Assembly: GCA_965248265.1 (NCBI GenBank)
Contig: CBDFJF010000001.1
Location: 992,001 to 1,056,000 of the forward strand
Length of the DNA stretch: 64,000 nt
Source: Candidatus Latescibacterota bacterium
Lineage (GTDB): Bacteria; Latescibacterota; UBA2968; UBA8231
Direction of reading: 5' to 3'
Positions 1 through 64,000 of this stretch are shown piece by piece; position 1 is the first letter of the stretch, and each line of letters begins with the position of its first letter. Position numbers and translations under genes: made by a program. The notes under the pieces were generated by a model that was given only the letters and a program-made list of their open reading frames with translations, was not told where the DNA came from and searched no databases.

Positions 1-1388
1 TCGAGCGGGTCGCAGTCATCCGCCGAAAAATTGGCCAGCGGCCGGCCCTCGGCATCCTGGATCTCCACGCTCACATGGCCGCCGGGGCGGGTGAGGTAGT
101 TAATCTCCAGCTGCGTGCCGGCCACCAAGAGCGGCCTGGTAGTGAGCTGCCCGCCCTGCTCGCCGCCGCGCAGCGCCACGAAGCCGTCCAGGCGGTACGT
201 GAAGCGCCGCAGCCGGGTAGGGGTCCTGGAGAGGTAGTTTTCGGAGGCGTAGACCGAGTACTCGCGGTCGTTCCCCGGGGTGGGCACCATGCCCCAGGCC
301 ATGTAGTTGCTGCGATTACCGGCCCGGTCCTCCGGCGCCTCCTCCGAAATCACTGCCTCGGGCCACCGCCGGAACGCATGGCCGTTACGGCTGGTCATCA
401 AGATCGGCTCGACACGGTCCCCCTGATCGGGCAGCAGGCGGGTGGGGAAGCCAATCAGGATCTGGGGCGCGCGGGGGTACGACATCACCGCATTGGTGTA
501 CAAGTGCTGCGGACCGATGTCATCGTCGAATTCGAGCAACTCCGGCTCGGTCCAGGTCACCCAATTGAAAAAGTCGCTCGACGTGCCCGTCATGATGGAC
601 CGGAATCCCGGGCGAGCGCGTATGCCGCCTACGATAAGCTCACCGCTTGGATTTCGAAAAAAGCGGACGCGGTGATATTCGCGGTACCGTCGGGTGTGCG
701 GGTCCCAGAAGGCCAGGTTCTGCGAATCGAAGTCGCCCTTGGTGATCAACGGGCCGTCGCTGATCGTCCACCGGATGCCGTCGGGCGACTTGTAGGCGAA
801 GACGGTCATTTCTTCTTGCACAGCAAGGTAGGGCGTTCCGGTCTTGTGGACCTGCCCCAGTGCCTTGTAACGGGCCTCGGGCGGACAATCCGGGTTGGTG
901 TCCTTGAAGGGGGTAAAGCTGCCGGTGCCGGCGCCGTCCCACACGATGTTGTTCTCTTTCGAACCCTCGAATCCGTACAGCCCCAGGTTCGGTTTCGTCC
1001 AGTTGGTGCCGTCCTTGCTCTCGGCGTAACAGGTCACTTGGCGGTGCGTCTGATCTCGGTTCTCATGGTCGTAGTTTGAGCCGCGGTAATACATGCGGCA
1101 GATGTCCTCGCCGGAAGAATTTGTGTCACGAAACACCGTGTAGTAGGCACAAGTGTTTCCCTCCCACGGCTTGTCGGTGACCAGGACCACCTCCCGCGGC
1201 ACCGGCCGCTGCAGTTCAAGCCGGGCGTCGCCCTCGATCTTGTCGATGACGTGGTCATCCACAAACAGCTCGCGGTGCGAGCCGATGTCAACCGACTCGG
1301 CGGCCCAGATGGCTGTCGGCGATGCGACAGCGAGAACACTCGCGGCCAGGCAGCACGTCCCCGCTATCTGTGCAACGGTCCAGGTCAA
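1..1388 (-). CDS. Secreted beta-propeller glycoside-hydrolase-like protein (GH32/43-like superfamily), running off the left edge
   Basis: Absent from the ORF track because its stop lies outside the window. Manual translation is open: signal-like N-terminus, IGSHRELFVDD, DKPWEG, CYAESKDGTNWTKPNLG, FDSQNLAFWD, RLDGFVAL. The start codon (TTG at 1388) is uncertain. Confidence 0.8.
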   Translation of the reverse strand, partial: MTWTVAQIAGTCCLAASVLAVASPTAIWAAESVDIGSHRELFVDDHVIDKIEGDARLELQRPVPREVVLVTDKPWEGNTCAYYTVFRDTNSSGEDICRMYYRGSNYDHENRDQTHRQVTCYAESKDGTNWTKPNLGLYGFEGSKENNIVWDGAGTGSFTPFKDTNPDCPPEARYKALGQVHKTGTPYLAVQEEMTVFAYKSPDGIRWTISDGPLITKGDFDSQNLAFWDPHTRRYREYHRVRFFRNPSGELIVGGIRARPGFRSIMTGTSSDFFNWVTWTEPELLEFDDDIGPQHLYTNAVMSYPRAPQILIGFPTRLLPDQGDRVEPILMTSRNGHAFRRWPEAVISEEAPEDRAGNRSNYMAWGMVPTPGNDREYSVYASENYLSRTPTRLRRFTYRLDGFVALRGGEQGGQLTTRPLLVAGTQLEINYLTRPGGHVSVEIQDAEGRPLANFSADDCDPL

Positions 1389-1454
1389 ACGTTTCAGCGG
1401 TGAGATAATTTGAGACGTCCTTTCTTCGTTAGAGCGGCGGTTGCTCGAAGAGTG

Positions 1455-1795
1455 CCTTCTGCGTACTGCAAGTTGCCCCCGAAAATCGCCGTGTATCAAC
1501 TGGGGCCGCGACTGCACAGGCCGGAGCACCGCGCGCAGCCGTTCGACGACGGGGCGCAATACGAGGGTGATGGTCGATCTCGAGTTCATCCAGGTGACCT
1601 CATCTGCAAAGTTCCAAGCGTTTCCCTCTCCGGGGATCTCGAGAAGCCCTCTGTGCTTTCGTCATCATCTTCGGCCTTCAGGACGAGTTCTCCACAACGG
1701 TAGCTCCGGCTCTCGCCACCCTCCAGCAGCTCGGGCGGACCGGAACCTCCGAACGAGGTGATCACTTCGTGAGGTGGAGGTGGGTTCGGGGGAAA
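1455..1795 (-). pseudogene. Degraded aminoglycoside-phosphotransferase-like kinase
   Basis: Pieces in different frames: N-lobe EVITSFGGSGPPELLEGGESRSYRCGELVLK, then NAWNFADEVTW and VVERLRAVLRPVQSRPQLIHGDF (HGD motif). Frameshifts and an internal deletion; boundaries approximate. Confidence 0.6.
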
Positions 1796-1939
1796 TCGCA
1801 AGGTAACAGGGTGCAGGAGGTGTCTCGCAATGGCAAGTAGACATGGGAAAGCATCAGCAGGGCTGATTTCTGTGGCCGTGGGTGCTGACCACCAGCGATA
1901 TGATCGCAAGATAGATGCACCAGCGACGCTGCCCACGCC

Positions 1940-2713
1940 CTACCTCCTGGCAACAAGGACCGCATGTCCATCAGAACCGTCATCATCGTCATCCCATACT
2001 CTCTCACAACTGGAGAACCCCGCCCCCTTGAGCAGGCTGCTGTTGGTTTCAACGGCGAGTCTGATGTCGAAGTTCCAGGCGCCTGTGTTTCCGTTGGGGA
2101 GCTTGGCGATCCACTCATTGTAAAGTTCCAGATACCGGGGCTCTAATTTGGGTGACACCATCTGATCACCTTCGATGTACGTGCCGGTCCTTTTCAGTGA
2201 CGAGTAAATACTAGAATAAACCCCCTGTTTGGTCTCGGGCGGGAAATGATGCAAGGTCAAAATGGAAAGGGCATAGTCAAAGTTGCACAGACCTTTCGGC
2301 CATTCGAGACAGGAAGCTTTGACGACAGAGATCTGATCAAGCCGGTCACTGTACTTTCGACGCAATTGAGCCAGCATCCGGGGTGCCTGGTCGAGCCCTG
2401 TAATCCGTGCATTTGGAGCGCGTTCGAAGATGAACTCGAGCTCTAGTCCAGTGCCGCAGCCCACGTCAAGTATCGCAATCGGGTCTTCGGTCGACGGTAT
2501 CTGGTTCACGGTGGCCGTGTGCAGATACCTGTAGATGTCCCCGAAGCGGGCGTCCCAGAGATGAGCGGTCCCGTCGAAAAACTCACTGGTGCTCTCAACA
2601 CCATCACGAGTCCACTCTGGAAAACCCTCGCCTTCAGGGCCTGGTGCCCGAGTACACGCCTCCCGTGTCCGTTCGAACTCATCATGCAACTGTCTGCGCT
2701 CTGCCTCGGTCAT
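1940..2713 (-). CDS. Class I SAM-dependent methyltransferase
   Basis: ILDVGCGTG motif I, GLDQAPRML, LTLHHF. Confidence 0.9.
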   Translation of the reverse strand: MTEAERRQLHDEFERTREACTRAPGPEGEGFPEWTRDGVESTSEFFDGTAHLWDARFGDIYRYLHTATVNQIPSTEDPIAILDVGCGTGLELEFIFERAPNARITGLDQAPRMLAQLRRKYSDRLDQISVVKASCLEWPKGLCNFDYALSILTLHHFPPETKQGVYSSIYSSLKRTGTYIEGDQMVSPKLEPRYLELYNEWIAKLPNGNTGAWNFDIRLAVETNSSLLKGAGFSSCERVWDDDDDGSDGHAVLVARR

Positions 2714-2719
2714 TTCGCC

Positions 2720-3505
2720 TCAGCGTGCCTGATGATATTCCGACACCAATCGTGAAAGAATGGCAGTCGGATCGATGTCCGGGATGTAGCGCCGAAAGTG
2801 CTTACAGATGTTATGAACGTCGCGGGCAAGCAGGTCGAACGCCTCGGGGTGACGGCTCGCATCGACTACCTGCGGCAAATCGATGAGCACCTCCTTACCC
2901 TCCCAGTACAGGACATTGTATGGGGAGAGGTCGCCGTGAATTCTGTCATGGCTGAGGAGCAACTCGATGTTACGGACGATGCGATCGAAGACCCGATGTG
3001 CCGCCGTCATGCTCAGTGTAACCTCGTTCAGGGCTGGCGCCGCCTCGTTCTCGTCCCCTATGTATTCCATGAGGAGAACTGATTGGCTGCGCTCCACGGG
3101 CATGGGGACCGACCCGCCTGCATTGCGCAACACGCTCATGGATTCGAACTCGTGAGCGATCCATGAGACATCCTCCACCTGCCTGCCGAACCTCTTCCTT
3201 TTCTTAACCGCCCTTCGCAAGGTGCTCTGGCGCCGAGATTCTTCTTTCATACCGAGGAAGTCCCGACCCAGCTGGTACGCGGCCTGATTGCGCATCGCCC
3301 GTTCACGGCGAGGCCGATACACCTTGGCGGCCAGAAGCTCCATCGCTACCCCAGGACCGGCCTGGCAGCAGTATACTGATGCTTCCTTCCCTCCCTTTAC
3401 CGGGTAGAGAATCGCCTCGATGAGCCCTTCCTCGGCGAAACTGTGCAGGTTGGTCTCGAGCCATTTCCTCTCGAACTGTCTTGGTTCGAACGCAAACTCG
3501 ATCAA
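2720..3505 (-). CDS. RIO1-family atypical Ser/Thr kinase
   Basis: KGGKEASVY, AAKVYR, LLMEYIG, IHGDLSPYNVL, IDLPQ; GAGGAG SD before the TTG start. Confidence 0.9.
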   Translation of the reverse strand: MIEFAFEPRQFERKWLETNLHSFAEEGLIEAILYPVKGGKEASVYCCQAGPGVAMELLAAKVYRPRRERAMRNQAAYQLGRDFLGMKEESRRQSTLRRAVKKRKRFGRQVEDVSWIAHEFESMSVLRNAGGSVPMPVERSQSVLLMEYIGDENEAAPALNEVTLSMTAAHRVFDRIVRNIELLLSHDRIHGDLSPYNVLYWEGKEVLIDLPQVVDASRHPEAFDLLARDVHNICKHFRRYIPDIDPTAILSRLVSEYHQAR

Positions 3506-3534
3506 TCAGATAATCTCCTCGTCTGGATGAGAAC

Positions 3535-3565
3535 AAAAAAACCGCCCCTCCCGTAGGAGAGGCGG
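3535..3565 (-). terminator. Intrinsic terminator (attenuator) upstream of the RIO1 gene
   Basis: Minus strand CCGCCTCTCC-TACG-GGAGGGGCGG-TTTTTTT: 10-bp stem, UNCG tetraloop and U7 tail, about 30 nt before the RIO1 start. Confidence 0.8.
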
Positions 3566-3588
3566 CATATGCTCTCGAGTCAAATACG

Positions 3589-3651
3589 CTATTGAGGCAC
3601 AGACAGACAGAGTGGCTTCTCCGGAGAGGACGGTTTCAGGAATGTACGCAT
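3589..3651 (-). CDS. Putative leader peptide MRTFLKPSSPEKPLCLSVPQ (20 aa)
   Basis: Strong SD GGAAGGAGG 7 nt before ATG; TAG ends 23 nt before the terminator stem. Confidence 0.6.
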   Translation of the reverse strand: MRTFLKPSSPEKPLCLSVPQ

Positions 3652-4189
3652 GAACACACCTCCTTCCGTGTCTGAGGTGACGATCCAGTATACCGATCAA
3701 CACTCACAGTTACAAGGCCAAAATTGGCCAATATGCATCGAGGCAGACTGTGGTCTATGCGTGGCGGACGCCGTAAATCGATCGATTTCAGCCAGTTAGC
3801 GTGGCGGGAGTGGCGTATTGCTCTCGTAACTGCCGGGCATCGTTGTGATATAACGATGGTCGTGCCCACTGTTGCTCCTGGCGCACTCCACGCCCATTAC
3901 CGACGTTCCACCGCAGTATATTCGGCAAATCCGCCGGCTCACGCAGCGGTCCCTTCGATCGGGAGGTGCGCATTCCCCGAATTTACCCGGGACCGCGAAC
4001 GGGCAGTATTTGAAAACGGCGTGCGGTCCTTGCTCGTTGGGGAGGTGCTTAGTTAGTGGGAAATTACCTGAAGGCCCTGGCTTCGAGACGTGCCGGCGCC
4101 ACTCTGGCCATCGCCGCCGGTGGCGCCGCGGTCTGGGCTGCCGGTTACTGGGGAAACGGCACAGAGCAAGGCCAAGTGTGAAGGTCCGC

Positions 4190-5512
4190 ATGAGTAAACT
4201 TGCTTGGATCCTGGCAGCATCCTGTTTGCTGGCGTTGGATGTCAACGGCGCCGACGCCGATGCAGACCTCTATTGGCCGCAGTGGCGAGGCCCCCTCGGC
4301 AGCGGCGTCGCGCCGGGCGCCGATCCGCCGCTGGAATGGAGTGAGAGCCAGAGTATCAGGTGGAAGGTCGCTCTGCCGGGCAAGGGACACTCCACGCCTG
4401 TCATCTGGGGCGACCGCGTCTTTGCCACGACAGCCGTCCCCTACGGGGAGGCGGTAAAACCCCGCTACAGCGGAGCCCTCAACGCCCACGACGAAACGCC
4501 CGTCACACAACGCCACAGATTCGTGGTGATGGCCCTCAGCCGTAGAGACGGCGAGATCCTCTGGGAACGGACCGTACGGGACGAACTGCCGCAGGCTGGG
4601 GGACATTCCACCGCCAGCCTCGCATCCAACTCTCCGGTGACCGACGGTGAGCACCTGTTCGCCTTCTTCGGCTCGTACGGGCTCTACTGCCTGACCGTCA
4701 ATGGCAACCTGGTGTGGGAGACAGACCTCGGTACGATGGATACGCTCCATGGACATGGCGAGGGCAGCTCGCCGGCGCTTTACGGTGATACGCTCGTCAT
4801 CAACTGGGACCACGAAGGCAAGTCGTTCGTCGTGGCTTTCGACAAGCGGACCGGCGAGGAGCGCTGGAAGATCTTCCGCGATGGGGCCTCGTCATGGACG
4901 ACGCCCATCGTCGTCGACGACGGCGGGACACCACAAGTAATCATCAACGGCTCGAGGGACGTGAGAGGCTACGATCTGACGACCGGCAGCCTGATCTGGG
5001 AATGCGGGGGACTGTCGGTGGAAAACGTAGTGGCCTCGCCTGTGGCCGGAAATGGGATGGTCTTTTCGGGCAGCAGTTACGACAAGCAGTCCATGCTGGC
5101 CATTCGCTTCCACGGCGCCGAAGGCGACATCACCGGTACCAAACGGGTCGTGTGGACCCGCGTTCAGGGGGCGCCGTACGTGCCCTCGCCACTGCTGTAC
5201 GGAGAGTCCCTGTATTTCATCCGCCACTTCCAGGGCATCCTGACCCGCGTCAGCGCCCTGACGGGTGAGAATCGACCCGGGCCGCTGCGTCTGACTGGCC
5301 TCCGCTACGTGTTCGCTTCACCAGTGGGGGCAGAGGGGCGCGTGTACATCACCGACCGCGACGGCACGACACTCGTTATCAGCGACGAGGACAGCCCCCA
5401 AGTGCTGGCAACCAACCGGCTCGACGACACGTTTAGCGCATCGGCAGCCCTCGTCGGCGCCGAGTTGTTTCTGCGCGGGGAGAAATACCTCTACTGCATC
5501 TCGGAAGGTTAA
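4190..5512 (+). CDS. PQQ-binding-like (BamB-like) beta-propeller protein, secreted
   Basis: Signal peptide, WPQWRGP, WKVALPGKGHSTPVIWGD, repeated SSP/W motifs. Start moved from 3872 to ATG 4190. Confidence 0.9.
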   Translation: MSKLAWILAASCLLALDVNGADADADLYWPQWRGPLGSGVAPGADPPLEWSESQSIRWKVALPGKGHSTPVIWGDRVFATTAVPYGEAVKPRYSGALNAHDETPVTQRHRFVVMALSRRDGEILWERTVRDELPQAGGHSTASLASNSPVTDGEHLFAFFGSYGLYCLTVNGNLVWETDLGTMDTLHGHGEGSSPALYGDTLVINWDHEGKSFVVAFDKRTGEERWKIFRDGASSWTTPIVVDDGGTPQVIINGSRDVRGYDLTTGSLIWECGGLSVENVVASPVAGNGMVFSGSSYDKQSMLAIRFHGAEGDITGTKRVVWTRVQGAPYVPSPLLYGESLYFIRHFQGILTRVSALTGENRPGPLRLTGLRYVFASPVGAEGRVYITDRDGTTLVISDEDSPQVLATNRLDDTFSASAALVGAELFLRGEKYLYCISEG

Positions 5513-5617
5513 GACCAGAAACCCACGCGCGTACGAGGCGATGCGTACTATAAGTACCTTCAGGTGAGATAGTATCATGAAAGTAAGGCGCTTGATAGCG
5601 GTACTGAAACCCTACAC

Positions 5618-8600
5618 GTGATGACGCCAGGATTAATCACCTGCCTTCTTGTGGCGCTGCCGATGATCTGCTCCGCTGCTCCGGCAGACGTGGAGCGCAT
5701 CCGCGCCACGGTGGAGTACATGGCCTCCGTTGGCTCTCGGATCAGCGGCTATCCCGGCAGTGACGCGGCCGCCGACTACGTGGCCGAGGCCTTCGCTGCC
5801 GCCGGCATCAGGGAGATCGTCCGCGAGGAGTACCCGCTCAGCGTGCCGCTGGACCGCGGCAGCGAACTGGACATCTCCGCAACCGGCGAGCGCTTTCGCC
5901 TCGATGGGCTGTGGCCCAACCACGTGCGCACGACGACCGTAGAACCCGGGGGCATCACCGGCCACTTGATCTACGGCGGGCAGGGGCACCTAGCCGAGTA
6001 CAACGGCCAGGAAATGGCCGGCAGTATCATCTTGCTCGAATTCAACACCGGCACCCGTTGGTTGGAGGCCGCCTCGCTGGGAGCCCGCGCCATCATCTTC
6101 ATCGAACCTGAAGGCACCTCCTGGCGCGAGGCGAGCACGAAGTTCCTTTCCGTCCCTTTGGACATACCCAGGTTCTGGATCGATGCCGGCGTCGCGGACC
6201 GGCTCCGGGCACTATTGGATGACGGCCCCCTCGATGTGCAGCTGAAGAGCCGCATGGATTGGGTCTCTCGCGCCGGTCGCAATGTCTGGGGCGTGGTTCC
6301 GGGCAACGACCCGGAGCTCCAAAGCGAAACCATCGTCGTCCAGGCTTACTACGACGGCATCTCCGTCGTGCCTGCGCGAGCCCCCTCCGCCGAGACCGCC
6401 GGCAGCATCGCCGCCCTGCTGGAGCTGGCCAGACACCTCCAGCGCCATCCGCCTGCGCGGACCGTGGTGCTGGCGGCCACCGGCGCCCACTTTCTCGCCC
6501 AGCGGGGGATTGTCGATTTCCTCGACCGCCATGCCCGCACCCATGAGGACTACGCCGCGTTGATGGAGGAGCCGCTGCACCCTGACCTCTTCATCAGCCT
6601 GGATCTGACAAGCGGCAGCGATCAGCTCGGCATCTGGAACCACACGAGCCGCTTAGAGACCAAGCGCTTCTACGTCCCCTTCGGTCGCGCCTTTACCGCC
6701 TATGCCGAGGCGGCGGCGGCGCGCCTGGGACGGGTGGCCGAGCGCGCCCTCGTCAACGGCATCAGCCCGCTCAAGGGCCTCGACTGGTCGACCTACGTGC
6801 CGGGCGGCGTCACCGTCGACGGGCAGGTGGCGATGACGGCGGGGCTGGTGGCCCTGTCGTTCGTCACCATCGCCGACGCCCGTTTCGTCGTCGACACCCC
6901 GCTGGACCGGCCGCACCTCGTCGACTTCGACAACCTGGCGCGTCAGAGCGCTTTCCTAAACGAGATTCTGACCAGCGCCTTCAACGACGCGAAGCTGACC
7001 GCGGACCTGGAGAATTTCGACCGGGTCCTCAAGGATCGCCTGCGCACCCTCATCGTCGACGTGCGCGCCTTCCCGCGCCGCAGCCAGGTACCTGACCGCA
7101 TCGTCGAGGGGGCCATCGTCGCCCTGGGCGCCGGAGCCGCCCGTCAAGCCGGTCTGGGGTTCAAACCCCACAAGGGGGTGCGCGCCTTCCATTTCCACCT
7201 GGCCGACGACAGGGGGAGCGCCGTCATCCCCGGACTGCCCCTGGGGGCCGTGCCGGTCAGCGCCTATGTCCTGGATCCGGAGACCGGCGACGTCGTCTAC
7301 GCCCCCGACAACAGCGAGCGCGCCCAGAAGCTGCACGGCAAGAGCATGGCCCAGGCCATTCGCTTCCGCGGCGAGCACAAGACGTTCGTCGTCTTCCCCT
7401 GCATGTCGCGGCCGCTGTTCGGCCTGATCGACCCCCGGTCGCTGCAGGCCGTCAGTGAGATAACAGTTCAAAACCACGCGGGCGTCGCGCCCAAGGAATT
7501 CGGAGTGGCGAAAGGCAGCGGCATCCTGGAACCGGTAGCGGTGGTGTTCGCCGCTGCCGATGACAGCCTCATGTACTTGATGTCGGACAGCATGATTCTC
7601 ACCAACAGCCGCGCCAGAGCGCGCGGCACCGGCTACGTCGTCGGCCGGGACCCACTCGAACGCACCGAATACCTGGCGGTCCAGGACATGTGGCGGCTCA
7701 ACGACGAGCGCCTGGCCACCATGCGCGAGCACGCCATCGAGAACCCGAGACTGGAAGGACTACACGCGTACGGCCGCGAGCTCATCGACCGAGCTACGGC
7801 GGCGGCCGAGAGGAGGGAGTGGGATGTCTTCATGGCCAACGTGCGGGCGGCCAGGGGGATCACCTCCAGGGCCTACCCGGACGTGATGGGGACACTGAAC
7901 GATGTCATCAAGGGGTTGGTGTTTTTCCTGGCATTGGTGCTTCCGGCCGCGTTCTTCGGCGAGCGTCTGCTGTTCGCCGCCGCGGACATCCGCTGGCAGC
8001 TGTCCGGTTTCGCCCTGATCCTGGCCGTCGTCTGGGCGGTGATCTCGCAGGTGCATCCGGCCTTCGCCATCGCCCATCCGACCGTCGTCCTACTGGCCTT
8101 CGCCATCATGGCGATGGCCGCCTTCGTGTTCGCCATGATCTTCTCGCGCTTCGACCACTACGTTAAGGAGCGCCAGGCCCACACCGCCCAGATGTACCGG
8201 GCCGACGTCAATCGCCTCAGCGCTTCCTATGCCGCCTTCACGCTGGGCATATCCAACATGCGGCGGCGCAAGCTGCGCACGGGGCTGACGCTGGTGACGC
8301 TGACCCTGCTCACCTTCGCCGTGCTCTCCTTCACTTCGTTCCGGCCGCAGCTCTCGTTCCTCGCCTTCCCGACGTCGCACGAGGCCCGCTACGAGGGCAC
8401 TCTGATCCGCGACCGTGGCTGGCGGGAGCTGTCGCCGCCGACCCTCAACTACGCCCTCTCCCATTTCGACCGCCAGGCCGTCGTCAGCCCGCGCAACTGG
8501 CTGGTAACCGAAACAGAACACCTCAAGAGCTATATCGAGATCCAGGGGGACGCCGGCACGACGCGGGCCGGTGGTCTGCTGGGACTGTCGCCGCAGGAAA

Positions 8601-10024
8601 CACAGGTCACCCGCATCGACGAAGCCCTGGCCGCTGGCAGTTTCTTCGAGCAGGATGACGAAGCCAGTTGTCTGCTTCCGGAGAAGATGGCGGCGGCGCT
8701 GGGCATCAGCGTCGGGGATGTGGGCCGAGCCACCGTGCGCGTGTTCGGCGCAGACCTCGTCGTCCGCGGCATCATCGACGCCAGCGCGTTCGCCGCCATC
8801 CGGGACCTGGACTCGGAACCTCTGACCCCGGCCGACTTCCAGATGGTCGACCTCCAGATGCGCGGCGGCCAGTCAGAGGTGTCGATGGATGTCGAGGCAG
8901 GAGAGAAAACGGACGAGATCAGGCCGTTCGTGCACGTGCCGGCGGACAACGTGCTGATCATGCCGTACGGGACGGCGTGGGCGGCCGGCGGCACCCTGCG
9001 TTCGATCGGCGTCCGCTTCGGCGAGAACGTGAGGGGCCAGCCCCTGCTGGAGGACTTCCTGACGCGCGTGGCCGTGACCCTGTTCGCCGGCATCCGTGAC
9101 CCGCTCACCGGGGAAGTCGAGGTGTCCTCCTATACGTCCGTCGGTATGACGGCGGTCGAGGGCCTGGGGGCGCTCATCGTGCCCTTGGTCATCGCCGCCC
9201 TCATCGTCCTCAACACCATGCTGGGCGCCGTCTATGAACGCCAGCGGGAGATCGGCGTGTACTCTGCGGTCGGGCTGGCACCCGTGCACATCGCCCTGCT
9301 GTTCGTGGCGGAGGCCTGCGTCTACGCCGTCGTCGGGGTCGTTCTCGGCTACATCCTGGGGCAGAGCGCGGCGAAGCTGCTGCTGGGTTGGGGCCTCGTT
9401 CAGAGCACGGAACTGAACTACTCTTCCATGGCGGCCATCTTTTCCGCCATCATGGTCATGGCCGTGGTGCTGTTGTCGACGATCTACCCGGCGCGCCTCG
9501 CCGCGAACAGCGCCGTGCCGGACACCATGCGGCGCTGGGTACCGCCCCCGCCGGATGGCGACCACTGGGAATTCGACTTCCCCTTCGCGATCGGCGCAGC
9601 CGAGGTCCAGGGATTGAGCGGATTCCTGGCCAACTACTGCAAGGCCAACAACGAGGATTCGGTCGGCAACTTCTACACCGAGGACGTCCGCCTGGTCCGC
9701 GACGTCGAGAGGTCGGGCCCCGGCGGCTGCTCCCTGCTCATGACAGCCTGGCTGGCCCCCTTCGACATGGGCGTGAGCCAGCACCTGCGGCTGGACTTCG
9801 TGCCTTCGTCCGAGCCCAGCATATACGTGGTCAAGGTCATCATCGAGTGGGCCAGCGGTGAAAACTCATCCTGGCGGCGGCTCAATCAGCGCTTCATGAA
9901 CGATCTGCGCAAGCAGTTCCTGCAGTGGCACATGTTCAGCGAAGAAGCCAAGGCTTACCACCAGCAGGCAGCCGAGGTGATGCTGGCGCAGAGCCGGCAG
10001 CAAATCGAGACACCGGAAGGTTGA
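5618..10024 (+). CDS. M28-peptidase-like (nicalin/nicastrin-like) domain fused to an FtsX/MacB-type ABC permease
   Basis: Signal peptide; SRISGYPG..AADYV; PA-like insert; QAYYDGISVVP..APSAE..LLELAR; TM block; NMRRRKLRTGLTL; FtsX motif VYERQREIGVYSAVG. Confidence 0.85.
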   Translation: MMTPGLITCLLVALPMICSAAPADVERIRATVEYMASVGSRISGYPGSDAAADYVAEAFAAAGIREIVREEYPLSVPLDRGSELDISATGERFRLDGLWPNHVRTTTVEPGGITGHLIYGGQGHLAEYNGQEMAGSIILLEFNTGTRWLEAASLGARAIIFIEPEGTSWREASTKFLSVPLDIPRFWIDAGVADRLRALLDDGPLDVQLKSRMDWVSRAGRNVWGVVPGNDPELQSETIVVQAYYDGISVVPARAPSAETAGSIAALLELARHLQRHPPARTVVLAATGAHFLAQRGIVDFLDRHARTHEDYAALMEEPLHPDLFISLDLTSGSDQLGIWNHTSRLETKRFYVPFGRAFTAYAEAAAARLGRVAERALVNGISPLKGLDWSTYVPGGVTVDGQVAMTAGLVALSFVTIADARFVVDTPLDRPHLVDFDNLARQSAFLNEILTSAFNDAKLTADLENFDRVLKDRLRTLIVDVRAFPRRSQVPDRIVEGAIVALGAGAARQAGLGFKPHKGVRAFHFHLADDRGSAVIPGLPLGAVPVSAYVLDPETGDVVYAPDNSERAQKLHGKSMAQAIRFRGEHKTFVVFPCMSRPLFGLIDPRSLQAVSEITVQNHAGVAPKEFGVAKGSGILEPVAVVFAAADDSLMYLMSDSMILTNSRARARGTGYVVGRDPLERTEYLAVQDMWRLNDERLATMREHAIENPRLEGLHAYGRELIDRATAAAERREWDVFMANVRAARGITSRAYPDVMGTLNDVIKGLVFFLALVLPAAFFGERLLFAAADIRWQLSGFALILAVVWAVISQVHPAFAIAHPTVVLLAFAIMAMAAFVFAMIFSRFDHYVKERQAHTAQMYRADVNRLSASYAAFTLGISNMRRRKLRTGLTLVTLTLLTFAVLSFTSFRPQLSFLAFPTSHEARYEGTLIRDRGWRELSPPTLNYALSHFDRQAVVSPRNWLVTETEHLKSYIEIQGDAGTTRAGGLLGLSPQETQVTRIDEALAAGSFFEQDDEASCLLPEKMAAALGISVGDVGRATVRVFGADLVVRGIIDASAFAAIRDLDSEPLTPADFQMVDLQMRGGQSEVSMDVEAGEKTDEIRPFVHVPADNVLIMPYGTAWAAGGTLRSIGVRFGENVRGQPLLEDFLTRVAVTLFAGIRDPLTGEVEVSSYTSVGMTAVEGLGALIVPLVIAALIVLNTMLGAVYERQREIGVYSAVGLAPVHIALLFVAEACVYAVVGVVLGYILGQSAAKLLLGWGLVQSTELNYSSMAAIFSAIMVMAVVLLSTIYPARLAANSAVPDTMRRWVPPPPDGDHWEFDFPFAIGAAEVQGLSGFLANYCKANNEDSVGNFYTEDVRLVRDVERSGPGGCSLLMTAWLAPFDMGVSQHLRLDFVPSSEPSIYVVKVIIEWASGENSSWRRLNQRFMNDLRKQFLQWHMFSEEAKAYHQQAAEVMLAQSRQQIETPEG

Positions 10025-10031
10025 CGATCCA

Positions 10032-12740
10032 TTGGCCGCGCAAGAGCTGACGAGGAAACAACGGGCCAGGCTCGAACGGGAATGGCAGGAGGTCAAGGAA
10101 TACCGCGATCTGCTGCAGCCTCCCGACGGCTTCGACGAAGGCTTCACCATGCGGACGATCATCGGGGTGCTGTTCATCTCGCTGATCATGACGCCGGGAG
10201 AAATGTACCTGGGCCTGGTGACGGGCGGGGGCATCGGGGCCGCGGCCCAGTGGGTGACCGTCATCCTGTTCCTGGAGGTGGCCAAGCGCTCGTTCACCTC
10301 GCTCAAGCGACAGGAAATCTACCTGCTCGTCTACGTCGCCGGGGCGCTTGTGGCGCGCGAAGAGGGCGCCTTCCTCGATCTGCTGTGGCGGCAGTACTTC
10401 GTGCGCTCTCCCGAGGCCGAGCAGTTCGGCGTGGCCGAGATCCTCCCGTTCTGGTGGGCACCCGGACCCACTTCCGAGGCTCTCGAGCTACGCACCTTCA
10501 TTCACCCCGACTGGGCATGGCCGATCGGCCTCCTCGTCCTCGGCACCATCGTCGGGCGCATATCCTGGTTCACCTCCGGGTACGTGCTGTTCCGACTCAC
10601 TTCGGACCGCGAGCAGCTGCCGTTCCCGACCGCACCCATGTCGGCGCTGGGATCGATGGCCCTGGCCGAGGAGAGCGGCGATGAGAAGGAGACCTGGAAG
10701 TGGCCGATCTTCAGCGTCGGGGCCGTCATCGGCGGGGCCTTCGGCGTTCTCTACGTCGGCATCCCGACGTTGACGGAGGTCTTGGGCCAGCGAATCGAGC
10801 TGATCCCCATTCCCTTCGCCGATTTCACGCCCTATCTCGGTCACTTCCTACCGGCTACGCCCTTGGGTATCACGCTCCATCTGGGACCCATTTTCGCCGG
10901 CCTGCTCATGCCGTTCTGGGCGGTGATCGGTTCTTTCTCCGGCGTCGTCGTCCACACGCTTGTGAGTCCCCTGCTCTACGATCTGGGTCTGCTGCCACGC
11001 TGGGTTCTGGGCATGGACACGATCAACACCCAGATCGCCACCGGCATCGATTTCTGGAGGGCGTTCGGGATCGGCATCACCCTGGCCGTCACCTTCATCA
11101 GCTTCTATCAGCTGTGGGCCACCCTGGGCCGGCAGAAGGGGCAGATCAAGGAGTACTTCGGCGGCGATGGAGACGGCGAGAAGCAGTATCCGGCCACCTG
11201 TCGGCACGAAGGGTGCAACCATCCCTCGGAAGTGCGGGGGTACTGCATTAGACACCTGGGCCGGGGCGATTTCAACATCTGGATCTGCATCGGCCTCTTC
11301 AGTGTCGCCGCTATCTACCCGATCCTGCTCGCCAAGACTCTGTTCCCGAGCCTCGTCGGCGTCGGTCTGCTGGTCACCTTCGCCCTGATCGCCTTCGTCT
11401 ACGCCCCGATCATGTCCTTCGTCAGCGCCCGCCTCGACGGCCTCATCGGGCGCGAGGTGGCCATCCCCTACATCAACGAAGCCATCATCTTCCTGACCGG
11501 GTACCGGGGCGTCGACGTCTGGTTCGTGCCCTTTCCGACCCGCAATTTCGGCGGCCACGCCGAGGGCTTCCGCGTCGTCGAGCTGGTCGGTATGCGCTTC
11601 ACCAGTCTGCTCAAGGCCGAAATCTTCATGCTGCCGATCGTCCTCGGCGTCAGCCTGATGTACTGGACCTTCCTGTGGCAGCTGGCGCCGATTCCGTCCG
11701 AGAGCTATCCATACGCCCAGCGCATGTGGCCGCTGCGCGCCTTCGAACAAGCCCTGTTCTATTCCAGCACCATGTACAACACAATGTGGCGGGCCGGGGA
11801 GAGCGTCGACGACGGCGCTGTTCTGGATCACGGACAGGTCGCCTGGAGCCCGAGCAATCTGCAGGACGGTCACTGGTGGTACTGGCGCGCGCGCGCGACC
11901 CGGGAGCACAACATCCCCAACGAACTCAAGAGGGAGTACGGCCCATGGTCGGAGATGGGCTATTTCTACACCGACTTCAAGGGCGGCAACCCCCCTCGCG
12001 CCGGGCCAGATCTGGAGGGGCTCGAGCGGCTCGAGCGGCGAGCGCGAGCCGCCACCGGACGCGCCCGGCACTCGCGAGCACTCAAACCGCCCCCGGCCCC
12101 ACAACTGGCGTGGCCTCCCGTCGGGGCGGTCCTGCATGGAAGCGAGGCGATGAATCCGAACCTGCGCGCGGTCCTGCACTTGGCGGCGGCGGACTCCGTC
12201 GAGTTCTACGTCGAGATCGACCGGCTGCCGACCTTCGACGGGACGTTCTTACAAAAGTCGTCCGACGTACCGTTGATGTATGCGGTATTGTGGGAGGATG
12301 TGAAATACACGGGAGATGGCAAGGACGACGATGGTGACGGCCGCGTCGACGAGGAGGTCAAGAACGGCCGCGACGACGACGGCGACGGGGCCGTTGACGA
12401 GGACATCCATCATCCGTTGCAGGGCAAAAAGTGGAAGATCATCCTGATCGGCACCGGGTTCGGACTCGTGGCCTACTTCGCCCTCGCCGCCTTCGGCATG
12501 CCGATATTCCTGATTTGGGGGTACGTCCAGAGCGTCAACGGCATTCCCCACGCGTTGCTGCCGCAGATCATCGGTGCCCTGTTTGGCCGCTTCTACTTCT
12601 GGAAGCGATACGGAAAGCAGCAGTGGCGGCGATACGCCATGGTGCTGAGCGTCGGCTTCGGCGTCGGCATGGCGCTGGTCGGGATGTTCTGCGCCGCTCT
12701 GGCGATGGTGAGCAAGGCCGTGTCATCGCTCACCTATTGA
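10032..12740 (+). CDS. OPT-superfamily-like peptide transporter with large soluble inserts
   Basis: GFTMRTIIG, QWVTVILFLEVAKR, EQLPFPTAP, APIPSESYPYAQRMWP; many TM helices; starts 7 nt after the upstream stop. Confidence 0.8.
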   Translation: MAAQELTRKQRARLEREWQEVKEYRDLLQPPDGFDEGFTMRTIIGVLFISLIMTPGEMYLGLVTGGGIGAAAQWVTVILFLEVAKRSFTSLKRQEIYLLVYVAGALVAREEGAFLDLLWRQYFVRSPEAEQFGVAEILPFWWAPGPTSEALELRTFIHPDWAWPIGLLVLGTIVGRISWFTSGYVLFRLTSDREQLPFPTAPMSALGSMALAEESGDEKETWKWPIFSVGAVIGGAFGVLYVGIPTLTEVLGQRIELIPIPFADFTPYLGHFLPATPLGITLHLGPIFAGLLMPFWAVIGSFSGVVVHTLVSPLLYDLGLLPRWVLGMDTINTQIATGIDFWRAFGIGITLAVTFISFYQLWATLGRQKGQIKEYFGGDGDGEKQYPATCRHEGCNHPSEVRGYCIRHLGRGDFNIWICIGLFSVAAIYPILLAKTLFPSLVGVGLLVTFALIAFVYAPIMSFVSARLDGLIGREVAIPYINEAIIFLTGYRGVDVWFVPFPTRNFGGHAEGFRVVELVGMRFTSLLKAEIFMLPIVLGVSLMYWTFLWQLAPIPSESYPYAQRMWPLRAFEQALFYSSTMYNTMWRAGESVDDGAVLDHGQVAWSPSNLQDGHWWYWRARATREHNIPNELKREYGPWSEMGYFYTDFKGGNPPRAGPDLEGLERLERRARAATGRARHSRALKPPPAPQLAWPPVGAVLHGSEAMNPNLRAVLHLAAADSVEFYVEIDRLPTFDGTFLQKSSDVPLMYAVLWEDVKYTGDGKDDDGDGRVDEEVKNGRDDDGDGAVDEDIHHPLQGKKWKIILIGTGFGLVAYFALAAFGMPIFLIWGYVQSVNGIPHALLPQIIGALFGRFYFWKRYGKQQWRRYAMVLSVGFGVGMALVGMFCAALAMVSKAVSSLTY

Positions 12741-12890
12741 GAAAAGCAAGCGGCGAGCCCCAGCGGAGTCGAACGGTACTCCTCATCGATCGGATCGATC
12801 TCAGCACGTGAGTCGCGGTCGAATAGGAATCGTTTCGATAAAGTCTGATGTTCGGGGTGGTAACCCAAGAACCGAAACTGAGTGGCGTGT

Positions 12891-12955
12891 ATCCGGGTCT
12901 GGATATTGTTTTAAGTGCATTTTGTTACGTATACAACCAGTTTATCTGACATGAC
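12891..12955 (+). repeat. Dispersed repeat, copy A (possible right half of an attC-like element)
   Basis: ATCCGGGTCT and an exact 21-mer TTGTTACGTATACAACCAGTT (12922-12942) shared with 37521-37585. Confidence 0.75.
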
Positions 12956-13009
12956 TTTGTGACGGCTTTCATGTAGATTACGAGCAATGGCCGCAAAGGA
13001 GCTACCACA

Positions 13010-13222
13010 ATTAAGTACCGAGTTGTCGTGGAAGTAGATGAAGACGGTGTGTTTGTTGCCGAGGTCCCTGTCTTGCCTGGATGCATCTCTCAGGGCGCTT
13101 CGCGAGACGCGGCTCTCGCCAACATCCGGGAGGCTATCTCCCTTTACATTGAGAGTCTTGAGAAACGTGGCGAACCGGTTCCTCCACCCATTAGTGAGGA
13201 AATCGTCGAGGTCGGTAATTGA
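13010..13222 (+). CDS. hicB: HicB-family antitoxin (orphan), likely ATT start
   Basis: KYRVVVEVDEDGVFVAEVPVLPGCISQG..EAISLYIE; SD AAGGAG precedes ATT at 13010. Confidence 0.8.
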   Translation: MKYRVVVEVDEDGVFVAEVPVLPGCISQGASRDAALANIREAISLYIESLEKRGEPVPPPISEEIVEVGN

Positions 13223-14243
13223 AATCAAGGCGATCGCGCAACTCAAGGACACCATCAGGTAGGGGATAGGCAACGAATACTATTTCCGAATGCTGCGTTG
13301 TGTTGACCTCGAAGGCGACGAGCACGATCGTGTCGCCTGGATCCACCGCTTCGTCAATCTCCGGATCGGCCAGAAACGCGAAATCGCCCACCGTTGTTGG
13401 AAGAATCGTCTCCCAGGCGCTCTGCAAGTCAGATAGTATGTCGCGAACTACCGGCTCCATCCGGGCCCGCTCATCAGAGGTCAACGAGTAATCCTGATTT
13501 GCGCCCTTCCCCAACATAGAGAAGACCAATGGCATGGCCACATCGAGCACCGAACGGCTTCGCATCGTGCTTATGCTGAAGGTGCACAGACATCCGGTTC
13601 GCGGCAGCGATCGGACATGTTGGATGTACTCGAGATAGGTCGTCTGGTCGATAAAGCGCGTGTCACACATAGCCGTATCGCCCAGGTGGTGCGAAAGAGT
13701 TTTTGCGAGCAGAGGTGCGTATGCGTCGTGCAGAAGCTCCATGGTGAACAGCTGGGGGCTACTTAGCTTGGTCCAGCCGGCGGCCGGCTCAAAGGTTTCG
13801 ACTAACCTAGGCCAACTGTTGAATCCGTATTCCCGTGCTAACACGAACTGGGCATCGTTGAGAGTGAACTCGCCACCGCGGCTCATGCCGGCCCTCTCGG
13901 TCGCCTCCTCATCGCCGGCTCGGTAAGCCCTGAGTAGCTTCTTGGCCTGTTTCTTCAAATGCTCCAGGCTGGCACCGCCTCGCAGCAACTTGTGCCCCCA
14001 GCCTGCTTCCTGCACTGAATGCCAACTCTCGAATCCGTGTTCGCGCGATGCGACCTCGAGCGTATCTGTGACGTTGCCGGAGGCGAGAATCTCGCCATCC
14101 GAGGCATGTGCGAAACGGGGCGACAACTGCCGAACGCGCGGGCAAACGGTCTGGTCACCGCGTAGCAGCGCTTGCAGGATTACACGAGCATCCCGACGGA
14201 TCTGGCCGATGTCGGGCTTGGACGGGGATTGTGACTTGGACAT
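13191..14243 (-). CDS. Protein with a duplicated LKKQAK..AREYGF.SW helical domain fused to a FliM/CheC-like domain
   Basis: Repeats IRRDAR..SREHGFESW and LKKQAKKLL..AREYGFNSW; C-terminal IDQTTYLEYI, LVFSMLG, ILSDLQSAWETI, IVLVAFEV, VAYP resemble the FliM middle domain. Confidence 0.7.
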   Translation of the reverse strand: MSKSQSPSKPDIGQIRRDARVILQALLRGDQTVCPRVRQLSPRFAHASDGEILASGNVTDTLEVASREHGFESWHSVQEAGWGHKLLRGGASLEHLKKQAKKLLRAYRAGDEEATERAGMSRGGEFTLNDAQFVLAREYGFNSWPRLVETFEPAAGWTKLSSPQLFTMELLHDAYAPLLAKTLSHHLGDTAMCDTRFIDQTTYLEYIQHVRSLPRTGCLCTFSISTMRSRSVLDVAMPLVFSMLGKGANQDYSLTSDERARMEPVVRDILSDLQSAWETILPTTVGDFAFLADPEIDEAVDPGDTIVLVAFEVNTTQHSEIVFVAYPLPDGVLELRDRLDFNYRPRRFPH

Positions 14244-14367
14244 GAGAACCCTCTCTCCGTGATGCGCCTGGTGCCCGCCCGATCAGGCTGAAAGAAGGTC
14301 TATGTATTTGGTAGGCTGAAGGTGGGTTGAACCCTTACCGCGGGCCGGAGGCTTCCTTCGAAGCGCG
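14244..14367 (-). promoter_or_regulatory. Candidate structured 5' leader RNA
   Basis: Nested pairings CTCCG/CGGAG (overlapping the SD) and GCCCGC/GCGGGC; hairpins GCTTC-GAAG-GAAGC and GGT..GGGTTCAACCC..ACC. Confidence 0.5.
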
Positions 14368-14557
14368 TATTACCATGTTAATCCGGGATGGGGCAAAATG
14401 CAAGCACTCGATCCGATGGAATGTGGGGCATCGGTGGACTCCGTAGGCACGACCTGGCTGATTGGAGCTGGCGCGAACATTCATTTGATGTTCGTCTTTC
14501 GATTGGCTACAATGCCCTGCACAGTTGCTCCACGCTGACACGGAACGGAGGACAGCC

Positions 14558-15388
14558 ATGATCAAGCTGGGATGGTCCACTCGGGCCCCCGAGCCATCCG
14601 GATATTTGACGCAGATCGAGTTCGCCCGGGAGCTGGGGCTCGACATCATAGATTTCCACCTCCAGGGCATACCGGACGACCCGGCGTTCCTGCTCGGTCT
14701 CAAGATGAATTGTCTGAAGGCCGGGTTGCCGATCGGATATCTGGGCGCTGGGAGTCTTGCGGGGCCCGTCGAGCTGAAAGAAGAGCGGCTGGTCAAAGCC
14801 AGGGCAGATGTCGACACCGCCTCCTTTCTCGGTGCGCAAATCGTGCGCGTGTTCGCGAGAGGCAAATGGCCGGATGACCCAAAAGAGCAGGAAGCCGTCT
14901 GGAGTCCGATGATCGAGTCCTTCCAGGAGCTGTGCGACTACGCGGCCGACAGAGGCGTCGTGCTGGGGCTCCAGAACCACAACCACGGTGGCTGCGCCAT
15001 GAACGCCGATCTCGTGTTGCGGATTCTGGCGGACACCGACCGCGACAACTTGACCTTCATCATGGACACGGGCCAATGGCAAGGATCACCGGGAGGGTCG
15101 CCGCGAGGCTGGATGGACATCACCGTCGACATCTACCGCGACTACATCGAACGAACCGCCCCGAAAGCCGCCAGCGTGCGGGCCAAGATCTACAAGATCG
15201 ACGCCGGACGTGAAGAGTGGCTGGACTACCCTCGAATCATCCGGATCCTGCAGGCGGCCGGGTTCAACGGCAATATTTCGATCTGCTTCGAAGGGGGCGC
15301 CCCGCCCCGCAATCGTTGCGACTCCGAGGAGTGCATCCGGCTGGCGGCGCATCATCTGCGCGAAGTGATCGCCGACGTCTACGGGTGA
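14558..15388 (+). CDS. Sugar phosphate isomerase/epimerase (xylose-isomerase-like TIM barrel)
   Basis: LGAQIVRVF, LGLQNHNH, MDTGQW, LDYPRII..GFNGNISICFEG; SD GGAGG. Confidence 0.85.
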   Translation: MIKLGWSTRAPEPSGYLTQIEFARELGLDIIDFHLQGIPDDPAFLLGLKMNCLKAGLPIGYLGAGSLAGPVELKEERLVKARADVDTASFLGAQIVRVFARGKWPDDPKEQEAVWSPMIESFQELCDYAADRGVVLGLQNHNHGGCAMNADLVLRILADTDRDNLTFIMDTGQWQGSPGGSPRGWMDITVDIYRDYIERTAPKAASVRAKIYKIDAGREEWLDYPRIIRILQAAGFNGNISICFEGGAPPRNRCDSEECIRLAAHHLREVIADVYG

Positions 15389-15412
15389 GCCCGGTCAGCC
15401 AACACCACACTC

Positions 15413-16768
15413 GTGGCCGCAGTCTTAGCAATGCACCTCATCTCGGAACAGGGCAGCGAGCGGGCTACTTGCGATTACGGTAAAGTCGTCACCTTCAACG
15501 GCAAGACGCACGTGGTCTGGCAGGACGTTACCCGCGCGGGGTATCTGAACCGCGTGCGTTGCTACGACCATGCGGCAGACGAGTGGTCGGGGCCAGTGAC
15601 GCTCGGAGCCGGCCGGGACAACCACGCCCGCGCGGTGATGACGATGGATCACGAAGGCTACTTGCACGTGATTCTCGGCGGCCACGGTTCACCCGTGGAC
15701 TGGTGCTGCTCGGTGAAGCCGCAGGACAGCTCTCGATGGACCGAGCCGCAGACCATAGCTGCTGGCACCTATCCGGTCTTCATCTGCGACAGGGACAACA
15801 CCCTCTACCTGACAGTGCGCTACCAGGCTCCCGGCGAGCGCGATCTGGGCGTGGATCTCTATGCAAAGCCGCAGGATGGGCCCTGGGTAAAGAGGGGGCG
15901 CATCATCCGCCGCGCGGATGAGTACTACAAAACCTACGCCGCCTACCACATGCAGATGGTTGTCGCCTCGGGGGGTACGTTGCATGCTGTCATCGACTTT
16001 TACGAAGGCTGTGACTCGGATGGGGGCCGCGGCCTGCATCAGGCCGTCTGTTACGCCGCCAGCGACGACGGCGGGTTGACCTGGCGACGTGCCGACGGCA
16101 CGCCGGTGAAGACACCGGCTCGCCCAGAAGATCTGGACACCTTCGCGAGGAGCATCGAGCCGCGCCACGAGAAGCTGCCCCGGCCCGAGATCAGCCAGGG
16201 CGGCATCGTCGTCGATTCGAGCGGCCGGCCGTACGTCCTTTATTTGAGTCACAGCGAGCGACCGGGACAGTTGATCTTCGCCACCGTCGACGAGGCTGGC
16301 ACCTGGCAGCGCCGCACGATTTCCGCAATGGAAGACACCTGGCCTGACATGCGCGTCACCGAGTGTCGGACCGCGATGAGGAGCGATGACGCAATCTGCG
16401 CGCTCATCACCCTGACGCCACTCGACGATGATTGGAAAGACGGCAAGCCCACGCGCGCCATGCACATGAATGAGCGCGCCGACCAGCGTCTCGCGTGGCT
16501 GCTTTCGTCAGACGCGGGGGGAAGCTTCTCAGTCCACAGTGTCCTCGAACCAGGGACGACCTTCAACTGCCCCAGCGTCGAGAAGTCCATGGGCGCCAAC
16601 ATCATCCCGGCCGATCGTATGCCGGGCATCCTCTACTTCGACGGCAGTCAGGGATATCCAGGCGGCGGAGACTATTACGACCGGAGCAAGACCGTTGCCC
16701 AGATTCTTGAAAGCGGCGCTTTTCAGCAAACCAGGGTATTCCTGACCTCTCAGGATTCGGAAGTTTGA
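15413..16768 (+). CDS. BNR-4 repeat / sialidase-like propeller protein
   Basis: DNHARAVMTMDHEGYLHVILGGHG; Asp-boxes SDDGGLTW and SSDAGGSF. Confidence 0.8.
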   Translation: MAAVLAMHLISEQGSERATCDYGKVVTFNGKTHVVWQDVTRAGYLNRVRCYDHAADEWSGPVTLGAGRDNHARAVMTMDHEGYLHVILGGHGSPVDWCCSVKPQDSSRWTEPQTIAAGTYPVFICDRDNTLYLTVRYQAPGERDLGVDLYAKPQDGPWVKRGRIIRRADEYYKTYAAYHMQMVVASGGTLHAVIDFYEGCDSDGGRGLHQAVCYAASDDGGLTWRRADGTPVKTPARPEDLDTFARSIEPRHEKLPRPEISQGGIVVDSSGRPYVLYLSHSERPGQLIFATVDEAGTWQRRTISAMEDTWPDMRVTECRTAMRSDDAICALITLTPLDDDWKDGKPTRAMHMNERADQRLAWLLSSDAGGSFSVHSVLEPGTTFNCPSVEKSMGANIIPADRMPGILYFDGSQGYPGGGDYYDRSKTVAQILESGAFQQTRVFLTSQDSEV

Positions 16769-16828
16769 GAGGACGTAGCGATGAAACAACCCTAGTGGCT
16801 GCCCACCGTAATGAAGGAGTGTGCACAA

Positions 16829-17230
16829 ATGCCGGAATCGAACAGCCTGTCCCCTATCCATCAGGAAACTGGCGCGGGCTGGAACATAGTGGCCAAGTCG
16901 AAGTACAGGAACGAATTGCCCGAACGAGTCGACGCGCTCAAGAAAGACAACCCTGAGCAGCTGTGGCCCGCTGAGCAACGCAATCAGCTGCGCTCGCTAT
17001 GCCAACGCTGTCGTTGCGCCATCCATCTCCAGTGTGCCAACGGGTACGACACACTCTTCCTGTGGCGTTTCGGGGCTGGTGACGTAGTCGGAATAACCCT
17101 CTATCTGATGGAGGGCCATCCCCTGAGCTTCTTGTGGGACATCGAAGGTGACGATTACAGACTCGCCCCTGGACCGAGCTATTGCGAGGGAGGCGTAGTT
17201 GAGGATCGGGGTACCCCTCCACTGACGTAG
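16829..17230 (+). CDS. Hypothetical protein
   Basis: AAGGAG SD before ATG 16829; no motif recognised. Confidence 0.5.
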   Translation: MPESNSLSPIHQETGAGWNIVAKSKYRNELPERVDALKKDNPEQLWPAEQRNQLRSLCQRCRCAIHLQCANGYDTLFLWRFGAGDVVGITLYLMEGHPLSFLWDIEGDDYRLAPGPSYCEGGVVEDRGTPPLT

Positions 17231-17539
17231 CCAGGCGAACAGAGCCCACATCGCGCCCCCGTCATGCGTGAACGCATCTGGCCGCTCGGGGATGTTATTA
17301 ATCCATTGATTGAGGCTGGCCTTGTGCTGAAGCACTTCGCCGAGGGCAACGATCCTGGCTGGGACCTGTTCCCTAACATGCCCAAGGAGACACTCCACCG
17401 TCTGCCACACACATACACCCTACTCGCAGAGAAGCCGCGGTGATCTGCCTGGTGCCCGGTGACCCGCGGATCTACAGACCGATGCTCAGGTAACCCGAGG
17501 CACCGCTTGTGGAGCACGTCCCCATACGTATATTACATG

Positions 17540-17552
17540 GTATCCCGGATAC
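17540..17552. promoter_or_regulatory. Palindromic operator of higBA
   Basis: GTATCC-C-GGATAC, 9 nt before the higB start. Confidence 0.55.
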
Positions 17553-17561
17553 TGTGAATTC

Positions 17562-17852
17562 ATGATAGCATCATTTGGCGACAGTCCAACTGCGGATCTG
17601 TTTCACGGCCGGTCTACAGCTCGTGTTCGTCGCCTGCCGCAGGACATTGTCGCTCACGCATTGGACAAACTAGATGTGTTGAACGCTGCCCATGATATAC
17701 GCGACTTGAGATCGCCACCGGGTAACCGTCTGGAGGCTCTTCGTGGCGATATGCGTGGATTTCACAGCATCCGAGTCAATATCCAATGGCGTATCGTATT
17801 TCGCTGGTCTGGAGGTGCTGCTCATGATGTTCGCCTTGTTGACTACCACTGA
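17562..17852 (+). CDS. higB: HigB-type RelE/ParE toxin
   Basis: DLRSPPGNRLEALRGD..HSIRVNIQWRIVFRW..VDYH. Confidence 0.92.
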   Translation: MIASFGDSPTADLFHGRSTARVRRLPQDIVAHALDKLDVLNAAHDIRDLRSPPGNRLEALRGDMRGFHSIRVNIQWRIVFRWSGGAAHDVRLVDYH

Positions 17853-17869
17853 TTCTTGGAGAGTTCGCT

Positions 17870-18157
17870 ATGCTACCAGAAAACCGAATCCCAGCTCACC
17901 CGGGCGAAATCTTGAACCGCGAGTTTCTCGCTCCACTCGAAATCACCCAGGTAGCATTCGCCAAACACGTCGGTGTGCCCACTCAGCGAATTAATGAAAT
18001 CGTACGCGGCAAACGCGGCGTCACTCCGGAGACTGCTTGGCTCTTCGCCCAGGCCCTCGACACCACGCCTGAGTTCTGGCTCAATCTCCAATCATTTCAT
18101 GATCTAGCTAGGACCCAGCCCAAATCTGGAGTCCGGAAACTCCGAAGGGCCGGATAG
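17870..18157 (+). CDS. higA: HigA antitoxin (XRE HTH)
   Basis: HPGEILNREFL, RINEIVRGKRGVTPETA, TTPEFWLNLQ. Confidence 0.92.
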   Translation: MLPENRIPAHPGEILNREFLAPLEITQVAFAKHVGVPTQRINEIVRGKRGVTPETAWLFAQALDTTPEFWLNLQSFHDLARTQPKSGVRKLRRAG

Positions 18158-18162
18158 TATGC

Positions 18163-19476
18163 TGCAGCAACCGGGCTGATAGGTAACAGTCTAAACCGGG
18201 TTGATGGGTGACACTATTGTTTTGATTGAATTCACTCCCGTACGATCATGTCCCTCTCGTCGACGGTGGCTAGGAGGACGGTGTTGAAGTAGATGGCCCA
18301 GACGCCGTCGTCGATCTCCTCGAGACCGATGTCGAGATGCTTGAGAGACTGAGCGATGAAGATGAGCTTGTGGCCGAGGCGTATGGTCCCGGCTCGGGTG
18401 ACGTGCTTGATGACGAAGTGACCGGGGTACTCAATGGTCGGCATGCGGCCGGGATAGGGCCGGGGTGATGGGTGGTACCGGGAGCCAGGAGTCTTGCCGT
18501 TGAGGGCGTCATGGGGACGCTCGTCGTTGTAGAGCTGTCGGAAGCGCTGGAAGGATCGCTGCTGGGCGGCCTTGTTGGCGGCGGGTGGCCGACAGGTAGC
18601 GGCCTTCAAGGTGCGATGCATGCGTTCGTGGGCGCCATTTTCCTGCGGCGATGCCGGGCGGATCCGCTGGTGCACGATGCCGAGCCTCATCCACCAAACG
18701 TTGAGTCGGCATAGCCCATGCAATCCTCTGGAAGCAAAGGGAACGCCGTTGTCGGTGCGAATGGCCTGAGGCAGGCCGAATTCGCGGAAGGCTCTCTCGA
18801 AGACCGGACGCGCATGCAAGGTCTTGATGTCGGGCAGGGCGCGGCAGGTCAGGAGATAGCGAGTGTGCTGATCGCTGATGGTGAGAGGGAAACACCAAAC
18901 TCCGTTCTTGGTAGGAAATTGGCCTTTGAAGTCGGCCGTCCACAGATCGTTGGGGTTGTCGGTGGTCGGCGGCACGGCTCCGGGGTGCTGACGTGGGCGT
19001 CGTCGTCGTCGCTTCTTCACCAGGCCTTCGCGCACCAGCAGATCGCCTGCCGTACTGACCGCCGGCCAGGAGCAGATGTGCGGATGTCGAGGCGCCAGCC
19101 AGTCCAACAGTTTGTTCGGTCCCCAATCGGGGTGCCGTGTGCGCGCTCCGAGAATGAGCTCGGCAATCTCTGGCGCCATGCGATGCGGACAGGTGTGGGG
19201 CGCGTGACTGCGGTCCCGTAACCCGGGCACCCCCTCTTCGGCGTGCCGCTGAAGCCACTTGTATCCGGTTTTGCGGCTGATCCCGTATCGCTCGCACAGC
19301 TCCGCTCTCGAGTAATGCCCGCGCTGATCGTCGGCGATAAATCGCTTACGTTGTTCCATGGGTGCTGTCTCCATCCAGGGCATCGACCAACCTCCCAATT
19401 GGGGTTGGTCAAAAAGTAGAAGGAGTGTCACCCATCAACCCGGTCAGATGTGTTACCAATCTACCCGGTTTGTACC
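18163..19476 (-). mobile_element. IS481-family insertion sequence
   Basis: Imperfect terminal IRs, each with two ACCGGG..ATNGGTRACA units (18163-18215 and 19424-19476); no clear target duplication. Confidence 0.85.
18232..19383 (-). CDS. IS481-family DDE transposase
   Basis: MPWME start, YGISRKTGYKW HTH, WTADFKG, IRTDNG, PQENGAHERMHRTLK. Confidence 0.92.
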   Translation of the reverse strand: MPWMETAPMEQRKRFIADDQRGHYSRAELCERYGISRKTGYKWLQRHAEEGVPGLRDRSHAPHTCPHRMAPEIAELILGARTRHPDWGPNKLLDWLAPRHPHICSWPAVSTAGDLLVREGLVKKRRRRRPRQHPGAVPPTTDNPNDLWTADFKGQFPTKNGVWCFPLTISDQHTRYLLTCRALPDIKTLHARPVFERAFREFGLPQAIRTDNGVPFASRGLHGLCRLNVWWMRLGIVHQRIRPASPQENGAHERMHRTLKAATCRPPAANKAAQQRSFQRFRQLYNDERPHDALNGKTPGSRYHPSPRPYPGRMPTIEYPGHFVIKHVTRAGTIRLGHKLIFIAQSLKHLDIGLEEIDDGVWAIYFNTVLLATVDERDMIVRE

Positions 19477-19484
19477 TGCCCATC

Positions 19485-19576
19485 TGCTAACAACTCGTTT
19501 GCCGCTGCGCCGCCTTCGGCGGCTTGGCCTGATGGCAACCTGCTTCGCAGGTTCGGCAATCGGTAAAACGTTAAAT
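19485..19576 (+). other. attC-like integron recombination site
   Basis: TGCTAAC...GTTAAAT ends, complementary inner arms (GTTTGCCG / CGGTAAAAC) and two internal TTC-loop hairpins. Confidence 0.7.
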
Positions 19577-19603
19577 GAAATCGTGATTTCCAAGTACGCC
19601 GAC

Positions 19604-19954
19604 TCACGGTTGCTGTCGCAGATCAAATCCATTCCCCTCGCAGTCCTGAAAGTTGGCAACCCTGACGGGAACGCCGGGCCTGGGCTCCAAGAGCTCGAGC
19701 ATGCGTCCTCCAAAGCGTTCCACATCGGCCTGAATCTCTTCGATGCTGTCTACTTCGAGAACCAACCCCGCACGTGGCAATGGGTCATCCGGCTCGCTGG
19801 TGATATGCAGCGCCAGTTGGAGAGAGCCGAAATCCAAAGTCGTCCACCCTTCAGACTCGAACGACGGCTTGACATCGAAGACCTCCATGTAAAAGCGCTT
19901 GGCGCGATCCATGTCGAGCACGTAGTGGATGACGTAGGGATTCCTGCCCTTCAT
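19604..19954 (-). CDS. VOC/glyoxalase family protein (inverted cassette gene)
   Basis: YVLDMDRAKRFY, LALH, FQDCEGN; SD GGAGG before ATG 19954. Confidence 0.88.
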   Translation of the reverse strand: MKGRNPYVIHYVLDMDRAKRFYMEVFDVKPSFESEGWTTLDFGSLQLALHITSEPDDPLPRAGLVLEVDSIEEIQADVERFGGRMLELLEPRPGVPVRVANFQDCEGNGFDLRQQP

Positions 19955-20048
19955 GATCGTAACCTCCGTTGTATATTTAACCTCCGAATGTCGATTCCGG
20001 CTAAACCTAGCATATGATGAAAGTTGATGCCACGTGAAGATCCACGAC

Positions 20049-20153
20049 TTCATTTAACTAAATCTGGCGTGCGCACTAGGGCACGAAAAAAAACGATATA
20101 TGATATGGGATGCGACGAGCCGGTAAGTTACTTGGCCAAGACAGTAAAATGAA
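20049..20153 (+). other. Degenerate attC-like site
   Basis: TTCATTTAACT ... AGTAAAATGAA inverted ends; the left end is complementary to the cassette start GTTAAATGAAATCGTG at 19570. Confidence 0.55.
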
Positions 20154-20158
20154 ATGCC

Positions 20159-21005
20159 ATGAGCGCTGACTACTTGATTCAGAGAATCAAGGATGAGTTT
20201 CCCGAACTTTCGTGGAACAGATATAGGTACGTCGATACCGGTTGGGATCATGAAGTAATCATTCTTGATGAGCATCTTGTTTTTCGGATTCCCAGGGGCT
20301 ATCAGGACGAATTAACGAACGAGATTCGCTTCCTCAACTATCTGAAAAGTAGAGTTGAGATTGGGATTCCTGTGTATAAATACGTGTCGAAAGATGAGTG
20401 CCTTGCGGGCTATCCCTTCTTGTATGGGGAGGAGTTGTCGGCCAAAGGTTTGAGCGCTTGTCGATTTCAGACAGGAAGGTTGTTGCTATCCAGCTGGCCG
20501 GATTTCTCTCTGACGCCACACAACCCCTCTCGCAGAAGTGAATGGGTTCAATATCCCAACAATTGGACTACCTGATTTTATTGGAGAGCGGGGTATAGAA
20601 CCATTGACGCCGTTGCTGGACCGCGCTGATATCAAAGTGATAGAGATATTCCTCGAAGAATTCGACGCTGTCTGGAGCCGGGCTTGTGGTAAGGTACTTC
20701 TTCACGGCGAACTCAATGAGGAACATATCCTCTGGGATGAAGAGCGGCTTGAGGTAAACACGATCGACCTAAGTGCATGCGCATTCAGCGATCCGGCCCA
20801 CGATTTTGCAGAGCTTTGGATATATGGCCCTCAGTTTGTGGAACGCGTGTTGGAATTGTACGAATTAGATGATCATGCCGGGCTAATTCAGAAGTCCAAG
20901 CTTCTCTTCATGGGTAAAGCTATCAGCTTGATGCTTGGTCCCGTAGAAGGACCACAGGCTACGTTCCGTAGCGGCTTGACACTTTTCCGACAGCGTTTTA
21001 GATAA
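20159..21005 (+). pseudogene. Frameshifted APH-family phosphotransferase
   Basis: N-part (GWDHEV, LVFRIPR) and C-part (LLHGEL, IDLS, DPAHDFA) lie in different frames, overlapping at 20538-20575; low GC. Confidence 0.75.
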
Positions 21006-21070
21006 AATTCACATCATATATCACAGCAATTCCCACTGCGCCGATTTGGAATCTCACCGAGGGAAGCTCA

Positions 21071-21412
21071 ATGGACGAGGACCGGAAAACCGCACGCTGG
21101 CGCCGGCGGCGGATCATTTACAACAACGACGGCGACGACGTGATCGAAGCGCGCCCCGGAGCTCTCGACTGGGATGGGCGCTGCTATCACATGGCGGAAC
21201 CGTATAGTGTCATGGAGTTCCCCCAGGAGACTGGCGCGCTCAACTACCGGCATCACATGAGCAGCCTGTTCGGCGGTCTTATCGACAACGGCCTGGCTAT
21301 CGAGGAAGTTCTCGACCACCCGTGGAGTGAGCCCGACCCTGCAGCCAAGCCTGGCACTTGGTCCCACGAAATGGCATACAACGTCTCGATAATCATAGTC
21401 GCAAGGGCATAG
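21071..21412 (+). pseudogene. Chimeric ORF: GH-like N-terminus plus methyltransferase-like C-terminus
   Basis: RRRRIIYNNDGDD joined to YRHHMSSLFGGLIDNGLAIEEV. Confidence 0.45.
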
Positions 21413-21474
21413 CGGTCCGTCCCACTGAACACCCTCGACCAGGGTAGAGCTTCGCTGGCTGCGACGTTACCTTT

Positions 21475-21804
21475 ATGGCGATCTTAGGCTACTTTGAAGG
21501 AGCGGCTGTGGATCCCCTTCGACGATTCCTGACATCGAACATCAGAGTTCCCGTTGCGACACGTTGGGCGGGCGCGAAAACGCTCGTGTGCTCTTCGGCG
21601 TTCCTCGCAGCTCTGGCAGTGCTAGGCTGCAACGCCTACAAACTTCCCTCGCTCTCTCCGCGTGTCGCGGGTCTTCCGGAACGAATATCGCTGGCTGGCC
21701 TCTACTCCGACGCGACACTGAGCGCAGTCGCCGGCGACCTCAGATCCTTCGCGCCGATGTACGAGCTGTGGAGCGACGGCGCCCATAAGCCTTCAGACAG
21801 GTAA
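21475..21804 (+). pseudogene. Truncated lipoprotein fragment (LWSDGA-K family N-terminus)
   Basis: LAVLGC lipobox, LPERISLAGLY..YELWSDGAHK, then an early stop. Confidence 0.45.
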
Positions 21805-21838
21805 CGAACCCCATCCGACAGGTAGGGAGAACGCGATA

Positions 21839-22363
21839 ATGGAGCTACTTCAAGCGGCCGCGCTGCTGGCGGCTACGATGACTATGGGGATAGCGGCGGG
21901 GGTCTACCAACTCTACGCCTTCGCCATCATGCCGGGGCTGCGCAGGAGTGACGATCGCACGTTCGTCGGAGCTTTCCAGCAGATCGATACGGCGATCGTC
22001 GGCCCCTTTTTGCTCGTCTTTTTCTTCGGTCCGCTGGTCTTCAGCGCTCTGGCAGGTGCGCTCCACTTTGGCGCGGACGAGCGATCGGCGTTGCCCTGGA
22101 TCGGCGGCGCGTTCATCCTGCAGCTCGTGGTTCTTGTAATTACCTTCGCCATCAACGTACCGGTCAACGACGAGATCAAGGCGGCCGGGAATCCAGGCGA
22201 GATCGGCGATCTCGCCACGGTCCGCGAGCGGTTCAACGAAGCGAAGTGGGGCAGCTGGAATCTCTGTCGGGTCGGGGCCTCGACATTCGCGTTCGGCTGC
22301 CTCGCATGGGCCCTGGTGTTGCACGGGCGCGCAGGGGCCTGCTCACCGCCCATCACACCCTGA
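21839..22363 (+). CDS. DUF1772/anthrone-oxygenase-like membrane protein
   Basis: FAIMPGL..FVGAFQQID, INVPVND, WGSWNLCR. Confidence 0.85.
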   Translation: MELLQAAALLAATMTMGIAAGVYQLYAFAIMPGLRRSDDRTFVGAFQQIDTAIVGPFLLVFFFGPLVFSALAGALHFGADERSALPWIGGAFILQLVVLVITFAINVPVNDEIKAAGNPGEIGDLATVRERFNEAKWGSWNLCRVGASTFAFGCLAWALVLHGRAGACSPPITP

Positions 22364-22506
22364 ATCCGATGGTCGGGACCCCGTCGAGCAGGCCGTGGAA
22401 AAGGCGTAACGTGTCTGAGCTCAGTGCCCATCGCGTTGGCCTAACCCGATGCTCAGGCACGCTATCAGCCGTCTTCAAGGCTGTAGCGGACAGACGAGTC
22501 AGGCCC

Positions 22507-23907
22507 TCAGAACTCGATCCGCAACAACTCGACGGGAATCGCCCGACTACCTGGACTTCCGCTGTGCGCCAGCATGCCCATGGTGAACAGAGCCTCGGGG
22601 GAGAGCAGTGAAACCCTCACATCTTCAAGCGACGAGTCTTCTCTGCTCGTCACGCGCTCCCCCCAACCTTTCGTGGAGCCGTGCGTGAACCACACCCCCA
22701 ACGCCGACCCCACCATCCCGGCCACGTTGAACGCCTTCTGGCTATCGGCACCGACTGAGTAGATCAACCCCTGGCCAACGAGGGAGCCGGCGTACGCACC
22801 GACCGTGATCATGCGACCGCGACCAAGGGTGTAGTCCTCACCCTCCGTCAGGCGATACCCCATATAAGCCCCGGCCGGCAGACCGACCATGGCAGAAAGC
22901 GTGTACAGTCGCTCGTGCTCCTCATCGTCTACCAGATCGATGACGGTCAGTGCGTAGGCTATGCCGAGCCAACCACCGAGAGAGGTCAGATGCGCCCGCC
23001 CGCGGTTGATCGGTCGATCACGAACGAAACGGCTCGTCACCCAGCCGCCAATAGGCACGCCAGCCATTGACGATGCGAGATACACCTTGGGATGGTCGTC
23101 CATGTCGCCAATGCCGATCACGTAGGGAACGGCCAGTCCGTACATACTGCCCACAAACATGCCGGTGGTGATCAGGTCGGCTTCGCCCTTCTTGATACGA
23201 CGATCCGACGAAAGCCGGTACGCGGCATAGCCACCAACTGGGGTGAGCGCCATCGCCGACGCGATGTAAACTTTGTTGTTGTCCACGCCGAGCAACCCGG
23301 GAATGCCCAGCCCGTAGAACGTGCCCGCGAAGTTGCCCCAGCGCACCAGTTTCGTGCGACCGTAGCCGAGGCGATAATCCTTCGTCGCGCTCAGTGTGCC
23401 GGCGAAGGAGCCGCCGGTGATCAACAGCCCCACACCAGTCGCGGCGCGGCCTTCGAGACCGAGCAACTCGGTCGTCCCGAATCCGTACAGATAGGCCCCG
23501 TAGAGGAATCCGTCCGTGACCAGCCGCAGGCGGCCTTCCTGCTCCGCTTCCGTCGCCGCCTCTCGCCGAACGCCCGAGCGGATCTGTGCATCCACGGCTG
23601 CTATCTGTTGCCGCAATGCCTGCAGCTCGTCAACCGCTAAAGGGATCCGCTTGACAAGCCTATCTTTGTCGCGCCGGTACGAGATTCGCAAAAAGTACTG
23701 CTCTGCTGAGCTCACGACTTCGGCTACAAGGAAGCCGCCGTACTCGTCGAACAGGCCGTACTTCTGCCGTTCGGCGGGATCGATTTCATAGCCGACGGAC
23801 TCGGTGACGGCGATGATCCGCTCTTCCACAGGTTGTGCCTGAATCTGAGTGTAGATCAGACACAAGAGCAGGGGCCATCCGGGCGCCGTCGCATGTTTTC
23901 GAATCAT
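22507..23907 (-). CDS. Exported/membrane protein with repeated Gly-rich hydrophobic helical hairpins
   Basis: Signal peptide; about four repeats of the G(R/E)-x-x-L...G..Y....G.P.G pattern; C-terminal F. Confidence 0.7.
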   Translation of the reverse strand: MIRKHATAPGWPLLLCLIYTQIQAQPVEERIIAVTESVGYEIDPAERQKYGLFDEYGGFLVAEVVSSAEQYFLRISYRRDKDRLVKRIPLAVDELQALRQQIAAVDAQIRSGVRREAATEAEQEGRLRLVTDGFLYGAYLYGFGTTELLGLEGRAATGVGLLITGGSFAGTLSATKDYRLGYGRTKLVRWGNFAGTFYGLGIPGLLGVDNNKVYIASAMALTPVGGYAAYRLSSDRRIKKGEADLITTGMFVGSMYGLAVPYVIGIGDMDDHPKVYLASSMAGVPIGGWVTSRFVRDRPINRGRAHLTSLGGWLGIAYALTVIDLVDDEEHERLYTLSAMVGLPAGAYMGYRLTEGEDYTLGRGRMITVGAYAGSLVGQGLIYSVGADSQKAFNVAGMVGSALGVWFTHGSTKGWGERVTSREDSSLEDVRVSLLSPEALFTMGMLAHSGSPGSRAIPVELLRIEF

Positions 23908-24178
23908 CTCACACCTCCTCCCAAACTGCCAGGGAGCGACCAGGATCGTCCCGTAAGGGTAGCCCGTGGCATGTGGCGGTCAAGAGCAATGAATGTGCCC
24001 GGAGTATCATGCTCCTCCAGGAACCTCCTATTGCTTTTCTCGCCGGGTCGGTAGAACCTCCTATGTCCATCACCAGAGGCGGTGGGCTGAGACCAATACT
24101 AATCGAAACCCTCTCCGCACAAGGCGAAGGGCGACCCCATGAGCAACATCATCGGAGGTCATAGGGAGACCACTGGGT

Positions 24179-26146
24179 TTGTCAGGTAAAACAGAGAGGG
24201 AGTCGGCGACAGGAGTGACGCCGCGCTCATTGGTCATCGGAGCTGGACTCAGCCTGTTGATCGGAGTGGGCGAGCCTTACGGTTCGCGGGTCATCATGGG
24301 CAGCCATATGAGCTCATTGAATGGTCCTGCCGCTTTCTTCCTGTTCTTTGTGTGGGTGGGTGTTGTCCAGGTCCTGTTAGCAGTCATCCACCGCAGGCTG
24401 GTCCTGGGCAAGGCGGAGTTGCTGACCATTTACCTCATGATGGTCGTGGCCACGGCGTTCTCGGGTGGAGAGCGTAACGGATTCACCTTTATGCTGTTGG
24501 GGTCCGTTGCCGGAGTATTCTACCTGGCGAAGCCGGAGAACGACTGGGCGGAGCGAGTTCATCCCTACGTAGCGGATTGGATGGTCCCCCACGACGAGCT
24601 GGGGATCCAGTGGTTCTTCGAGGGGATGCCGGATGGCGAGTCCATTCCTTGGGACATGTGGCTGCCGCCGCTGCTGTGGTGGTTGGTGTTCATGGTGGGG
24701 TTGTGGACGGTGAGCATCTGCACGATGGTGATTCTCCGTCGCCAGTGGGTGGAACACGAGCACCTGATCTATCCTATCACCAAAGTGCCTCTGGCGATGG
24801 TAGAGCCACCATCTGGCGGTTCGTTGGTGGCGCCTTTTTTCAAGAGCCGCCTGATGTGGGTGGGATTGCTGCTGACGTTTGGTCGGGAGAGCCTCAACGC
24901 CCTGAACCACTACTTCCCCTTCGTTCCCGTGATTCCGAGACACCTGGGACAGGTGTCACTGCTGCGACGCGTCGCCAGTGTAGGCTTCTCGATGAATCTG
25001 ATGATCCTGGGGTTTGCGTATTTCCTCAAACCGGACGTGATGTTCGGGATGTGGATATTCTACATCCTGCGACGCCTGGAGGAGGGTGTACTGACCTTGA
25101 CGGGGGCGGGCATTGGAGAAGATCTGTCTGGTTTTGGCGGTGGCGGCGGCGTTACAGGAGTGCTGGCCCATCAGACCATCGGGGCCATGATCGCACTGGT
25201 GCTCTTCGGGCTCTGGATCGCCCGGGGGCATCTGCGGAACGTGTTTCGGAAGGCGTTCAGAGGGGATGCTTCGGTGGACGATTCCGACGAAGTCATGTCT
25301 TACCGGACAGCCGTATGGGGGGTGATCCTCGGCGTGGTCGTGATGAGCGTGTGGCTGTGGCGTGCGGGGTTGCCACTTTGGGCGGGGCTGCTGTTTCTAT
25401 TTGGCGCCCTGGTGACCTTTACCAGCCTGACGCGCATCATCGCGGAGGCGGGGTTGCCGATGGTGTTTCCCCGAAACATCCCCCTGGACTTCGTGATCTC
25501 CGGGATCGGGACGCGGTACATAGGGCCTTCGGGAATTGGGGCGCTGGCGCCGACGGTGATATGGACGGAGTCTCTGGCGAGCACGATGATGGCGCATGCC
25601 GCCACGGGGTTGAAGCTGGCCGGGGAGATCGCCTATCGCAAGCGCTGGATGTTGTTGGCGCTGGCGATCGCTATCGGGGTTTCCGCGGTCAGTACGTTCT
25701 GGATGTCGATGTCGATAGCCTATCGGGAGGGGGGAATCAATATAGCTGGTTCCATGAGCTATCTTCCCAACTATACCTGGGATTATATGGCCCGGCGAGT
25801 CGACGAGAATGCGGGACCGAACTGGCTCGGTTGGCTCATCCGGTTGGCGGGGGGTGGGGTGATGGCGAGTCTTCTGATTTTGCAGCGCCGGTTCCTGTGG
25901 TGGCCGCTACATCCTCTTGGATTTGTGGTCAGTATGGATAGGGTAATGGATACGGCTTGGTTTCCGGTCTTTGTGGCCTGGTTGATGAAGTCGGTCCTTT
26001 TGAAGTATGGTGGCCTCAACGCCTACCGCTCGCTCATTCCTGTTTTCTACGGGTTGATCCTGGGTCAGTTCGTGGCTGGAGGATTCTGGCTGATCGTTGA
26101 CTATTTCACCGGGATGATGGGCAATTCAATAACCATGGACTTCTAG
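24179..26146 (+). CDS. DUF6785/DUF6784-like (OPT-related) polytopic membrane protein
   Basis: RSLVIG, ELLTIYLMM, LRRQWVEHEHLIYPI, RIIAEAG, WWPLHPLG, LKYGG..GLILG. Confidence 0.8.
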   Translation: MSGKTERESATGVTPRSLVIGAGLSLLIGVGEPYGSRVIMGSHMSSLNGPAAFFLFFVWVGVVQVLLAVIHRRLVLGKAELLTIYLMMVVATAFSGGERNGFTFMLLGSVAGVFYLAKPENDWAERVHPYVADWMVPHDELGIQWFFEGMPDGESIPWDMWLPPLLWWLVFMVGLWTVSICTMVILRRQWVEHEHLIYPITKVPLAMVEPPSGGSLVAPFFKSRLMWVGLLLTFGRESLNALNHYFPFVPVIPRHLGQVSLLRRVASVGFSMNLMILGFAYFLKPDVMFGMWIFYILRRLEEGVLTLTGAGIGEDLSGFGGGGGVTGVLAHQTIGAMIALVLFGLWIARGHLRNVFRKAFRGDASVDDSDEVMSYRTAVWGVILGVVVMSVWLWRAGLPLWAGLLFLFGALVTFTSLTRIIAEAGLPMVFPRNIPLDFVISGIGTRYIGPSGIGALAPTVIWTESLASTMMAHAATGLKLAGEIAYRKRWMLLALAIAIGVSAVSTFWMSMSIAYREGGINIAGSMSYLPNYTWDYMARRVDENAGPNWLGWLIRLAGGGVMASLLILQRRFLWWPLHPLGFVVSMDRVMDTAWFPVFVAWLMKSVLLKYGGLNAYRSLIPVFYGLILGQFVAGGFWLIVDYFTGMMGNSITMDF

Positions 26147-26219
26147 CCGAGATGCCGACCCCGGGGATTGCGGATCATCATTTCCCTGACACTGGCGACA
26201 TTGTTTGCGTCGTTGGGAA

Positions 26220-26675
26220 TTAAGGCAGCTGCATTCGGAACATGAAAACGAACATTGGCGGCATCATTCCCATCATCATCATCATCATCCCGATCATCTT
26301 CGGCCGCCGCGTCCAGCTCTCGACCACATCGCCAAAGCGGCTGTCAATCCCGAGCTGGGCTTGCCACGACAGTCGGACGAGGTCTCCGAACAGCAGAATC
26401 GTTACCATGGCGATCACTATCGCATCCATCGCCATCTTCCATCGACTCAACAGAGCCAGCAGCTCGACCGCCGTGTATCCCCAGACAGTGAAGGCAGGCG
26501 GGGCCGGGGTCAAAACCGCGTGGGCCCATCCGTCGGGCATGGCGAGCATGACGAGGCCAACGGCCACCCATGGCGCACCTCGCCAATGCAGTTTTCGCGC
26601 CGTCCAGACCAGGCAGGCCAGAACGAGAGAACTCGCACCAACCGCCATTATCGTTGCGACAGCTTCGGTAACCAT
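26220..26675 (-). CDS. Small membrane protein with a Met-rich C-terminus
   Basis: AAGAGGGG SD; 3-4 hydrophobic segments; MIGMMMMMMGMMPPMFVFMFRM. Confidence 0.5.
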   Translation of the reverse strand: MVTEAVATIMAVGASSLVLACLVWTARKLHWRGAPWVAVGLVMLAMPDGWAHAVLTPAPPAFTVWGYTAVELLALLSRWKMAMDAIVIAMVTILLFGDLVRLSWQAQLGIDSRFGDVVESWTRRPKMIGMMMMMMGMMPPMFVFMFRMQLP

Positions 26676-26870
26676 CTCGCACCGCCCCTCTTGGGTTGCG
26701 TAACCCCTACCGGTTCATGCCGAATCGCATTCCCCGTGGGTTTGATTATTTTTTTTTGCGATTTGCAGAGTCACCGTAGGGTACGTAGATTCGGAGGAGG
26801 CACCAAACAGGCGATCATAATCCGCTCGCGACATTGCTGTTGAGATCTCTCCAAACGACCAAAGGTCCCG

Positions 26871-27386
26871 ATGCGATTCTGGATAGACACCGAGTACGAC
26901 GACTCCGGTGACCGACCCGTGCTGATCAGTCTCGGCGCCGTTGCGGAGGACGACCGCGAGTTCTATGCCGTCTCTACTGATTTCAGTGTGGAAAGCGTCA
27001 AGCCCTTCGTCAGCGAGAACGTACTCCCCCACCTCCCTCCCCGAGACTCGCCAGCCTGGCAATCCCTTACGGGTATTTCCAAGGCCTTCCTGGAGTTCGT
27101 TGGCGATGGTCCGGCTGAGTTTTGGAGTCTCATCGCCACCTATGACTGGTACCTGGTGACCAATGAATTGCTCGGTGGCCTCGACTACCTGCCTGAGAAC
27201 TGGAACTTCGAATGCTGGGATCTGTACCAATGGGCTTGGCGCATCGGTGCGTCGGAGGTTTATCCTCGCCTGCAACCCTCTTTCGAGGATTCCGATGAAC
27301 ACCATGCTCTGGCTTGTGCACGGCTACATCGGCGTATCTACGAGTACCTCGTCCAGTATGAGCGTGACCACCAACCCCTACGTTGA
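26871..27386 (+). CDS. 3'-5' exoribonuclease, DEDD (Rv2179c/DUF5051-like)
   Basis: IDTEY..LISLGAVAEDDREFY, ENVLPHL, YDW, HHAL. Confidence 0.8.
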   Translation: MRFWIDTEYDDSGDRPVLISLGAVAEDDREFYAVSTDFSVESVKPFVSENVLPHLPPRDSPAWQSLTGISKAFLEFVGDGPAEFWSLIATYDWYLVTNELLGGLDYLPENWNFECWDLYQWAWRIGASEVYPRLQPSFEDSDEHHALACARLHRRIYEYLVQYERDHQPLR

Positions 27387-28348
27387 CACACCGACGATCC
27401 CCCGGCCTGAAAGCAATTATGGACAAACTACCTCCTCGCGAGGTCCTGTTGGCGACGCTGACTGAGCATTGGGGCGTGCCGCCGAGGTCCGTGAAGCCAT
27501 GTGCCAAGTCTCGACGACTTCTTGAGATTGAAGGCCTGGGGTTCGCCCGCGTGGTGTTCGCACGGGGTCCGTTATCGGCTACCCAGGTGGTGGAGCTGGT
27601 TTCCTCTCTCGGTCAAGTCGGGTGCGCGGCGCCCGGCATCGTTCGAACAACGGCCGGGTTGCTCGCATTCGAGCTCGGGGAGGTCTCCCTTGCCGTGGAG
27701 GAGCTCCTTCCCGGCGTGGAATGCTCAGCAAGCACTCTTGGTGTACTGCCACTCGTCGGGGGCGAGTTGGCCCGGATCCACGAGGCGGTGTCTGGTTGCC
27801 AAGGAGCCCCCGGCGAGACAAGGCCCCTCGCTCCATGGGTTGAGGAGAAGATCGGCAAGGCTCTGGCGCAGGTTGACGCCCAACAGCTGTCAGCGGTCAA
27901 GGAGCTTCAGGCAGCCCTGCCCGATGACCTCAAGCAACTTGCTGTGCCGTGGGGTCTGACCCATGGAGATGTACGGGGACCTAACGTGCTTTACGATGGC
28001 CAGAATGTGGGTTTTACTGACTTCAATCCGCGGTACGTACCTCTCTTATGCGACGTCGCGATGATCCGGAACAAGTGGCTCATGAATGGCGTCATCCAAA
28101 ATGAACGACCGTTGACACTGGTGGAGATTTCCAACTTCATGAAGGGATACTGCCAGGTCAGGCCACTGACCCAGGCCGAGCGTGTTGCCTTTCCCGTGAT
28201 TTGGGCAGTTTACCAAGCGGATAGGCTTTTCCAAGACCAACGCATCGTATCCAAGTTCGACTCGGCAAGGAAGTCACGGTGGCCCATTGAAGAGCAGATC
28301 GCCGCTCTCCCGGAGGAGATTGCACGCGCACGACTGATCCTCGGTTGA
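27383..28348 (+). CDS. APH/homoserine-kinase-II-like phosphotransferase
   Basis: LARIHE, THGDVRGPNVL, TDFN, GYCQVRPLT. Confidence 0.8.
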   Translation: MTHRRSPGLKAIMDKLPPREVLLATLTEHWGVPPRSVKPCAKSRRLLEIEGLGFARVVFARGPLSATQVVELVSSLGQVGCAAPGIVRTTAGLLAFELGEVSLAVEELLPGVECSASTLGVLPLVGGELARIHEAVSGCQGAPGETRPLAPWVEEKIGKALAQVDAQQLSAVKELQAALPDDLKQLAVPWGLTHGDVRGPNVLYDGQNVGFTDFNPRYVPLLCDVAMIRNKWLMNGVIQNERPLTLVEISNFMKGYCQVRPLTQAERVAFPVIWAVYQADRLFQDQRIVSKFDSARKSRWPIEEQIAALPEEIARARLILG

Positions 28349-28393
28349 GCTTTCGCCAAACCCCTTCGCGGTTCGGGACCTTACGGACGTCAT

Positions 28394-29113
28394 ATGACAT
28401 TGAAAATGAAACTTCTTCTGATCTGGGCGACTCTTGGCTTCCTTGTGGTTAGTCGGGCTGGTGCCCAACAGGCAGATTTTTGGCCGTTCAAAATCGGTAA
28501 CGTATGGGAATATCAACATATCGTAGGAGAAACCGAGTACTCAGAGAATGGCGAAGAGCCCCAGGTCGTAATAGTGAACCAAGTAATTCTCAGCATAGAT
28601 GCTACCGAAGTGATCGATGGCAAGACATACTTCCGCTTCAACAACGGTCAATTGCTCCGCAAGGATAACGCCGGAAATGTCTACGAGTACCTGAACCGAT
28701 TTGCCGATACTGAAGAGGGCGATTATCCCATACTTGATTTCTTCACCCCTCCAAATCACGACACCACCCATATTCAACAAATACCCTATGCGCTTTTCCC
28801 CCCTACACTGGGTCGACCCATTGGCATGTGGCCTCAGCAGCGCGATTGGGTGGAGTCACCCCTCCGTCCCATTGTCATGCCTTTGGGCACCTTCACGGAG
28901 TATTTCATATTCGGATATAGTCTTGGAGTGGCAGAGACCTATGCTTATCTATTCGCCGATGGAGTAGGTCTGATCTCTTCCTTTCAGGGAAGCGATACCC
29001 CGGTGCTCAATCGCTATGAGTTAATCAGAGCTACAATTGATGGAAAAAAACATCCAACGCACGTGGAATCATCAAGCTCGTGGGGAGCGCTCAAGCGACT
29101 GAATAGAGAGTAG
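28394..29113 (+). CDS. Secreted protein with a C-terminal SWGALK tail
   Basis: Signal peptide, FWPFKIGNVWEY, FADGVGLI, PTHVESSSSWGALKR; low GC. Confidence 0.75.
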   Translation: MTLKMKLLLIWATLGFLVVSRAGAQQADFWPFKIGNVWEYQHIVGETEYSENGEEPQVVIVNQVILSIDATEVIDGKTYFRFNNGQLLRKDNAGNVYEYLNRFADTEEGDYPILDFFTPPNHDTTHIQQIPYALFPPTLGRPIGMWPQQRDWVESPLRPIVMPLGTFTEYFIFGYSLGVAETYAYLFADGVGLISSFQGSDTPVLNRYELIRATIDGKKHPTHVESSSSWGALKRLNRE

Positions 29114-29371
29114 ATGGCGAAACGCGATGGTGGTATTCCAGCGTGAGCGGCTCAGCCGTCGACGCCACCGGCGCACCACGAGACTGTTGTCGCCCTGGTC
29201 GAGCAGACCAGGCCGGGCAGCAGGTTCTCTGAGATCGATCCCCCGCCACTGAGACATGTGCGCCCGCCGCTGACTGCGAAGCCGATGACGGCTCCCCAGA
29301 TGGCTGGAGCGGTCACACCAACAACCGGGTTGGGGCCGTGCATAGGGTGGGGAGAGGGCGAGCGCTGCCAG

Positions 29372-32300
29372 TCATGGCGCTCTTCTGGGTAGATACGAAA
29401 CCCTCAGCGCCTGCTTCAACCAGACTCCGAGATCGTCCATCAGGCAATACAGGGTCGGTGCCAGCACCAGCGTGAGCAGGGTCGATGTCGTCAAGCCGCT
29501 GACGACGACCAGGCCGGTGGGTCCCCAGCGTTTGGAGAACCCCTCGGCGGTGCCGTAGATCATGGGGATGACGAGCGGCAGGAGATTGAGAATCGTCGTC
29601 GCTGCGGTCATCAGGATAGGCCGTAGCCGGTGTTGTCCTCCCAGCAGGATCGCCTCTCGACGCGACAACCCCTGAGCGCGCAGACGATTGATGTGATCGA
29701 TGAGGACGATGCCGTTATTGACGACGATGCCGAAGAGGATCAGCAGGCCCAGGGTGCCGTTGTCATCGAATGGGATGTCCAGAGCGGAGAGCCCCAGGGC
29801 CACACCGATCAGGGAGAACGGGATCGCCAGCATGATGGTGAAGGGATACACCAGCGACTCGAACAGCGAAGCCATGATGAGATATATGAGCAACACGGCG
29901 AAGAGAGTCGTCAGGGTCGTATCTTCCTCATCCTCCCGTTCCCACCAGCGCTCGTTCGTCCCCAGTTTCCAGGAGTAGCCAGGGGGCAAATCTATCGAGT
30001 CTATCATTTCTTCGACCGGCTCTTTTAGTTGCGTGGCCTGCTCCTGAGTCGCCGTGTTGGCGAACATCGTGACCTTGAGCCGGCGATCGACTCTGTTCAG
30101 ACTCCATGGCGCGGGGCGCAATCGAAAGTCAGCTAGAGACGCCAGTTGAATCGGCTGTTCGTCACGACCCCGAAAGGTACTGCTGCGCAGCTGGTCGATG
30201 GACTCACGGTCGTCCTCGTTCAACTGCATGACGATGTCGATTTGCCGGTTGTCGCCGTTGAACCCGCTCGCCCTCCGGGTCCCGAAAGCGGCGGCGATAC
30301 CCGAGGCCACTTCGCCGGTGGATAGACCGTGGCTGAACACCCTTTCCCCATCCACGTCTACCTGGATCTCCTCCCTGCCGTCCTCGAGGCTGGTGGTGAC
30401 GCCTTTCACCCCTGGCATGCGCTGCAATTGGTCCGCAATCTCGTCCATGAACACGGCCAGCACGTCCGGATCGCGTCCGTACAGCTCCACCTCTACTCCG
30501 TGGGTGTTTCTCCACGACCAGCCCGCCTTGTGGGTGTAACCCACTTTTTCGGGCAGCACCGCCATGATGGCGCTGGCCGCTTCCGGCGTGGTCAGACGAC
30601 CGTCGTCGGCATCGACCAGATAGACATGCATGCGGCAGACGCGCTGCTGGATGTCGGTGACGAGGTACTCGATGTCGAACTCGGCCTTGTTCTTCAACAA
30701 CCGTTTTTCGATCTCTGCGAAAAAGGCCATTGAATCCTCGAGATCGTAGCTGCGATCCACGAGGGTCGTCGTGGTCACGCGACGCTCGCGCTGCCACGGG
30801 CTCCCCTGGTGCTCGATTCCCTGGTAGAGATAGTATCCCGTTCCCGAGAGCCCCAGGGTGGCCGCCAGCACAACCCAGCGGTGGTCAAGGGTCCATCCCA
30901 GTAGTCTCGCGTACGAGCTGCGCAGTCCGTGGCGGCCGGCGACGACCCAGATCGCCACCAGGGCCAGCGCCGCGATGGCGAATCCGAGCGCCGAAGTCCA
31001 CTCCATGCCCTTGATCGAATCGCCTATGAGCCTGAGCCAGCGCGCCCACCACAGCGAAAGCGTCCTGCCACCCACCGTTTCCAGCTTGTACCACACGAGC
31101 CCGCCGATGGCGGCGACGATGGCCAGCACGATGTAGCGGTCGTAGCGCTCGATCCCGTCCCTGAACAGGCGCGACGCCGCCAGCGGCAGCAGGGCGAGCG
31201 CAACCACCATCGACATGAGGACGGCCAGGCAGATCGCCATGCCCGCATCGCGCATCCACAGTGCCGAGCCACTATTGGAGAAGAAGAAGAACGGCACGAA
31301 AACGCAGGTCGTTGTGAGGCAGGAGGCGAGCACCGCCAGGCCGACCTCGCGACCGCCGACCAGAGCCGCTTCATCCGCATTCTTGCCCCCCTCGTGACGG
31401 TGGCGGAAAATGCTGTCCAGGGCGACTACGGCCGGATCCACGAGCATCCCCACGGCGAGCATGAGTCCGATCATCGTCACCATGTTGAGGCTGACCTCGG
31501 ACCCGAAGACCTCACGCGCCACGTACAAACCTACGAACACACACAGCGCCGACGTCGGGATCGCCAAGCCGACTATGACGGTGGCGCGAATGCTGCGCAT
31601 AAAGACGAAGATGACCGCCATCGCCAGCAGGGCGCCGATACTGGCGGTGTTCACGAGGGTATTGACTTCGCGGGATACGCGAGCGGCGCGGTTGCGGACT
31701 ACCGCGAAATCGATCTTGCCGGCGTACTCCTCCTCGAAGCGCTCCAGCGCGTCGACGAGGGTCTCACCCACCTCCACGATGTTGGCCTGGTCCGTCTTGT
31801 AGACCATGATCTCGGCCGATTCTCTCCCGTCGAGGCGCTCGTACCTCGTCTTCGCGGGCAAGCCGTAGACGACGTGGCCGATATCGCTCAACCGCAGCCG
31901 GCCGCCCTGCAACGGCAGATCACCGATCGCCTCCGGCTCTTGAAACTCGCTCAGCAGCCGGGCCAGGTAACGCGTGTCCCCCTCCCTGATCCTGCCCACC
32001 GACATGTTGACGTTGTTTTCCCGCAGCTGGCGGTCCAACGTCGCTCGTGTGAGCCCGTGAGACTGCAGCTGCTCGCGGTCGAGATCGATCGAGAGCTGCG
32101 GCAGGTCCACGCTGCCCACCACTAGGTTTCCCACCCCGGGCAGACGGCGAATGTGGGGCACTATGACGTTGTAGATGACGTCGAGCAAACGGTCGTTGTC
32201 GCCGCGCCATGCCAGACGGGCGTTTATGATCGGTTCCTGACCCGTCTGCCAGCGCTGCACACTTATGTAATCTGTCTCCGGGGGCATGGAGGCACGCGCC

Positions 32301-32644
32301 AGATCCGCGCGCTCCCGCGTCTGCATGGTCGCCACATCCATGTCCGTGCCGGCCTTGAACTCGACTCTCACGCTGGCTTCGCTTCTGCTATTCGACGTCG
32401 AAGTGATTCGCTCTATGTTGCTGAGCGTCCCGAGTGCCGTTTCGAGGGGAATGGTCACTTTCTGCTCGATCTCCTCAGCGGAGGCGTTTGGCAACTTTGT
32501 CTTCACGTTGATGCCAGAAGACGACACGTTGGGATACAGCTGCAGCGGCAGCTGACGGAGGGACACCAGCCCCAGAACCACAACCGACATGGTGACCATC
32601 GCTGTGGTCACCGGCCGGCGAAGCGAAAAGTCGGTCAGAGTCAT
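29372..32644 (-). CDS. RND efflux permease subunit (AcrB/AcrD/AcrF family)
   Basis: RRPVTT, GMLVD, YLIMASLFES, GIVVNNGIVLID, RLRPILMT. Confidence 0.92.
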   Translation of the reverse strand: MTLTDFSLRRPVTTAMVTMSVVVLGLVSLRQLPLQLYPNVSSSGINVKTKLPNASAEEIEQKVTIPLETALGTLSNIERITSTSNSRSEASVRVEFKAGTDMDVATMQTRERADLARASMPPETDYISVQRWQTGQEPIINARLAWRGDNDRLLDVIYNVIVPHIRRLPGVGNLVVGSVDLPQLSIDLDREQLQSHGLTRATLDRQLRENNVNMSVGRIREGDTRYLARLLSEFQEPEAIGDLPLQGGRLRLSDIGHVVYGLPAKTRYERLDGRESAEIMVYKTDQANIVEVGETLVDALERFEEEYAGKIDFAVVRNRAARVSREVNTLVNTASIGALLAMAVIFVFMRSIRATVIVGLAIPTSALCVFVGLYVAREVFGSEVSLNMVTMIGLMLAVGMLVDPAVVALDSIFRHRHEGGKNADEAALVGGREVGLAVLASCLTTTCVFVPFFFFSNSGSALWMRDAGMAICLAVLMSMVVALALLPLAASRLFRDGIERYDRYIVLAIVAAIGGLVWYKLETVGGRTLSLWWARWLRLIGDSIKGMEWTSALGFAIAALALVAIWVVAGRHGLRSSYARLLGWTLDHRWVVLAATLGLSGTGYYLYQGIEHQGSPWQRERRVTTTTLVDRSYDLEDSMAFFAEIEKRLLKNKAEFDIEYLVTDIQQRVCRMHVYLVDADDGRLTTPEAASAIMAVLPEKVGYTHKAGWSWRNTHGVEVELYGRDPDVLAVFMDEIADQLQRMPGVKGVTTSLEDGREEIQVDVDGERVFSHGLSTGEVASGIAAAFGTRRASGFNGDNRQIDIVMQLNEDDRESIDQLRSSTFRGRDEQPIQLASLADFRLRPAPWSLNRVDRRLKVTMFANTATQEQATQLKEPVEEMIDSIDLPPGYSWKLGTNERWWEREDEEDTTLTTLFAVLLIYLIMASLFESLVYPFTIMLAIPFSLIGVALGLSALDIPFDDNGTLGLLILFGIVVNNGIVLIDHINRLRAQGLSRREAILLGGQHRLRPILMTAATTILNLLPLVIPMIYGTAEGFSKRWGPTGLVVVSGLTTSTLLTLVLAPTLYCLMDDLGVWLKQALRVSYLPRRAP

Positions 32645-32651
32645 CGCGACA

Positions 32652-35600
32652 TTATCGGCCGCGGTCCACGCTGGCGTACACGACCGGGATGAGTAGCAGG
32701 GTGAGGGCCGAAGAGAGGATCAGACCGCCGATGACGGTGATAGCCAGGGGAGCGCGGACCTCGGCTCCTTCACCCAGGCCCAGGGCCATGGGCAACAGCG
32801 CGAGTACGGTCGTCGACGTCGTCATCATAATCGGCCGGAAGCGGACCTCGGCCCCGCGCGCGACGGCAGCCATCTTCTCCATGCCCTCGTCACGCCGCAA
32901 GTGGTTGATATAGTCGACCAACACGATGGCGTTGTTGACGACTATGCCGGCGAGCATGACGAGACCGATGAGGACGACGACGCTGATCGTCGTGCCCGTC
33001 GCCAGCAGGGCGGCGGCGGTGCCCGTCAATCCCAGGGGGATCGTGAACATGATGATGAGCGGATGCAATAGGGACTCGAACTGCGATGCCATGACCAGGT
33101 AGACGAGAAACACCGCCAGCATGAGGGCGAGCTTCATGCTGTCGAAGGATTTCACCATCTCCTCGTTCTGGCCTCTCATGGTGATGGAAAACCCCTCTGG
33201 CAGAACAATGTCCCGGAGCGCGTGCTCGATCTCCGAGACGGCGCCGCCCAGGTCCCGGCCCTGCAGGTTCGCCGACACCAGGGCCACACGTTGCTGGCCT
33301 ACGCGGCGGATCTCGGACGGTCCCTCAACAGCTGCCACGTGGGCTACCGACGACAGCGCCACCGGCAGCGGGTAGGAGCTCGGGCTCACGACCATCCGCT
33401 TCAGGTCTTCGAGGGTCTCACGCTCTTCATCAAGGGCGCGAACGCGGATGTCGATCCTGCGATCCCGGCGGGTAAGCCTCGTGGCCACCTCACCCTGAAG
33501 CTTGTTGCGCAGCAGCTCGCCGATCTGCTGGGCGGTAGTGCCCAGCTCGGCGACGCGCTGGCGATCGAGGGAAATCTGAATCTCCGGCTGTCCAACTGTC
33601 GCGCTTGAGCGGATGTCCGTGATCCCGTCGATACGGGTGAGGCGCCCGGCGATGTCGCCGGCGAGAAGGCGCAGTGTCGGCAGACTGTACCCGGCCACTT
33701 CCACTTGCACGGGCGCCCGGTGAGAGAAGTACGATGGCCGCGAGAACTTGTGGGTCAGCTCCGGTTCATCCGCGAGGGCGGCGCGTACCTGCGCCATCAC
33801 AGCTTCTTCCTCGGTCCCCTGACGCAGGCGCACGATCAGTTGGGCCATGTGCTCCCTTTTCTCTCCCGTTATCCCGCCGACCTGAGCATTGGTGCCCACC
33901 AGGGAGAACACGGAGGCCACGGCTGAAAGCCTTGCAACCTTTTGATCGATGGTGGCAACCCATGCGGCCGTCTGTTCGAGCGGGGTTCCCGGTTTCCACT
34001 CCAGATCGACGACAAATTCTCCCTGGCTCATCTCCGGTATCAACTCCACTCCGAGGCTCCGGGCATGATGGAGCGTGACTACGGCGGCGACGATGGCGAC
34101 GCCGAACACGGCCAGTCGGTGTCGGAAGGACCAGCTCAGAACGCGCGGGTAAGCCCGTTGAAGTGCATTGAACACGAGGTCGAAGAGCCAGTAGGCCGGA
34201 AGCAACGGGACAGACAACAGTCGGCGGACCGCCGCCGTACGCGCTCGCATGCCTCGAATGGAGGCCGCCATCCCGGCCACGCCGGGGCTGGTTGCCTGAC
34301 CCGAAGTCGGTACGGTCGTCCCGGCGACGCTCATCGAGGAAAGCATCGGGATGAGCGTGAACGCGACGAGCAAGGATGCCAGCAGCGAGTACGTCACCGT
34401 GAGCGCCTGATCTCGAAAGAGCTGGCCGGCAACCCCTTCCACGAATACGATCGGCAGGAATACACAAATCGTCGTCATCGTCGCCGTGACGACGGCGCGG
34501 CTCACCTCGCTGGCGCCGCGCCGCGCCGCCTCCATGGCACTGGCGCCACGGTCGCGGCAGCGCTGCACACTCTCGAGGACGACAATCGAATTGTCGACGA
34601 GCATACCGATCCCCAGAGCCAACCCGCCCAGGGACATGATGTTCAAGCTGATGTCGAAGGCGAACATCACGAAGAACGTGGTGATCACCGAAAGAGGTAT
34701 CGACAACCCGATGATGAGGGTGCTTTTGAGGGAACGCAAAAAGAAGAAGAGGATCAGCACGGCCAGGAAGCCGCCGATGATGGCGGTTTCCAGTACCTGG
34801 TCCACCGCTTGCTGAATGAACGTGGCCTGATCGAAGACGATCTCCATGCCGCCACCATGCCGCAGTGGCGGGCTCTCTTCGAGGAAAGCATCCAGACGGT
34901 CCCGCAGGTCGCTGCTCACCGTTACGGTGTTGGAGTCGCCTTCCTTGAAGATCGCCACCTCTACCCCCTCGCGGCCGTTGATGCGCGTGACCAGGTCTCT
35001 GTCGCGGTGGCCCCGCGACACTCGCCCTACATCCGCGAGCTTGATCGGCGCGCGGTCGATCAGCCCGATGACGATCTGAGCGATATCGTCGAGGGTCTCG
35101 AACTCGTTCAATGTCCGCACGAGGAACTCTGACTCGCCGTCTTTGAGAACCCCGCCGGTGAGATTGACGTTTTCCTCGCCCAGGCGGCGAGTCACCTGAT
35201 CGACGGGAATCCCCAGGTAGTCAAGACGGGCAGTACTGACCTCTACCTGGATCTCTTCCTCCAACCCGCCTTCGATGCGGACCGCCGCGACGCCTGCGAG
35301 GCTCTCCAACCCCGGTCGCAACTGCTCCTGGGCAATGCGGCGCAGCTCCATTAGGTGAACATCGCCGTAGAGAACCACGCGCATGATGGGATCCAGGCTC
35401 GGATCGAAGCGCAGCAGGATGGACGGGCTGGAGTCGTGAGGGGGAAACCCACCCGTGGTTATTTCGAGCTTCTCGCGTATTTCGAGTGACGCGAAGTCCA
35501 TGTTCGTCCCCCAGGCGAACTGGACGATGACATCGGAAACGCCTGGCCGGGAAATTGAGGAGACGTTGACGACGTTGCTCGCCACGCTGGCTCGCTTCTC

Positions 35601-35801
35601 AATGGGCTCCGAAAGCAGGCGTTCGATTTCCTGCGTCGCGGCACCTTCGTACTCCGTGCGTACCGTGATGGTCGGATAGGTGATGTCGGGCAGCAGATTG
35701 ACCGCCAGGCGTGAAAACCCTTCAGAGCCGAAGGCCAGGATGGCGACCATGAGCATGGCCACCGTCACCCGGCGCGTGGTCGAAAACTGGACCAGTTTCA
35801 C
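32652..35801 (-). CDS. RND efflux permease subunit (AcrB/AcrD/AcrF family)
   Basis: LLPDITYP, GMLVDNSIVVLE, MASQFES, RFRPIMMT. Confidence 0.93.
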   Translation of the reverse strand: MKLVQFSTTRRVTVAMLMVAILAFGSEGFSRLAVNLLPDITYPTITVRTEYEGAATQEIERLLSEPIEKRASVASNVVNVSSISRPGVSDVIVQFAWGTNMDFASLEIREKLEITTGGFPPHDSSPSILLRFDPSLDPIMRVVLYGDVHLMELRRIAQEQLRPGLESLAGVAAVRIEGGLEEEIQVEVSTARLDYLGIPVDQVTRRLGEENVNLTGGVLKDGESEFLVRTLNEFETLDDIAQIVIGLIDRAPIKLADVGRVSRGHRDRDLVTRINGREGVEVAIFKEGDSNTVTVSSDLRDRLDAFLEESPPLRHGGGMEIVFDQATFIQQAVDQVLETAIIGGFLAVLILFFFLRSLKSTLIIGLSIPLSVITTFFVMFAFDISLNIMSLGGLALGIGMLVDNSIVVLESVQRCRDRGASAMEAARRGASEVSRAVVTATMTTICVFLPIVFVEGVAGQLFRDQALTVTYSLLASLLVAFTLIPMLSSMSVAGTTVPTSGQATSPGVAGMAASIRGMRARTAAVRRLLSVPLLPAYWLFDLVFNALQRAYPRVLSWSFRHRLAVFGVAIVAAVVTLHHARSLGVELIPEMSQGEFVVDLEWKPGTPLEQTAAWVATIDQKVARLSAVASVFSLVGTNAQVGGITGEKREHMAQLIVRLRQGTEEEAVMAQVRAALADEPELTHKFSRPSYFSHRAPVQVEVAGYSLPTLRLLAGDIAGRLTRIDGITDIRSSATVGQPEIQISLDRQRVAELGTTAQQIGELLRNKLQGEVATRLTRRDRRIDIRVRALDEERETLEDLKRMVVSPSSYPLPVALSSVAHVAAVEGPSEIRRVGQQRVALVSANLQGRDLGGAVSEIEHALRDIVLPEGFSITMRGQNEEMVKSFDSMKLALMLAVFLVYLVMASQFESLLHPLIIMFTIPLGLTGTAAALLATGTTISVVVLIGLVMLAGIVVNNAIVLVDYINHLRRDEGMEKMAAVARGAEVRFRPIMMTTSTTVLALLPMALGLGEGAEVRAPLAITVIGGLILSSALTLLLIPVVYASVDRGR

Positions 35802-36934
35802 GGACTCGCCTCGCCCGCCTCTTCCTTCGGGGCTGACCCTACTATGCGGACGAGGGTGCCTTCTTTGAGTCCCTTGTGGCCGACGGTAACCAGCATGTCA
35901 CCCTCAGCTACTCCGGAGAGCACTTCGACGTGGTCGCCCTCTATCAGACCGAGCTCGACTGGAACCTTGCGCGCCTTGGAATCGACAATGGCGAAGACGT
36001 CGTCCTCTTCCGTCTCCAGAACGAGCGCCTTCTTGGGAATCACCAGCGTCGAAGGGCGCCGCCCGGTGACGAGCCGGACGGTAGCGAACATGCCGGGTCT
36101 GAGCTGATCGCTCCCCGGCACCTGCAGAGTCACCTTCACCGTGCCACTCTCCGGGATCACCTCGGGGCTGATCATGTGGATGCGGGAATCGAAGGTGCGG
36201 CCCGGTAGGGCCTGAACGCTGATGGTCGCCAACTGCCCGGGTTGGACATCGTACATGCGTCGTTCCGGGATGAAGACGCGCGCGAGGAGGAGGTCGAAAT
36301 CGGCGATGACGCAGATCTCCTGATTCCCGTTCACGAGATCGCCCCGTTCGACCAGCCGTCGCGTGATCACGCCCCCTATCGGGGCGCGGATGGTCGTGTG
36401 AGCGAAACCGATCTCGGCTTGTTCCAATCCTACCTTGCTGCTCTCGTAGCGCAGCCGGGTCGTCTCGAACCGCGCTCGGCTGACCATGTTTCTCTTGTGC
36501 AGGTCCTGGACGCGTTCGAAGCTCGACTTCGCGTCCTCATGTTCCGCCCGCGACTGCCGCAACTGCAGGCTGGCCTCCTCCTGCTCGAGCTCTACGAGGA
36601 CCTGGCCTGGCCTGACCTCGTCTCCCTCCTCCAAGTGCAACTGCTCGACCAGCGCGGTCGTGCGCGCGTGGACCGTGACCTGACGCTTTGCATCCAGTCT
36701 GGCGTAGGTCTCTAGGTGGATGAACAGATCTTCTCTGACCACCGGCTCCGCTCTCACGGGAATCGCCGTCGCGGCAGGAGCTTCTTCCGAGCTGCTCCCT
36801 TCAACCGCGCTTCCGCTCTCGCTCTCCTCCCGCTCTCCGCAAGCTGCCAGGAGAGCAAGGCAAACGCCAACGACACCCATGACAGTGACTGGCCGGCCGC
36901 TATGCTGATACGTCATCCGAATCTCCCGGGACAC
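35798..36934 (-). CDS. RND periplasmic adaptor (membrane fusion protein), lipoprotein
   Basis: LAAC lipobox, EEGDEVRPGQVL, IRAPIGGVI, LRPGMFA. Confidence 0.92.
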   Translation of the reverse strand: MSREIRMTYQHSGRPVTVMGVVGVCLALLAACGEREESESGSAVEGSSSEEAPAATAIPVRAEPVVREDLFIHLETYARLDAKRQVTVHARTTALVEQLHLEEGDEVRPGQVLVELEQEEASLQLRQSRAEHEDAKSSFERVQDLHKRNMVSRARFETTRLRYESSKVGLEQAEIGFAHTTIRAPIGGVITRRLVERGDLVNGNQEICVIADFDLLLARVFIPERRMYDVQPGQLATISVQALPGRTFDSRIHMISPEVIPESGTVKVTLQVPGSDQLRPGMFATVRLVTGRRPSTLVIPKKALVLETEEDDVFAIVDSKARKVPVELGLIEGDHVEVLSGVAEGDMLVTVGHKGLKEGTLVRIVGSAPKEEAGEASP

Positions 36935-37520
36935 ATATAGGTCTGTGGTGCTTCAGCCTGGTTCCGACGCTGGCGGACATCCGAGCGAAATGATGGAGCT
37001 CCTATCGTTGCATACCTTCAGAGTCTTGGGCGTGGAGAATACGACAGATCGTAATGGTCTCCTGCCAATTGCCTGTGCTTCAGGCTCCACGGATGCGCCC
37101 AGGCTTAGAGCTACATTCTGTATTTGGAATCAGTCGCTCCGCCGGTCGCCTCACATCAGCGAAGCGTCAGAGTCCAAGATGGCACGATACGACAGTTTTT
37201 TGCACAATGTCAAGCTTGGCAAGGACCCGCTGGTCTGGCAGGCGTACATGTGGCGCGATGCCCTTGCCCGTGGCGTTCCCGCTCTGTCACAGGCTGCGGC
37301 GCGTCACGACATGGATGTTGCAACATTGGCCGAACTCGTGGATATGCAAGCGCCCACGAGAGCGACAGATTCGCCGCGGCAGCTCTCGAAGCCGACAAAC
37401 TTGCGATCGGGCATATCGAGTCGGCTCTGAAGGTGCTGCCGTAGGACAACTATACAATAGTCGTGCGAGCGCGGTGAATGATCGTAGGCAACACTCTTTT
37501 CTGGCGCCCAGCAGGCGCGA

Positions 37521-37585
37521 ATCCGGGTCTCCGTGTTGTTTAGATGCAGCTTGTTACGTATACAACCAGTTGTTGCAGGACATGA
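37521..37585 (+). repeat. Dispersed repeat, copy B
   Basis: ATCCGGGTCT...TTGTTACGTATACAACCAGTT (37551-37571)...GACATGA, matching 12891-12955. Confidence 0.75.
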
Positions 37586-37721
37586 ATGAGAGTGTATTCC
37601 CAATTCATAGCTGGTGAAGTGTAGCTTTCTGGTGCGCGAATGAGTGCTCGCAACGCTGCCAATGGTGACCGTTACCATGAGATACCACTGGGCTGATACT
37701 CCCCCGGAAAAATGGACACCG

Positions 37722-38591
37722 TCAAGCAGCAAGTTTGGTTGAATGCTGCTCGAATGCTGCGGGTGTTGCGTAATCCAGGGTGGAATGACTCCTTTCTCGA
37801 TTGTAAAAAATCTCGATGTAGTCGAACAGGCTGCGATACGCGGCCCGGTAGTTGAGCCAGTGTTCGTGGTAGGTCAACTCGGTCTTGAGCAGATGGAAGA
37901 AGGACTCAGCCACGGCGTTATCCCAGCAGTCGCCCTTACGGCTCATACTCTGCACAAAGCCGTGTTTGCTGACCCAGTTAGTGAACGCGGTGCAGGCGTA
38001 TTGAACGCCGCGATCGGAATGGATGATCAGACCCCTCGGCGGACGACGTTGAGCTACAGCCCGCTGCAGCGCGACCAGCGCCACGCGGTGATCCAGTGCC
38101 GAGCTCAACGCCCAACCCACCACGCGCCTGGAGTACAGGTCGATGACGACGACCAAATACAACCAGCCGCGACCGACGCTGAGGTAGGTCAGGTCGCTGA
38201 CCCACACTTGATTGGGGCGCTGTGCGGTGAAATCGCGCTGCAAACGGTTCGGCGCCACCGCAAATCGATGTTGCGAGTTGGTCGTCACCTTGAAACGGCG
38301 TCGCACAATCGAACGCAGACCCAACACACGCATGCGCCGTGCAACGCGATTCTCGCCCACCTGCCAGCCTCCGTCTATCAGGGCGCGGGTGATCTTTGGG
38401 CTACCGGAGCGCCGCTTGCTGGCTTCAAACAACTTGTTGATCTCGACATCCAGTCGCCGAGTCTGCTCAGCTCGAGGACTGATCGGGCGCTGCTGCCAGG
38501 CGTAGAAACCGCTACGCGACACCCGCAGCACGCGACACAACATAGTGACCGGGTACATCGCCTTCTCCACCTCGATGAAGCGATACCTCAT
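37722..38591 (-). CDS. IS3 transposase OrfB (DDE)
   Basis: WVSDLTY, DLYSRRVVGW, HSDRGVQY, SRKGDCWDNAVAESFF. Confidence 0.93.
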   Translation of the reverse strand: MRYRFIEVEKAMYPVTMLCRVLRVSRSGFYAWQQRPISPRAEQTRRLDVEINKLFEASKRRSGSPKITRALIDGGWQVGENRVARRMRVLGLRSIVRRRFKVTTNSQHRFAVAPNRLQRDFTAQRPNQVWVSDLTYLSVGRGWLYLVVVIDLYSRRVVGWALSSALDHRVALVALQRAVAQRRPPRGLIIHSDRGVQYACTAFTNWVSKHGFVQSMSRKGDCWDNAVAESFFHLLKTELTYHEHWLNYRAAYRSLFDYIEIFYNRERSHSTLDYATPAAFEQHSTKLAA

Positions 38592-38875
38592 CTGGACTCG
38601 TTGGCGAAGAAGGCCGCCGCCTTTTTTAGGATATCTCGTTCCTGGGACACCCGCGCCAGCTCACGCCGCAAACGGCGGACCTCCTCGTCGTGATCACCTA
38701 AATGGCCGGTACCTGGGAAGGCTTCATCTCCTTGGACCTTCAATTCTCTCTTCCAACGACTGATAATGCCTGCACTTAAACCCAATCGTTGCTCGACCCC
38801 TCGGGCCGATACCCCTTCTTCTGCGGCCAGGCGAATGGCCTCGAGCTTAAACTCACGATCATACTTGCGTGACAT
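38588..38875 (-). CDS. IS3 transposase OrfA, with an A-AAA-AAG -1 frameshift site at 38621-38627
   Basis: RKYDREFKLEAI..ERDILKKAAAFF; a -1 slip reads in frame into OrfB. Confidence 0.9.
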   Translation of the reverse strand: MSRKYDREFKLEAIRLAAEEGVSARGVEQRLGLSAGIISRWKRELKVQGDEAFPGTGHLGDHDEEVRRLRRELARVSQERDILKKAAAFFANESR

Positions 38876-39092
38876 AAGAACACCTCCTGCCAGAAATTTA
38901 ACTTGGCGCTTCGAGGTGTCCACTCTCTTGGGGAAGTATCACCCGCAAACGACGCAACATGCGCACCTACATGACTGAACCTTGTTGGCAGCACATACAG
39001 TTCGTGCGACTCGGGTCGTCGACGGAAGTGGCGGCATTCTCGTGCGCCCATGGGCTCAAGAGGCTCGCTGACCGATAAACTGGGAAGGCTAC

Positions 39093-39791
39093 ATGCAACG
39101 CATTTTCCCTAAACTCTATCGCTTTATTGAAGAACCACATCACAAGGGAAGGAAATTCTTCTACTTGATAGTGCGTAAACAGGGAAACTTGCTGATCGGC
39201 CACCTCGGATCTTCAATACGCGATCACTTCGATGACATTGAGAAACTAGGAGGCGTGCATGCACAATTCATCACACACGTCCATGAAGCCGATCCCGTCC
39301 TGCATGACGAAATCCACGCCCTCTTCGGCGCTAAGCTCTGCTATCACAGAGCCGCGCGGAAGCTAGTGCGTGAGGTGTCGGAATGCCCCGAGATAGTCTT
39401 CGACAACGACGGTTTGCAGGTTGACGATGACTTTGAGGCTCTGTTCTTCCCGTTTCACACGCCCGGTCACAGCATCTTTCGCTGGCGGTATCGCGGAAAA
39501 CACTTCCTGTTTACTGGCCACGTCGTGAGCATGGTGAATGGCAGGTGGGAGTTGTGGTTCAATCCCACTAAGGCGCCGAAGTTACGCGGCGAATACGAAA
39601 GCCTGGCTGTGGCTGACTACGTGTTGCCGACACGATCGCCGTATGGGCAAGAAGAGTTCCACCGCTTCAATGAGTACACGAGGTCGGCGTTTTCCGAGGC
39701 GTTGAATTTAGCCTGGGAGGTCCCTCATCCGTACCACCGAATAGTGGCGAAGATCACCAAAGCACCTCGAGCCAAAAAGAAGAAAGTGTGA
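39093..39791 (+). CDS. Metallo-beta-lactamase-fold protein
   Basis: ITHVHEAD, HTPGHS, LFTGH. Confidence 0.75.
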   Translation: MQRIFPKLYRFIEEPHHKGRKFFYLIVRKQGNLLIGHLGSSIRDHFDDIEKLGGVHAQFITHVHEADPVLHDEIHALFGAKLCYHRAARKLVREVSECPEIVFDNDGLQVDDDFEALFFPFHTPGHSIFRWRYRGKHFLFTGHVVSMVNGRWELWFNPTKAPKLRGEYESLAVADYVLPTRSPYGQEEFHRFNEYTRSAFSEALNLAWEVPHPYHRIVAKITKAPRAKKKKV

Positions 39792-39830
39792 TACACCCGG
39801 CTCTCGTCTCGATACGCATGCGGCGCCTTC

Positions 39831-39916
39831 GGCTAACAACTGGTTTCGGCTATGGCGGCTACGCCGCCTTGACCTTCGGCAGCTACTTCGCAGCGGTAAC
39901 CGCCAGCCCGTTTCGA
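39831..39916 (+). other. Degenerate attC-like site, same family as 19485-19576
   Basis: GCTAACAACTGGTTT start, GGCGGC-TAC-GCCGCC hairpin, CTTCGCAG; the right end is decayed. Confidence 0.5.
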
Positions 39917-39927
39917 TGGACTCTGTC

Positions 39928-40089
39928 ATGACATCTGATTTCGTTGATGCACGCACATTCATCGGAAAGACCGTCGAGGTCAAGATTGATCGCCCGCTCG
40001 GGTCAAGGCATCCAGAATCTGGGCTCGTGTATCCGGTCAATTATGGTTTTCTCCCCAACGTGAATATCAAGCCGGGAGGGGTTCGATGA
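39928..40089 (+). pseudogene. Truncated inorganic pyrophosphatase N-terminus
   Basis: IGKTVEVKIDRPLGSRHP..YPVNYGFLPN, then a stop after 53 aa. Confidence 0.7.
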
Positions 40090-40421
40090 AGGTTCTGAAC
40101 ACGTGGTTACTCTACTATGTACACGATATGAATCGGGCAAAGGACTTCTACATGAAATCCTTTCACGTCGAACCCTTGAAGGAGACAGATGGTTGGACGG
40201 AACTAGATTTCGGATCAATCGTATTGGCGTTACACACGCTGCCCGCGCACCGAGCGAGTACTATGCCTCACGCTGGGTTAATCGTTCAAGTAACTGACCT
40301 AGACGAGGTTCGAGGAGACATAGAGCGCTACGGAGGACACCTGGTCGAAAAACGGGATCCGAAGTATCTCTGCTTTGAAGATTCCGAGGGCAATGGCTTT
40401 GAACTTTGTTCGCCCGAGTAG
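40086..40421 (+). CDS. VOC/glyoxalase family protein
   Basis: YVHDMNRAKDFY, LDFGSIVLALH, FEDSEGN; paralog of 19604-19954. Confidence 0.85.
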   Translation: MKVLNTWLLYYVHDMNRAKDFYMKSFHVEPLKETDGWTELDFGSIVLALHTLPAHRASTMPHAGLIVQVTDLDEVRGDIERYGGHLVEKRDPKYLCFEDSEGNGFELCSPE

Positions 40422-40539
40422 GATCGCGGCAGATGACCAATTGAGCCCAAAAGTGAATTTTTCACAGCAAGGCGCGCAGATTTCTTTTTATCTATGGGAA
40501 ACTTCGGTGAAACTTCGCGTTACCTGTTAGGAGCCTGCT

Positions 40540-41253
40540 GTGAAATACACACTCATCCTGCTCTTCGCCCTCGCCGTCGGTCTGCTGAACAATGGCTGCG
40601 GTGGCGCTTCCGACGCCAGGCCGACCCGCCCCTCATCGGTCGATACAAGCAACTATGATGGCGGCCAAGCCTCGGGAGGGAGCTCGACGTTCTCCATCAC
40701 CGACCGCACGGGCAAAACCTGGGACGTGACCCACGCTTTTGAGAAATACGGCTTTATCCCGCAATCCTTCCAATACGGCCTGGGTCCCTTTGCGATAACT
40801 CCCATCAACAACCCGCAGATGCTTTCTCCGGGGGACTCCGGTTATCCTCAGGACAGCGATTCCTTCACCATCTTGGGCACCACGCTCAATGGTTTTACGC
40901 GCGCTTATCCAATATGGGTCATGAGCCGGCACGAAGTGGCCAACGAACGCTTCGGGCAGGGCCACGTCGCGGTCGCCTACTGACCGCTGGTGAATCTGGC
41001 TGCCGTGTACAGCCGCGAAATCGACGGAAAAGTTCTGACCCTCAGCGCCAGTGGCTGGACCTACCGCTGGACCTTCGTGCTCTTCGACTACGAGACCGAA
41101 AGCCTGTGGTACCATCTGGAGGGCGAAGACGGCCTGACCAGCATTAGTGGTTTCTACGCGGACCGCAAACTGCCCGAACTGGAATCGACCTTCACCCGCT
41201 GGGATGCGTGGAAGAGGCAGAACCGGGATACCCAGTTGCTCAAGTATCCCTGA
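40540..41253 (+). CDS. DUF3179-family lipoprotein with an in-frame UGA (probable selenocysteine)
   Basis: Two ORF-track pieces share a frame across TGA 40981-40983: RAYPIWVMSRHEVANE..VAY-U-PLVN..LFDYETESLW. Confidence 0.8.
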
Positions 41254-41347
41254 TCCTGCGGGCTGATTCCCGGCGTTCGTCGCCGTCGATGTCCCGCTCC
41301 GCCGCAAAGGCTCCAGCAGGTCGGCCCTATCTGCGTTCTATTGGATG

Positions 41348-42007
41348 TTACTCTGCTTTCTCACGGAAGTAGTGGCGTATCTTCGGGTCGCGGAATCGCG
41401 CCACGCTGTTGTGGCCCCAGACCGCCAGGCCAATGCCACCTTTCGGAGCGGTGTCGAGGGTGAGCCGATTCACGAGTCGACCGTCGATGTAGGTGGTGAT
41501 GGAGTTGCCGCGGACGGCAAGAACGACGTCATACTCATGGTCGCGCTCGAAAACGTGATTGACGACATCGAGCTTCGTGTGGTCCGGAGCCATAATGGCT
41601 GCCGTCTGCCACCCCAATAAGGGCGCGAAGTGGTAGTCCTGGTTGTCGTGGATGTTAAACCAGAGCTGGGCTGATCCGCCTTTGACTATGGTCATCTGTA
41701 CCTTCAACTCGAAGGATCGCCAGGTTTCGTCGCCCTTAACGATGCGGGCCCGGTAACCGCCGCCTGCATCGGCCATGATGGTGTCCCCCTCCCGTGACCA
41801 CGCAGCCGGCGTCCATGGATCGCCATTCACGTCCCATCCGTCCAGACCTTCGCCCACCAGGAGCGATTCCCATTTTATCACGCCCTGCGACCCGCCCATG
41901 TCTGTCCGCCCGTAGTCGTTCTCGGGGCCGGGCTCCTCAGCGCCCGCGAACGCGACCATCGCTACGAGGCCCATCAGGGCGATTCCAGTCATCCATGCGA
42001 AGCTCAT
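41348..42007 (-). CDS. DUF1080 (3-keto-disaccharide hydrolase-like) secreted protein
   Basis: WESLL..GLDGW, FELKVQ, GGIGL, RFRDPKIR. Confidence 0.75.
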   Translation of the reverse strand: MSFAWMTGIALMGLVAMVAFAGAEEPGPENDYGRTDMGGSQGVIKWESLLVGEGLDGWDVNGDPWTPAAWSREGDTIMADAGGGYRARIVKGDETWRSFELKVQMTIVKGGSAQLWFNIHDNQDYHFAPLLGWQTAAIMAPDHTKLDVVNHVFERDHEYDVVLAVRGNSITTYIDGRLVNRLTLDTAPKGGIGLAVWGHNSVARFRDPKIRHYFREKAE

Positions 42008-42119
42008 TCACGCCTCCCTTGCAGGTTACGGCCCTACACGAAGGGCCAGATTGGACGCGGGCTCGGAAAATGCTCCCCTTTGTCCTCGTCCGGTACGCGT
42101 TGGTAGTTGGTGGTCGGTA

Positions 42120-42310
42120 TCACAAATCGAGTTCGCAGGGAACACCGACGCTGATGCACGCGATGGCGTCCTCGCGATCGGGGCGTCGCACGATGAGTTC
42201 AACGCAGGTTGCTTCATCTACCCAGAAGCCTCCTGCAAACACGAACCAAGCGTGAGTTGCCTGGCAAGCTGGCACGATGAATCGTTGCACCGGCTCGTCG
42301 CGGTCGCCCC
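42120..42310 (-). pseudogene. C-terminal fragment of an uncharacterised protein
   Basis: WFVFAGGFWVDEATCVELIVR..ISVGVPC reads like a protein C-terminus; no convincing start. Confidence 0.35.
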
Positions 42311-42404
42311 AATGGATTCGAGTGGTAGATTTCCGATCCGATGCTCGCAAGAAATGGTTCATTCAGCCTATATTCGCCGCATTCACAATTGGAGTGAGGT
42401 CGAT

Positions 42405-42908
42405 ATGTATTCGGTAAATGATCCACCTGCAGTCATCGATATCGAAGCTTCTGGCTTTGGTACAGAGGCTTATCCCATAGAGATCGGCGTCGCCCTGTCC
42501 ACCGGCGAGACCTTCTGTTCGCTAATCCAGCCTGAACCTGAATGGGAATACTGGGACGATGAGGCGGAAAAAGTCCATCGTGTACCCCGCGACCTTCTCG
42601 AACTTTACGGTCGTCCCATCAATGATGTCACTGACGAACTCAATCAATTGATGGTCGGCCAGACGGCCTTCAGCGATGGCTGGGAAGTGGACAAGCCTTG
42701 GCTCTCGCAATTGTTCTGGGCTGCGAAGACCGAAATGCTCTTCGGTCTGAGCGCGCTCGACTTCATTCTATCCGACACGCAGATGCAGCACTGGCATGCG
42801 ACAAAAGACAAGGTAATCGAAGAAATGAACCTAAAACGCCATCGTGCCAGCCTCGACGCCGTCGTAATTCAGACGACCTACATGCGTACCCGAAGTCTGA
42901 CCTCCTGA
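42405..42908 (+). CDS. Small DEDDh exonuclease-like protein
   Basis: VIDIEASG..YPIEIG, SDGWEVD, HRASLDA; SD GAGG before ATG 42405. Confidence 0.8.
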   Translation: MYSVNDPPAVIDIEASGFGTEAYPIEIGVALSTGETFCSLIQPEPEWEYWDDEAEKVHRVPRDLLELYGRPINDVTDELNQLMVGQTAFSDGWEVDKPWLSQLFWAAKTEMLFGLSALDFILSDTQMQHWHATKDKVIEEMNLKRHRASLDAVVIQTTYMRTRSLTS

Positions 42909-43066
42909 CGAACTATCACCTTGCTCCTGAGGACAGATCAATCCTGCACGGCCACTACGGCCAATCAATCCCTAGTTTGCTGCAGGCCCGCCCCTTGCCA
43001 GGCTTCCTCGCTGAGGGTGATTTCCCAGAAGTCAGGGTTGAACTTGGACACGCAGGTCGACCCGGG

Positions 43067-44596
43067 CTACCAGTCTTCTGGCGCAATGTGGGCCTTGTCT
43101 TCTTCGACAAGCTCGTATTCATCGATACCAAGGAATGCATCCCCCAAACGCGATTCCGGAAACTCAGTCATCACCAAACCCCTTGCCGCCATGTGCTGCG
43201 ATTCCCGTGGTCGCGCCATACCGTCCAGCAGGAACTCCACCGGTTCCAGAGATCCCGTTCCCGCGTAGATGAGTCCGGCCGAGAAATAGCATGCAGCCAA
43301 TGGCTTGTTGTGTTTCTTGCCACGCACAGGCCGGTTGCGCAGAGCGACGGCTCGATCGCGGATCTCGCCAAACACATCACTCCGTCCGGTACCCAGATAG
43401 ACAGTTCCCAGGGCACGGATCGCGGCACGTGACGTTTCGGGTTCGTCGGCCAACCGCAGGCAGATTCGTCGCAGAGACTCATCGCTGTGGGACCTGGCAG
43501 CCATGCCCACGCCACGCACAGCCGCAGCACGAACCGCACCGTTTTTCGCATTGCACAAATCTGCCAGCAAACTGATCGTATCCTCGCGGTCCTGATGCAT
43601 CACCAACCGTCCCAGACACACGGCCGCAACTCGTTGCGTAGCCACATCGCCGCTGACAGCCAGTTTGCTGAGCGGATCCAGGCAGTCGTCGAGGTTGGCG
43701 CCGACAAAGCACCTGGGCGCCACCCTCATCATGGCATGAATAGCGCCATGCCCTTGACGCACCTCCAGCATACGCAAAAACGGCTTCATCCCCCGACCGG
43801 CGCCCGCCGTCGACAACCCCTCGACGGCGCCTTTGTGTCGCCCGGGTCGCATCCAACCGCGTCCGACCTCTTCCGGAAACTCATCCGGAATCAACATGTG
43901 AGCCAGCAAGTCCTCGTACATGCGGTCGAACCAGACCTCCTCTGCGCCCATTACAAGATGCCCCACTTTGTCTTCGTCTACCTCGAAGTCGACAATGTTT
44001 CGTTCCCAGTCGCGCTCCGGCTTCACAGCAAGCCGATAGGTTTCCTCCGTTGGTGCACCCTGGTACAACAGTGTGATCGCTGAGATACGAAGATTGGTGC
44101 CGATGGCCGGTGTTTCGGCTGCCACTTCCAGGATTTCGCGCAACACCGCGTCGCTGGCCTGCCCGCGTGCCGCTTGACTGAGGGCGACGACCGCTTGCCT
44201 GCGGACAAACTGGTTATTGCTCTGCAGATACGGCTGCAGAGTCTGTAGAATGAGTTCCCAACCCGACCCGGTGACGGCCGCCCCGACTAGCCTCACGGCA
44301 CGATCCCTCAGGAACGAGTCCGGGTGCTGGGTGAAATACGTGAGTGTTTCCAATGCTTGTGCCCCGCGTCCCTCGAAGACATCACGGGCCACGCGCACCG
44401 CCTGGTGCCGGGTGGCCGCCTTGGCGAGGTAGGGATACAGGTAGTCCAGGGCACGTGGATCCCCTGTGCGGCCAAACCGTGCGGTGACATAATGGAGCCA
44501 GACGGAATCAACCAGGCCTTGTCGGCTGATTACGTTCCAGTTGGCTGATCGCTCTTCCAGGGTTCTCCACAGGTCGCTCATATCCAAATCCCGCAA
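43067..44596 (-). CDS. Alpha-solenoid HEAT/PC-repeat-like protein
   Basis: FVRRQAVVAL, AVRAAAVRGVGMA, ALGTVYLGTG, AGLIYAGTGS. Confidence 0.75.
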   Translation of the reverse strand: MRDLDMSDLWRTLEERSANWNVISRQGLVDSVWLHYVTARFGRTGDPRALDYLYPYLAKAATRHQAVRVARDVFEGRGAQALETLTYFTQHPDSFLRDRAVRLVGAAVTGSGWELILQTLQPYLQSNNQFVRRQAVVALSQAARGQASDAVLREILEVAAETPAIGTNLRISAITLLYQGAPTEETYRLAVKPERDWERNIVDFEVDEDKVGHLVMGAEEVWFDRMYEDLLAHMLIPDEFPEEVGRGWMRPGRHKGAVEGLSTAGAGRGMKPFLRMLEVRQGHGAIHAMMRVAPRCFVGANLDDCLDPLSKLAVSGDVATQRVAAVCLGRLVMHQDREDTISLLADLCNAKNGAVRAAAVRGVGMAARSHSDESLRRICLRLADEPETSRAAIRALGTVYLGTGRSDVFGEIRDRAVALRNRPVRGKKHNKPLAACYFSAGLIYAGTGSLEPVEFLLDGMARPRESQHMAARGLVMTEFPESRLGDAFLGIDEYELVEEDKAHIAPEDW

Positions 44597-45096
44597 AAGT
44601 CATGTGTACGTGGCTTGCCCTTCCACGCAAAGGGGGCGCTCGGACCACAGCCGCGATCGCCGTTCCATCCGCAGGAGGCCCGCCACGTACACGGTTGAAG
44701 TTAACAACCGCCAGTTGCTACACTGTAACACACTTTCACAGGCACTTTGAGAGAACACATTTTGCCTATCGACGGGAACCAGTCAAAAACCCGATGCGCC
44801 CCGGGAGGACAGCTGGTCGTCGCGGCATCCAAGGGGCCATCGTAACGTGAACACCCGTCGTTCCCTGAATCCATGCTCACCTGAATGCTCTCCTGAGTCG
44901 CCTCTGCCCGTCGGTGACTGCGCCCTTGCGCGAGATCTCTTGAAAGGAATGACGGGCATCCATATCATGCACTGACAGCCTGTCACTGTTTAGAGGTGCC
45001 GGTATCCCCGGCTGCCAACGCAGGGAAACCCAGCTCCAATCCCAACATTGGAGTCGGCGCTCTCGCTTATGGGCCCTGAGGATCGCATGACCAACG

Positions 45097-46707
45097 ATGA
45101 TTGAGCCGGAAGTCGATGTGCGAGGAGCGCACATCCTGGTGGTGGACGACACGCCGTCCAACCTGCGCGTGCTGTTCCGAACCCTGGAGGCGGCGGGCTA
45201 CGAGGTGACGGTCGCTGACTCGGGCAAGATGGCCCTCGAACAGGTGGTGCGCCTCCGGCCCGACCTGATCCTGCTGGATGTCATGTTGCCCGGAGTGAAC
45301 GGATTCGAAGTCTGCCGGCGCCTGAAGCAGGACAAGACGATGGCGGCCATCCCCATCCTGTTCCTCACTGCCCGGGACGCTGCCGCCGACGTCGTCGAGG
45401 GATTCCGCGCCGGCGGCATCGACTACATGGTCAAGCCCTTCCGCATGCAGGAGGTGCTGGCCCGTGTCCGCTCGCAGCTGGAGAGGGTGCGGTTGATGGG
45501 CGAGGTCGTGTCGAAGAATGCGGAGCTGGAAGAGCAGGCCCGCCAGTTGGTGGAGCAGAACCGCGCCCTCCAGGAGGAAATCGCGCGGACCAAGCGCCTC
45601 GCGAGCGAGCGCGATGAGTTGGCTGACCGACTGTCTCACCTCTCACAGCTGGAGGTGGAGCGCCACGGGGTGGCAGGCTTCATCGGGCGGAGCCCGGCCG
45701 TCCAGGCCGTGCTCGAGGAAATCGACCTGCTGCGGCAGGCGCACACCGTCTCGGTGCTGGTCACCGGCGAGAGCGGCACGGGAAAGGAGTGGATCGCCCG
45801 GGCCATCCACTCCGGCGGCTCGCGCGCGGAGGGACCCTTCGTGGCGGTCAACTGCGCCGCCATCCCCACCGATCTGGCCGAGTCGAGCTTCTTCGGACAC
45901 AATCGCGGGGCTTTTACCGGGGCGTACGATGCCCACCGTGGATACTTCGAGCAGGCCGACGGGGGCACCCTGTTCCTCGACGAGGTCTGCGACCTGCCCC
46001 TGACACTGCAGGCCAAGCTCCTGCGCACACTCGAATCGAGCCGGGTGACGCCCGTGGGCGGGACACAGGAGAGACCGGTGGACGTGCGGATCGTGGCGGC
46101 GACCAACCGCGACGTGACCAGGCGGATCGCAGAGGACCTCTTCCGAGAGGATCTCTATTTCAGGCTGGCGGGGTTCACGGTGGCGCTGCCGCCGTTGCGC
46201 GAGCGGCGAGAGGACATCCCGCTGCTGGTCGACCATTTCCTACAGCAGCTATCGGAAGAGATGGGCCGCGAGTCGCCCGGGATAAGCCGAGAGGCGCTGA
46301 GTTTGCTGGACGGCCATGCGTTCCCGGGGAACGTGCGGGAGCTGAAAAATCTGATCGAGTACGCGCTGATCAAGAGCAAGGGGGCCCTAATCCGGCCGGA
46401 GCACCTGCGGTTCATTGAGTTCCGCAACGGTTTGGAGGGACCGGAGATCACGCGTGGCGGCGAGGATTCGGGCCGCGCTGCCACCGAAGACCGATCCCGG
46501 GCTCCCGAAGAGCGCATCCTCGTCTACGTGAGGGAGCACGGCTCGATCAGCAACGCAGACTGCCGGAATCTGCTGTCCGTGGACCTTCAGCGCGCCTCCT
46601 ATCTGCTGAAGAAGCTGCACGCAGAGGGGGCATTAGAGAAGCACGGAGAGCGGCGTTGGAGCCGCTACCGTCTGCCCTCAGCAGCTTTCGGATCTGAATC
46701 ATATTAG
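45097..46707 (+). CDS. Sigma54-dependent response regulator (REC-coiled coil-AAA+-winged HTH)
   Basis: ILVVDD, LLDVMLP, GESGTGKE, GAFTGA, LFLDEV, FPGNVREL. Confidence 0.93.
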   Translation: MIEPEVDVRGAHILVVDDTPSNLRVLFRTLEAAGYEVTVADSGKMALEQVVRLRPDLILLDVMLPGVNGFEVCRRLKQDKTMAAIPILFLTARDAAADVVEGFRAGGIDYMVKPFRMQEVLARVRSQLERVRLMGEVVSKNAELEEQARQLVEQNRALQEEIARTKRLASERDELADRLSHLSQLEVERHGVAGFIGRSPAVQAVLEEIDLLRQAHTVSVLVTGESGTGKEWIARAIHSGGSRAEGPFVAVNCAAIPTDLAESSFFGHNRGAFTGAYDAHRGYFEQADGGTLFLDEVCDLPLTLQAKLLRTLESSRVTPVGGTQERPVDVRIVAATNRDVTRRIAEDLFREDLYFRLAGFTVALPPLRERREDIPLLVDHFLQQLSEEMGRESPGISREALSLLDGHAFPGNVRELKNLIEYALIKSKGALIRPEHLRFIEFRNGLEGPEITRGGEDSGRAATEDRSRAPEERILVYVREHGSISNADCRNLLSVDLQRASYLLKKLHAEGALEKHGERRWSRYRLPSAAFGSESY

Positions 46708-47151
46708 AGACGATTGGGGGTATCCATTTAACCGGACTATACACTGAGTGTTGTGGTATCAACGCGGATTACCAGCATTTTCAGGAGGCAGACAATATTG
46801 AACCACTCAACGAAATGCTCCTCGACGCGTTCCTGGTAGTTGCTGGAAATTCGCTCGACAAAAAAGCGGCCCATGGCCACAGCCACGTTTCTCAAGCACG
46901 AGATCTCGCCGACTCCTCACAGCAGACGTGATGCCCCACCGCGCCATCCATAGCCATTCCCCCATCAACGCTCGCTCTCACTCAGTCGTGGAAAGGCCAG
47001 CATTGTCGCGCCCGATGGAGTCTTCGCTACACACGGTTGTCAAACAGGCCCTCACCTCGAAGGTCGGCCTGGATTTCGACTAAACACAATACCGACGAGC
47101 ATCGCCTTGGCGATGGCGCATAACGTTCGGGGCGCTGCTACTACCCCGAAC

Positions 47152-47183
47152 AAAAGCCCCGGGCGCCAATCGGCGCCCGGGGC
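47152..47183 (-). terminator. Intrinsic terminator of the Gly-rich lipoprotein gene
   Basis: 12-bp GC stem GCCCCGGGCGCC/GGCGCCCGGGGC followed by TTTT on the minus strand. Confidence 0.75.
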
Positions 47184-47210
47184 CCTGTTACCGCGAATTC
47201 GCGGAAAGAA

Positions 47211-48143
47211 CTACCTGCTGTCTTTCCCGGTGTTCACGAACCGGATGCACTGCCCCTGGTTCCTGAAGCCGAAGGCCTCCCAGCCACCCTTCTTGCACTC
47301 GTCCTTGGAGGTGGGGTCGGTGATCTCCTCATAGGCGATCTCGATAGAGCCATCGTCACCCGACTCCCACGACGGACTCCCACCAGCAGCCCCACCGTTG
47401 CCGGCAGGAGCGTGAGTCGTGCCGGCGGGCCCGAAGCTTCCACCGCCGCCGCCGCCGCCGTACCAGCCCCCCCGGCCGCCAACGCCGGTGCCGTCACCGC
47501 CCGCGCCACCGGCGGAAGCGCTGTCGCCGCCGTTGCCGCCGTCGCCATCACCGCCAGGGAGCCCAGCAGCGGAGTTGCCATAATCGTCCGTGCCGAGGCC
47601 GGCAGCACCGCCGTTGCCGCCGCCGCCAGCAAGACCGGGGTAGCCACCTCCGCCATTGCCGCCGCTGCCGTCAGCTTGACCAGCATCGCCGCCTCCGCCG
47701 TATGTGCCAGCACCGCCCCCACCACCGGCGATCACGAGAGCAACGCCTCCGGAGCTGATGGTGGTGCTGCCGCCTCCACCGATGTTCCAGTTCGGCGAAG
47801 TGCCCCCGCCGACGAACAGATCAAGGACCTGGCCGGGCGTCACGGACAGTGTGGCCGTGACCATCGCGCCGCTGCCACCGGCTACGAACAAGTTCCCTGC
47901 GGCACCGCCGCCGACGGCGACGACATCGAGGGAGGTCACGCCCGAGGGGACGACAAAGGTCGAGGCACCGACCGTCTCAAACTCGACGACCTCGTGGCCG
48001 GCCACGTGCTTGGCCGCGAATGCAACGGAGACCTCCTGCTCTGCAGATACATCGCTTCTGGGTCCCACGACCTGGCCGTCATCGCTGCAACCGCCCACTG
48101 CCAGGCCGGCGGCCAGAGCGCCAATCGATAGAAAGCGCAACAT
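47211..48143 (-). CDS. Glycine-rich lipoprotein with a C-terminal CKKGGW..FRNQGQC motif
   Basis: VGGC lipobox; FVVPSGVTSLDVVAVGGG Gly-rich domain; PTSKDECKKGGWEAFGFRNQGQCIRFV; AAGGAGG SD. Confidence 0.8.
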   Translation of the reverse strand: MLRFLSIGALAAGLAVGGCSDDGQVVGPRSDVSAEQEVSVAFAAKHVAGHEVVEFETVGASTFVVPSGVTSLDVVAVGGGAAGNLFVAGGSGAMVTATLSVTPGQVLDLFVGGGTSPNWNIGGGGSTTISSGGVALVIAGGGGGAGTYGGGGDAGQADGSGGNGGGGYPGLAGGGGNGGAAGLGTDDYGNSAAGLPGGDGDGGNGGDSASAGGAGGDGTGVGGRGGWYGGGGGGGSFGPAGTTHAPAGNGGAAGGSPSWESGDDGSIEIAYEEITDPTSKDECKKGGWEAFGFRNQGQCIRFVNTGKDSR

Positions 48144-48166
48144 CTGAATACCCTCCTTTGGTTTGG

Positions 48167-48198
48167 GGACTAGTCCGAATCCGATTCAGGACTAGTCC
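48167..48198. promoter_or_regulatory. Double-palindrome operator/hairpin
   Basis: GGACTAGTCC-GAATC-C-GATTC-A-GGACTAGTCC. Confidence 0.6.
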
Positions 48199-48302
48199 TT
48201 CGTGTGGAATTCTAAACGCCATCACAGCTATGATTGGTCCGATATCTTCCCATCTTCTTTCACTGCAACCTCAGGAGTGGTATATCTCCACCCCCCTACG
48301 AT

Positions 48303-49103
48303 TCAATCTTCGCCCGTGACATCGGCCTGAGCCACCAGCTCCTCGAAGGAGCAGGGACGGTCTGGATCGAAGTGACCTAGGCCGATCCGCACCTGCAACT
48401 GCTGCTGTCCCGAGCGCGCGTTGTGAGCCGCCAGGTTCTGCTGCAGGCGACTCAGGGCGATGTCCGTCTGTCCGGCACCCGCGTTGACGAGCAGCACGCC
48501 GCAGTCCGTCCCGTCCACGCGGCCGGCCATATCCGCGTCGCGGAAGGTCCGCTGCACCACTCTGCCCAGATCGGCGATCGCTCGTTCGGTCTGCTCCAAA
48601 GTCCCACCGTCCACGTCCGCACGCACCAGGACCATGTGGGTCTTGGTGCGCTGTGCCGCCTTGAGCTGCTGACGCGCCAGTGCGGTGAATCCCGCGCGCT
48701 GATACAGCCCCGACTCGGCATCCTGGAAGGAGTGGCTGGTCTGGCGTTCGGCCAGGCGGATCAGCATCAACTCAAGCTCCGCCGGCCGGAAGGGTTTGCA
48801 CAGGTAGCCGTACACCCCGCAGTGCACAGCCTCCGGGGCCGGCAGCACTTCGTTTGAGGCGCGCAACACCACCGGGATCGCGGGATAGCGCTGGTGAACC
48901 AGGCGCAGGGCCTTGCCGACGACCCGAATCCGGCCCGGCGGCAGATCCGCGATGATCAGATCGGTGAGGGCCGGTTCCGCGGCGAGCGCCTCGAGCAGGC
49001 CCTCGGGCGCCGGGAGCAGGCTGACCTGGTGCCCGAGCGCCTGCAAGTGCTCGGCGACCATCTGGCGGGCGTAGTTCTCATCTTCGACCAGATAAATGCG
49101 CAT
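48303..49103 (-). CDS. Response regulator with a degenerate GGDEF domain
   Basis: IYLVEDE REC; SGLYQRAGF, FRDADMAGRVDGTDC in place of GGDEF. Confidence 0.82.
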   Translation of the reverse strand: MRIYLVEDENYARQMVAEHLQALGHQVSLLPAPEGLLEALAAEPALTDLIIADLPPGRIRVVGKALRLVHQRYPAIPVVLRASNEVLPAPEAVHCGVYGYLCKPFRPAELELMLIRLAERQTSHSFQDAESGLYQRAGFTALARQQLKAAQRTKTHMVLVRADVDGGTLEQTERAIADLGRVVQRTFRDADMAGRVDGTDCGVLLVNAGAGQTDIALSRLQQNLAAHNARSGQQQLQVRIGLGHFDPDRPCSFEELVAQADVTGED

Positions 49104-49168
49104 CAATGAGTCCGGAAACGTGCCATCGCATGTGGTTCGTTTTCGTTGCACAATTGTCGTAAGTTTTA

Positions 49169-49184
49169 CGCAATTTTGGTGCCA
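49169..49184 (-). promoter_or_regulatory. Sigma54 (-24/-12) promoter
   Basis: TGGCAC-CAAAA-TTGCG on the minus strand, 66 nt upstream of the REC-GGDEF start. Confidence 0.65.
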
Positions 49185-49888
49185 CCACGTGAAGCGTTTC
49201 CTCACCTCGGCGCGCCGATGCCCAAGAACCGGAGAGCAGGTTCTTCCCAAAGTTCTGTATCCCTTTGTTAATAAAGGTGTTAATCGGGAGGTAGAGCCTG
49301 CCGATTGGAGGCGTTCGGGCACGGGCCATCTCCCACTAGGCATCCCATGGGCCCTGTCCGGTGGGACCGTCTATTGGGGTTTAATAGCGAATCTCTAATT
49401 AATCGCCAATATATCCTCTAATATGAGACTAATAGACTCGGTAGTCAGACGCCTCACTTCGATGGTGCCGTGTCTTGTCGGGATCCGCAGAGGCCTGCGT
49501 GCCCGCCGCCGTTTCGGCCTGACGCTGCTCGCTACCGCCTTGCTCGGGGTGATAGATATTTCGGCAGGGATACTCCTCCCGATTCCCGCTTCGTTGCACC
49601 TCTAGGCAAAGGCAACTGTGAGCGAGCCGTCTCCGTGCTTTCACGGTGACAAATGAAAATTTCCACTTTCCCTTATCCCTTTCGGTTCTCTTTTGCACCT
49701 TTCTACACAGAGTGACCATGTACCGCTGGATCCCGGAGCCAGTTCTGCACAAGTTGACCATTTGTGTCCCGAGGCTGGGGGAAATCGTTCAGGGTTGCAG
49801 GCATGTACCTAAGCGGGAATTCGTAGGTCTCAGTTTCGGGTGGGTCGTGTGAGGTACACGAGACTTCGCCCCTAGTCCATGGGACCTC

Positions 49889-51130
49889 ATGGTTCGAGTC
49901 CTCGTTGTCGAGCGGAATGAAAGAATCGGTGGCTTGATCTCGGGCCAGCTCCGGGAAAACGGCTACGAGGCAATCGATGTACGTCACGGAGTCGAGGTAG
50001 TAGTGGAGCTGCGCCGACAGGTAGCCGACGTCATCCTGATGGACAACCAGGTTCCTATGGGCGGTCTCAAGACTGCCCGCCTCATTCGCCTCCACGACAA
50101 GTACAACACCATTCCCATCATTCTCAGTTTGCCACCAGACAAGGCGCAGGCTCGATCGATCGTCCAGCAGGGCCAGCAGTCCGGCCTCAAGAACTTCGTG
50201 ATGAAGCCGTTTACCCTGGAAATGCTGAAGAAAAAGTTGAGCCAGATCCTGGAGGAGGGCACACCGACCGAAAAGCCCACCAACCAGGAGATCAGAGACG
50301 AAATCCGCAACCTCACCAACTTGCCCTCGATGCCGGCCGCACACTCCAAGCTCTTGAGCCTACTGAGCAAGACGGATGAGGAGGTCGACATCCGCCAGGT
50401 CTCCTCCACTCTCGAACAAGATCCGGCACTGTCCGCCAAGGTCATGGGAACATGCCGCTCGGCACACTACGGCTTTCAAGGGCACGCCATGTCTCAGGCG
50501 GTGGCCTTTCTCGGTGTTGCCGTCATCCGCAAAATCGTGCAGTCAGCTGTCATATACAACACGTTTGCGGAGGGTGCGGAATCGGAAAAAACGGCGGCGC
50601 TACCAATGAATGAGCTGTGGCGACACTCACTGGCGACGGGGATGGCCATGGAGGTCATCGGCAAGTCTGACAAAAAGAAGACCCACTTCCTCCTGGGCCT
50701 GCTACACGACATCGGTAAGGCGGTGTTCAAGTTCCGCTTTCCCGATCACTACGGCGAAGTCCTCGGACTGGTACGCAAGGAGAGCCTCTCAATCCTCAAA
50801 GCCGAGCAGGAGGTGCTGGGTATCACCCACGCCGACTGCGGGCGCGAACTGGCCATGCATTGGGAGCTGCCGGGCGAGTTGCAGACGGCTATCGCTGCCC
50901 ACCACAACCCGGGCCGCTCAGCCCAGCACAAACGTCTCGCGTCCATGGTCCACATCGCCGACATTGCCGTGCGCACGATGGGGATCGGCGATGGAGGTGA
51001 TGCCCTCATACCAGAAATGGATCCATACGCCAGGCGGCTGCAGAAGAGCGTCGACGAGATCGTCCAGCACAAGGATGATTTCATCGGACAGTGCGACAGC
51101 ATCCTGGGTGCCAGCGGGGACAATCAATAG
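49889..51130 (+). CDS. REC-HDOD signalling protein
   Basis: REC (ILMD, KPF); LPSMP, DPALSAKV, LWRHSLATG, GLLHDIGK, HHNP. Confidence 0.88.
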   Translation: MVRVLVVERNERIGGLISGQLRENGYEAIDVRHGVEVVVELRRQVADVILMDNQVPMGGLKTARLIRLHDKYNTIPIILSLPPDKAQARSIVQQGQQSGLKNFVMKPFTLEMLKKKLSQILEEGTPTEKPTNQEIRDEIRNLTNLPSMPAAHSKLLSLLSKTDEEVDIRQVSSTLEQDPALSAKVMGTCRSAHYGFQGHAMSQAVAFLGVAVIRKIVQSAVIYNTFAEGAESEKTAALPMNELWRHSLATGMAMEVIGKSDKKKTHFLLGLLHDIGKAVFKFRFPDHYGEVLGLVRKESLSILKAEQEVLGITHADCGRELAMHWELPGELQTAIAAHHNPGRSAQHKRLASMVHIADIAVRTMGIGDGGDALIPEMDPYARRLQKSVDEIVQHKDDFIGQCDSILGASGDNQ

Positions 51131-51156
51131 ACCTGACGCGCTTGACGGAGACGAGT

Positions 51157-52491
51157 ATGTCATCGAGTGAGTTGGAACAAAGGGGAGCGCCAGAGCTCGC
51201 CCTCGTTATTCAACCCGAGGAGGGGAAGCCGGAGAAGGCGCTGTCCAAATTCCTCGAGCTCCTGCTCGGTTACAAGTACGGTTTGCAGGTAGAGTCCCTG
51301 CCGGATGTAGCCAGAATTCCGCCAATCCTGCGCGATAGAAGCGAACAGGTTCACTCCGTATATCTCGTGCAGCGGCAGCCGGTAAGTACCAAGAGCACGG
51401 TCCCTGTATTGAGCGTCCAGGGGACGGTTCCACTTTTTCTCATCCTTCCCGGACATGTCGCTCAGGAACAGCGGGAAGCCTGCGCGGGTCTGGACAACGT
51501 TCATCTGTGCACATGGGAGATGGCGTTTGGAGGTGGAGAGGGTTCCCTGCCGCAGATCGTCGCCAGTGGGCTGACCGACGCGGAAGAAACGTCGGATGTT
51601 AGCGAAACCCTCCTTGAGGAGCGGGTCCGGAACCGACTGGGACACATGGACACGCTGCCGACACTCCCGACCATCGTCGCCGAAATCATGCGCCTGATCG
51701 AAGACCCGGACACCACCATGGACGAGTTGGAGGTCCTGATCGCCGCAGATCCGGCGATCGCCCTGAAGGTCATGCAAACGGCCAATTCGCCGCTGTTAGC
51801 CGGAGCGGGGCGGAAAGAACAGTCGTCTCTGCAGGACGCCATCGTACGACTGGGACTGAGAAAGGTCGGCGCCATCGCTCAGCAGATTGCTCTGGTCAAC
51901 ACGTTTGTCAGTCCGGAGGCCAGCGGTTTTGACCTGCAGCGGTTCTGGGAACATTCCATCGCCTGCGCCGTGGTCGCCGATCGGCTATGTGAGGGCGATT
52001 TCGTGACCCTCCAGGAGGAGATACAATTCAACGATTACTGGATGGCCGCTCTGCTACACGACTGCGGAAAGGTCGTCCTGGGATTCTTCTTCTGGGAATG
52101 GTTCGAGCGGATCCTTCGGTTGATGGACTCGGATAATTGCTCCTTCTATGAGGCCGAAGTAGAGATCATGGGAGCCATGGCAGGACACGATCTGATCGGC
52201 GAGCTTCTCCTGCAAAAAGCGAAAATGCCGCCCGAACTTGTCGAAGCTGTGGGTCTGCACCATATGCCCGGGGACTCACCCTCGTCGTTGGTGGCCCTTA
52301 TTCATGTGGCCAACGGATTGAGTAAAGAAATCGGCCTCTCTTATATCGAAAGCGAACCCGTCAGCTACGAAACTTCGGCTCTAAACGCCTTGAACTTAAC
52401 CGCTGAAGACCTTGCCGACCTGAAAGAGATGTTGAGCGAGGCGGCTGTCAGCGAAGTCAAGGAACTCGTAAAGCAATGCATTCAAGGATAA
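51157..52491 (+). CDS. HDOD-domain protein
   Basis: LPTLP, DPAIALKVMQTANSP, FWEHSIACA, LLHDCGK. Confidence 0.88.
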   Translation: MSSSELEQRGAPELALVIQPEEGKPEKALSKFLELLLGYKYGLQVESLPDVARIPPILRDRSEQVHSVYLVQRQPVSTKSTVPVLSVQGTVPLFLILPGHVAQEQREACAGLDNVHLCTWEMAFGGGEGSLPQIVASGLTDAEETSDVSETLLEERVRNRLGHMDTLPTLPTIVAEIMRLIEDPDTTMDELEVLIAADPAIALKVMQTANSPLLAGAGRKEQSSLQDAIVRLGLRKVGAIAQQIALVNTFVSPEASGFDLQRFWEHSIACAVVADRLCEGDFVTLQEEIQFNDYWMAALLHDCGKVVLGFFFWEWFERILRLMDSDNCSFYEAEVEIMGAMAGHDLIGELLLQKAKMPPELVEAVGLHHMPGDSPSSLVALIHVANGLSKEIGLSYIESEPVSYETSALNALNLTAEDLADLKEMLSEAAVSEVKELVKQCIQG

Positions 52492-52679
52492 TCAGGCGCC
52501 AACGAGTTGCAGATGCGAATCTACTCCGGAGGGCCATCGGGCACTCTGGATACGTTCCAGCATGTGCCTGTTTGAGATCGACACTGAGAAATCATCTCCG
52601 CCACGACGTTCGCCAAATCTTTCTCGTTCCACATCTTAACAGATTGTTTTTACTGTGATTACAACGTTTGGTCGGATTT

Positions 52680-52695
52680 TGGCTCGCATTTCGCT
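52680..52695 (+). promoter_or_regulatory. Possible sigma54 promoter of the protease gene
   Basis: TGGCTC-GCATT-TCGCT, with GG-N10-GC spacing. Confidence 0.4.
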
Positions 52696-52816
52696 ATGGT
52701 TTTCGGGACGACCGCTTCCGTTGTCACGACGGTTGCACATATAATTGTGCATCGTTGAGAAAATTCAATATCTTGGAATTAGCATTTAAACGCTGGATCT
52801 GACCGGGGAAACGAAC

Positions 52817-53932
52817 ATGAAAAGACCATTCACCTCACTCGCCTTTGTATTGCTGATCTCCTTAGCCTGGATCGGGTGTGAATCCGAGTCAGGACCCGTT
52901 GCGCCCAGCACCGACCTGTCGGTTGAGATAGCAGGCAAGGCTGTGGGTGCTCCGGGCCTGGAAGTCGCTATGGCCGCCCAGAACCGCCACACCAGCCAGT
53001 TAATGGCTCTGGATGGCGTCGTCGGAACCGCCACCGGACACGGATCGGAAGGCAGTCCGGTTGTCGTTGTCTTGACGGAATCCCATGGCGTCGCAGGAGT
53101 CCCGGGAACTGTGGACGGTGTTCCCGTGATCGTTCGATATACTGGCGAAATAACAGCGTTTGCCCCACCGCCGGGCAAAGGCAAGCCCCCGAAGGACGAT
53201 CCGCCCGACGATCCGCCCGACGATCCGCCCGACGATCCAGAACCAGGACGCGATCAGCGGTGGAAGCGACCGGTTCCGATCGGTATCTCGACTGGCCATC
53301 CCGATATCACTGCCGGCACCATCGGCTGCCGCGTCACTGATGGCTTCAATGTGTTCGCCCTGAGCAACAACCACGTCTACGCTAATTCCAATGGTGCTGC
53401 GTTTGGTGATGCCGTCATCCAACCAGGCACCTTCGACGGCGGCTCATCTCCTGCTGATGACATCGGCAACCTGGCCGCTTTCAAGATCATCGACTTCACC
53501 GGTGCTCCCAACTTGATGGACGCCGCAATCGCGTCAACCACAACGGTCGACCTTGGCAATTCGACGCCATCCGACGGCTACGGCACACCGAAGTCTACGA
53601 CTGTCACGGCCAGTATCAATCAAAAAGTCAAAAAGTTCGGCCGCACGACGGGCCAGACCAGTGGCGGTGTCTTTGCGCTCAATGCCACCGTGAACGTCAA
53701 TTATGGTGCCGCAGGCACAGCGCTTTTCACAGGCCAGATCGTCATAACACCAGGCAGCTTCAGCGCGGGGGGCGATTCAGGATCCCTGATCGTGGTCGAT
53801 GGGAAGGGCAAGTACAAGGCCGACAAAGACAAACCTGTCGGACTGTTGTTCGCGGGCAGCGCTACGCATACGATCGCCACCCCGATCGATGTCGTTTTGA
53901 GCGAATTCGGAGTCACCATCGACGGCAGTTGA
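52817..53932 (+). CDS. Trypsin-like (Nal1-like) serine protease lipoprotein with an N-terminal pro-like domain
   Basis: WIGC lipobox; AGTIGC, LSNNHV (His), DAAIA (Asp), GDSGS (Ser), VGLLFAG. Confidence 0.88.
   Translation: MKRPFTSLAFVLLISLAWIGCESESGPVAPSTDLSVEIAGKAVGAPGLEVAMAAQNRHTSQLMALDGVVGTATGHGSEGSPVVVVLTESHGVAGVPGTVDGVPVIVRYTGEITAFAPPPGKGKPPKDDPPDDPPDDPPDDPEPGRDQRWKRPVPIGISTGHPDITAGTIGCRVTDGFNVFALSNNHVYANSNGAAFGDAVIQPGTFDGGSSPADDIGNLAAFKIIDFTGAPNLMDAAIASTTTVDLGNSTPSDGYGTPKSTTVTASINQKVKKFGRTTGQTSGGVFALNATVNVNYGAAGTALFTGQIVITPGSFSAGGDSGSLIVVDGKGKYKADKDKPVGLLFAGSATHTIATPIDVVLSEFGVTIDGS
53195..53239 (+). repeat. 12-bp tandem repeat GACGATCCGCCC x3.7 (DDPP linker)
   Basis: Read directly; in frame. 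Confidence 0.95.
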
Positions 53933-53971
53933 TGGGCTGACCATCGCGAGCTTGGAAATCGCTTTGTGATC

Positions 53972-54009
53972 GAGGGGGAATGGCAGCAGCCGTTTCCCCT
54001 CTCTTTTTT
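53972..54009 (+). terminator. Intrinsic terminator
   Basis: GAGGGGGAATGGC..GCCGTTTCCCCTC followed by a T-run. Confidence 0.65.
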
Positions 54010-54017
54010 GTGATGCA

Positions 54018-54380
54018 ATGACCCGGTACTGCTACCTTTGGTCCATGATCCCTTTGTCGGCGCTGAAGTTTTTCGTGGCTGTAGGGATCGCTCTGCTATT
54101 AGCAGGTTGTGAGAAAGATGCGGAAATCGACATAGGAGAGGACAAAGTGTTAGAGAAAACGATTGAAGACGTCCTCGCAGCGCACACCGGTGATTGGATG
54201 TCCATTGACGGCGTCGTCGGCACTGCGATCGGCGAATCGGATGGCCGTCCTTGTATCCGGGTACTCGTCTCTGAGCGCACGGCCGCAGTCGAAGACAGGA
54301 TTCCGTCCAAAGTCGACGGTCACAAGGTCGAGATCACGGAAACTGGTGAAATCAAAGCGCTGGAGGACTCAGCGCACTGA
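54018..54380 (+). CDS. Small lipoprotein homologous to the N-terminal domain of the upstream protease
   Basis: LAGC lipobox; HTGDWMSIDGVVGTAIG..IPSKVDG..TGEIKA versus HTSQLMALDGVVGTATG..VPGTVDG..TGEITA. Confidence 0.8.
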   Translation: MTRYCYLWSMIPLSALKFFVAVGIALLLAGCEKDAEIDIGEDKVLEKTIEDVLAAHTGDWMSIDGVVGTAIGESDGRPCIRVLVSERTAAVEDRIPSKVDGHKVEITETGEIKALEDSAH

Positions 54381-54548
54381 GTTTTCATTTCCCCCCTCAG
54401 TCTACTGTTGGCTCCCGATGTACCTCTGTGGTGTTGGCCCCTGCGGCGCCCGTCATCCTGTGGCGACGAGTGGCGACGAGTGACGATGCGTGATATTGTA
54501 TTCGCGCAGTCAGCGACGCGCTACGCCGCCTCTTGGAGAGCAACCGCT

Positions 54549-55382
54549 ATGGAGCACAACCCGGCACGCTGGAAGGCGGATTTCGAACGGGACGGATACC
54601 TGGTCGTCAAGGACGTCCTTGACGCGCAGACGCTGTGGACGCTGCGCTCAGGGATCGAACAGATCACGGCTAACCCCGACGCGCTGCCCGACCACTTGCG
54701 CCGTCACATCCAATTCGAGCGTGACTACGTCGCGAAAAGACCGGATCAAAACGACTACGACGGCGCGCAGGTCGGCAACGCCGTGCGCAACATAATGGAG
54801 CTACCGCTGTTCGACCCAGCGTTCGGCAAGTTGATCGCCTACGAGCCCTTGCTCGATGTTCTGGAGGCGCTGTTCGAGAGCGGCGAGTTCCACCTCCACA
54901 ATTACAAGTGCATCGTCAAGGCGCCGCGGGTCAGCAGCCAGTTCCTGTGGCACCGCGATCTGCCTTACCTGAAGCACTCGACGTCGAACCTGATCACCGC
55001 GCTGCTGTGCCTCGACGACATGACCGCAGCGAACGGGGCAACCGTCGTGCTGCCGGGAACGCACCGGATTGCGCACGAAGACGTGCTCGATGCCGACCTG
55101 GATCTGCCCGAGGCTGGGCTGCCCGCCGACGTGCCTCGGGTGATGGTCGAGTGCCCGGGGGGCTCGGCGGTACTGTTCCACGTGAACATCATCCACGGCG
55201 GTGACGCGAACCGGGCGGACGTCCCCCGCCGCAACCTGGTCGGCATCTGGGCGGGCCCAGACACACACCCGGTGACCCCGGCGCGTTACGCCTACCAGGG
55301 CCTCATGCCGCGTAGCGCCGATCCCGCGCGGCAAAGACAGATGCGGATGACGTTCCAGTGCACACCTACGGATCCGAACTGA
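54549..55382 (+). CDS. Phytanoyl-CoA dioxygenase (PhyH) family
   Basis: FERDGYLVV, WHRD, NGATVVLPGTH, IIHGG..N..R. Confidence 0.9.
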   Translation: MEHNPARWKADFERDGYLVVKDVLDAQTLWTLRSGIEQITANPDALPDHLRRHIQFERDYVAKRPDQNDYDGAQVGNAVRNIMELPLFDPAFGKLIAYEPLLDVLEALFESGEFHLHNYKCIVKAPRVSSQFLWHRDLPYLKHSTSNLITALLCLDDMTAANGATVVLPGTHRIAHEDVLDADLDLPEAGLPADVPRVMVECPGGSAVLFHVNIIHGGDANRADVPRRNLVGIWAGPDTHPVTPARYAYQGLMPRSADPARQRQMRMTFQCTPTDPN

Positions 55383-55409
55383 CAACGCCACTGCGACCAG
55401 GAACAGACC

Positions 55410-56126
55410 GTGAGTTACCGGACTATCAAGCACAACCTTCGAATCCATGGTGAGGCTCCCCATGGCACTGCTGTCGTCCATGGCGGCCCTGGTGGGGCCG
55501 GCGAGATGGCGTCCGTGGCGCGTAAGCTGTCCCACAGTCGCGGCGTCCTCGAGCCGCTTCAGACTGAGACATCCGTCGATGACCAGGTGGAAGAGCTTCA
55601 TGCCATTCTGCGCGATCATGCAGATCGACCGACAACCGTCATCGGGTTCTCTTGGGGGGCCTGGCTCAGTATGATACTAGCCGTTCGACACCCGGATTCG
55701 ACGGCCAGGATTATCCTCGTTGGAGCTGGTCCATTCCGGCAAGAATACGTGACCCAACTGCACGAGGCGCGTCAATTGCGAGGTGATGAATACGACCCGG
55801 TCAGTGACCCACTGGAAACAGAACTAATGGATGTCCGCAATGACATCTACGACCAGGTCTGGCCTCAAGCCGCCGAACTGCGTGAGAGTGGGGCCCTTCT
55901 CGAGCTGACCTCGCACATACGATGTCCCGTGCTCGCAATCCATGGTGATTGTGATCCCCACCCATGGCAAGGAGTGAGCGAGCCGCTTTCAGAAGTCGTG
56001 CCTGATTTTCGATTCGAGCTTCTGAAAAAGTGCGGCCACAAGCCCTGGACCGAGAGGCAGGCGAGGGATCACTTCTATCAGCTTCTGGAAACAGAGCTGA
56101 GTTGTCCCGCGGACAGGGTTCCCTGA
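55410..56126 (+). CDS. Alpha/beta hydrolase
   Basis: HGGPG, GFSWG, IHGDCD, CGHKPW. Confidence 0.88.
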   Translation: MSYRTIKHNLRIHGEAPHGTAVVHGGPGGAGEMASVARKLSHSRGVLEPLQTETSVDDQVEELHAILRDHADRPTTVIGFSWGAWLSMILAVRHPDSTARIILVGAGPFRQEYVTQLHEARQLRGDEYDPVSDPLETELMDVRNDIYDQVWPQAAELRESGALLELTSHIRCPVLAIHGDCDPHPWQGVSEPLSEVVPDFRFELLKKCGHKPWTERQARDHFYQLLETELSCPADRVP

Positions 56127-56127
56127 C

Positions 56128-58080
56128 ATGTCAACCCCAGTCTCCGTACCCGGTATGGTCAACATAGCGGCATCCCGTATCTCACCTCCGCCTGCCTGGG
56201 CGCTGCTCGAACGTGAGCTGATAAGCCTCATGGAAGAGGCGGCAGTGCTGACGGCTGACAAGCACACCGAGCGAGGAGGTGCGTACTACTTCGAGGACGA
56301 TCAGGACGACTACTACGAGGCGACTTACAACTGGGGGCTCTTTTATGCGATGGGTGCGGACGACCGTCTGCTCGATCTCGCCCTGCGGCAGTGGAACGCG
56401 AGCACCCGGATCAATGACGACAGAATCTCACATCGGGCCAAGCATCAAGAGTTTCATCGCGGCAAGAGACGGGTCAGATTCAGACAGCAGATTCACACTG
56501 AATACTACAACTCATCCGCTCCTGGGGACTGGGGTCATATGGGTGAAGGCAACATGGCCTTCTACGATTTCGGCATTGCGTGTCCGACCATCTCGGAGAA
56601 CGTGAGGCGGTCGAAGCGGTTCGCGGCCATGTTCATGGGCGAGGATCCCCAGGCACCGAATTACGATCCCGTTCACAAGGTGTTTCGTTCCCCTTACCTG
56701 AGCAGCCAGGGTCCTCTGTTACATGCGAAGGATGCAGATCAGGTTGACAAGTTTCTCCTTGGGACGGATGGGGGAATCTCTTTCTACGGGGTCCGTGCGA
56801 GCCTTTATCCGGTGGTTGAGGACCTGGAAATCGGCTGGCGCGAGAACCCTGACCGAAGGGAGGAGATCGTAAAACTATTTGACGAGATGGTTCTGCAAAC
56901 AGATGCGGCGTATGGCCTGGGAGCGACCGCCCTCATGACCGATGCGTATCTGTACACCGGGGACGAGAAGTACAGGCGGTGGGTCCTCGACTATACCGAA
57001 GCCTGGATCGATCGGACTCGGCACAACAACGGGATCATACCAGACAACGTTGGGCCGACGGGTGAAATCGGCGAGAGCCGTGGTGGCCAGTGGTGGGGTG
57101 GATTGGGTGGTTGGAACCACTACAACGGCTTCAAGGCCACGTTAAACGCCGTCACCATCGCATCCGAGTGCGCCACACTGCTCACCGGTGACTTCGGGTA
57201 CCTCGAACTGCTACGCTCGCAAATCAAGGTCCTGCTCGACAACTCCGAAACCCGGGAAGACGGTCAGCTTCTTGTCCCCTCTCGATACGGACCCGACGGT
57301 TGGCACGATCGCTCCCATCAGCCTTACACCTGGCCCCAGCCGATGAGGATGCAGGAGTTGGCTCACCTGTATCACGCATCCATGTCCTCCGAGGACTATG
57401 AGTTGATCACGCAAGTACGGGCGGGCGACGTCGAGCGCGACTGGAACCATGTCCCTTGCGTCGGAGAAAAGAACTTCGGTGACACGGAACACGCCAGGTT
57501 CCAATTTTATGATGGCCTCCACCCGCAATGGCCGGAGGAGATCCTGAGAGCTGAATACCAGCTCGCTCTGGAGGCTTATGAGCGAGTCCGGCTCGACGAT
57601 CGCGATGTCGAGACACTGGTTGCCGACTCTCTGAACGCACCCAACCCCGTGTACACGAAGGGGCTTACTCAAATTACAATGGGGGCTCCACAGAGCGCCT
57701 ACAACGGCGGCCTGCTCAGGGCGACTGTCCGATACTTTTCCTTCGACGGAGCCGGTCGGCCGGGCTTGCCCGCCGATGTCGCAGCTCTCGTAGACGAGCT
57801 CAAGCCCGATAGAGTCGGAGTCGAGCTGGTGAACCTGAATCGAGACGAAACCCGCGTGCTCATCGTGCAATCGGGAGCATTCGGCGAGCATCAGTTCACG
57901 CAGATAACGTACAGGGACGGAGACTCGGAGCGGGTTGTGCCGGTGAACGAGAAATACTTCGCCGTACAACTCCCACCCTCTACCGCCATCCGTGTTGAGG
58001 CCGGGATCCGCCGCTTCGTCAATGACCCCTCCTACGCATTCCCATGGCACGGGGACAGGATACCGGTGCCGTTCCAGTAA
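56128..58080 (+). CDS. Conserved hypothetical protein (probably alpha/alpha-toroid)
   Basis: 650-aa ORF with coding-like composition; DDYYE, DWGHMGEG, IPDNVGP..GQWWGG. Confidence 0.75.
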   Translation: MSTPVSVPGMVNIAASRISPPPAWALLERELISLMEEAAVLTADKHTERGGAYYFEDDQDDYYEATYNWGLFYAMGADDRLLDLALRQWNASTRINDDRISHRAKHQEFHRGKRRVRFRQQIHTEYYNSSAPGDWGHMGEGNMAFYDFGIACPTISENVRRSKRFAAMFMGEDPQAPNYDPVHKVFRSPYLSSQGPLLHAKDADQVDKFLLGTDGGISFYGVRASLYPVVEDLEIGWRENPDRREEIVKLFDEMVLQTDAAYGLGATALMTDAYLYTGDEKYRRWVLDYTEAWIDRTRHNNGIIPDNVGPTGEIGESRGGQWWGGLGGWNHYNGFKATLNAVTIASECATLLTGDFGYLELLRSQIKVLLDNSETREDGQLLVPSRYGPDGWHDRSHQPYTWPQPMRMQELAHLYHASMSSEDYELITQVRAGDVERDWNHVPCVGEKNFGDTEHARFQFYDGLHPQWPEEILRAEYQLALEAYERVRLDDRDVETLVADSLNAPNPVYTKGLTQITMGAPQSAYNGGLLRATVRYFSFDGAGRPGLPADVAALVDELKPDRVGVELVNLNRDETRVLIVQSGAFGEHQFTQITYRDGDSERVVPVNEKYFAVQLPPSTAIRVEAGIRRFVNDPSYAFPWHGDRIPVPFQ

Positions 58081-58104
58081 ACTGAAATAACACATTGCAT
58101 ATCT

Positions 58105-58998
58105 ATGGCTAATCTGCAAGGACTGATCGCACTGGTTACAGGCGCCAGCCGAGGTATTGGCAAGGCCATCGCGCACGAGTTGGGCGATGCGGGCGCGGTC
58201 GTCTACCTGACGGGTCGGACGCGACAAGGAGAGACACCTTTTTGCCAGTTATCCGGTAGCATTGATGAAACAGCAGATGCTATCAACAAAGCCGGCGGCA
58301 CAGCCTTCTCAATCCCCTGCGATCATGCACACGATGAGCAAACCCAAGGTGTGTTTGATCGCATCCAGAATGAGCAAGGGCGATTGGATGTCTTGGTGAA
58401 TAATGCGTGGTCCGGCTACCAGCGAATGCAGCGTAAATTGGAAGAAGCATTAACGGGAAAGAAATCCAAAGGCAAGATGATCGCCGGAATGGAAGAAGCC
58501 TTTGGCGAGTTCACCCATCCATTTTGGGATTTGCCCTTAGAAGATTGGGATGGGATGCAACGCGTAGGCGTTCGCTCACACTACATCGCTTCTACCCTGG
58601 CATCCCGTATGATGGTGCCAGCAAAGAAGGGACTCATCATCAATATTACAGCCGATGTCTCAGACTTGGGTGGGCAGGTTGCGTATGGTATGGCTAAGTG
58701 TGCGGTAAATCGGATGACGGCCGACATGGCGGTGCAATTGAAGGATCACGGCATATCGGTGGTCGCTGTTCAACCCGGCATGGTACTCACTGAAATGTTT
58801 GAAGAGCGCTACCGTAAAGGCTTTTTGGACGGAGCAGACTATCCCCGTTTTGAGGCCCCAGCCTTTGTCGGTCAATGTGTGGTTGCGCTGGCAGGCGATG
58901 ATGAGGTTAGCGCCAGGACCGGCTCGATTCTGCAAACGAACGAAATTGCTGAAACCTACGGCTTAAAGAAACTGGATGGCAGTCATGTTTCTCTATGA
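58105..58998 (+). CDS. SDR oxidoreductase (DHRS1-like)
   Basis: TGASRGIG, LDVLVNNA, YGMAK. Confidence 0.92.
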   Translation: MANLQGLIALVTGASRGIGKAIAHELGDAGAVVYLTGRTRQGETPFCQLSGSIDETADAINKAGGTAFSIPCDHAHDEQTQGVFDRIQNEQGRLDVLVNNAWSGYQRMQRKLEEALTGKKSKGKMIAGMEEAFGEFTHPFWDLPLEDWDGMQRVGVRSHYIASTLASRMMVPAKKGLIINITADVSDLGGQVAYGMAKCAVNRMTADMAVQLKDHGISVVAVQPGMVLTEMFEERYRKGFLDGADYPRFEAPAFVGQCVVALAGDDEVSARTGSILQTNEIAETYGLKKLDGSHVSL

Positions 58999-59008
58999 CG
59001 AGAGCACA

Positions 59009-59665
59009 ATGAACCAAACCGCCAGAACCGTCTGCACAAGCTTTGTTGTGTCGCTGCTGGTATCACTTCCGACCGCTGCTGAAGAACCCGCCCCAGAGAG
59101 TGACTACGGCCGCGCACACATAGGCGGCATGCGCGGCCATATCGAGTGGGAGTCGCTGCTGCACGGCGACGGACTGGAACGGTGGGCGACCGGAGAAGAG
59201 GGTGCCTGGTCACGGCAGGGAGACACGATTGTCGTGAGCTCAGGCCAAAACGGCCACACCAGCCTGTCACAGGGCGACACCACATGGGTGAATTACGAAC
59301 TGAAGGTCGCCGCCACGTTCATTGAGGGCTCGAACCTGCAGATCCAGTTCCGGAGGTCTTCTGACGGGAGGGACTACTACTTTCTCGACTTCCTCGCGGG
59401 GTGGAAGGCGATCTCGGTCACGAAGAGGGTGGGCGGCGTGCCTGGTGTCACCAAGCTCGACGTCACGAACTATCCGTTCGAGTACGGACGTGAATACGAC
59501 ATCGTCATCGCCGTACGAGGAGAGTCCATCCACACCTACATCGACGGTCGGTTGGTCAACCGTCTGACGCATGATTTCCGGCACCGCGGAGGTATCGCTC
59601 TCGCCACCTGGGGGAATGAGACCGTCATTCGGTACAGAGACCCGAAGATCCGGCACTACCATTGA
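59009..59665 (+). CDS. DUF1080 secreted protein, paralog of 41348-42007
   Basis: ESDYGR..IEWESLL, NYELKV, YIDGRLVNRLT, RDPKIRHY. Confidence 0.78.
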   Translation: MNQTARTVCTSFVVSLLVSLPTAAEEPAPESDYGRAHIGGMRGHIEWESLLHGDGLERWATGEEGAWSRQGDTIVVSSGQNGHTSLSQGDTTWVNYELKVAATFIEGSNLQIQFRRSSDGRDYYFLDFLAGWKAISVTKRVGGVPGVTKLDVTNYPFEYGREYDIVIAVRGESIHTYIDGRLVNRLTHDFRHRGGIALATWGNETVIRYRDPKIRHYH

Positions 59666-60702
59666 GAGACCTGCACCTCGCGACAGAACCGGCCCTGAAC
59701 ACGGGAGATATAAAGCGGATCGCCGTCGCCGGCGCCGGCAAAATGGCGCGGAGCCGGGGGCGGGCTTTTCTCGAGACCGGGCGGGCGCAGATCTGCGCTG
59801 TCGCCTCCCGCCGCCTGGATGCGGCCGCGGCCTGCGCTGCCGAACTGGGCTGCGATGTATGGTTCGACGATACTTGCCGCCTCGCCGAGACGCGCCCGGA
59901 TGCAATCCTCATCGAGGTCCCGCATCGCGCCCAGGATGACATCACCCGACAGGCGCTGGAGGACGGTTTCGACGTCCTCATCGGTGGCTGTCTGGCCAGC
60001 GACCCGGCGGCGGGTGCCGGCATCGTCGAGCTGGCCCGTGCCGGCGACCGCGTCGTCGAAGCCGGCTACCAGCGGCGCTACGATCCGGCCTGGGTGGCGA
60101 TCCGTGACCTCGTCGCAACCCGGGAGCTGGGTGAGCCGGTGCTCGCCGTCACCATGGCCCTGTGGCGACCGGACGCCGACAGCTGGTACTGCTCGCAGCA
60201 GGCCAGCGGCGGCATGCCTTTGACGCACATGAGCTACTGCTACCTGAACGCCGTGCGCTGGATCCTGGGCCGACCGGTGACGGTGGCCGCCATGGCGCAC
60301 CGACGGGATGAGGTGAATCCCGACTTCGTGGACGAGGAAACATGTGCCGCCCTCATCGGCTTCGAGAGTGGCGCCACGCTGTCTGCGACGGCCTCCTACC
60401 GGGGCCCGGTCGGCATGCATGATCCAGAGGCCCGCTTCCTGTTCACAGCCGGTGGCCTGCAGGTGGGCGGGGCGGCGGCCGCGGATCGCGACGCGATTAC
60501 GCTGCTGCCGGACGACGGCGCCGCCGAGGTCCGCACCTTCCCCCGTGAACCATCCGCCGCCGTGTACCAGGCACAGGCCTTCCTGGACGCCCTCGAGTCG
60601 CGACAGCCGGCCCGCAACCCGCCCGAGGATGCGCTCGTGGACGTGCAGGTGACGTCGGCGATCTCGGCTGCTGCGCGCGAGGGCCGCACACTCGAGTTGT
60701 AA
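59662..60702 (+). CDS. Gfo/Idh/MocA oxidoreductase
   Basis: IAVAGAGKMA, AGYQRRYDP, SGGM; the usual EKP motif is replaced by GGC. Confidence 0.82.
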   Translation: MRDLHLATEPALNTGDIKRIAVAGAGKMARSRGRAFLETGRAQICAVASRRLDAAAACAAELGCDVWFDDTCRLAETRPDAILIEVPHRAQDDITRQALEDGFDVLIGGCLASDPAAGAGIVELARAGDRVVEAGYQRRYDPAWVAIRDLVATRELGEPVLAVTMALWRPDADSWYCSQQASGGMPLTHMSYCYLNAVRWILGRPVTVAAMAHRRDEVNPDFVDEETCAALIGFESGATLSATASYRGPVGMHDPEARFLFTAGGLQVGGAAAADRDAITLLPDDGAAEVRTFPREPSAAVYQAQAFLDALESRQPARNPPEDALVDVQVTSAISAAAREGRTLEL

Positions 60703-60785
60703 CCAGGAAACGGCACAAGCACCTGATCGACCGTACGTCCGCGGGCGGCTATGAACGCCTTCATCCGGGACGTTGAGGAGATATC

Positions 60786-60870
60786 ATGCAGTGGTTGTCT
60801 TTCCCCGATCCAAACTGTCAGGTCTGCGGATTTCCCTGGTTCACAGAGACGGCGCCGAGTTTCCACCTAT
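60786..60870 (+). pseudogene. N-terminal fragment resembling SGNH/GDSL-hydrolase N-domains
   Basis: GAGGAG SD; MQWLSFPDPNCQVCGFPWF, after which coding character is lost. Confidence 0.4.
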
Positions 60871-60954
60871 GTGGATGGCCGGATCAGCATCGGCGGGCGG
60901 AACGACAGCTGGCAGTGACAGATGGGGACGCAGCGGTGTCGGGGCCGGTCGGTC

Positions 60955-61992
60955 TCATGAGAAACTCATTTCCACAGGCTCTTTCCTCTCGGCCGAATCA
61001 TAGGCGCTGAAGACCATCCCCAAAGTTTTAAGGTTGTCACGCCCGGAGGTTGGATGCTCGTCTCCGCCTTCGATCCAATCGACGAACTGAATTATAGTCT
61101 TCTGCCAGGCGATCTCGCTGAACTTTTCCCTAGGAGGCATCTCGGGCGTGATCCACGATTTTAGATCATCGCTGTAGGCCTTTACCGGAGTCGCATCGTC
61201 GGGGTTTATGTAAATAGAGCCTCTTTCGCATTCGATATGGGTGCAGCTATCATACTGGGTTTTGCTGCCCTTACAATCAATGGAGTTAAAAACCTGAAAA
61301 GTACAGGTGGGAAAATCGACAATGGAGGTGCTCCAGGTATCGCCGGCCTCTCCTAGCTCACGGCGAAAAGGAGGGATTCCTGCAACGGTGTAAATCCTTT
61401 CCGCCTCTTCTGCGAGGAAGAAGCGGAGCATATCGAAGTGGTGGACGGTCTGATTTAGAATCAGCACCTTGTCGAATTTAACGTAGTAATCGCTTCTCTT
61501 GGCCCCTTTTAAGGGGAACCAGGCCAGATGGGCCATCTTAAGCTCCCCTAAAAAAGGCCTCCCCAACTTACCGCTATTAATTAGATCGTAGGCGGCTCTT
61601 ACGTGGGGGTAATTCCGGTACTGCTGGGAGACGGCCAACTTCACCCCCGCTTTTTCGCATTCTTCAACCATTTGTACCGCCGCCTCGCGGGTGAGGGCCA
61701 TAGGCTTTTCGCTGAGTATATTAGTCTTGGTCTCGGCTCCTTTGAGGACGATATCGAGGCGGTCGTGGGTGGTGGAAGTACATATTACCGCCAGATCGAG
61801 GTCTTCTTTTTCAAAGAACTCCCGGTAGTCGGTATAGGTCCTCTCGAATCCGAACAGCTCCTTAAACTCCAAAGCGCCGGGCTCGTAGATATCGCAGCAG
61901 GCGGCTAGATGGAAAAAATCGCCATATGCCCGTATGTGCCCCTTAGCTATAGCTCCGCATCCGACCAATCCATATTTTAAGCGTCTCCCCAT
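60955..61992 (-). CDS. Gfo/Idh/MocA oxidoreductase (low GC)
   Basis: YGLVGCGAIA, SEKPMA, HHFDMLRF; start moved to ATG 61992. Confidence 0.9.
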   Translation of the reverse strand: MGRRLKYGLVGCGAIAKGHIRAYGDFFHLAACCDIYEPGALEFKELFGFERTYTDYREFFEKEDLDLAVICTSTTHDRLDIVLKGAETKTNILSEKPMALTREAAVQMVEECEKAGVKLAVSQQYRNYPHVRAAYDLINSGKLGRPFLGELKMAHLAWFPLKGAKRSDYYVKFDKVLILNQTVHHFDMLRFFLAEEAERIYTVAGIPPFRRELGEAGDTWSTSIVDFPTCTFQVFNSIDCKGSKTQYDSCTHIECERGSIYINPDDATPVKAYSDDLKSWITPEMPPREKFSEIAWQKTIIQFVDWIEGGDEHPTSGRDNLKTLGMVFSAYDSAERKEPVEMSFS

Positions 61993-62071
61993 TTCATCTC
62001 CTCTGAAGGATAAAAAACATATATATAGAACGTCCTTTTTCCTTAACCTTGGAGCGCGCGAGGCGGGCGAA

Positions 62072-62250
62072 TCAGGCTGCGGACGCTTCGTGCAGCGTTT
62101 CGAGCTCGGGCTGGGCAGAGGGTCGTGCTGGTGCGATCGGCGGCGGCCGCGCCGGCAGACCAACGCCTTCGAGAAAAAACCGGATTGAGGCCGGCTCCGT
62201 GAGCGGCGCCCGTGAGGGCAGTCCGATGCCTTCCAGGTAGCGCTCGTAGA
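62072..62250 (-). mobile_element. Relic 3' end of an IS91-like transposase
   Basis: TEPASIRFFLEGVGLPARPPPIAPARP resembles the C-terminus of IS91-type rolling-circle transposases. Confidence 0.45.
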
Positions 62251-62841
62251 GTTATTCCCCGGGAACGTCCCGCCGCTGGTCAAAGAGGGCAAGCTCGATA
62301 CATCGTTGGTGAAGGCGCTGTCTGGCTAAGTGCGCCCCCTGAATCTTGCCGTATAATATGTAGCAGACCCCCTATTCACCACTATATTCTGCTAATTTTG
62401 TGAATTGCGTATCCTAGATGCTATTTGATCCTCGATTCGAACTTACCTTGAGGGCGTCGGCCTGCCCGCTCAGCCACCACCAATCGCACCGGCACGGCAT
62501 TCCGAGCAGTCCCAGTTCGAATACGCGGCTTGATTGGCCGCACGGCTTGATCAACAGGATCGATGCGCCCGCATCGTCCGCGCGGCTCTGCAGAACCGCC
62601 AGGAAACCAACCCTTCACCCTCGCTATGCCCGGCGAGCGCCGCCATCACGCACCCAGTCCTCACAAATGTCCCACTCGACACAAATCCCGAAAGCGACAT
62701 AAACTTATGATAGTGGGCCCTTATCGGTCCCATACGTTCAGTAAGCTGCCATCAACTGGGTCGGTCAGCATCCGCTTCCAGTTCAGCAACGCCAGCCTCT
62801 ACAGCTTCTCGACCACCTGAGACCACAGAAAGCACACAGAC

Positions 62842-64000
62842 ATGACATCCTCCATTCCGGTCGCCGAGGCCGTATCGGGAGACGCGCGCATCGCCGGGCT
62901 CGTTGCTGACGCCATCGTCAGACCGGCATTCGCCTGCAAGCTCCTGGACGGTTTTGTGAACGATACCTTCACCGAGTACGCGAACGCTTCGATCTACCGA
63001 CCCGCCTTGGTGCGGAAGGCGCAACTCGTGAGCGAGCTGCGCGAGGTCATCAGAGCCCGCGGTCCGTTCTACCTCGGCTTCACGATGTATGCGAGCGCCA
63101 AGTACGATGAAACGATCGAGATCTGGGTCGGGCACCGACAGGTTGCGCGCGCCTCGCTCGACGACCCCGACAATCGCCTTCACCTGTTTTTCGCACCCGA
63201 GAAGGTGGACTTCAAAGGAGGGGAGACGATCCGGCTCTTTACCAATCCGTCCAGAGGTGGGTGCCGGATCGAGAACGTGGTGCTGCTGCGGAAACGGCCG
63301 AGGGTCGCGCCGCAGAAGCTGGCGATACTCTCGCCACGGGTGGACGTGCGCGCTGACGGCGACAGGCCGTGCGTTTTCCTGACGTGGCGGACCAGCCGGC
63401 CCGCGAAGGGGCAGGTAATCGTGACGCCTGCCTCCGGGCGAGTCAGGACGACTCGCGTCACTGCGTTCCTGGCCAACCACGAGGTGATCCTGCCCGGACT
63501 CCCGGGGGGGCCGGCGACTTACGAGATCGAAATGCGCGATCGGACCGGCCACCTGACAACCCGGAAGAAGGGAAAGTTCCGGGTCGGGAAGCCGCGAAGT
63601 CGAAGTTCCGTCCGGGAAGGCAGGTTCGACCTGCCCACAGCAAGTGCCGCTCCGCACGGTTGGCCGGTTTCGGTCGGCGTCCCCTTCGCCGCCGGATCGG
63701 TCTCGGACCCGGCGGGCGTGCGCCTGCTCGATTCGGCGGAAGCGACCGTTCCCGTGCAGGTGTCGGTTCAGTCCCGGTGGGAGGACGGCTCGATCAAGTG
63801 GGCGCTGCTCGATTTCCAGTCGGACGGACGTTCGAGCTACGCCGTCGAGTTCGGCCGTTCGGTGCAGAACGAGTCGAGTGGCGGGGTGAGGGTGCGATCG
63901 GTGAAAGCTGCTATCGTGGTAGCAACCGGGGCAATGACGGTTCGCATCCCCAAGAGCGAGGTCGTGCTGCCCGGGCTAGTCGAGGTTGACGGTCCCACTC
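62842..64000 (+). CDS. Large protein with a YetA/exo-rhamnogalacturonan-lyase-like N-region, running off the right edge
   Basis: Not in the ORF track; open frame containing WPVSVGVPFAAG..VRLLD..VPVQ..RWEDGSIKWALLDF. Confidence 0.75.
   Translation, partial: MTSSIPVAEAVSGDARIAGLVADAIVRPAFACKLLDGFVNDTFTEYANASIYRPALVRKAQLVSELREVIRARGPFYLGFTMYASAKYDETIEIWVGHRQVARASLDDPDNRLHLFFAPEKVDFKGGETIRLFTNPSRGGCRIENVVLLRKRPRVAPQKLAILSPRVDVRADGDRPCVFLTWRTSRPAKGQVIVTPASGRVRTTRVTAFLANHEVILPGLPGGPATYEIEMRDRTGHLTTRKKGKFRVGKPRSRSSVREGRFDLPTASAAPHGWPVSVGVPFAAGSVSDPAGVRLLDSAEATVPVQVSVQSRWEDGSIKWALLDFQSDGRSSYAVEFGRSVQNESSGGVRVRSVKAAIVVATGAMTVRIPKSEVVLPGLVEVDGPT

Follow-up and report, generated by a model that had tools for sequence, protein, structure and literature searches.

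The locus considered here raises the question of what kind of membrane machine, if any, is formed by the products of two large adjoining genes, one joining a peptidase-like ectodomain to an ABC-type permease module and the other encoding a polytopic membrane protein. Both genes lie on the + strand of a 64,000-nucleotide stretch of a Candidatus Latescibacterota contig (hereafter the window), as do all of their features given below. According to the ORF list and the translations, gene 1 (P0001, positions 5618-10024) starts with GTG, with an ATG one codon downstream, and encodes 1468 amino acids; from the ORF, its translation and its homologues, these comprise an M28/PA-like ectodomain, then a permease module of MacB/FtsX type and, at the C-terminus, a probably cytoplasmic domain. 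Gene 2 (P0002, 10032-12740) starts with TTG and encodes 902 amino acids, a divergent OPT-superfamily polytopic membrane protein as judged from its model, Foldseek and a profile search. The genes are 7 nt apart (cgatcca), and GGAAGG occurs about 12 nt upstream of the TTG of gene 2. Both ORFs are thus where an initial annotation, made from the sequence alone, had placed its two-gene operon, and the segment that it quoted as M28-like, IVVQAYYDGISVVPARAPSAETAGSIAALLELAR, is present in the gene 1 translation. Homologues align with gene 1 over its full length at 48-100% identity. A public gene call for the gene 1 protein (P0005) is 15 residues shorter (1453 amino acids), as it would be with a start placed 15 codons downstream; the signal peptide would then be cut. 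No paper on this gene pair was found in the literature.

The gene 1 protein begins with a signal-peptide-like hydrophobic N-terminus (residues 1-20, 5618-5677), seen as a hydropathy peak over residues 1-19, where the pLDDT is below 50; its relatives likewise have a hydrophobic N-terminus. An M28 fold with an inserted PA domain and a degenerate metal site follows (residues ~25-460, 5690-6997), as indicated by profile comparison, Foldseek and hhalign. The gene 1 family profile matches 2ek8 (E 5.7e-13) and 6hc6 (E 2.2e-10) in the PDB. With the ectodomain model (m3f8b40947002; mean pLDDT 89.3, pTM 0.89), Foldseek finds the same two structures (E 3.1e-25 and 6.4e-23), TfR1 (E 1.9e-21) and GCPII (E ~1e-18), and the best 50 matches listed are PA-M28 aminopeptidases (BSAP and PaAP among them), the transferrin receptor and GCPII. 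The family also aligns by hhalign, over 365 columns, with a canonical PA-M28 peptidase that the genome encodes as well (probability 95.8%, E 7.5e-9). Since gene 1 has no match to Pfam M28 (PF04389, gathering cut-off 21.3 bits) at E <= 0.1, the M28 assignment is based on the profile and fold evidence. That cut-off is passed by three gene 1 paralogues of the same genome (37.8, 34.9 and 22.6 bits), by a fused homologue described below (L027, 25 bits) and by 29 of 120 listed homologues.

The best sequence and fold matches of the head are accordingly bacterial PA-M28 aminopeptidases, namely those of Aneurinibacillus (AM-1, 2ek8), B. subtilis (BSAP/YwaD, 6hc6) and P. aeruginosa (PaAP, 8acg), with Foldseek E-values of 3.1e-25 to 4e-22 and the PA insertion at the same site. 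These enzymes are soluble and secreted, whereas gene 1 encodes a membrane fusion. The initial annotation had instead likened the head to nicalin and nicastrin, which are inactive M28-superfamily ectodomains in membrane complexes. This kinship was not supported: nicalin (7tm3_7) matches the family profile over residues 242-308 only (E 0.0077, 16.7 bits, against 5.7e-13 for 2ek8), neither protein is among the best 50 Foldseek matches listed, and their partners (NOMO/TMEM147 and gamma-secretase, respectively) have no counterpart at this locus. The relationship is one of analogy, not of membership. The closest functional analogy would be TfR1, a catalytically dead M28 homologue serving as a receptor. 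Like gene 1, TfR1 and GCPII (M28B ectodomains) combine the M28 and PA folds with a membrane anchor, and they carry a helical domain, to which the three helices that lead into the membrane in gene 1 (residues 683-764) might correspond; unlike gene 1, both come from eukaryotes, span the membrane once in type II orientation and are devoid of a permease module.

The metal site also sets the gene 1 head apart from the bacterial aminopeptidases. The zinc-ligand positions were mapped by alignment to 2ek8, 6hc6 and the canonical peptidase of the same genome. Where the aminopeptidases keep His, Asp, Glu-Glu, Asp and His, gene 1 has Y244, E259, H291-F292, D329 and E375. The His of the HxD motif is replaced by Y244, while its Asp is retained as D246. 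The bridging Asp is changed conservatively to E259, where most of the family has E and some members D or T. In the Glu-Glu pair, H291 occupies the position of the general-base (catalytic) Glu and F292 that of the ligand Glu. The fourth ligand, D329, is retained and near-invariant (D or E), and the fifth, a His, aligns with E375 at a position that varies in the family. From the canonical set of five ligands (His, Asp, Glu, Asp, His), gene 1 retains one and has one conservative change; the other three are missing. Y244, D246, H291, R307 and R422 are invariant among 38 sequences down to 34% identity. We conclude that the gene 1 head is an M28 fold that lacks the canonical two-zinc site and has an invariant remodelled pocket (Y244/D246/H291). 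The loss of the binuclear site had been proposed in the initial annotation and is borne out by the alignments with the solved enzymes and the same-genome peptidase and by Foldseek; the ligand changes that it listed are real, but its reading of GAH at the Glu-Glu position is one residue out of register.

Between the head and the membrane lie a beta-rich periplasmic domain (residues ~475-661, 7040-7600; strands E475-E661 in the ectodomain model), for which neither a Pfam match nor a family assignment was obtained, and a stalk of three long helices leading to the membrane (residues 683-764, 7664-7909; model helices 683-704, 710-731 and 735-764). An extra block of three TM helices precedes the FtsX module (residues ~763-845, 7904-8152; hydropathy peaks at 763-781, 800-818 and 823-841). 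It is strongly conserved, with invariant columns across 766-845 in 36 homologues. The FtsX module itself shows four TM helices in the hydropathy profile, at 890-908, 1180-1198, 1225-1243 and 1271-1289; the first two are some 270 residues apart. Its TM1 (residues 889-908) and TM1-TM2 periplasmic domain (residues ~909-1180) occupy 8282-9157; alignment with MacB chains begins near residue 1115, and MacB_PCD (PF12704) matches this region in gene 1 homologues, the fused L027 protein included. The FtsX domain proper (residues 1186-1297, 9173-9508), consisting of TM2, a cytoplasmic coupling loop, TM3 and TM4, is recognised by Pfam (PF02687, residues 1186-1297, E 2.1e-14, 54 bits against a cut-off of 25.5) and by PDB matches of gene 1 to MacB, YtrF and LolC (E 2.6e-6 to 7.8e-5). 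The Pfam score, the PDB matches and the hydropathy profile together uphold the proposed architecture, in which a MacB/FtsX permease, enlarged by a further TM block, is fused to the head. E1207, R1208, I1212 and G1219 are invariant in the cytoplasmic TM2-TM3 loop, which in solved MacB-type transporters contacts the ATPase. The protein ends in a family-specific domain (residues 1298-1468, 9509-10021) with many invariant columns and no Pfam match, which would be cytoplasmic by MacB topology. A search for this domain among shorter proteins found 40, most of them on short contigs, and these contained no family apart from FtsX or MacB_PCD; we read them as pieces of the gene 1 family itself.

The FtsX domain, TM2-TM4 and the conserved cytoplasmic loop are common to gene 1 and the type VII ABC proteins (MacB, LolC/LolE, FtsX, YtrF, HrtB, BceB), as is the TM1-TM2 periplasmic domain, for which gene 1 homologues score MacB_PCD. 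Compared with these proteins, gene 1 adds an ectodomain of about 760 residues (M28/PA, beta-rich and helical) and the three TM helices before the module, as well as the 170-residue C-terminal domain after it; it has no ATPase in cis here, and the obligate neighbour or fusion partner of its family is an OPT-fold protein. To our knowledge, no characterised type VII ABC member has such a neighbour or fusion partner.

That gene 2 is OPT-like, as first annotated, is supported by its model (pLDDT 76.5). Foldseek aligns the model with the Yellow Stripe transporter HvYS1 over 571 columns (7wst_A, E 1.1e-7; 7wsr_A, E 3.6e-7; TM-score on the target 0.53-0.54). These are the only matches at E <= 0.001, the next being at E 0.2, and the modelled protein has the OPT/Yellow-Stripe fold. 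Pfam gives no OPT match for gene 2 at E <= 0.1 and no DUF6785/DUF6784 match. The gene 2 family profile collects 1224 proteins at E <= 0.001. Among 10 sampled relatives of ~620-660 residues, eight have a Pfam OPT match, seven of them over the 25.8-bit cut-off, and it is through such OPT-scoring relatives of about 630 residues that gene 2 has sequence continuity with the OPT/YSL family (TC 2.A.67, PF03169; HvYS1 7wsr, 7wst). The same OPT-positive relatives are homologous to DUF6785/DUF6784 (PF20581/PF20580; hhalign probability 98.4%, E 7.2e-15, 569 columns). The gene 2 family aligns with that of DUF6785 at a probability of 68.6% (E 4.6e-5), and since it has no Pfam match, gene 2 is to be taken as a distant relative of DUF6785/DUF6784, not as a member. 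It departs from OPT/YSL proteins in its tie to an FtsX-type protein and in two insertions. One is a Cys/His-rich loop (residues ~388-410, 11193-11261; columns 440-475 of alignment A2), missing from short homologues of 661-663 residues and matched weakly by Pfam Zf_WRKY19 (E 0.0017, 18.6 bits, under the cut-off of 27). The other is a large lineage-specific insertion of about 220 residues (~581-800, 11772-12431; alignment A2, model strands E584-E730), made of beta strands and two acidic DDDGDG-type repeats. In longer gene 2 homologues PDZ domains are inserted there (PDZ_6 and PDZ in the 1063-residue homologue of locus L015, and in many database homologues).

The two genes also co-occur elsewhere, as the initial annotation would have it. 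In 77 of 80 related M28-FtsX loci, with sequences down to 37% identity, an OPT-like gene is found within 1 kb on the same strand. In 14 of the 80, the FtsX protein and DUF6785 share a single ORF encoding 2086-2215 amino acids; no other second partner, or fusion partner, of M28-FtsX is as common as DUF6785. The one fused ORF checked by Pfam (L027) has the order M28, MacB_PCD, FtsX, DUF6785, DUF6784. The present genome contains four M28-FtsX paralogues, three with a gene-2-like neighbour and the fourth adjoined by a UPF0182 gene without an OPT-like neighbour. The M28-FtsX family is present in 155 of 168 Latescibacterota genomes, usually in several copies, one family within the phylum being without it (0 of 13 genomes); the gene pair extends across almost the whole phylum.

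A third gene of the window, at 24179-26146 (P0003), had been suggested as a further subunit. It is indeed DUF6785-like (Pfam DUF6785, E 1.9e-117; DUF6784, E 2.4e-29). The genome, however, has 33 such paralogous places of near-full length, this one included, most of which do not adjoin an M28-FtsX gene, and 11 kb with unrelated genes and an IS481-like transposase separate P0003 from the operon. It shows no specific tie to the pair, and its role as a third subunit is not supported.

We propose, with a probability of about one half, that the pair constitutes an inner-membrane machine for capture and uptake, in which a MacB/FtsX-type (type VII ABC) module assists an OPT-fold permease with the aid of ATP. 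The peptidase-like head would serve to bind oligomers in the periplasm, most probably peptides, or as a receptor for them. Conformational change would be relayed to the head by the FtsX module, and the substrate would be handed on to the OPT-fold permease(s) for uptake. Power would come from a MacB/LolD-type ATPase, encoded upstream of the cluster in relatives and, in this genome, by a stand-alone gene (G000:C2:3084522-3085274). As to substrate and transport direction, we infer both; the OPT/YSL proteins characterised so far are importers (TC 2.A.67). More tentatively, it is possible that the pair is a hybrid of primary and secondary transporter, an ATP-driven MacB-type mechanotransducer whose dead-peptidase receptor head physically loads or gates OPT-fold proton-coupled permeases. 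TRAP and TTT systems are the known ways to give a secondary transporter a binding protein. Such a hybrid would be a third, the first type VII ABC module serving an importer, and, in view of its wide and usually multiple occurrence in the phylum, a main nutrient-uptake device of Latescibacterota. We know of no characterised MacB/FtsX-type module that works with a secondary transporter. Should the parts cooperate as proposed, substrates would be captured at the inner membrane by a new logic, DUF6785, DUF6784 and a large unannotated OPT-like family would gain a role, and a gene set that is a hallmark of this uncultured phylum of global distribution would be explained. The head would be a bacterial M28 enzyme fold that has probably become a receptor, in parallel with the transferrin receptor.

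The source of power deserves closer attention, for it was stated in the initial annotation that no ABC ATPase adjoins the operon. This is correct: no ABC_tran match occurs within 30 kb of gene 1 or of any of the four M28-FtsX genes of the genome, as opposed to 6 of 6 ordinary FtsX loci with one within 4.1 kb. In nine related loci, however, the cluster is immediately preceded, on its own strand, by a MacB/LolD-type single-domain ATPase gene, in the order ATPase, DUF6785, M28-FtsX, gene-2-like (L039, L040, L042, L043, L045, L114, L134, L136 and L138). Among second-paralogue ATPase loci, only one of five in the set of L114 adjoins a cluster, and two of six in the set of L134, L136 and L138 are 5.5-6.2 kb off. 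For most of the 80 loci a motif scan, which is an insensitive one, reveals no ATPase gene in the vicinity. The stand-alone ATPase of the present genome has all ABC motifs intact and no permease gene beside it. Its orthologues (at least 80% identity) are kept in 69 of 75 same-family genomes, and its SDR neighbour in 12 of 12 loci checked. The ATPases encoded with the cluster in relatives belong to the same clade as those beside the ordinary FtsX genes of this genome. In the tree, the stand-alone ATPase falls in a three-way polytomy with the cluster-adjacent clade and a clade found beside a small FtsX gene; its orthology is arrived at by elimination. The family that lacks M28-FtsX, a single lineage, also largely lacks the stand-alone ATPase clade (2 of 13). 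A predicted complex of gene 1 residues 846-1468 with this ATPase scored 0.36, against 0.00 for the best of three controls, with at least 45% of contacts agreeing between runs and a partner pLDDT of at least 75; of the solved complexes, 58 of 80 attain this mark, as do 2 of the 110 mismatched pairs, and those that attain it with scores of 0.60 or less are only 7 of the 80 solved complexes and both mismatches. Since structures of MacB, LolCDE and FtsEX complexes are available, the pass may come from likeness alone. It appears that the gene 1/gene 2 system is probably not ATPase-free, contrary to what the absence of an adjacent gene had suggested. An FtsX module freed from ABC ATPases, acting as a scaffold or moved through the C-terminal domain by the proton-driven cycle of the OPT partner, would account for the 30-kb scan and for the many loci with no ATPase gene nearby. 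It would also fit the C-terminal domain, conserved after TM4, found in no other context and joined directly to DUF6785 in the fused forms. We nonetheless consider it rather improbable, in view of the nine upstream ATPases, the retention of a permease-less ATPase of the same clade, the rarity of that clade in the one lineage without M28-FtsX, the invariant TM2-TM3 loop motif and the docking prediction, weak as it is.

Two further models depart from ATP-assisted capture and uptake in the role of the head or in the direction of transport. The invariant pocket could reflect altered catalysis instead of binding: a remodelled site (E259, D329, H291, Y244), with one metal or none, might cleave or trim periplasmic substrates whose products enter via the OPT-fold permease. 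Invariance of Y244, D246 and H291 at ancestral active-site positions, near-invariance of D329, an otherwise intact and confidently modelled fold and the three paralogues over the Pfam M28 threshold are all consistent with a functional pocket. Yet the site lacks three of its five metal ligands and has His in place of the general-base Glu, E259 and the fifth ligand position vary, and the searches made brought up no record of an M28 enzyme with these residues, which makes an active enzyme an unlikely reading. We assign a similarly low likelihood to an export or envelope-maintenance machine akin to LolCDE, MacB or FtsEX, which would push or extract a periplasmic substrate or control a periplasmic activity, with OPT-fold proteins supplying substrate from the cytoplasm. 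All characterised type VII ABC systems (MacB, LolCDE, FtsEX) do act outward or on the periplasmic side; PspA/IM30, DnaJ-domain and YbjN/CesT-like genes lie downstream in one subfamily, and other clusters have SurA-like PPIases and proteins bearing C-terminal domains of type IX secretion as neighbours. Against export stand the import by characterised OPT/YSL members, the variable and mostly catabolic neighbours of the clusters (M42 peptidase, sulfatase, amidohydrolase, glycoside-hydrolase-like), and the fact that no outer-membrane or adaptor component is conserved beside the cluster among the related loci. Finally, the two genes might simply be co-regulated, neither physically nor functionally joined, as could be imagined from the one paralogue in four that has no OPT-like neighbour; the adjacency in 77 of 80 loci, the 14 in-frame fusions and the 7-nt gap make this highly improbable.

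As for the surroundings of the clusters and of their relatives, sulfatases adjoin some clusters, and the neighbours of DUF6785 paralogues in this genome are catabolic, mostly glycan-degrading, enzymes; with such neighbours, the substrate may not be a peptide. An M42 aminopeptidase gene is located directly upstream of the cluster in 12 loci. This gene, the PDZ insertions in gene 2 homologues and the catabolic neighbours of DUF6785 were counted in favour of uptake and of peptides.

The two genes of the pair lie on the plus strand where the initial annotation had placed them: gene 1 at 5618-10024 (1468 aa; an M28/PA-like head joined to a MacB/FtsX-type module, hereafter M28-FtsX) and gene 2 at 10032-12740 (902 aa). 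The gap between them is 7 nt, and the TTG start of gene 2 is preceded by GGAAGG at a distance of ~12 nt. A scan of 5300-13300 detected no promoter-like site and two terminator-like sites, below the shuffle mean of 4.8; one of them, at 13128-13142 (+), follows gene 2. The upstream neighbour of gene 1 is a PQQ/BamB-like beta-propeller gene (3872-5512). Downstream, and convergent to the operon, a 350-aa FliM-domain protein is encoded at 13191-14243 on the minus strand (FliM E 2.2e-16); no flagellar family was found among the neighbouring ORFs scanned around it. Neither neighbour is kept beside relatives of the gene pair. Farther upstream, a RIO-type kinase gene (2720-3505, minus strand; E 3.9e-36) adjoins a class I SAM methyltransferase gene (1940-2713, minus strand). 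RIO kinases are uncommon in bacteria.

The data show the architecture of the pair and the coupling of its genes; its function is proposed. When one genome per species was scanned, at least 564 related stretches were found, the best 80 of which were fetched with their flanks. A gene-2-like gene lies directly downstream of M28-FtsX in 46 of 78 assessable loci, a gene of the DUF6785/DUF6784 family (hereafter DUF6785) lies directly upstream in 44 of 72, and DUF6785 is directly downstream or fused in 18 of the best 80. At least one OPT-like partner is present on the same strand within 1 kb in 77 of these 80 (the best 80 of at least 564); of the remaining three, two have a DUF6785 gene farther off on the upstream side, at 3.5-4 kb, and the third runs into a contig end. 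A single ORF of 2086-2215 aa is found in 14 of the 80 loci. The Pfam order in one fused ORF checked is M28, MacB_PCD, FtsX, DUF6785, DUF6784, and the same domain content recurs in 8 of 120 listed database homologues. Within the phylum, M28-FtsX matches at E <= 1e-50 occur in 155 of 168 genomes; of 14 families, 13 are represented and the remaining one has none in its 13 genomes.

The source genome (7.32 Mb, two contigs) contains four gene-1 paralogues. Three are directly followed by a gene-2-like gene, and one of these three also has an upstream DUF6785 gene. The fourth (contig C2, 1314231-1321914; locus L086) has no OPT-like neighbour and is followed instead by a gene for a 948-aa UPF0182 membrane protein (Pfam E 6.3e-289). 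Another 948-aa ORF, devoid of any Pfam match, is found ~7 kb away on the opposite strand of this locus.

By hydropathy, the gene-1 protein begins with a signal-like segment and stays outside the cytoplasm over a long stretch, up to about residue 762; three TM helices (763-845) and a brief cytoplasmic linker then lead into a MacB-type module with TM helices at 890-908, 1180-1198, 1225-1243 and 1271-1289, the first and second of which are ~270 residues apart. The sole Pfam domain is FtsX (residues 1186-1297; 54 bits, cut-off 25.5), and this part is matched by the PDB sequences of MacB, YtrF and LolC. The ~170 residues past the last TM helix (1298-1468) have no Pfam match. A search for this C-terminal domain among shorter proteins returned 40 matches, most on short contigs, in which FtsX and MacB_PCD were the only families detected; we read them as probable fragments of the M28-FtsX family.

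A gene-1 profile built from 36 full-length homologues was run against PDB sequences. The top matches are PA-domain M28 aminopeptidases (2ek8, E 5.7e-13; YwaD/BSAP 6hc6, 2.2e-10), followed by MacB-type permeases and, lower, by leucyl aminopeptidase, nicalin (E 0.0077) and the transferrin receptor (E 0.11). In an AlphaFold model of residues 1-770 made from 38 sequences (mean pLDDT 89.3, pTM 0.89), residues ~25-460 form a combined M28 and PA unit, residues 475-661 a domain rich in beta strands, and residues 683-764 three long helices. Foldseek aligns the head with 2ek8 (E 3.1e-25), BSAP, PaAP, transferrin receptor 1 (1.9e-21), NAALADase L and GCPII. Neither nicalin nor nicastrin is among the 50 matches listed. 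These two proteins, to which the initial annotation had likened the head, are therefore rejected as its closest relatives, the nicalin profile match being weak beside that of 2ek8.

The same annotation was right that the canonical binuclear zinc site has been lost. Alignment by HMMER to 2ek8 and 6hc6, and by hhalign to a canonical PA-M28 peptidase from the source genome (probability 95.8%, E 7.5e-9), yields maps that agree. The His of the HxD motif is replaced by Y244, with D246 retained; the bridging Asp is E259, the catalytic Glu is H291 and the ligand Glu is F292. The ligand Asp is retained as D329, and E375 stands at the place of the final ligand His. In 38 family members, with identities as low as 34%, no substitution is seen at Y244, D246, H291, R307 or R422; residue 259 is E, D or T, residue 329 is D or E, and residue 375 varies. 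The strong constraint on Y244, D246 and H291 speaks for a conserved pocket at the old active-site positions, which would serve binding or an altered chemistry. The protein encoded in the window has no Pfam M28 match; such matches are found in three paralogues of its own genome and in many homologues.

Gene 2 belongs to no Pfam or NCBIfam family, and neither its family profile nor that of DUF6785 found anything meaningful among solved structures, so that its fold had to come from modelling. The ESM Atlas returned only unnamed Latescibacterota clusters, with scores of at most 0.80 and without a structure model; one of them is auto-named 'Peptide transporter'. At E <= 0.001, Foldseek pairs the gene-2 model (pLDDT 76.5, pTM 0.76) with two structures only, both of the barley Yellow Stripe 1 transporter (7wst_A, 1.1e-7; 7wsr_A, 3.6e-7; 571 columns, TM-score on the target 0.53-0.54), and the next match has an E value of 0.2. 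A search of 1.84 billion representatives with the family profile gave 1224 proteins at E <= 0.001. Among ten sampled relatives of ~620-660 aa, eight match Pfam OPT, seven of them above the cut-off. By hhalign, the DUF6785 family aligns nearly end to end with the OPT-positive relatives (probability 98.4%, E 7.2e-15, 569 columns) and more weakly with the gene-2 family (68.6%, E 4.6e-5). Judged by these profile links and the Pfam OPT matches, gene 2, its OPT-positive relatives and DUF6785/DUF6784 are members of one OPT superfamily.

Compared with the short forms of 661-663 aa, gene 2 has gained a Cys/His-rich loop and a ~220-aa insertion that bears acidic DDDGDG-type repeats. PDZ domains are added at this insertion in homologues of ~1063-1115 aa. 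Helix counts on the model conflict as to the side of the membrane on which it lies. The Cys/His-rich loop (window 11193-11261, residues ~388-410) is kept in the long forms and missing from the 661-663-aa forms. Its sole match is a sub-threshold one to Pfam Zf_WRKY19 (E 0.0017), and it looks like a small, putative zinc-binding knuckle.

The third gene of the initial annotation, at 24179-26146, is indeed OPT-related, being a bona fide DUF6785/DUF6784 member, but nothing was seen to tie it to the operon. It lies ~11 kb downstream of the pair, past unrelated genes and an IS481-like transposase, and tblastn with its product finds 33 near-full-length places plus three fragments in the 7.3-Mb genome. 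The transposase gene itself (rve, HTH_32, LZ_Tnp_IS481) occupies 18232-19431 on the minus strand. Among ten neighbours sampled around the DUF6785 places, several resemble glycan-degrading proteins (GH42/GH66-like, DUF4838/GH67N, pectate-lyase/GH88-like, FG-GAP) or belong to the enolase superfamily. In this phylum, DUF6785 proteins may act as the chief importers of substrate for loci that resemble polysaccharide-utilisation loci.

The absence of an adjacent ABC ATPase, also put forward from the sequence, holds for the source genome but not for all of its relatives. A scan for Walker A plus the signature motif proved insensitive: it missed the ATPases beside the genome's ordinary FtsX genes, so that its blanks cannot show absence. 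With a Pfam ABC_tran search in its place, a match was found within 4.1 kb of all six ordinary FtsX loci and within 30 kb of none of the four M28-FtsX genes. Members of two other families of the phylum encode an ATPase of 262 aa directly upstream of the cluster (M28-FtsX with its OPT-like genes) on the same strand, in the order ATPase, DUF6785, M28-FtsX, gene-2-like. A survey of gene neighbourhoods places it so at nine related loci: L039, L040, L042, L043 and L045; L114, the only case in five regions fetched; and, from another six regions, L134, L136 and L138, along with L133, which lies on the same contig as L045. In the other two of these six, the ATPase is 5.5 and 6.2 kb from the cluster.

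The cluster-adjacent ATPase is 53-59% identical to a 251-aa stand-alone ATPase of the source genome (contig C2, 3084522-3085274; also L085:6523-7278), which retains all ABC motifs and belongs to the same clade as the ATPases beside the ordinary FtsX genes. No permease gene adjoins it; its neighbours encode UvrB, a MerR-type response regulator, a short-chain dehydrogenase and further metabolic enzymes. Within its family, 69 of 75 genomes have an orthologue with 80-88% identity. Of 12 such loci checked, all have the dehydrogenase neighbour, eight the regulator and none an FtsX, gene-1, gene-2 or DUF6785 match. Two to three matches at this level are typical for a genome of the phylum, and one type sits next to a small FtsX gene. 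The stand-alone copy would thus, by elimination, be the counterpart of the cluster-adjacent ATPase; the ATPase tree leaves the two in a three-way split with the type next to the small FtsX gene. The family without M28-FtsX has this ATPase clade in only 2 of 13 genomes, which, as a single lineage, counts as one event. At the distant loci L056, L071 and L079, a very short FtsX-domain protein (214-236 aa) and a sister-clade ATPase are encoded 1-3 kb downstream of the cluster; in the source genome, this pair stands separate (contig C1, 3119200-3120374).

A predicted complex of gene-1 residues 846-1468 with the stand-alone ATPase scored 0.36 (best of three controls, 0.00). Of 80 solved complexes, 58 reach the mark used, as do 2 of 110 mismatched pairs; at scores of 0.60 or under, it is reached by only 7 of the 80 and by both mismatches. 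The runs share at least 45% of contacts, with a partner pLDDT of at least 75. The model hints that the module might dock on this ATPase. However, since the MacB, LolCDE and FtsEX complexes are already solved, such docking shows likeness at most.

Uptake is the favoured function of the pair, because characterised OPT/YSL proteins are importers, because DUF6785 has expanded beside degradative enzymes and because catabolic genes accompany the clusters. These genes vary (an M42 aminopeptidase in 12 loci, a sulfatase with its maturase, an amidohydrolase). Peptides are the probable substrate, to judge from a head derived from an aminopeptidase, the inserted PDZ domains and the neighbouring M42 gene; given the glycan-related neighbours, other oligomers are candidates too. 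An outward-acting envelope machine is unlikely beside these arguments for import.

In the mechanism that we prefer as the most economical, and to which we give about even odds, the ATP-driven movements of a type VII ABC module would operate the receptor-like head, which would in turn load or gate the OPT-fold permease or permeases. A bolder reading, a hybrid primary/secondary transporter, is tentative, with a probability of roughly 0.3. A hybrid that works without any ATPase would suit the neighbourhoods of the M28-FtsX genes in the source genome, but with an ATPase directly upstream of the cluster in relatives we consider it improbable. It is doubtful, too, that the head is still an active enzyme: the invariant pocket would accommodate an altered chemistry, and the canonical metal site is gone. 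That the two genes are mere neighbours, as the fourth paralogue with its UPF0182 neighbour might suggest, is scarcely credible in view of the partners found at 77 of the 80 loci.

We place the system among the type VII ABC permeases, from which its pseudo-peptidase head and its OPT-fold partner set it apart. Text searches found no literature naming DUF6785, DUF6784, PF20581 or PF20580 and, at listing level, none combining Latescibacteria with FtsX. In one subfamily (L009-L021, L025, L066 and others), the gene-2-like gene is followed by genes for DnaJ-domain, YbjN/CesT-like, PspA/IM30, flavin amine oxidase and spermidine-synthase-like proteins. This set may be linked to the cluster, or may form an operon of its own for membrane stress or polyamines.
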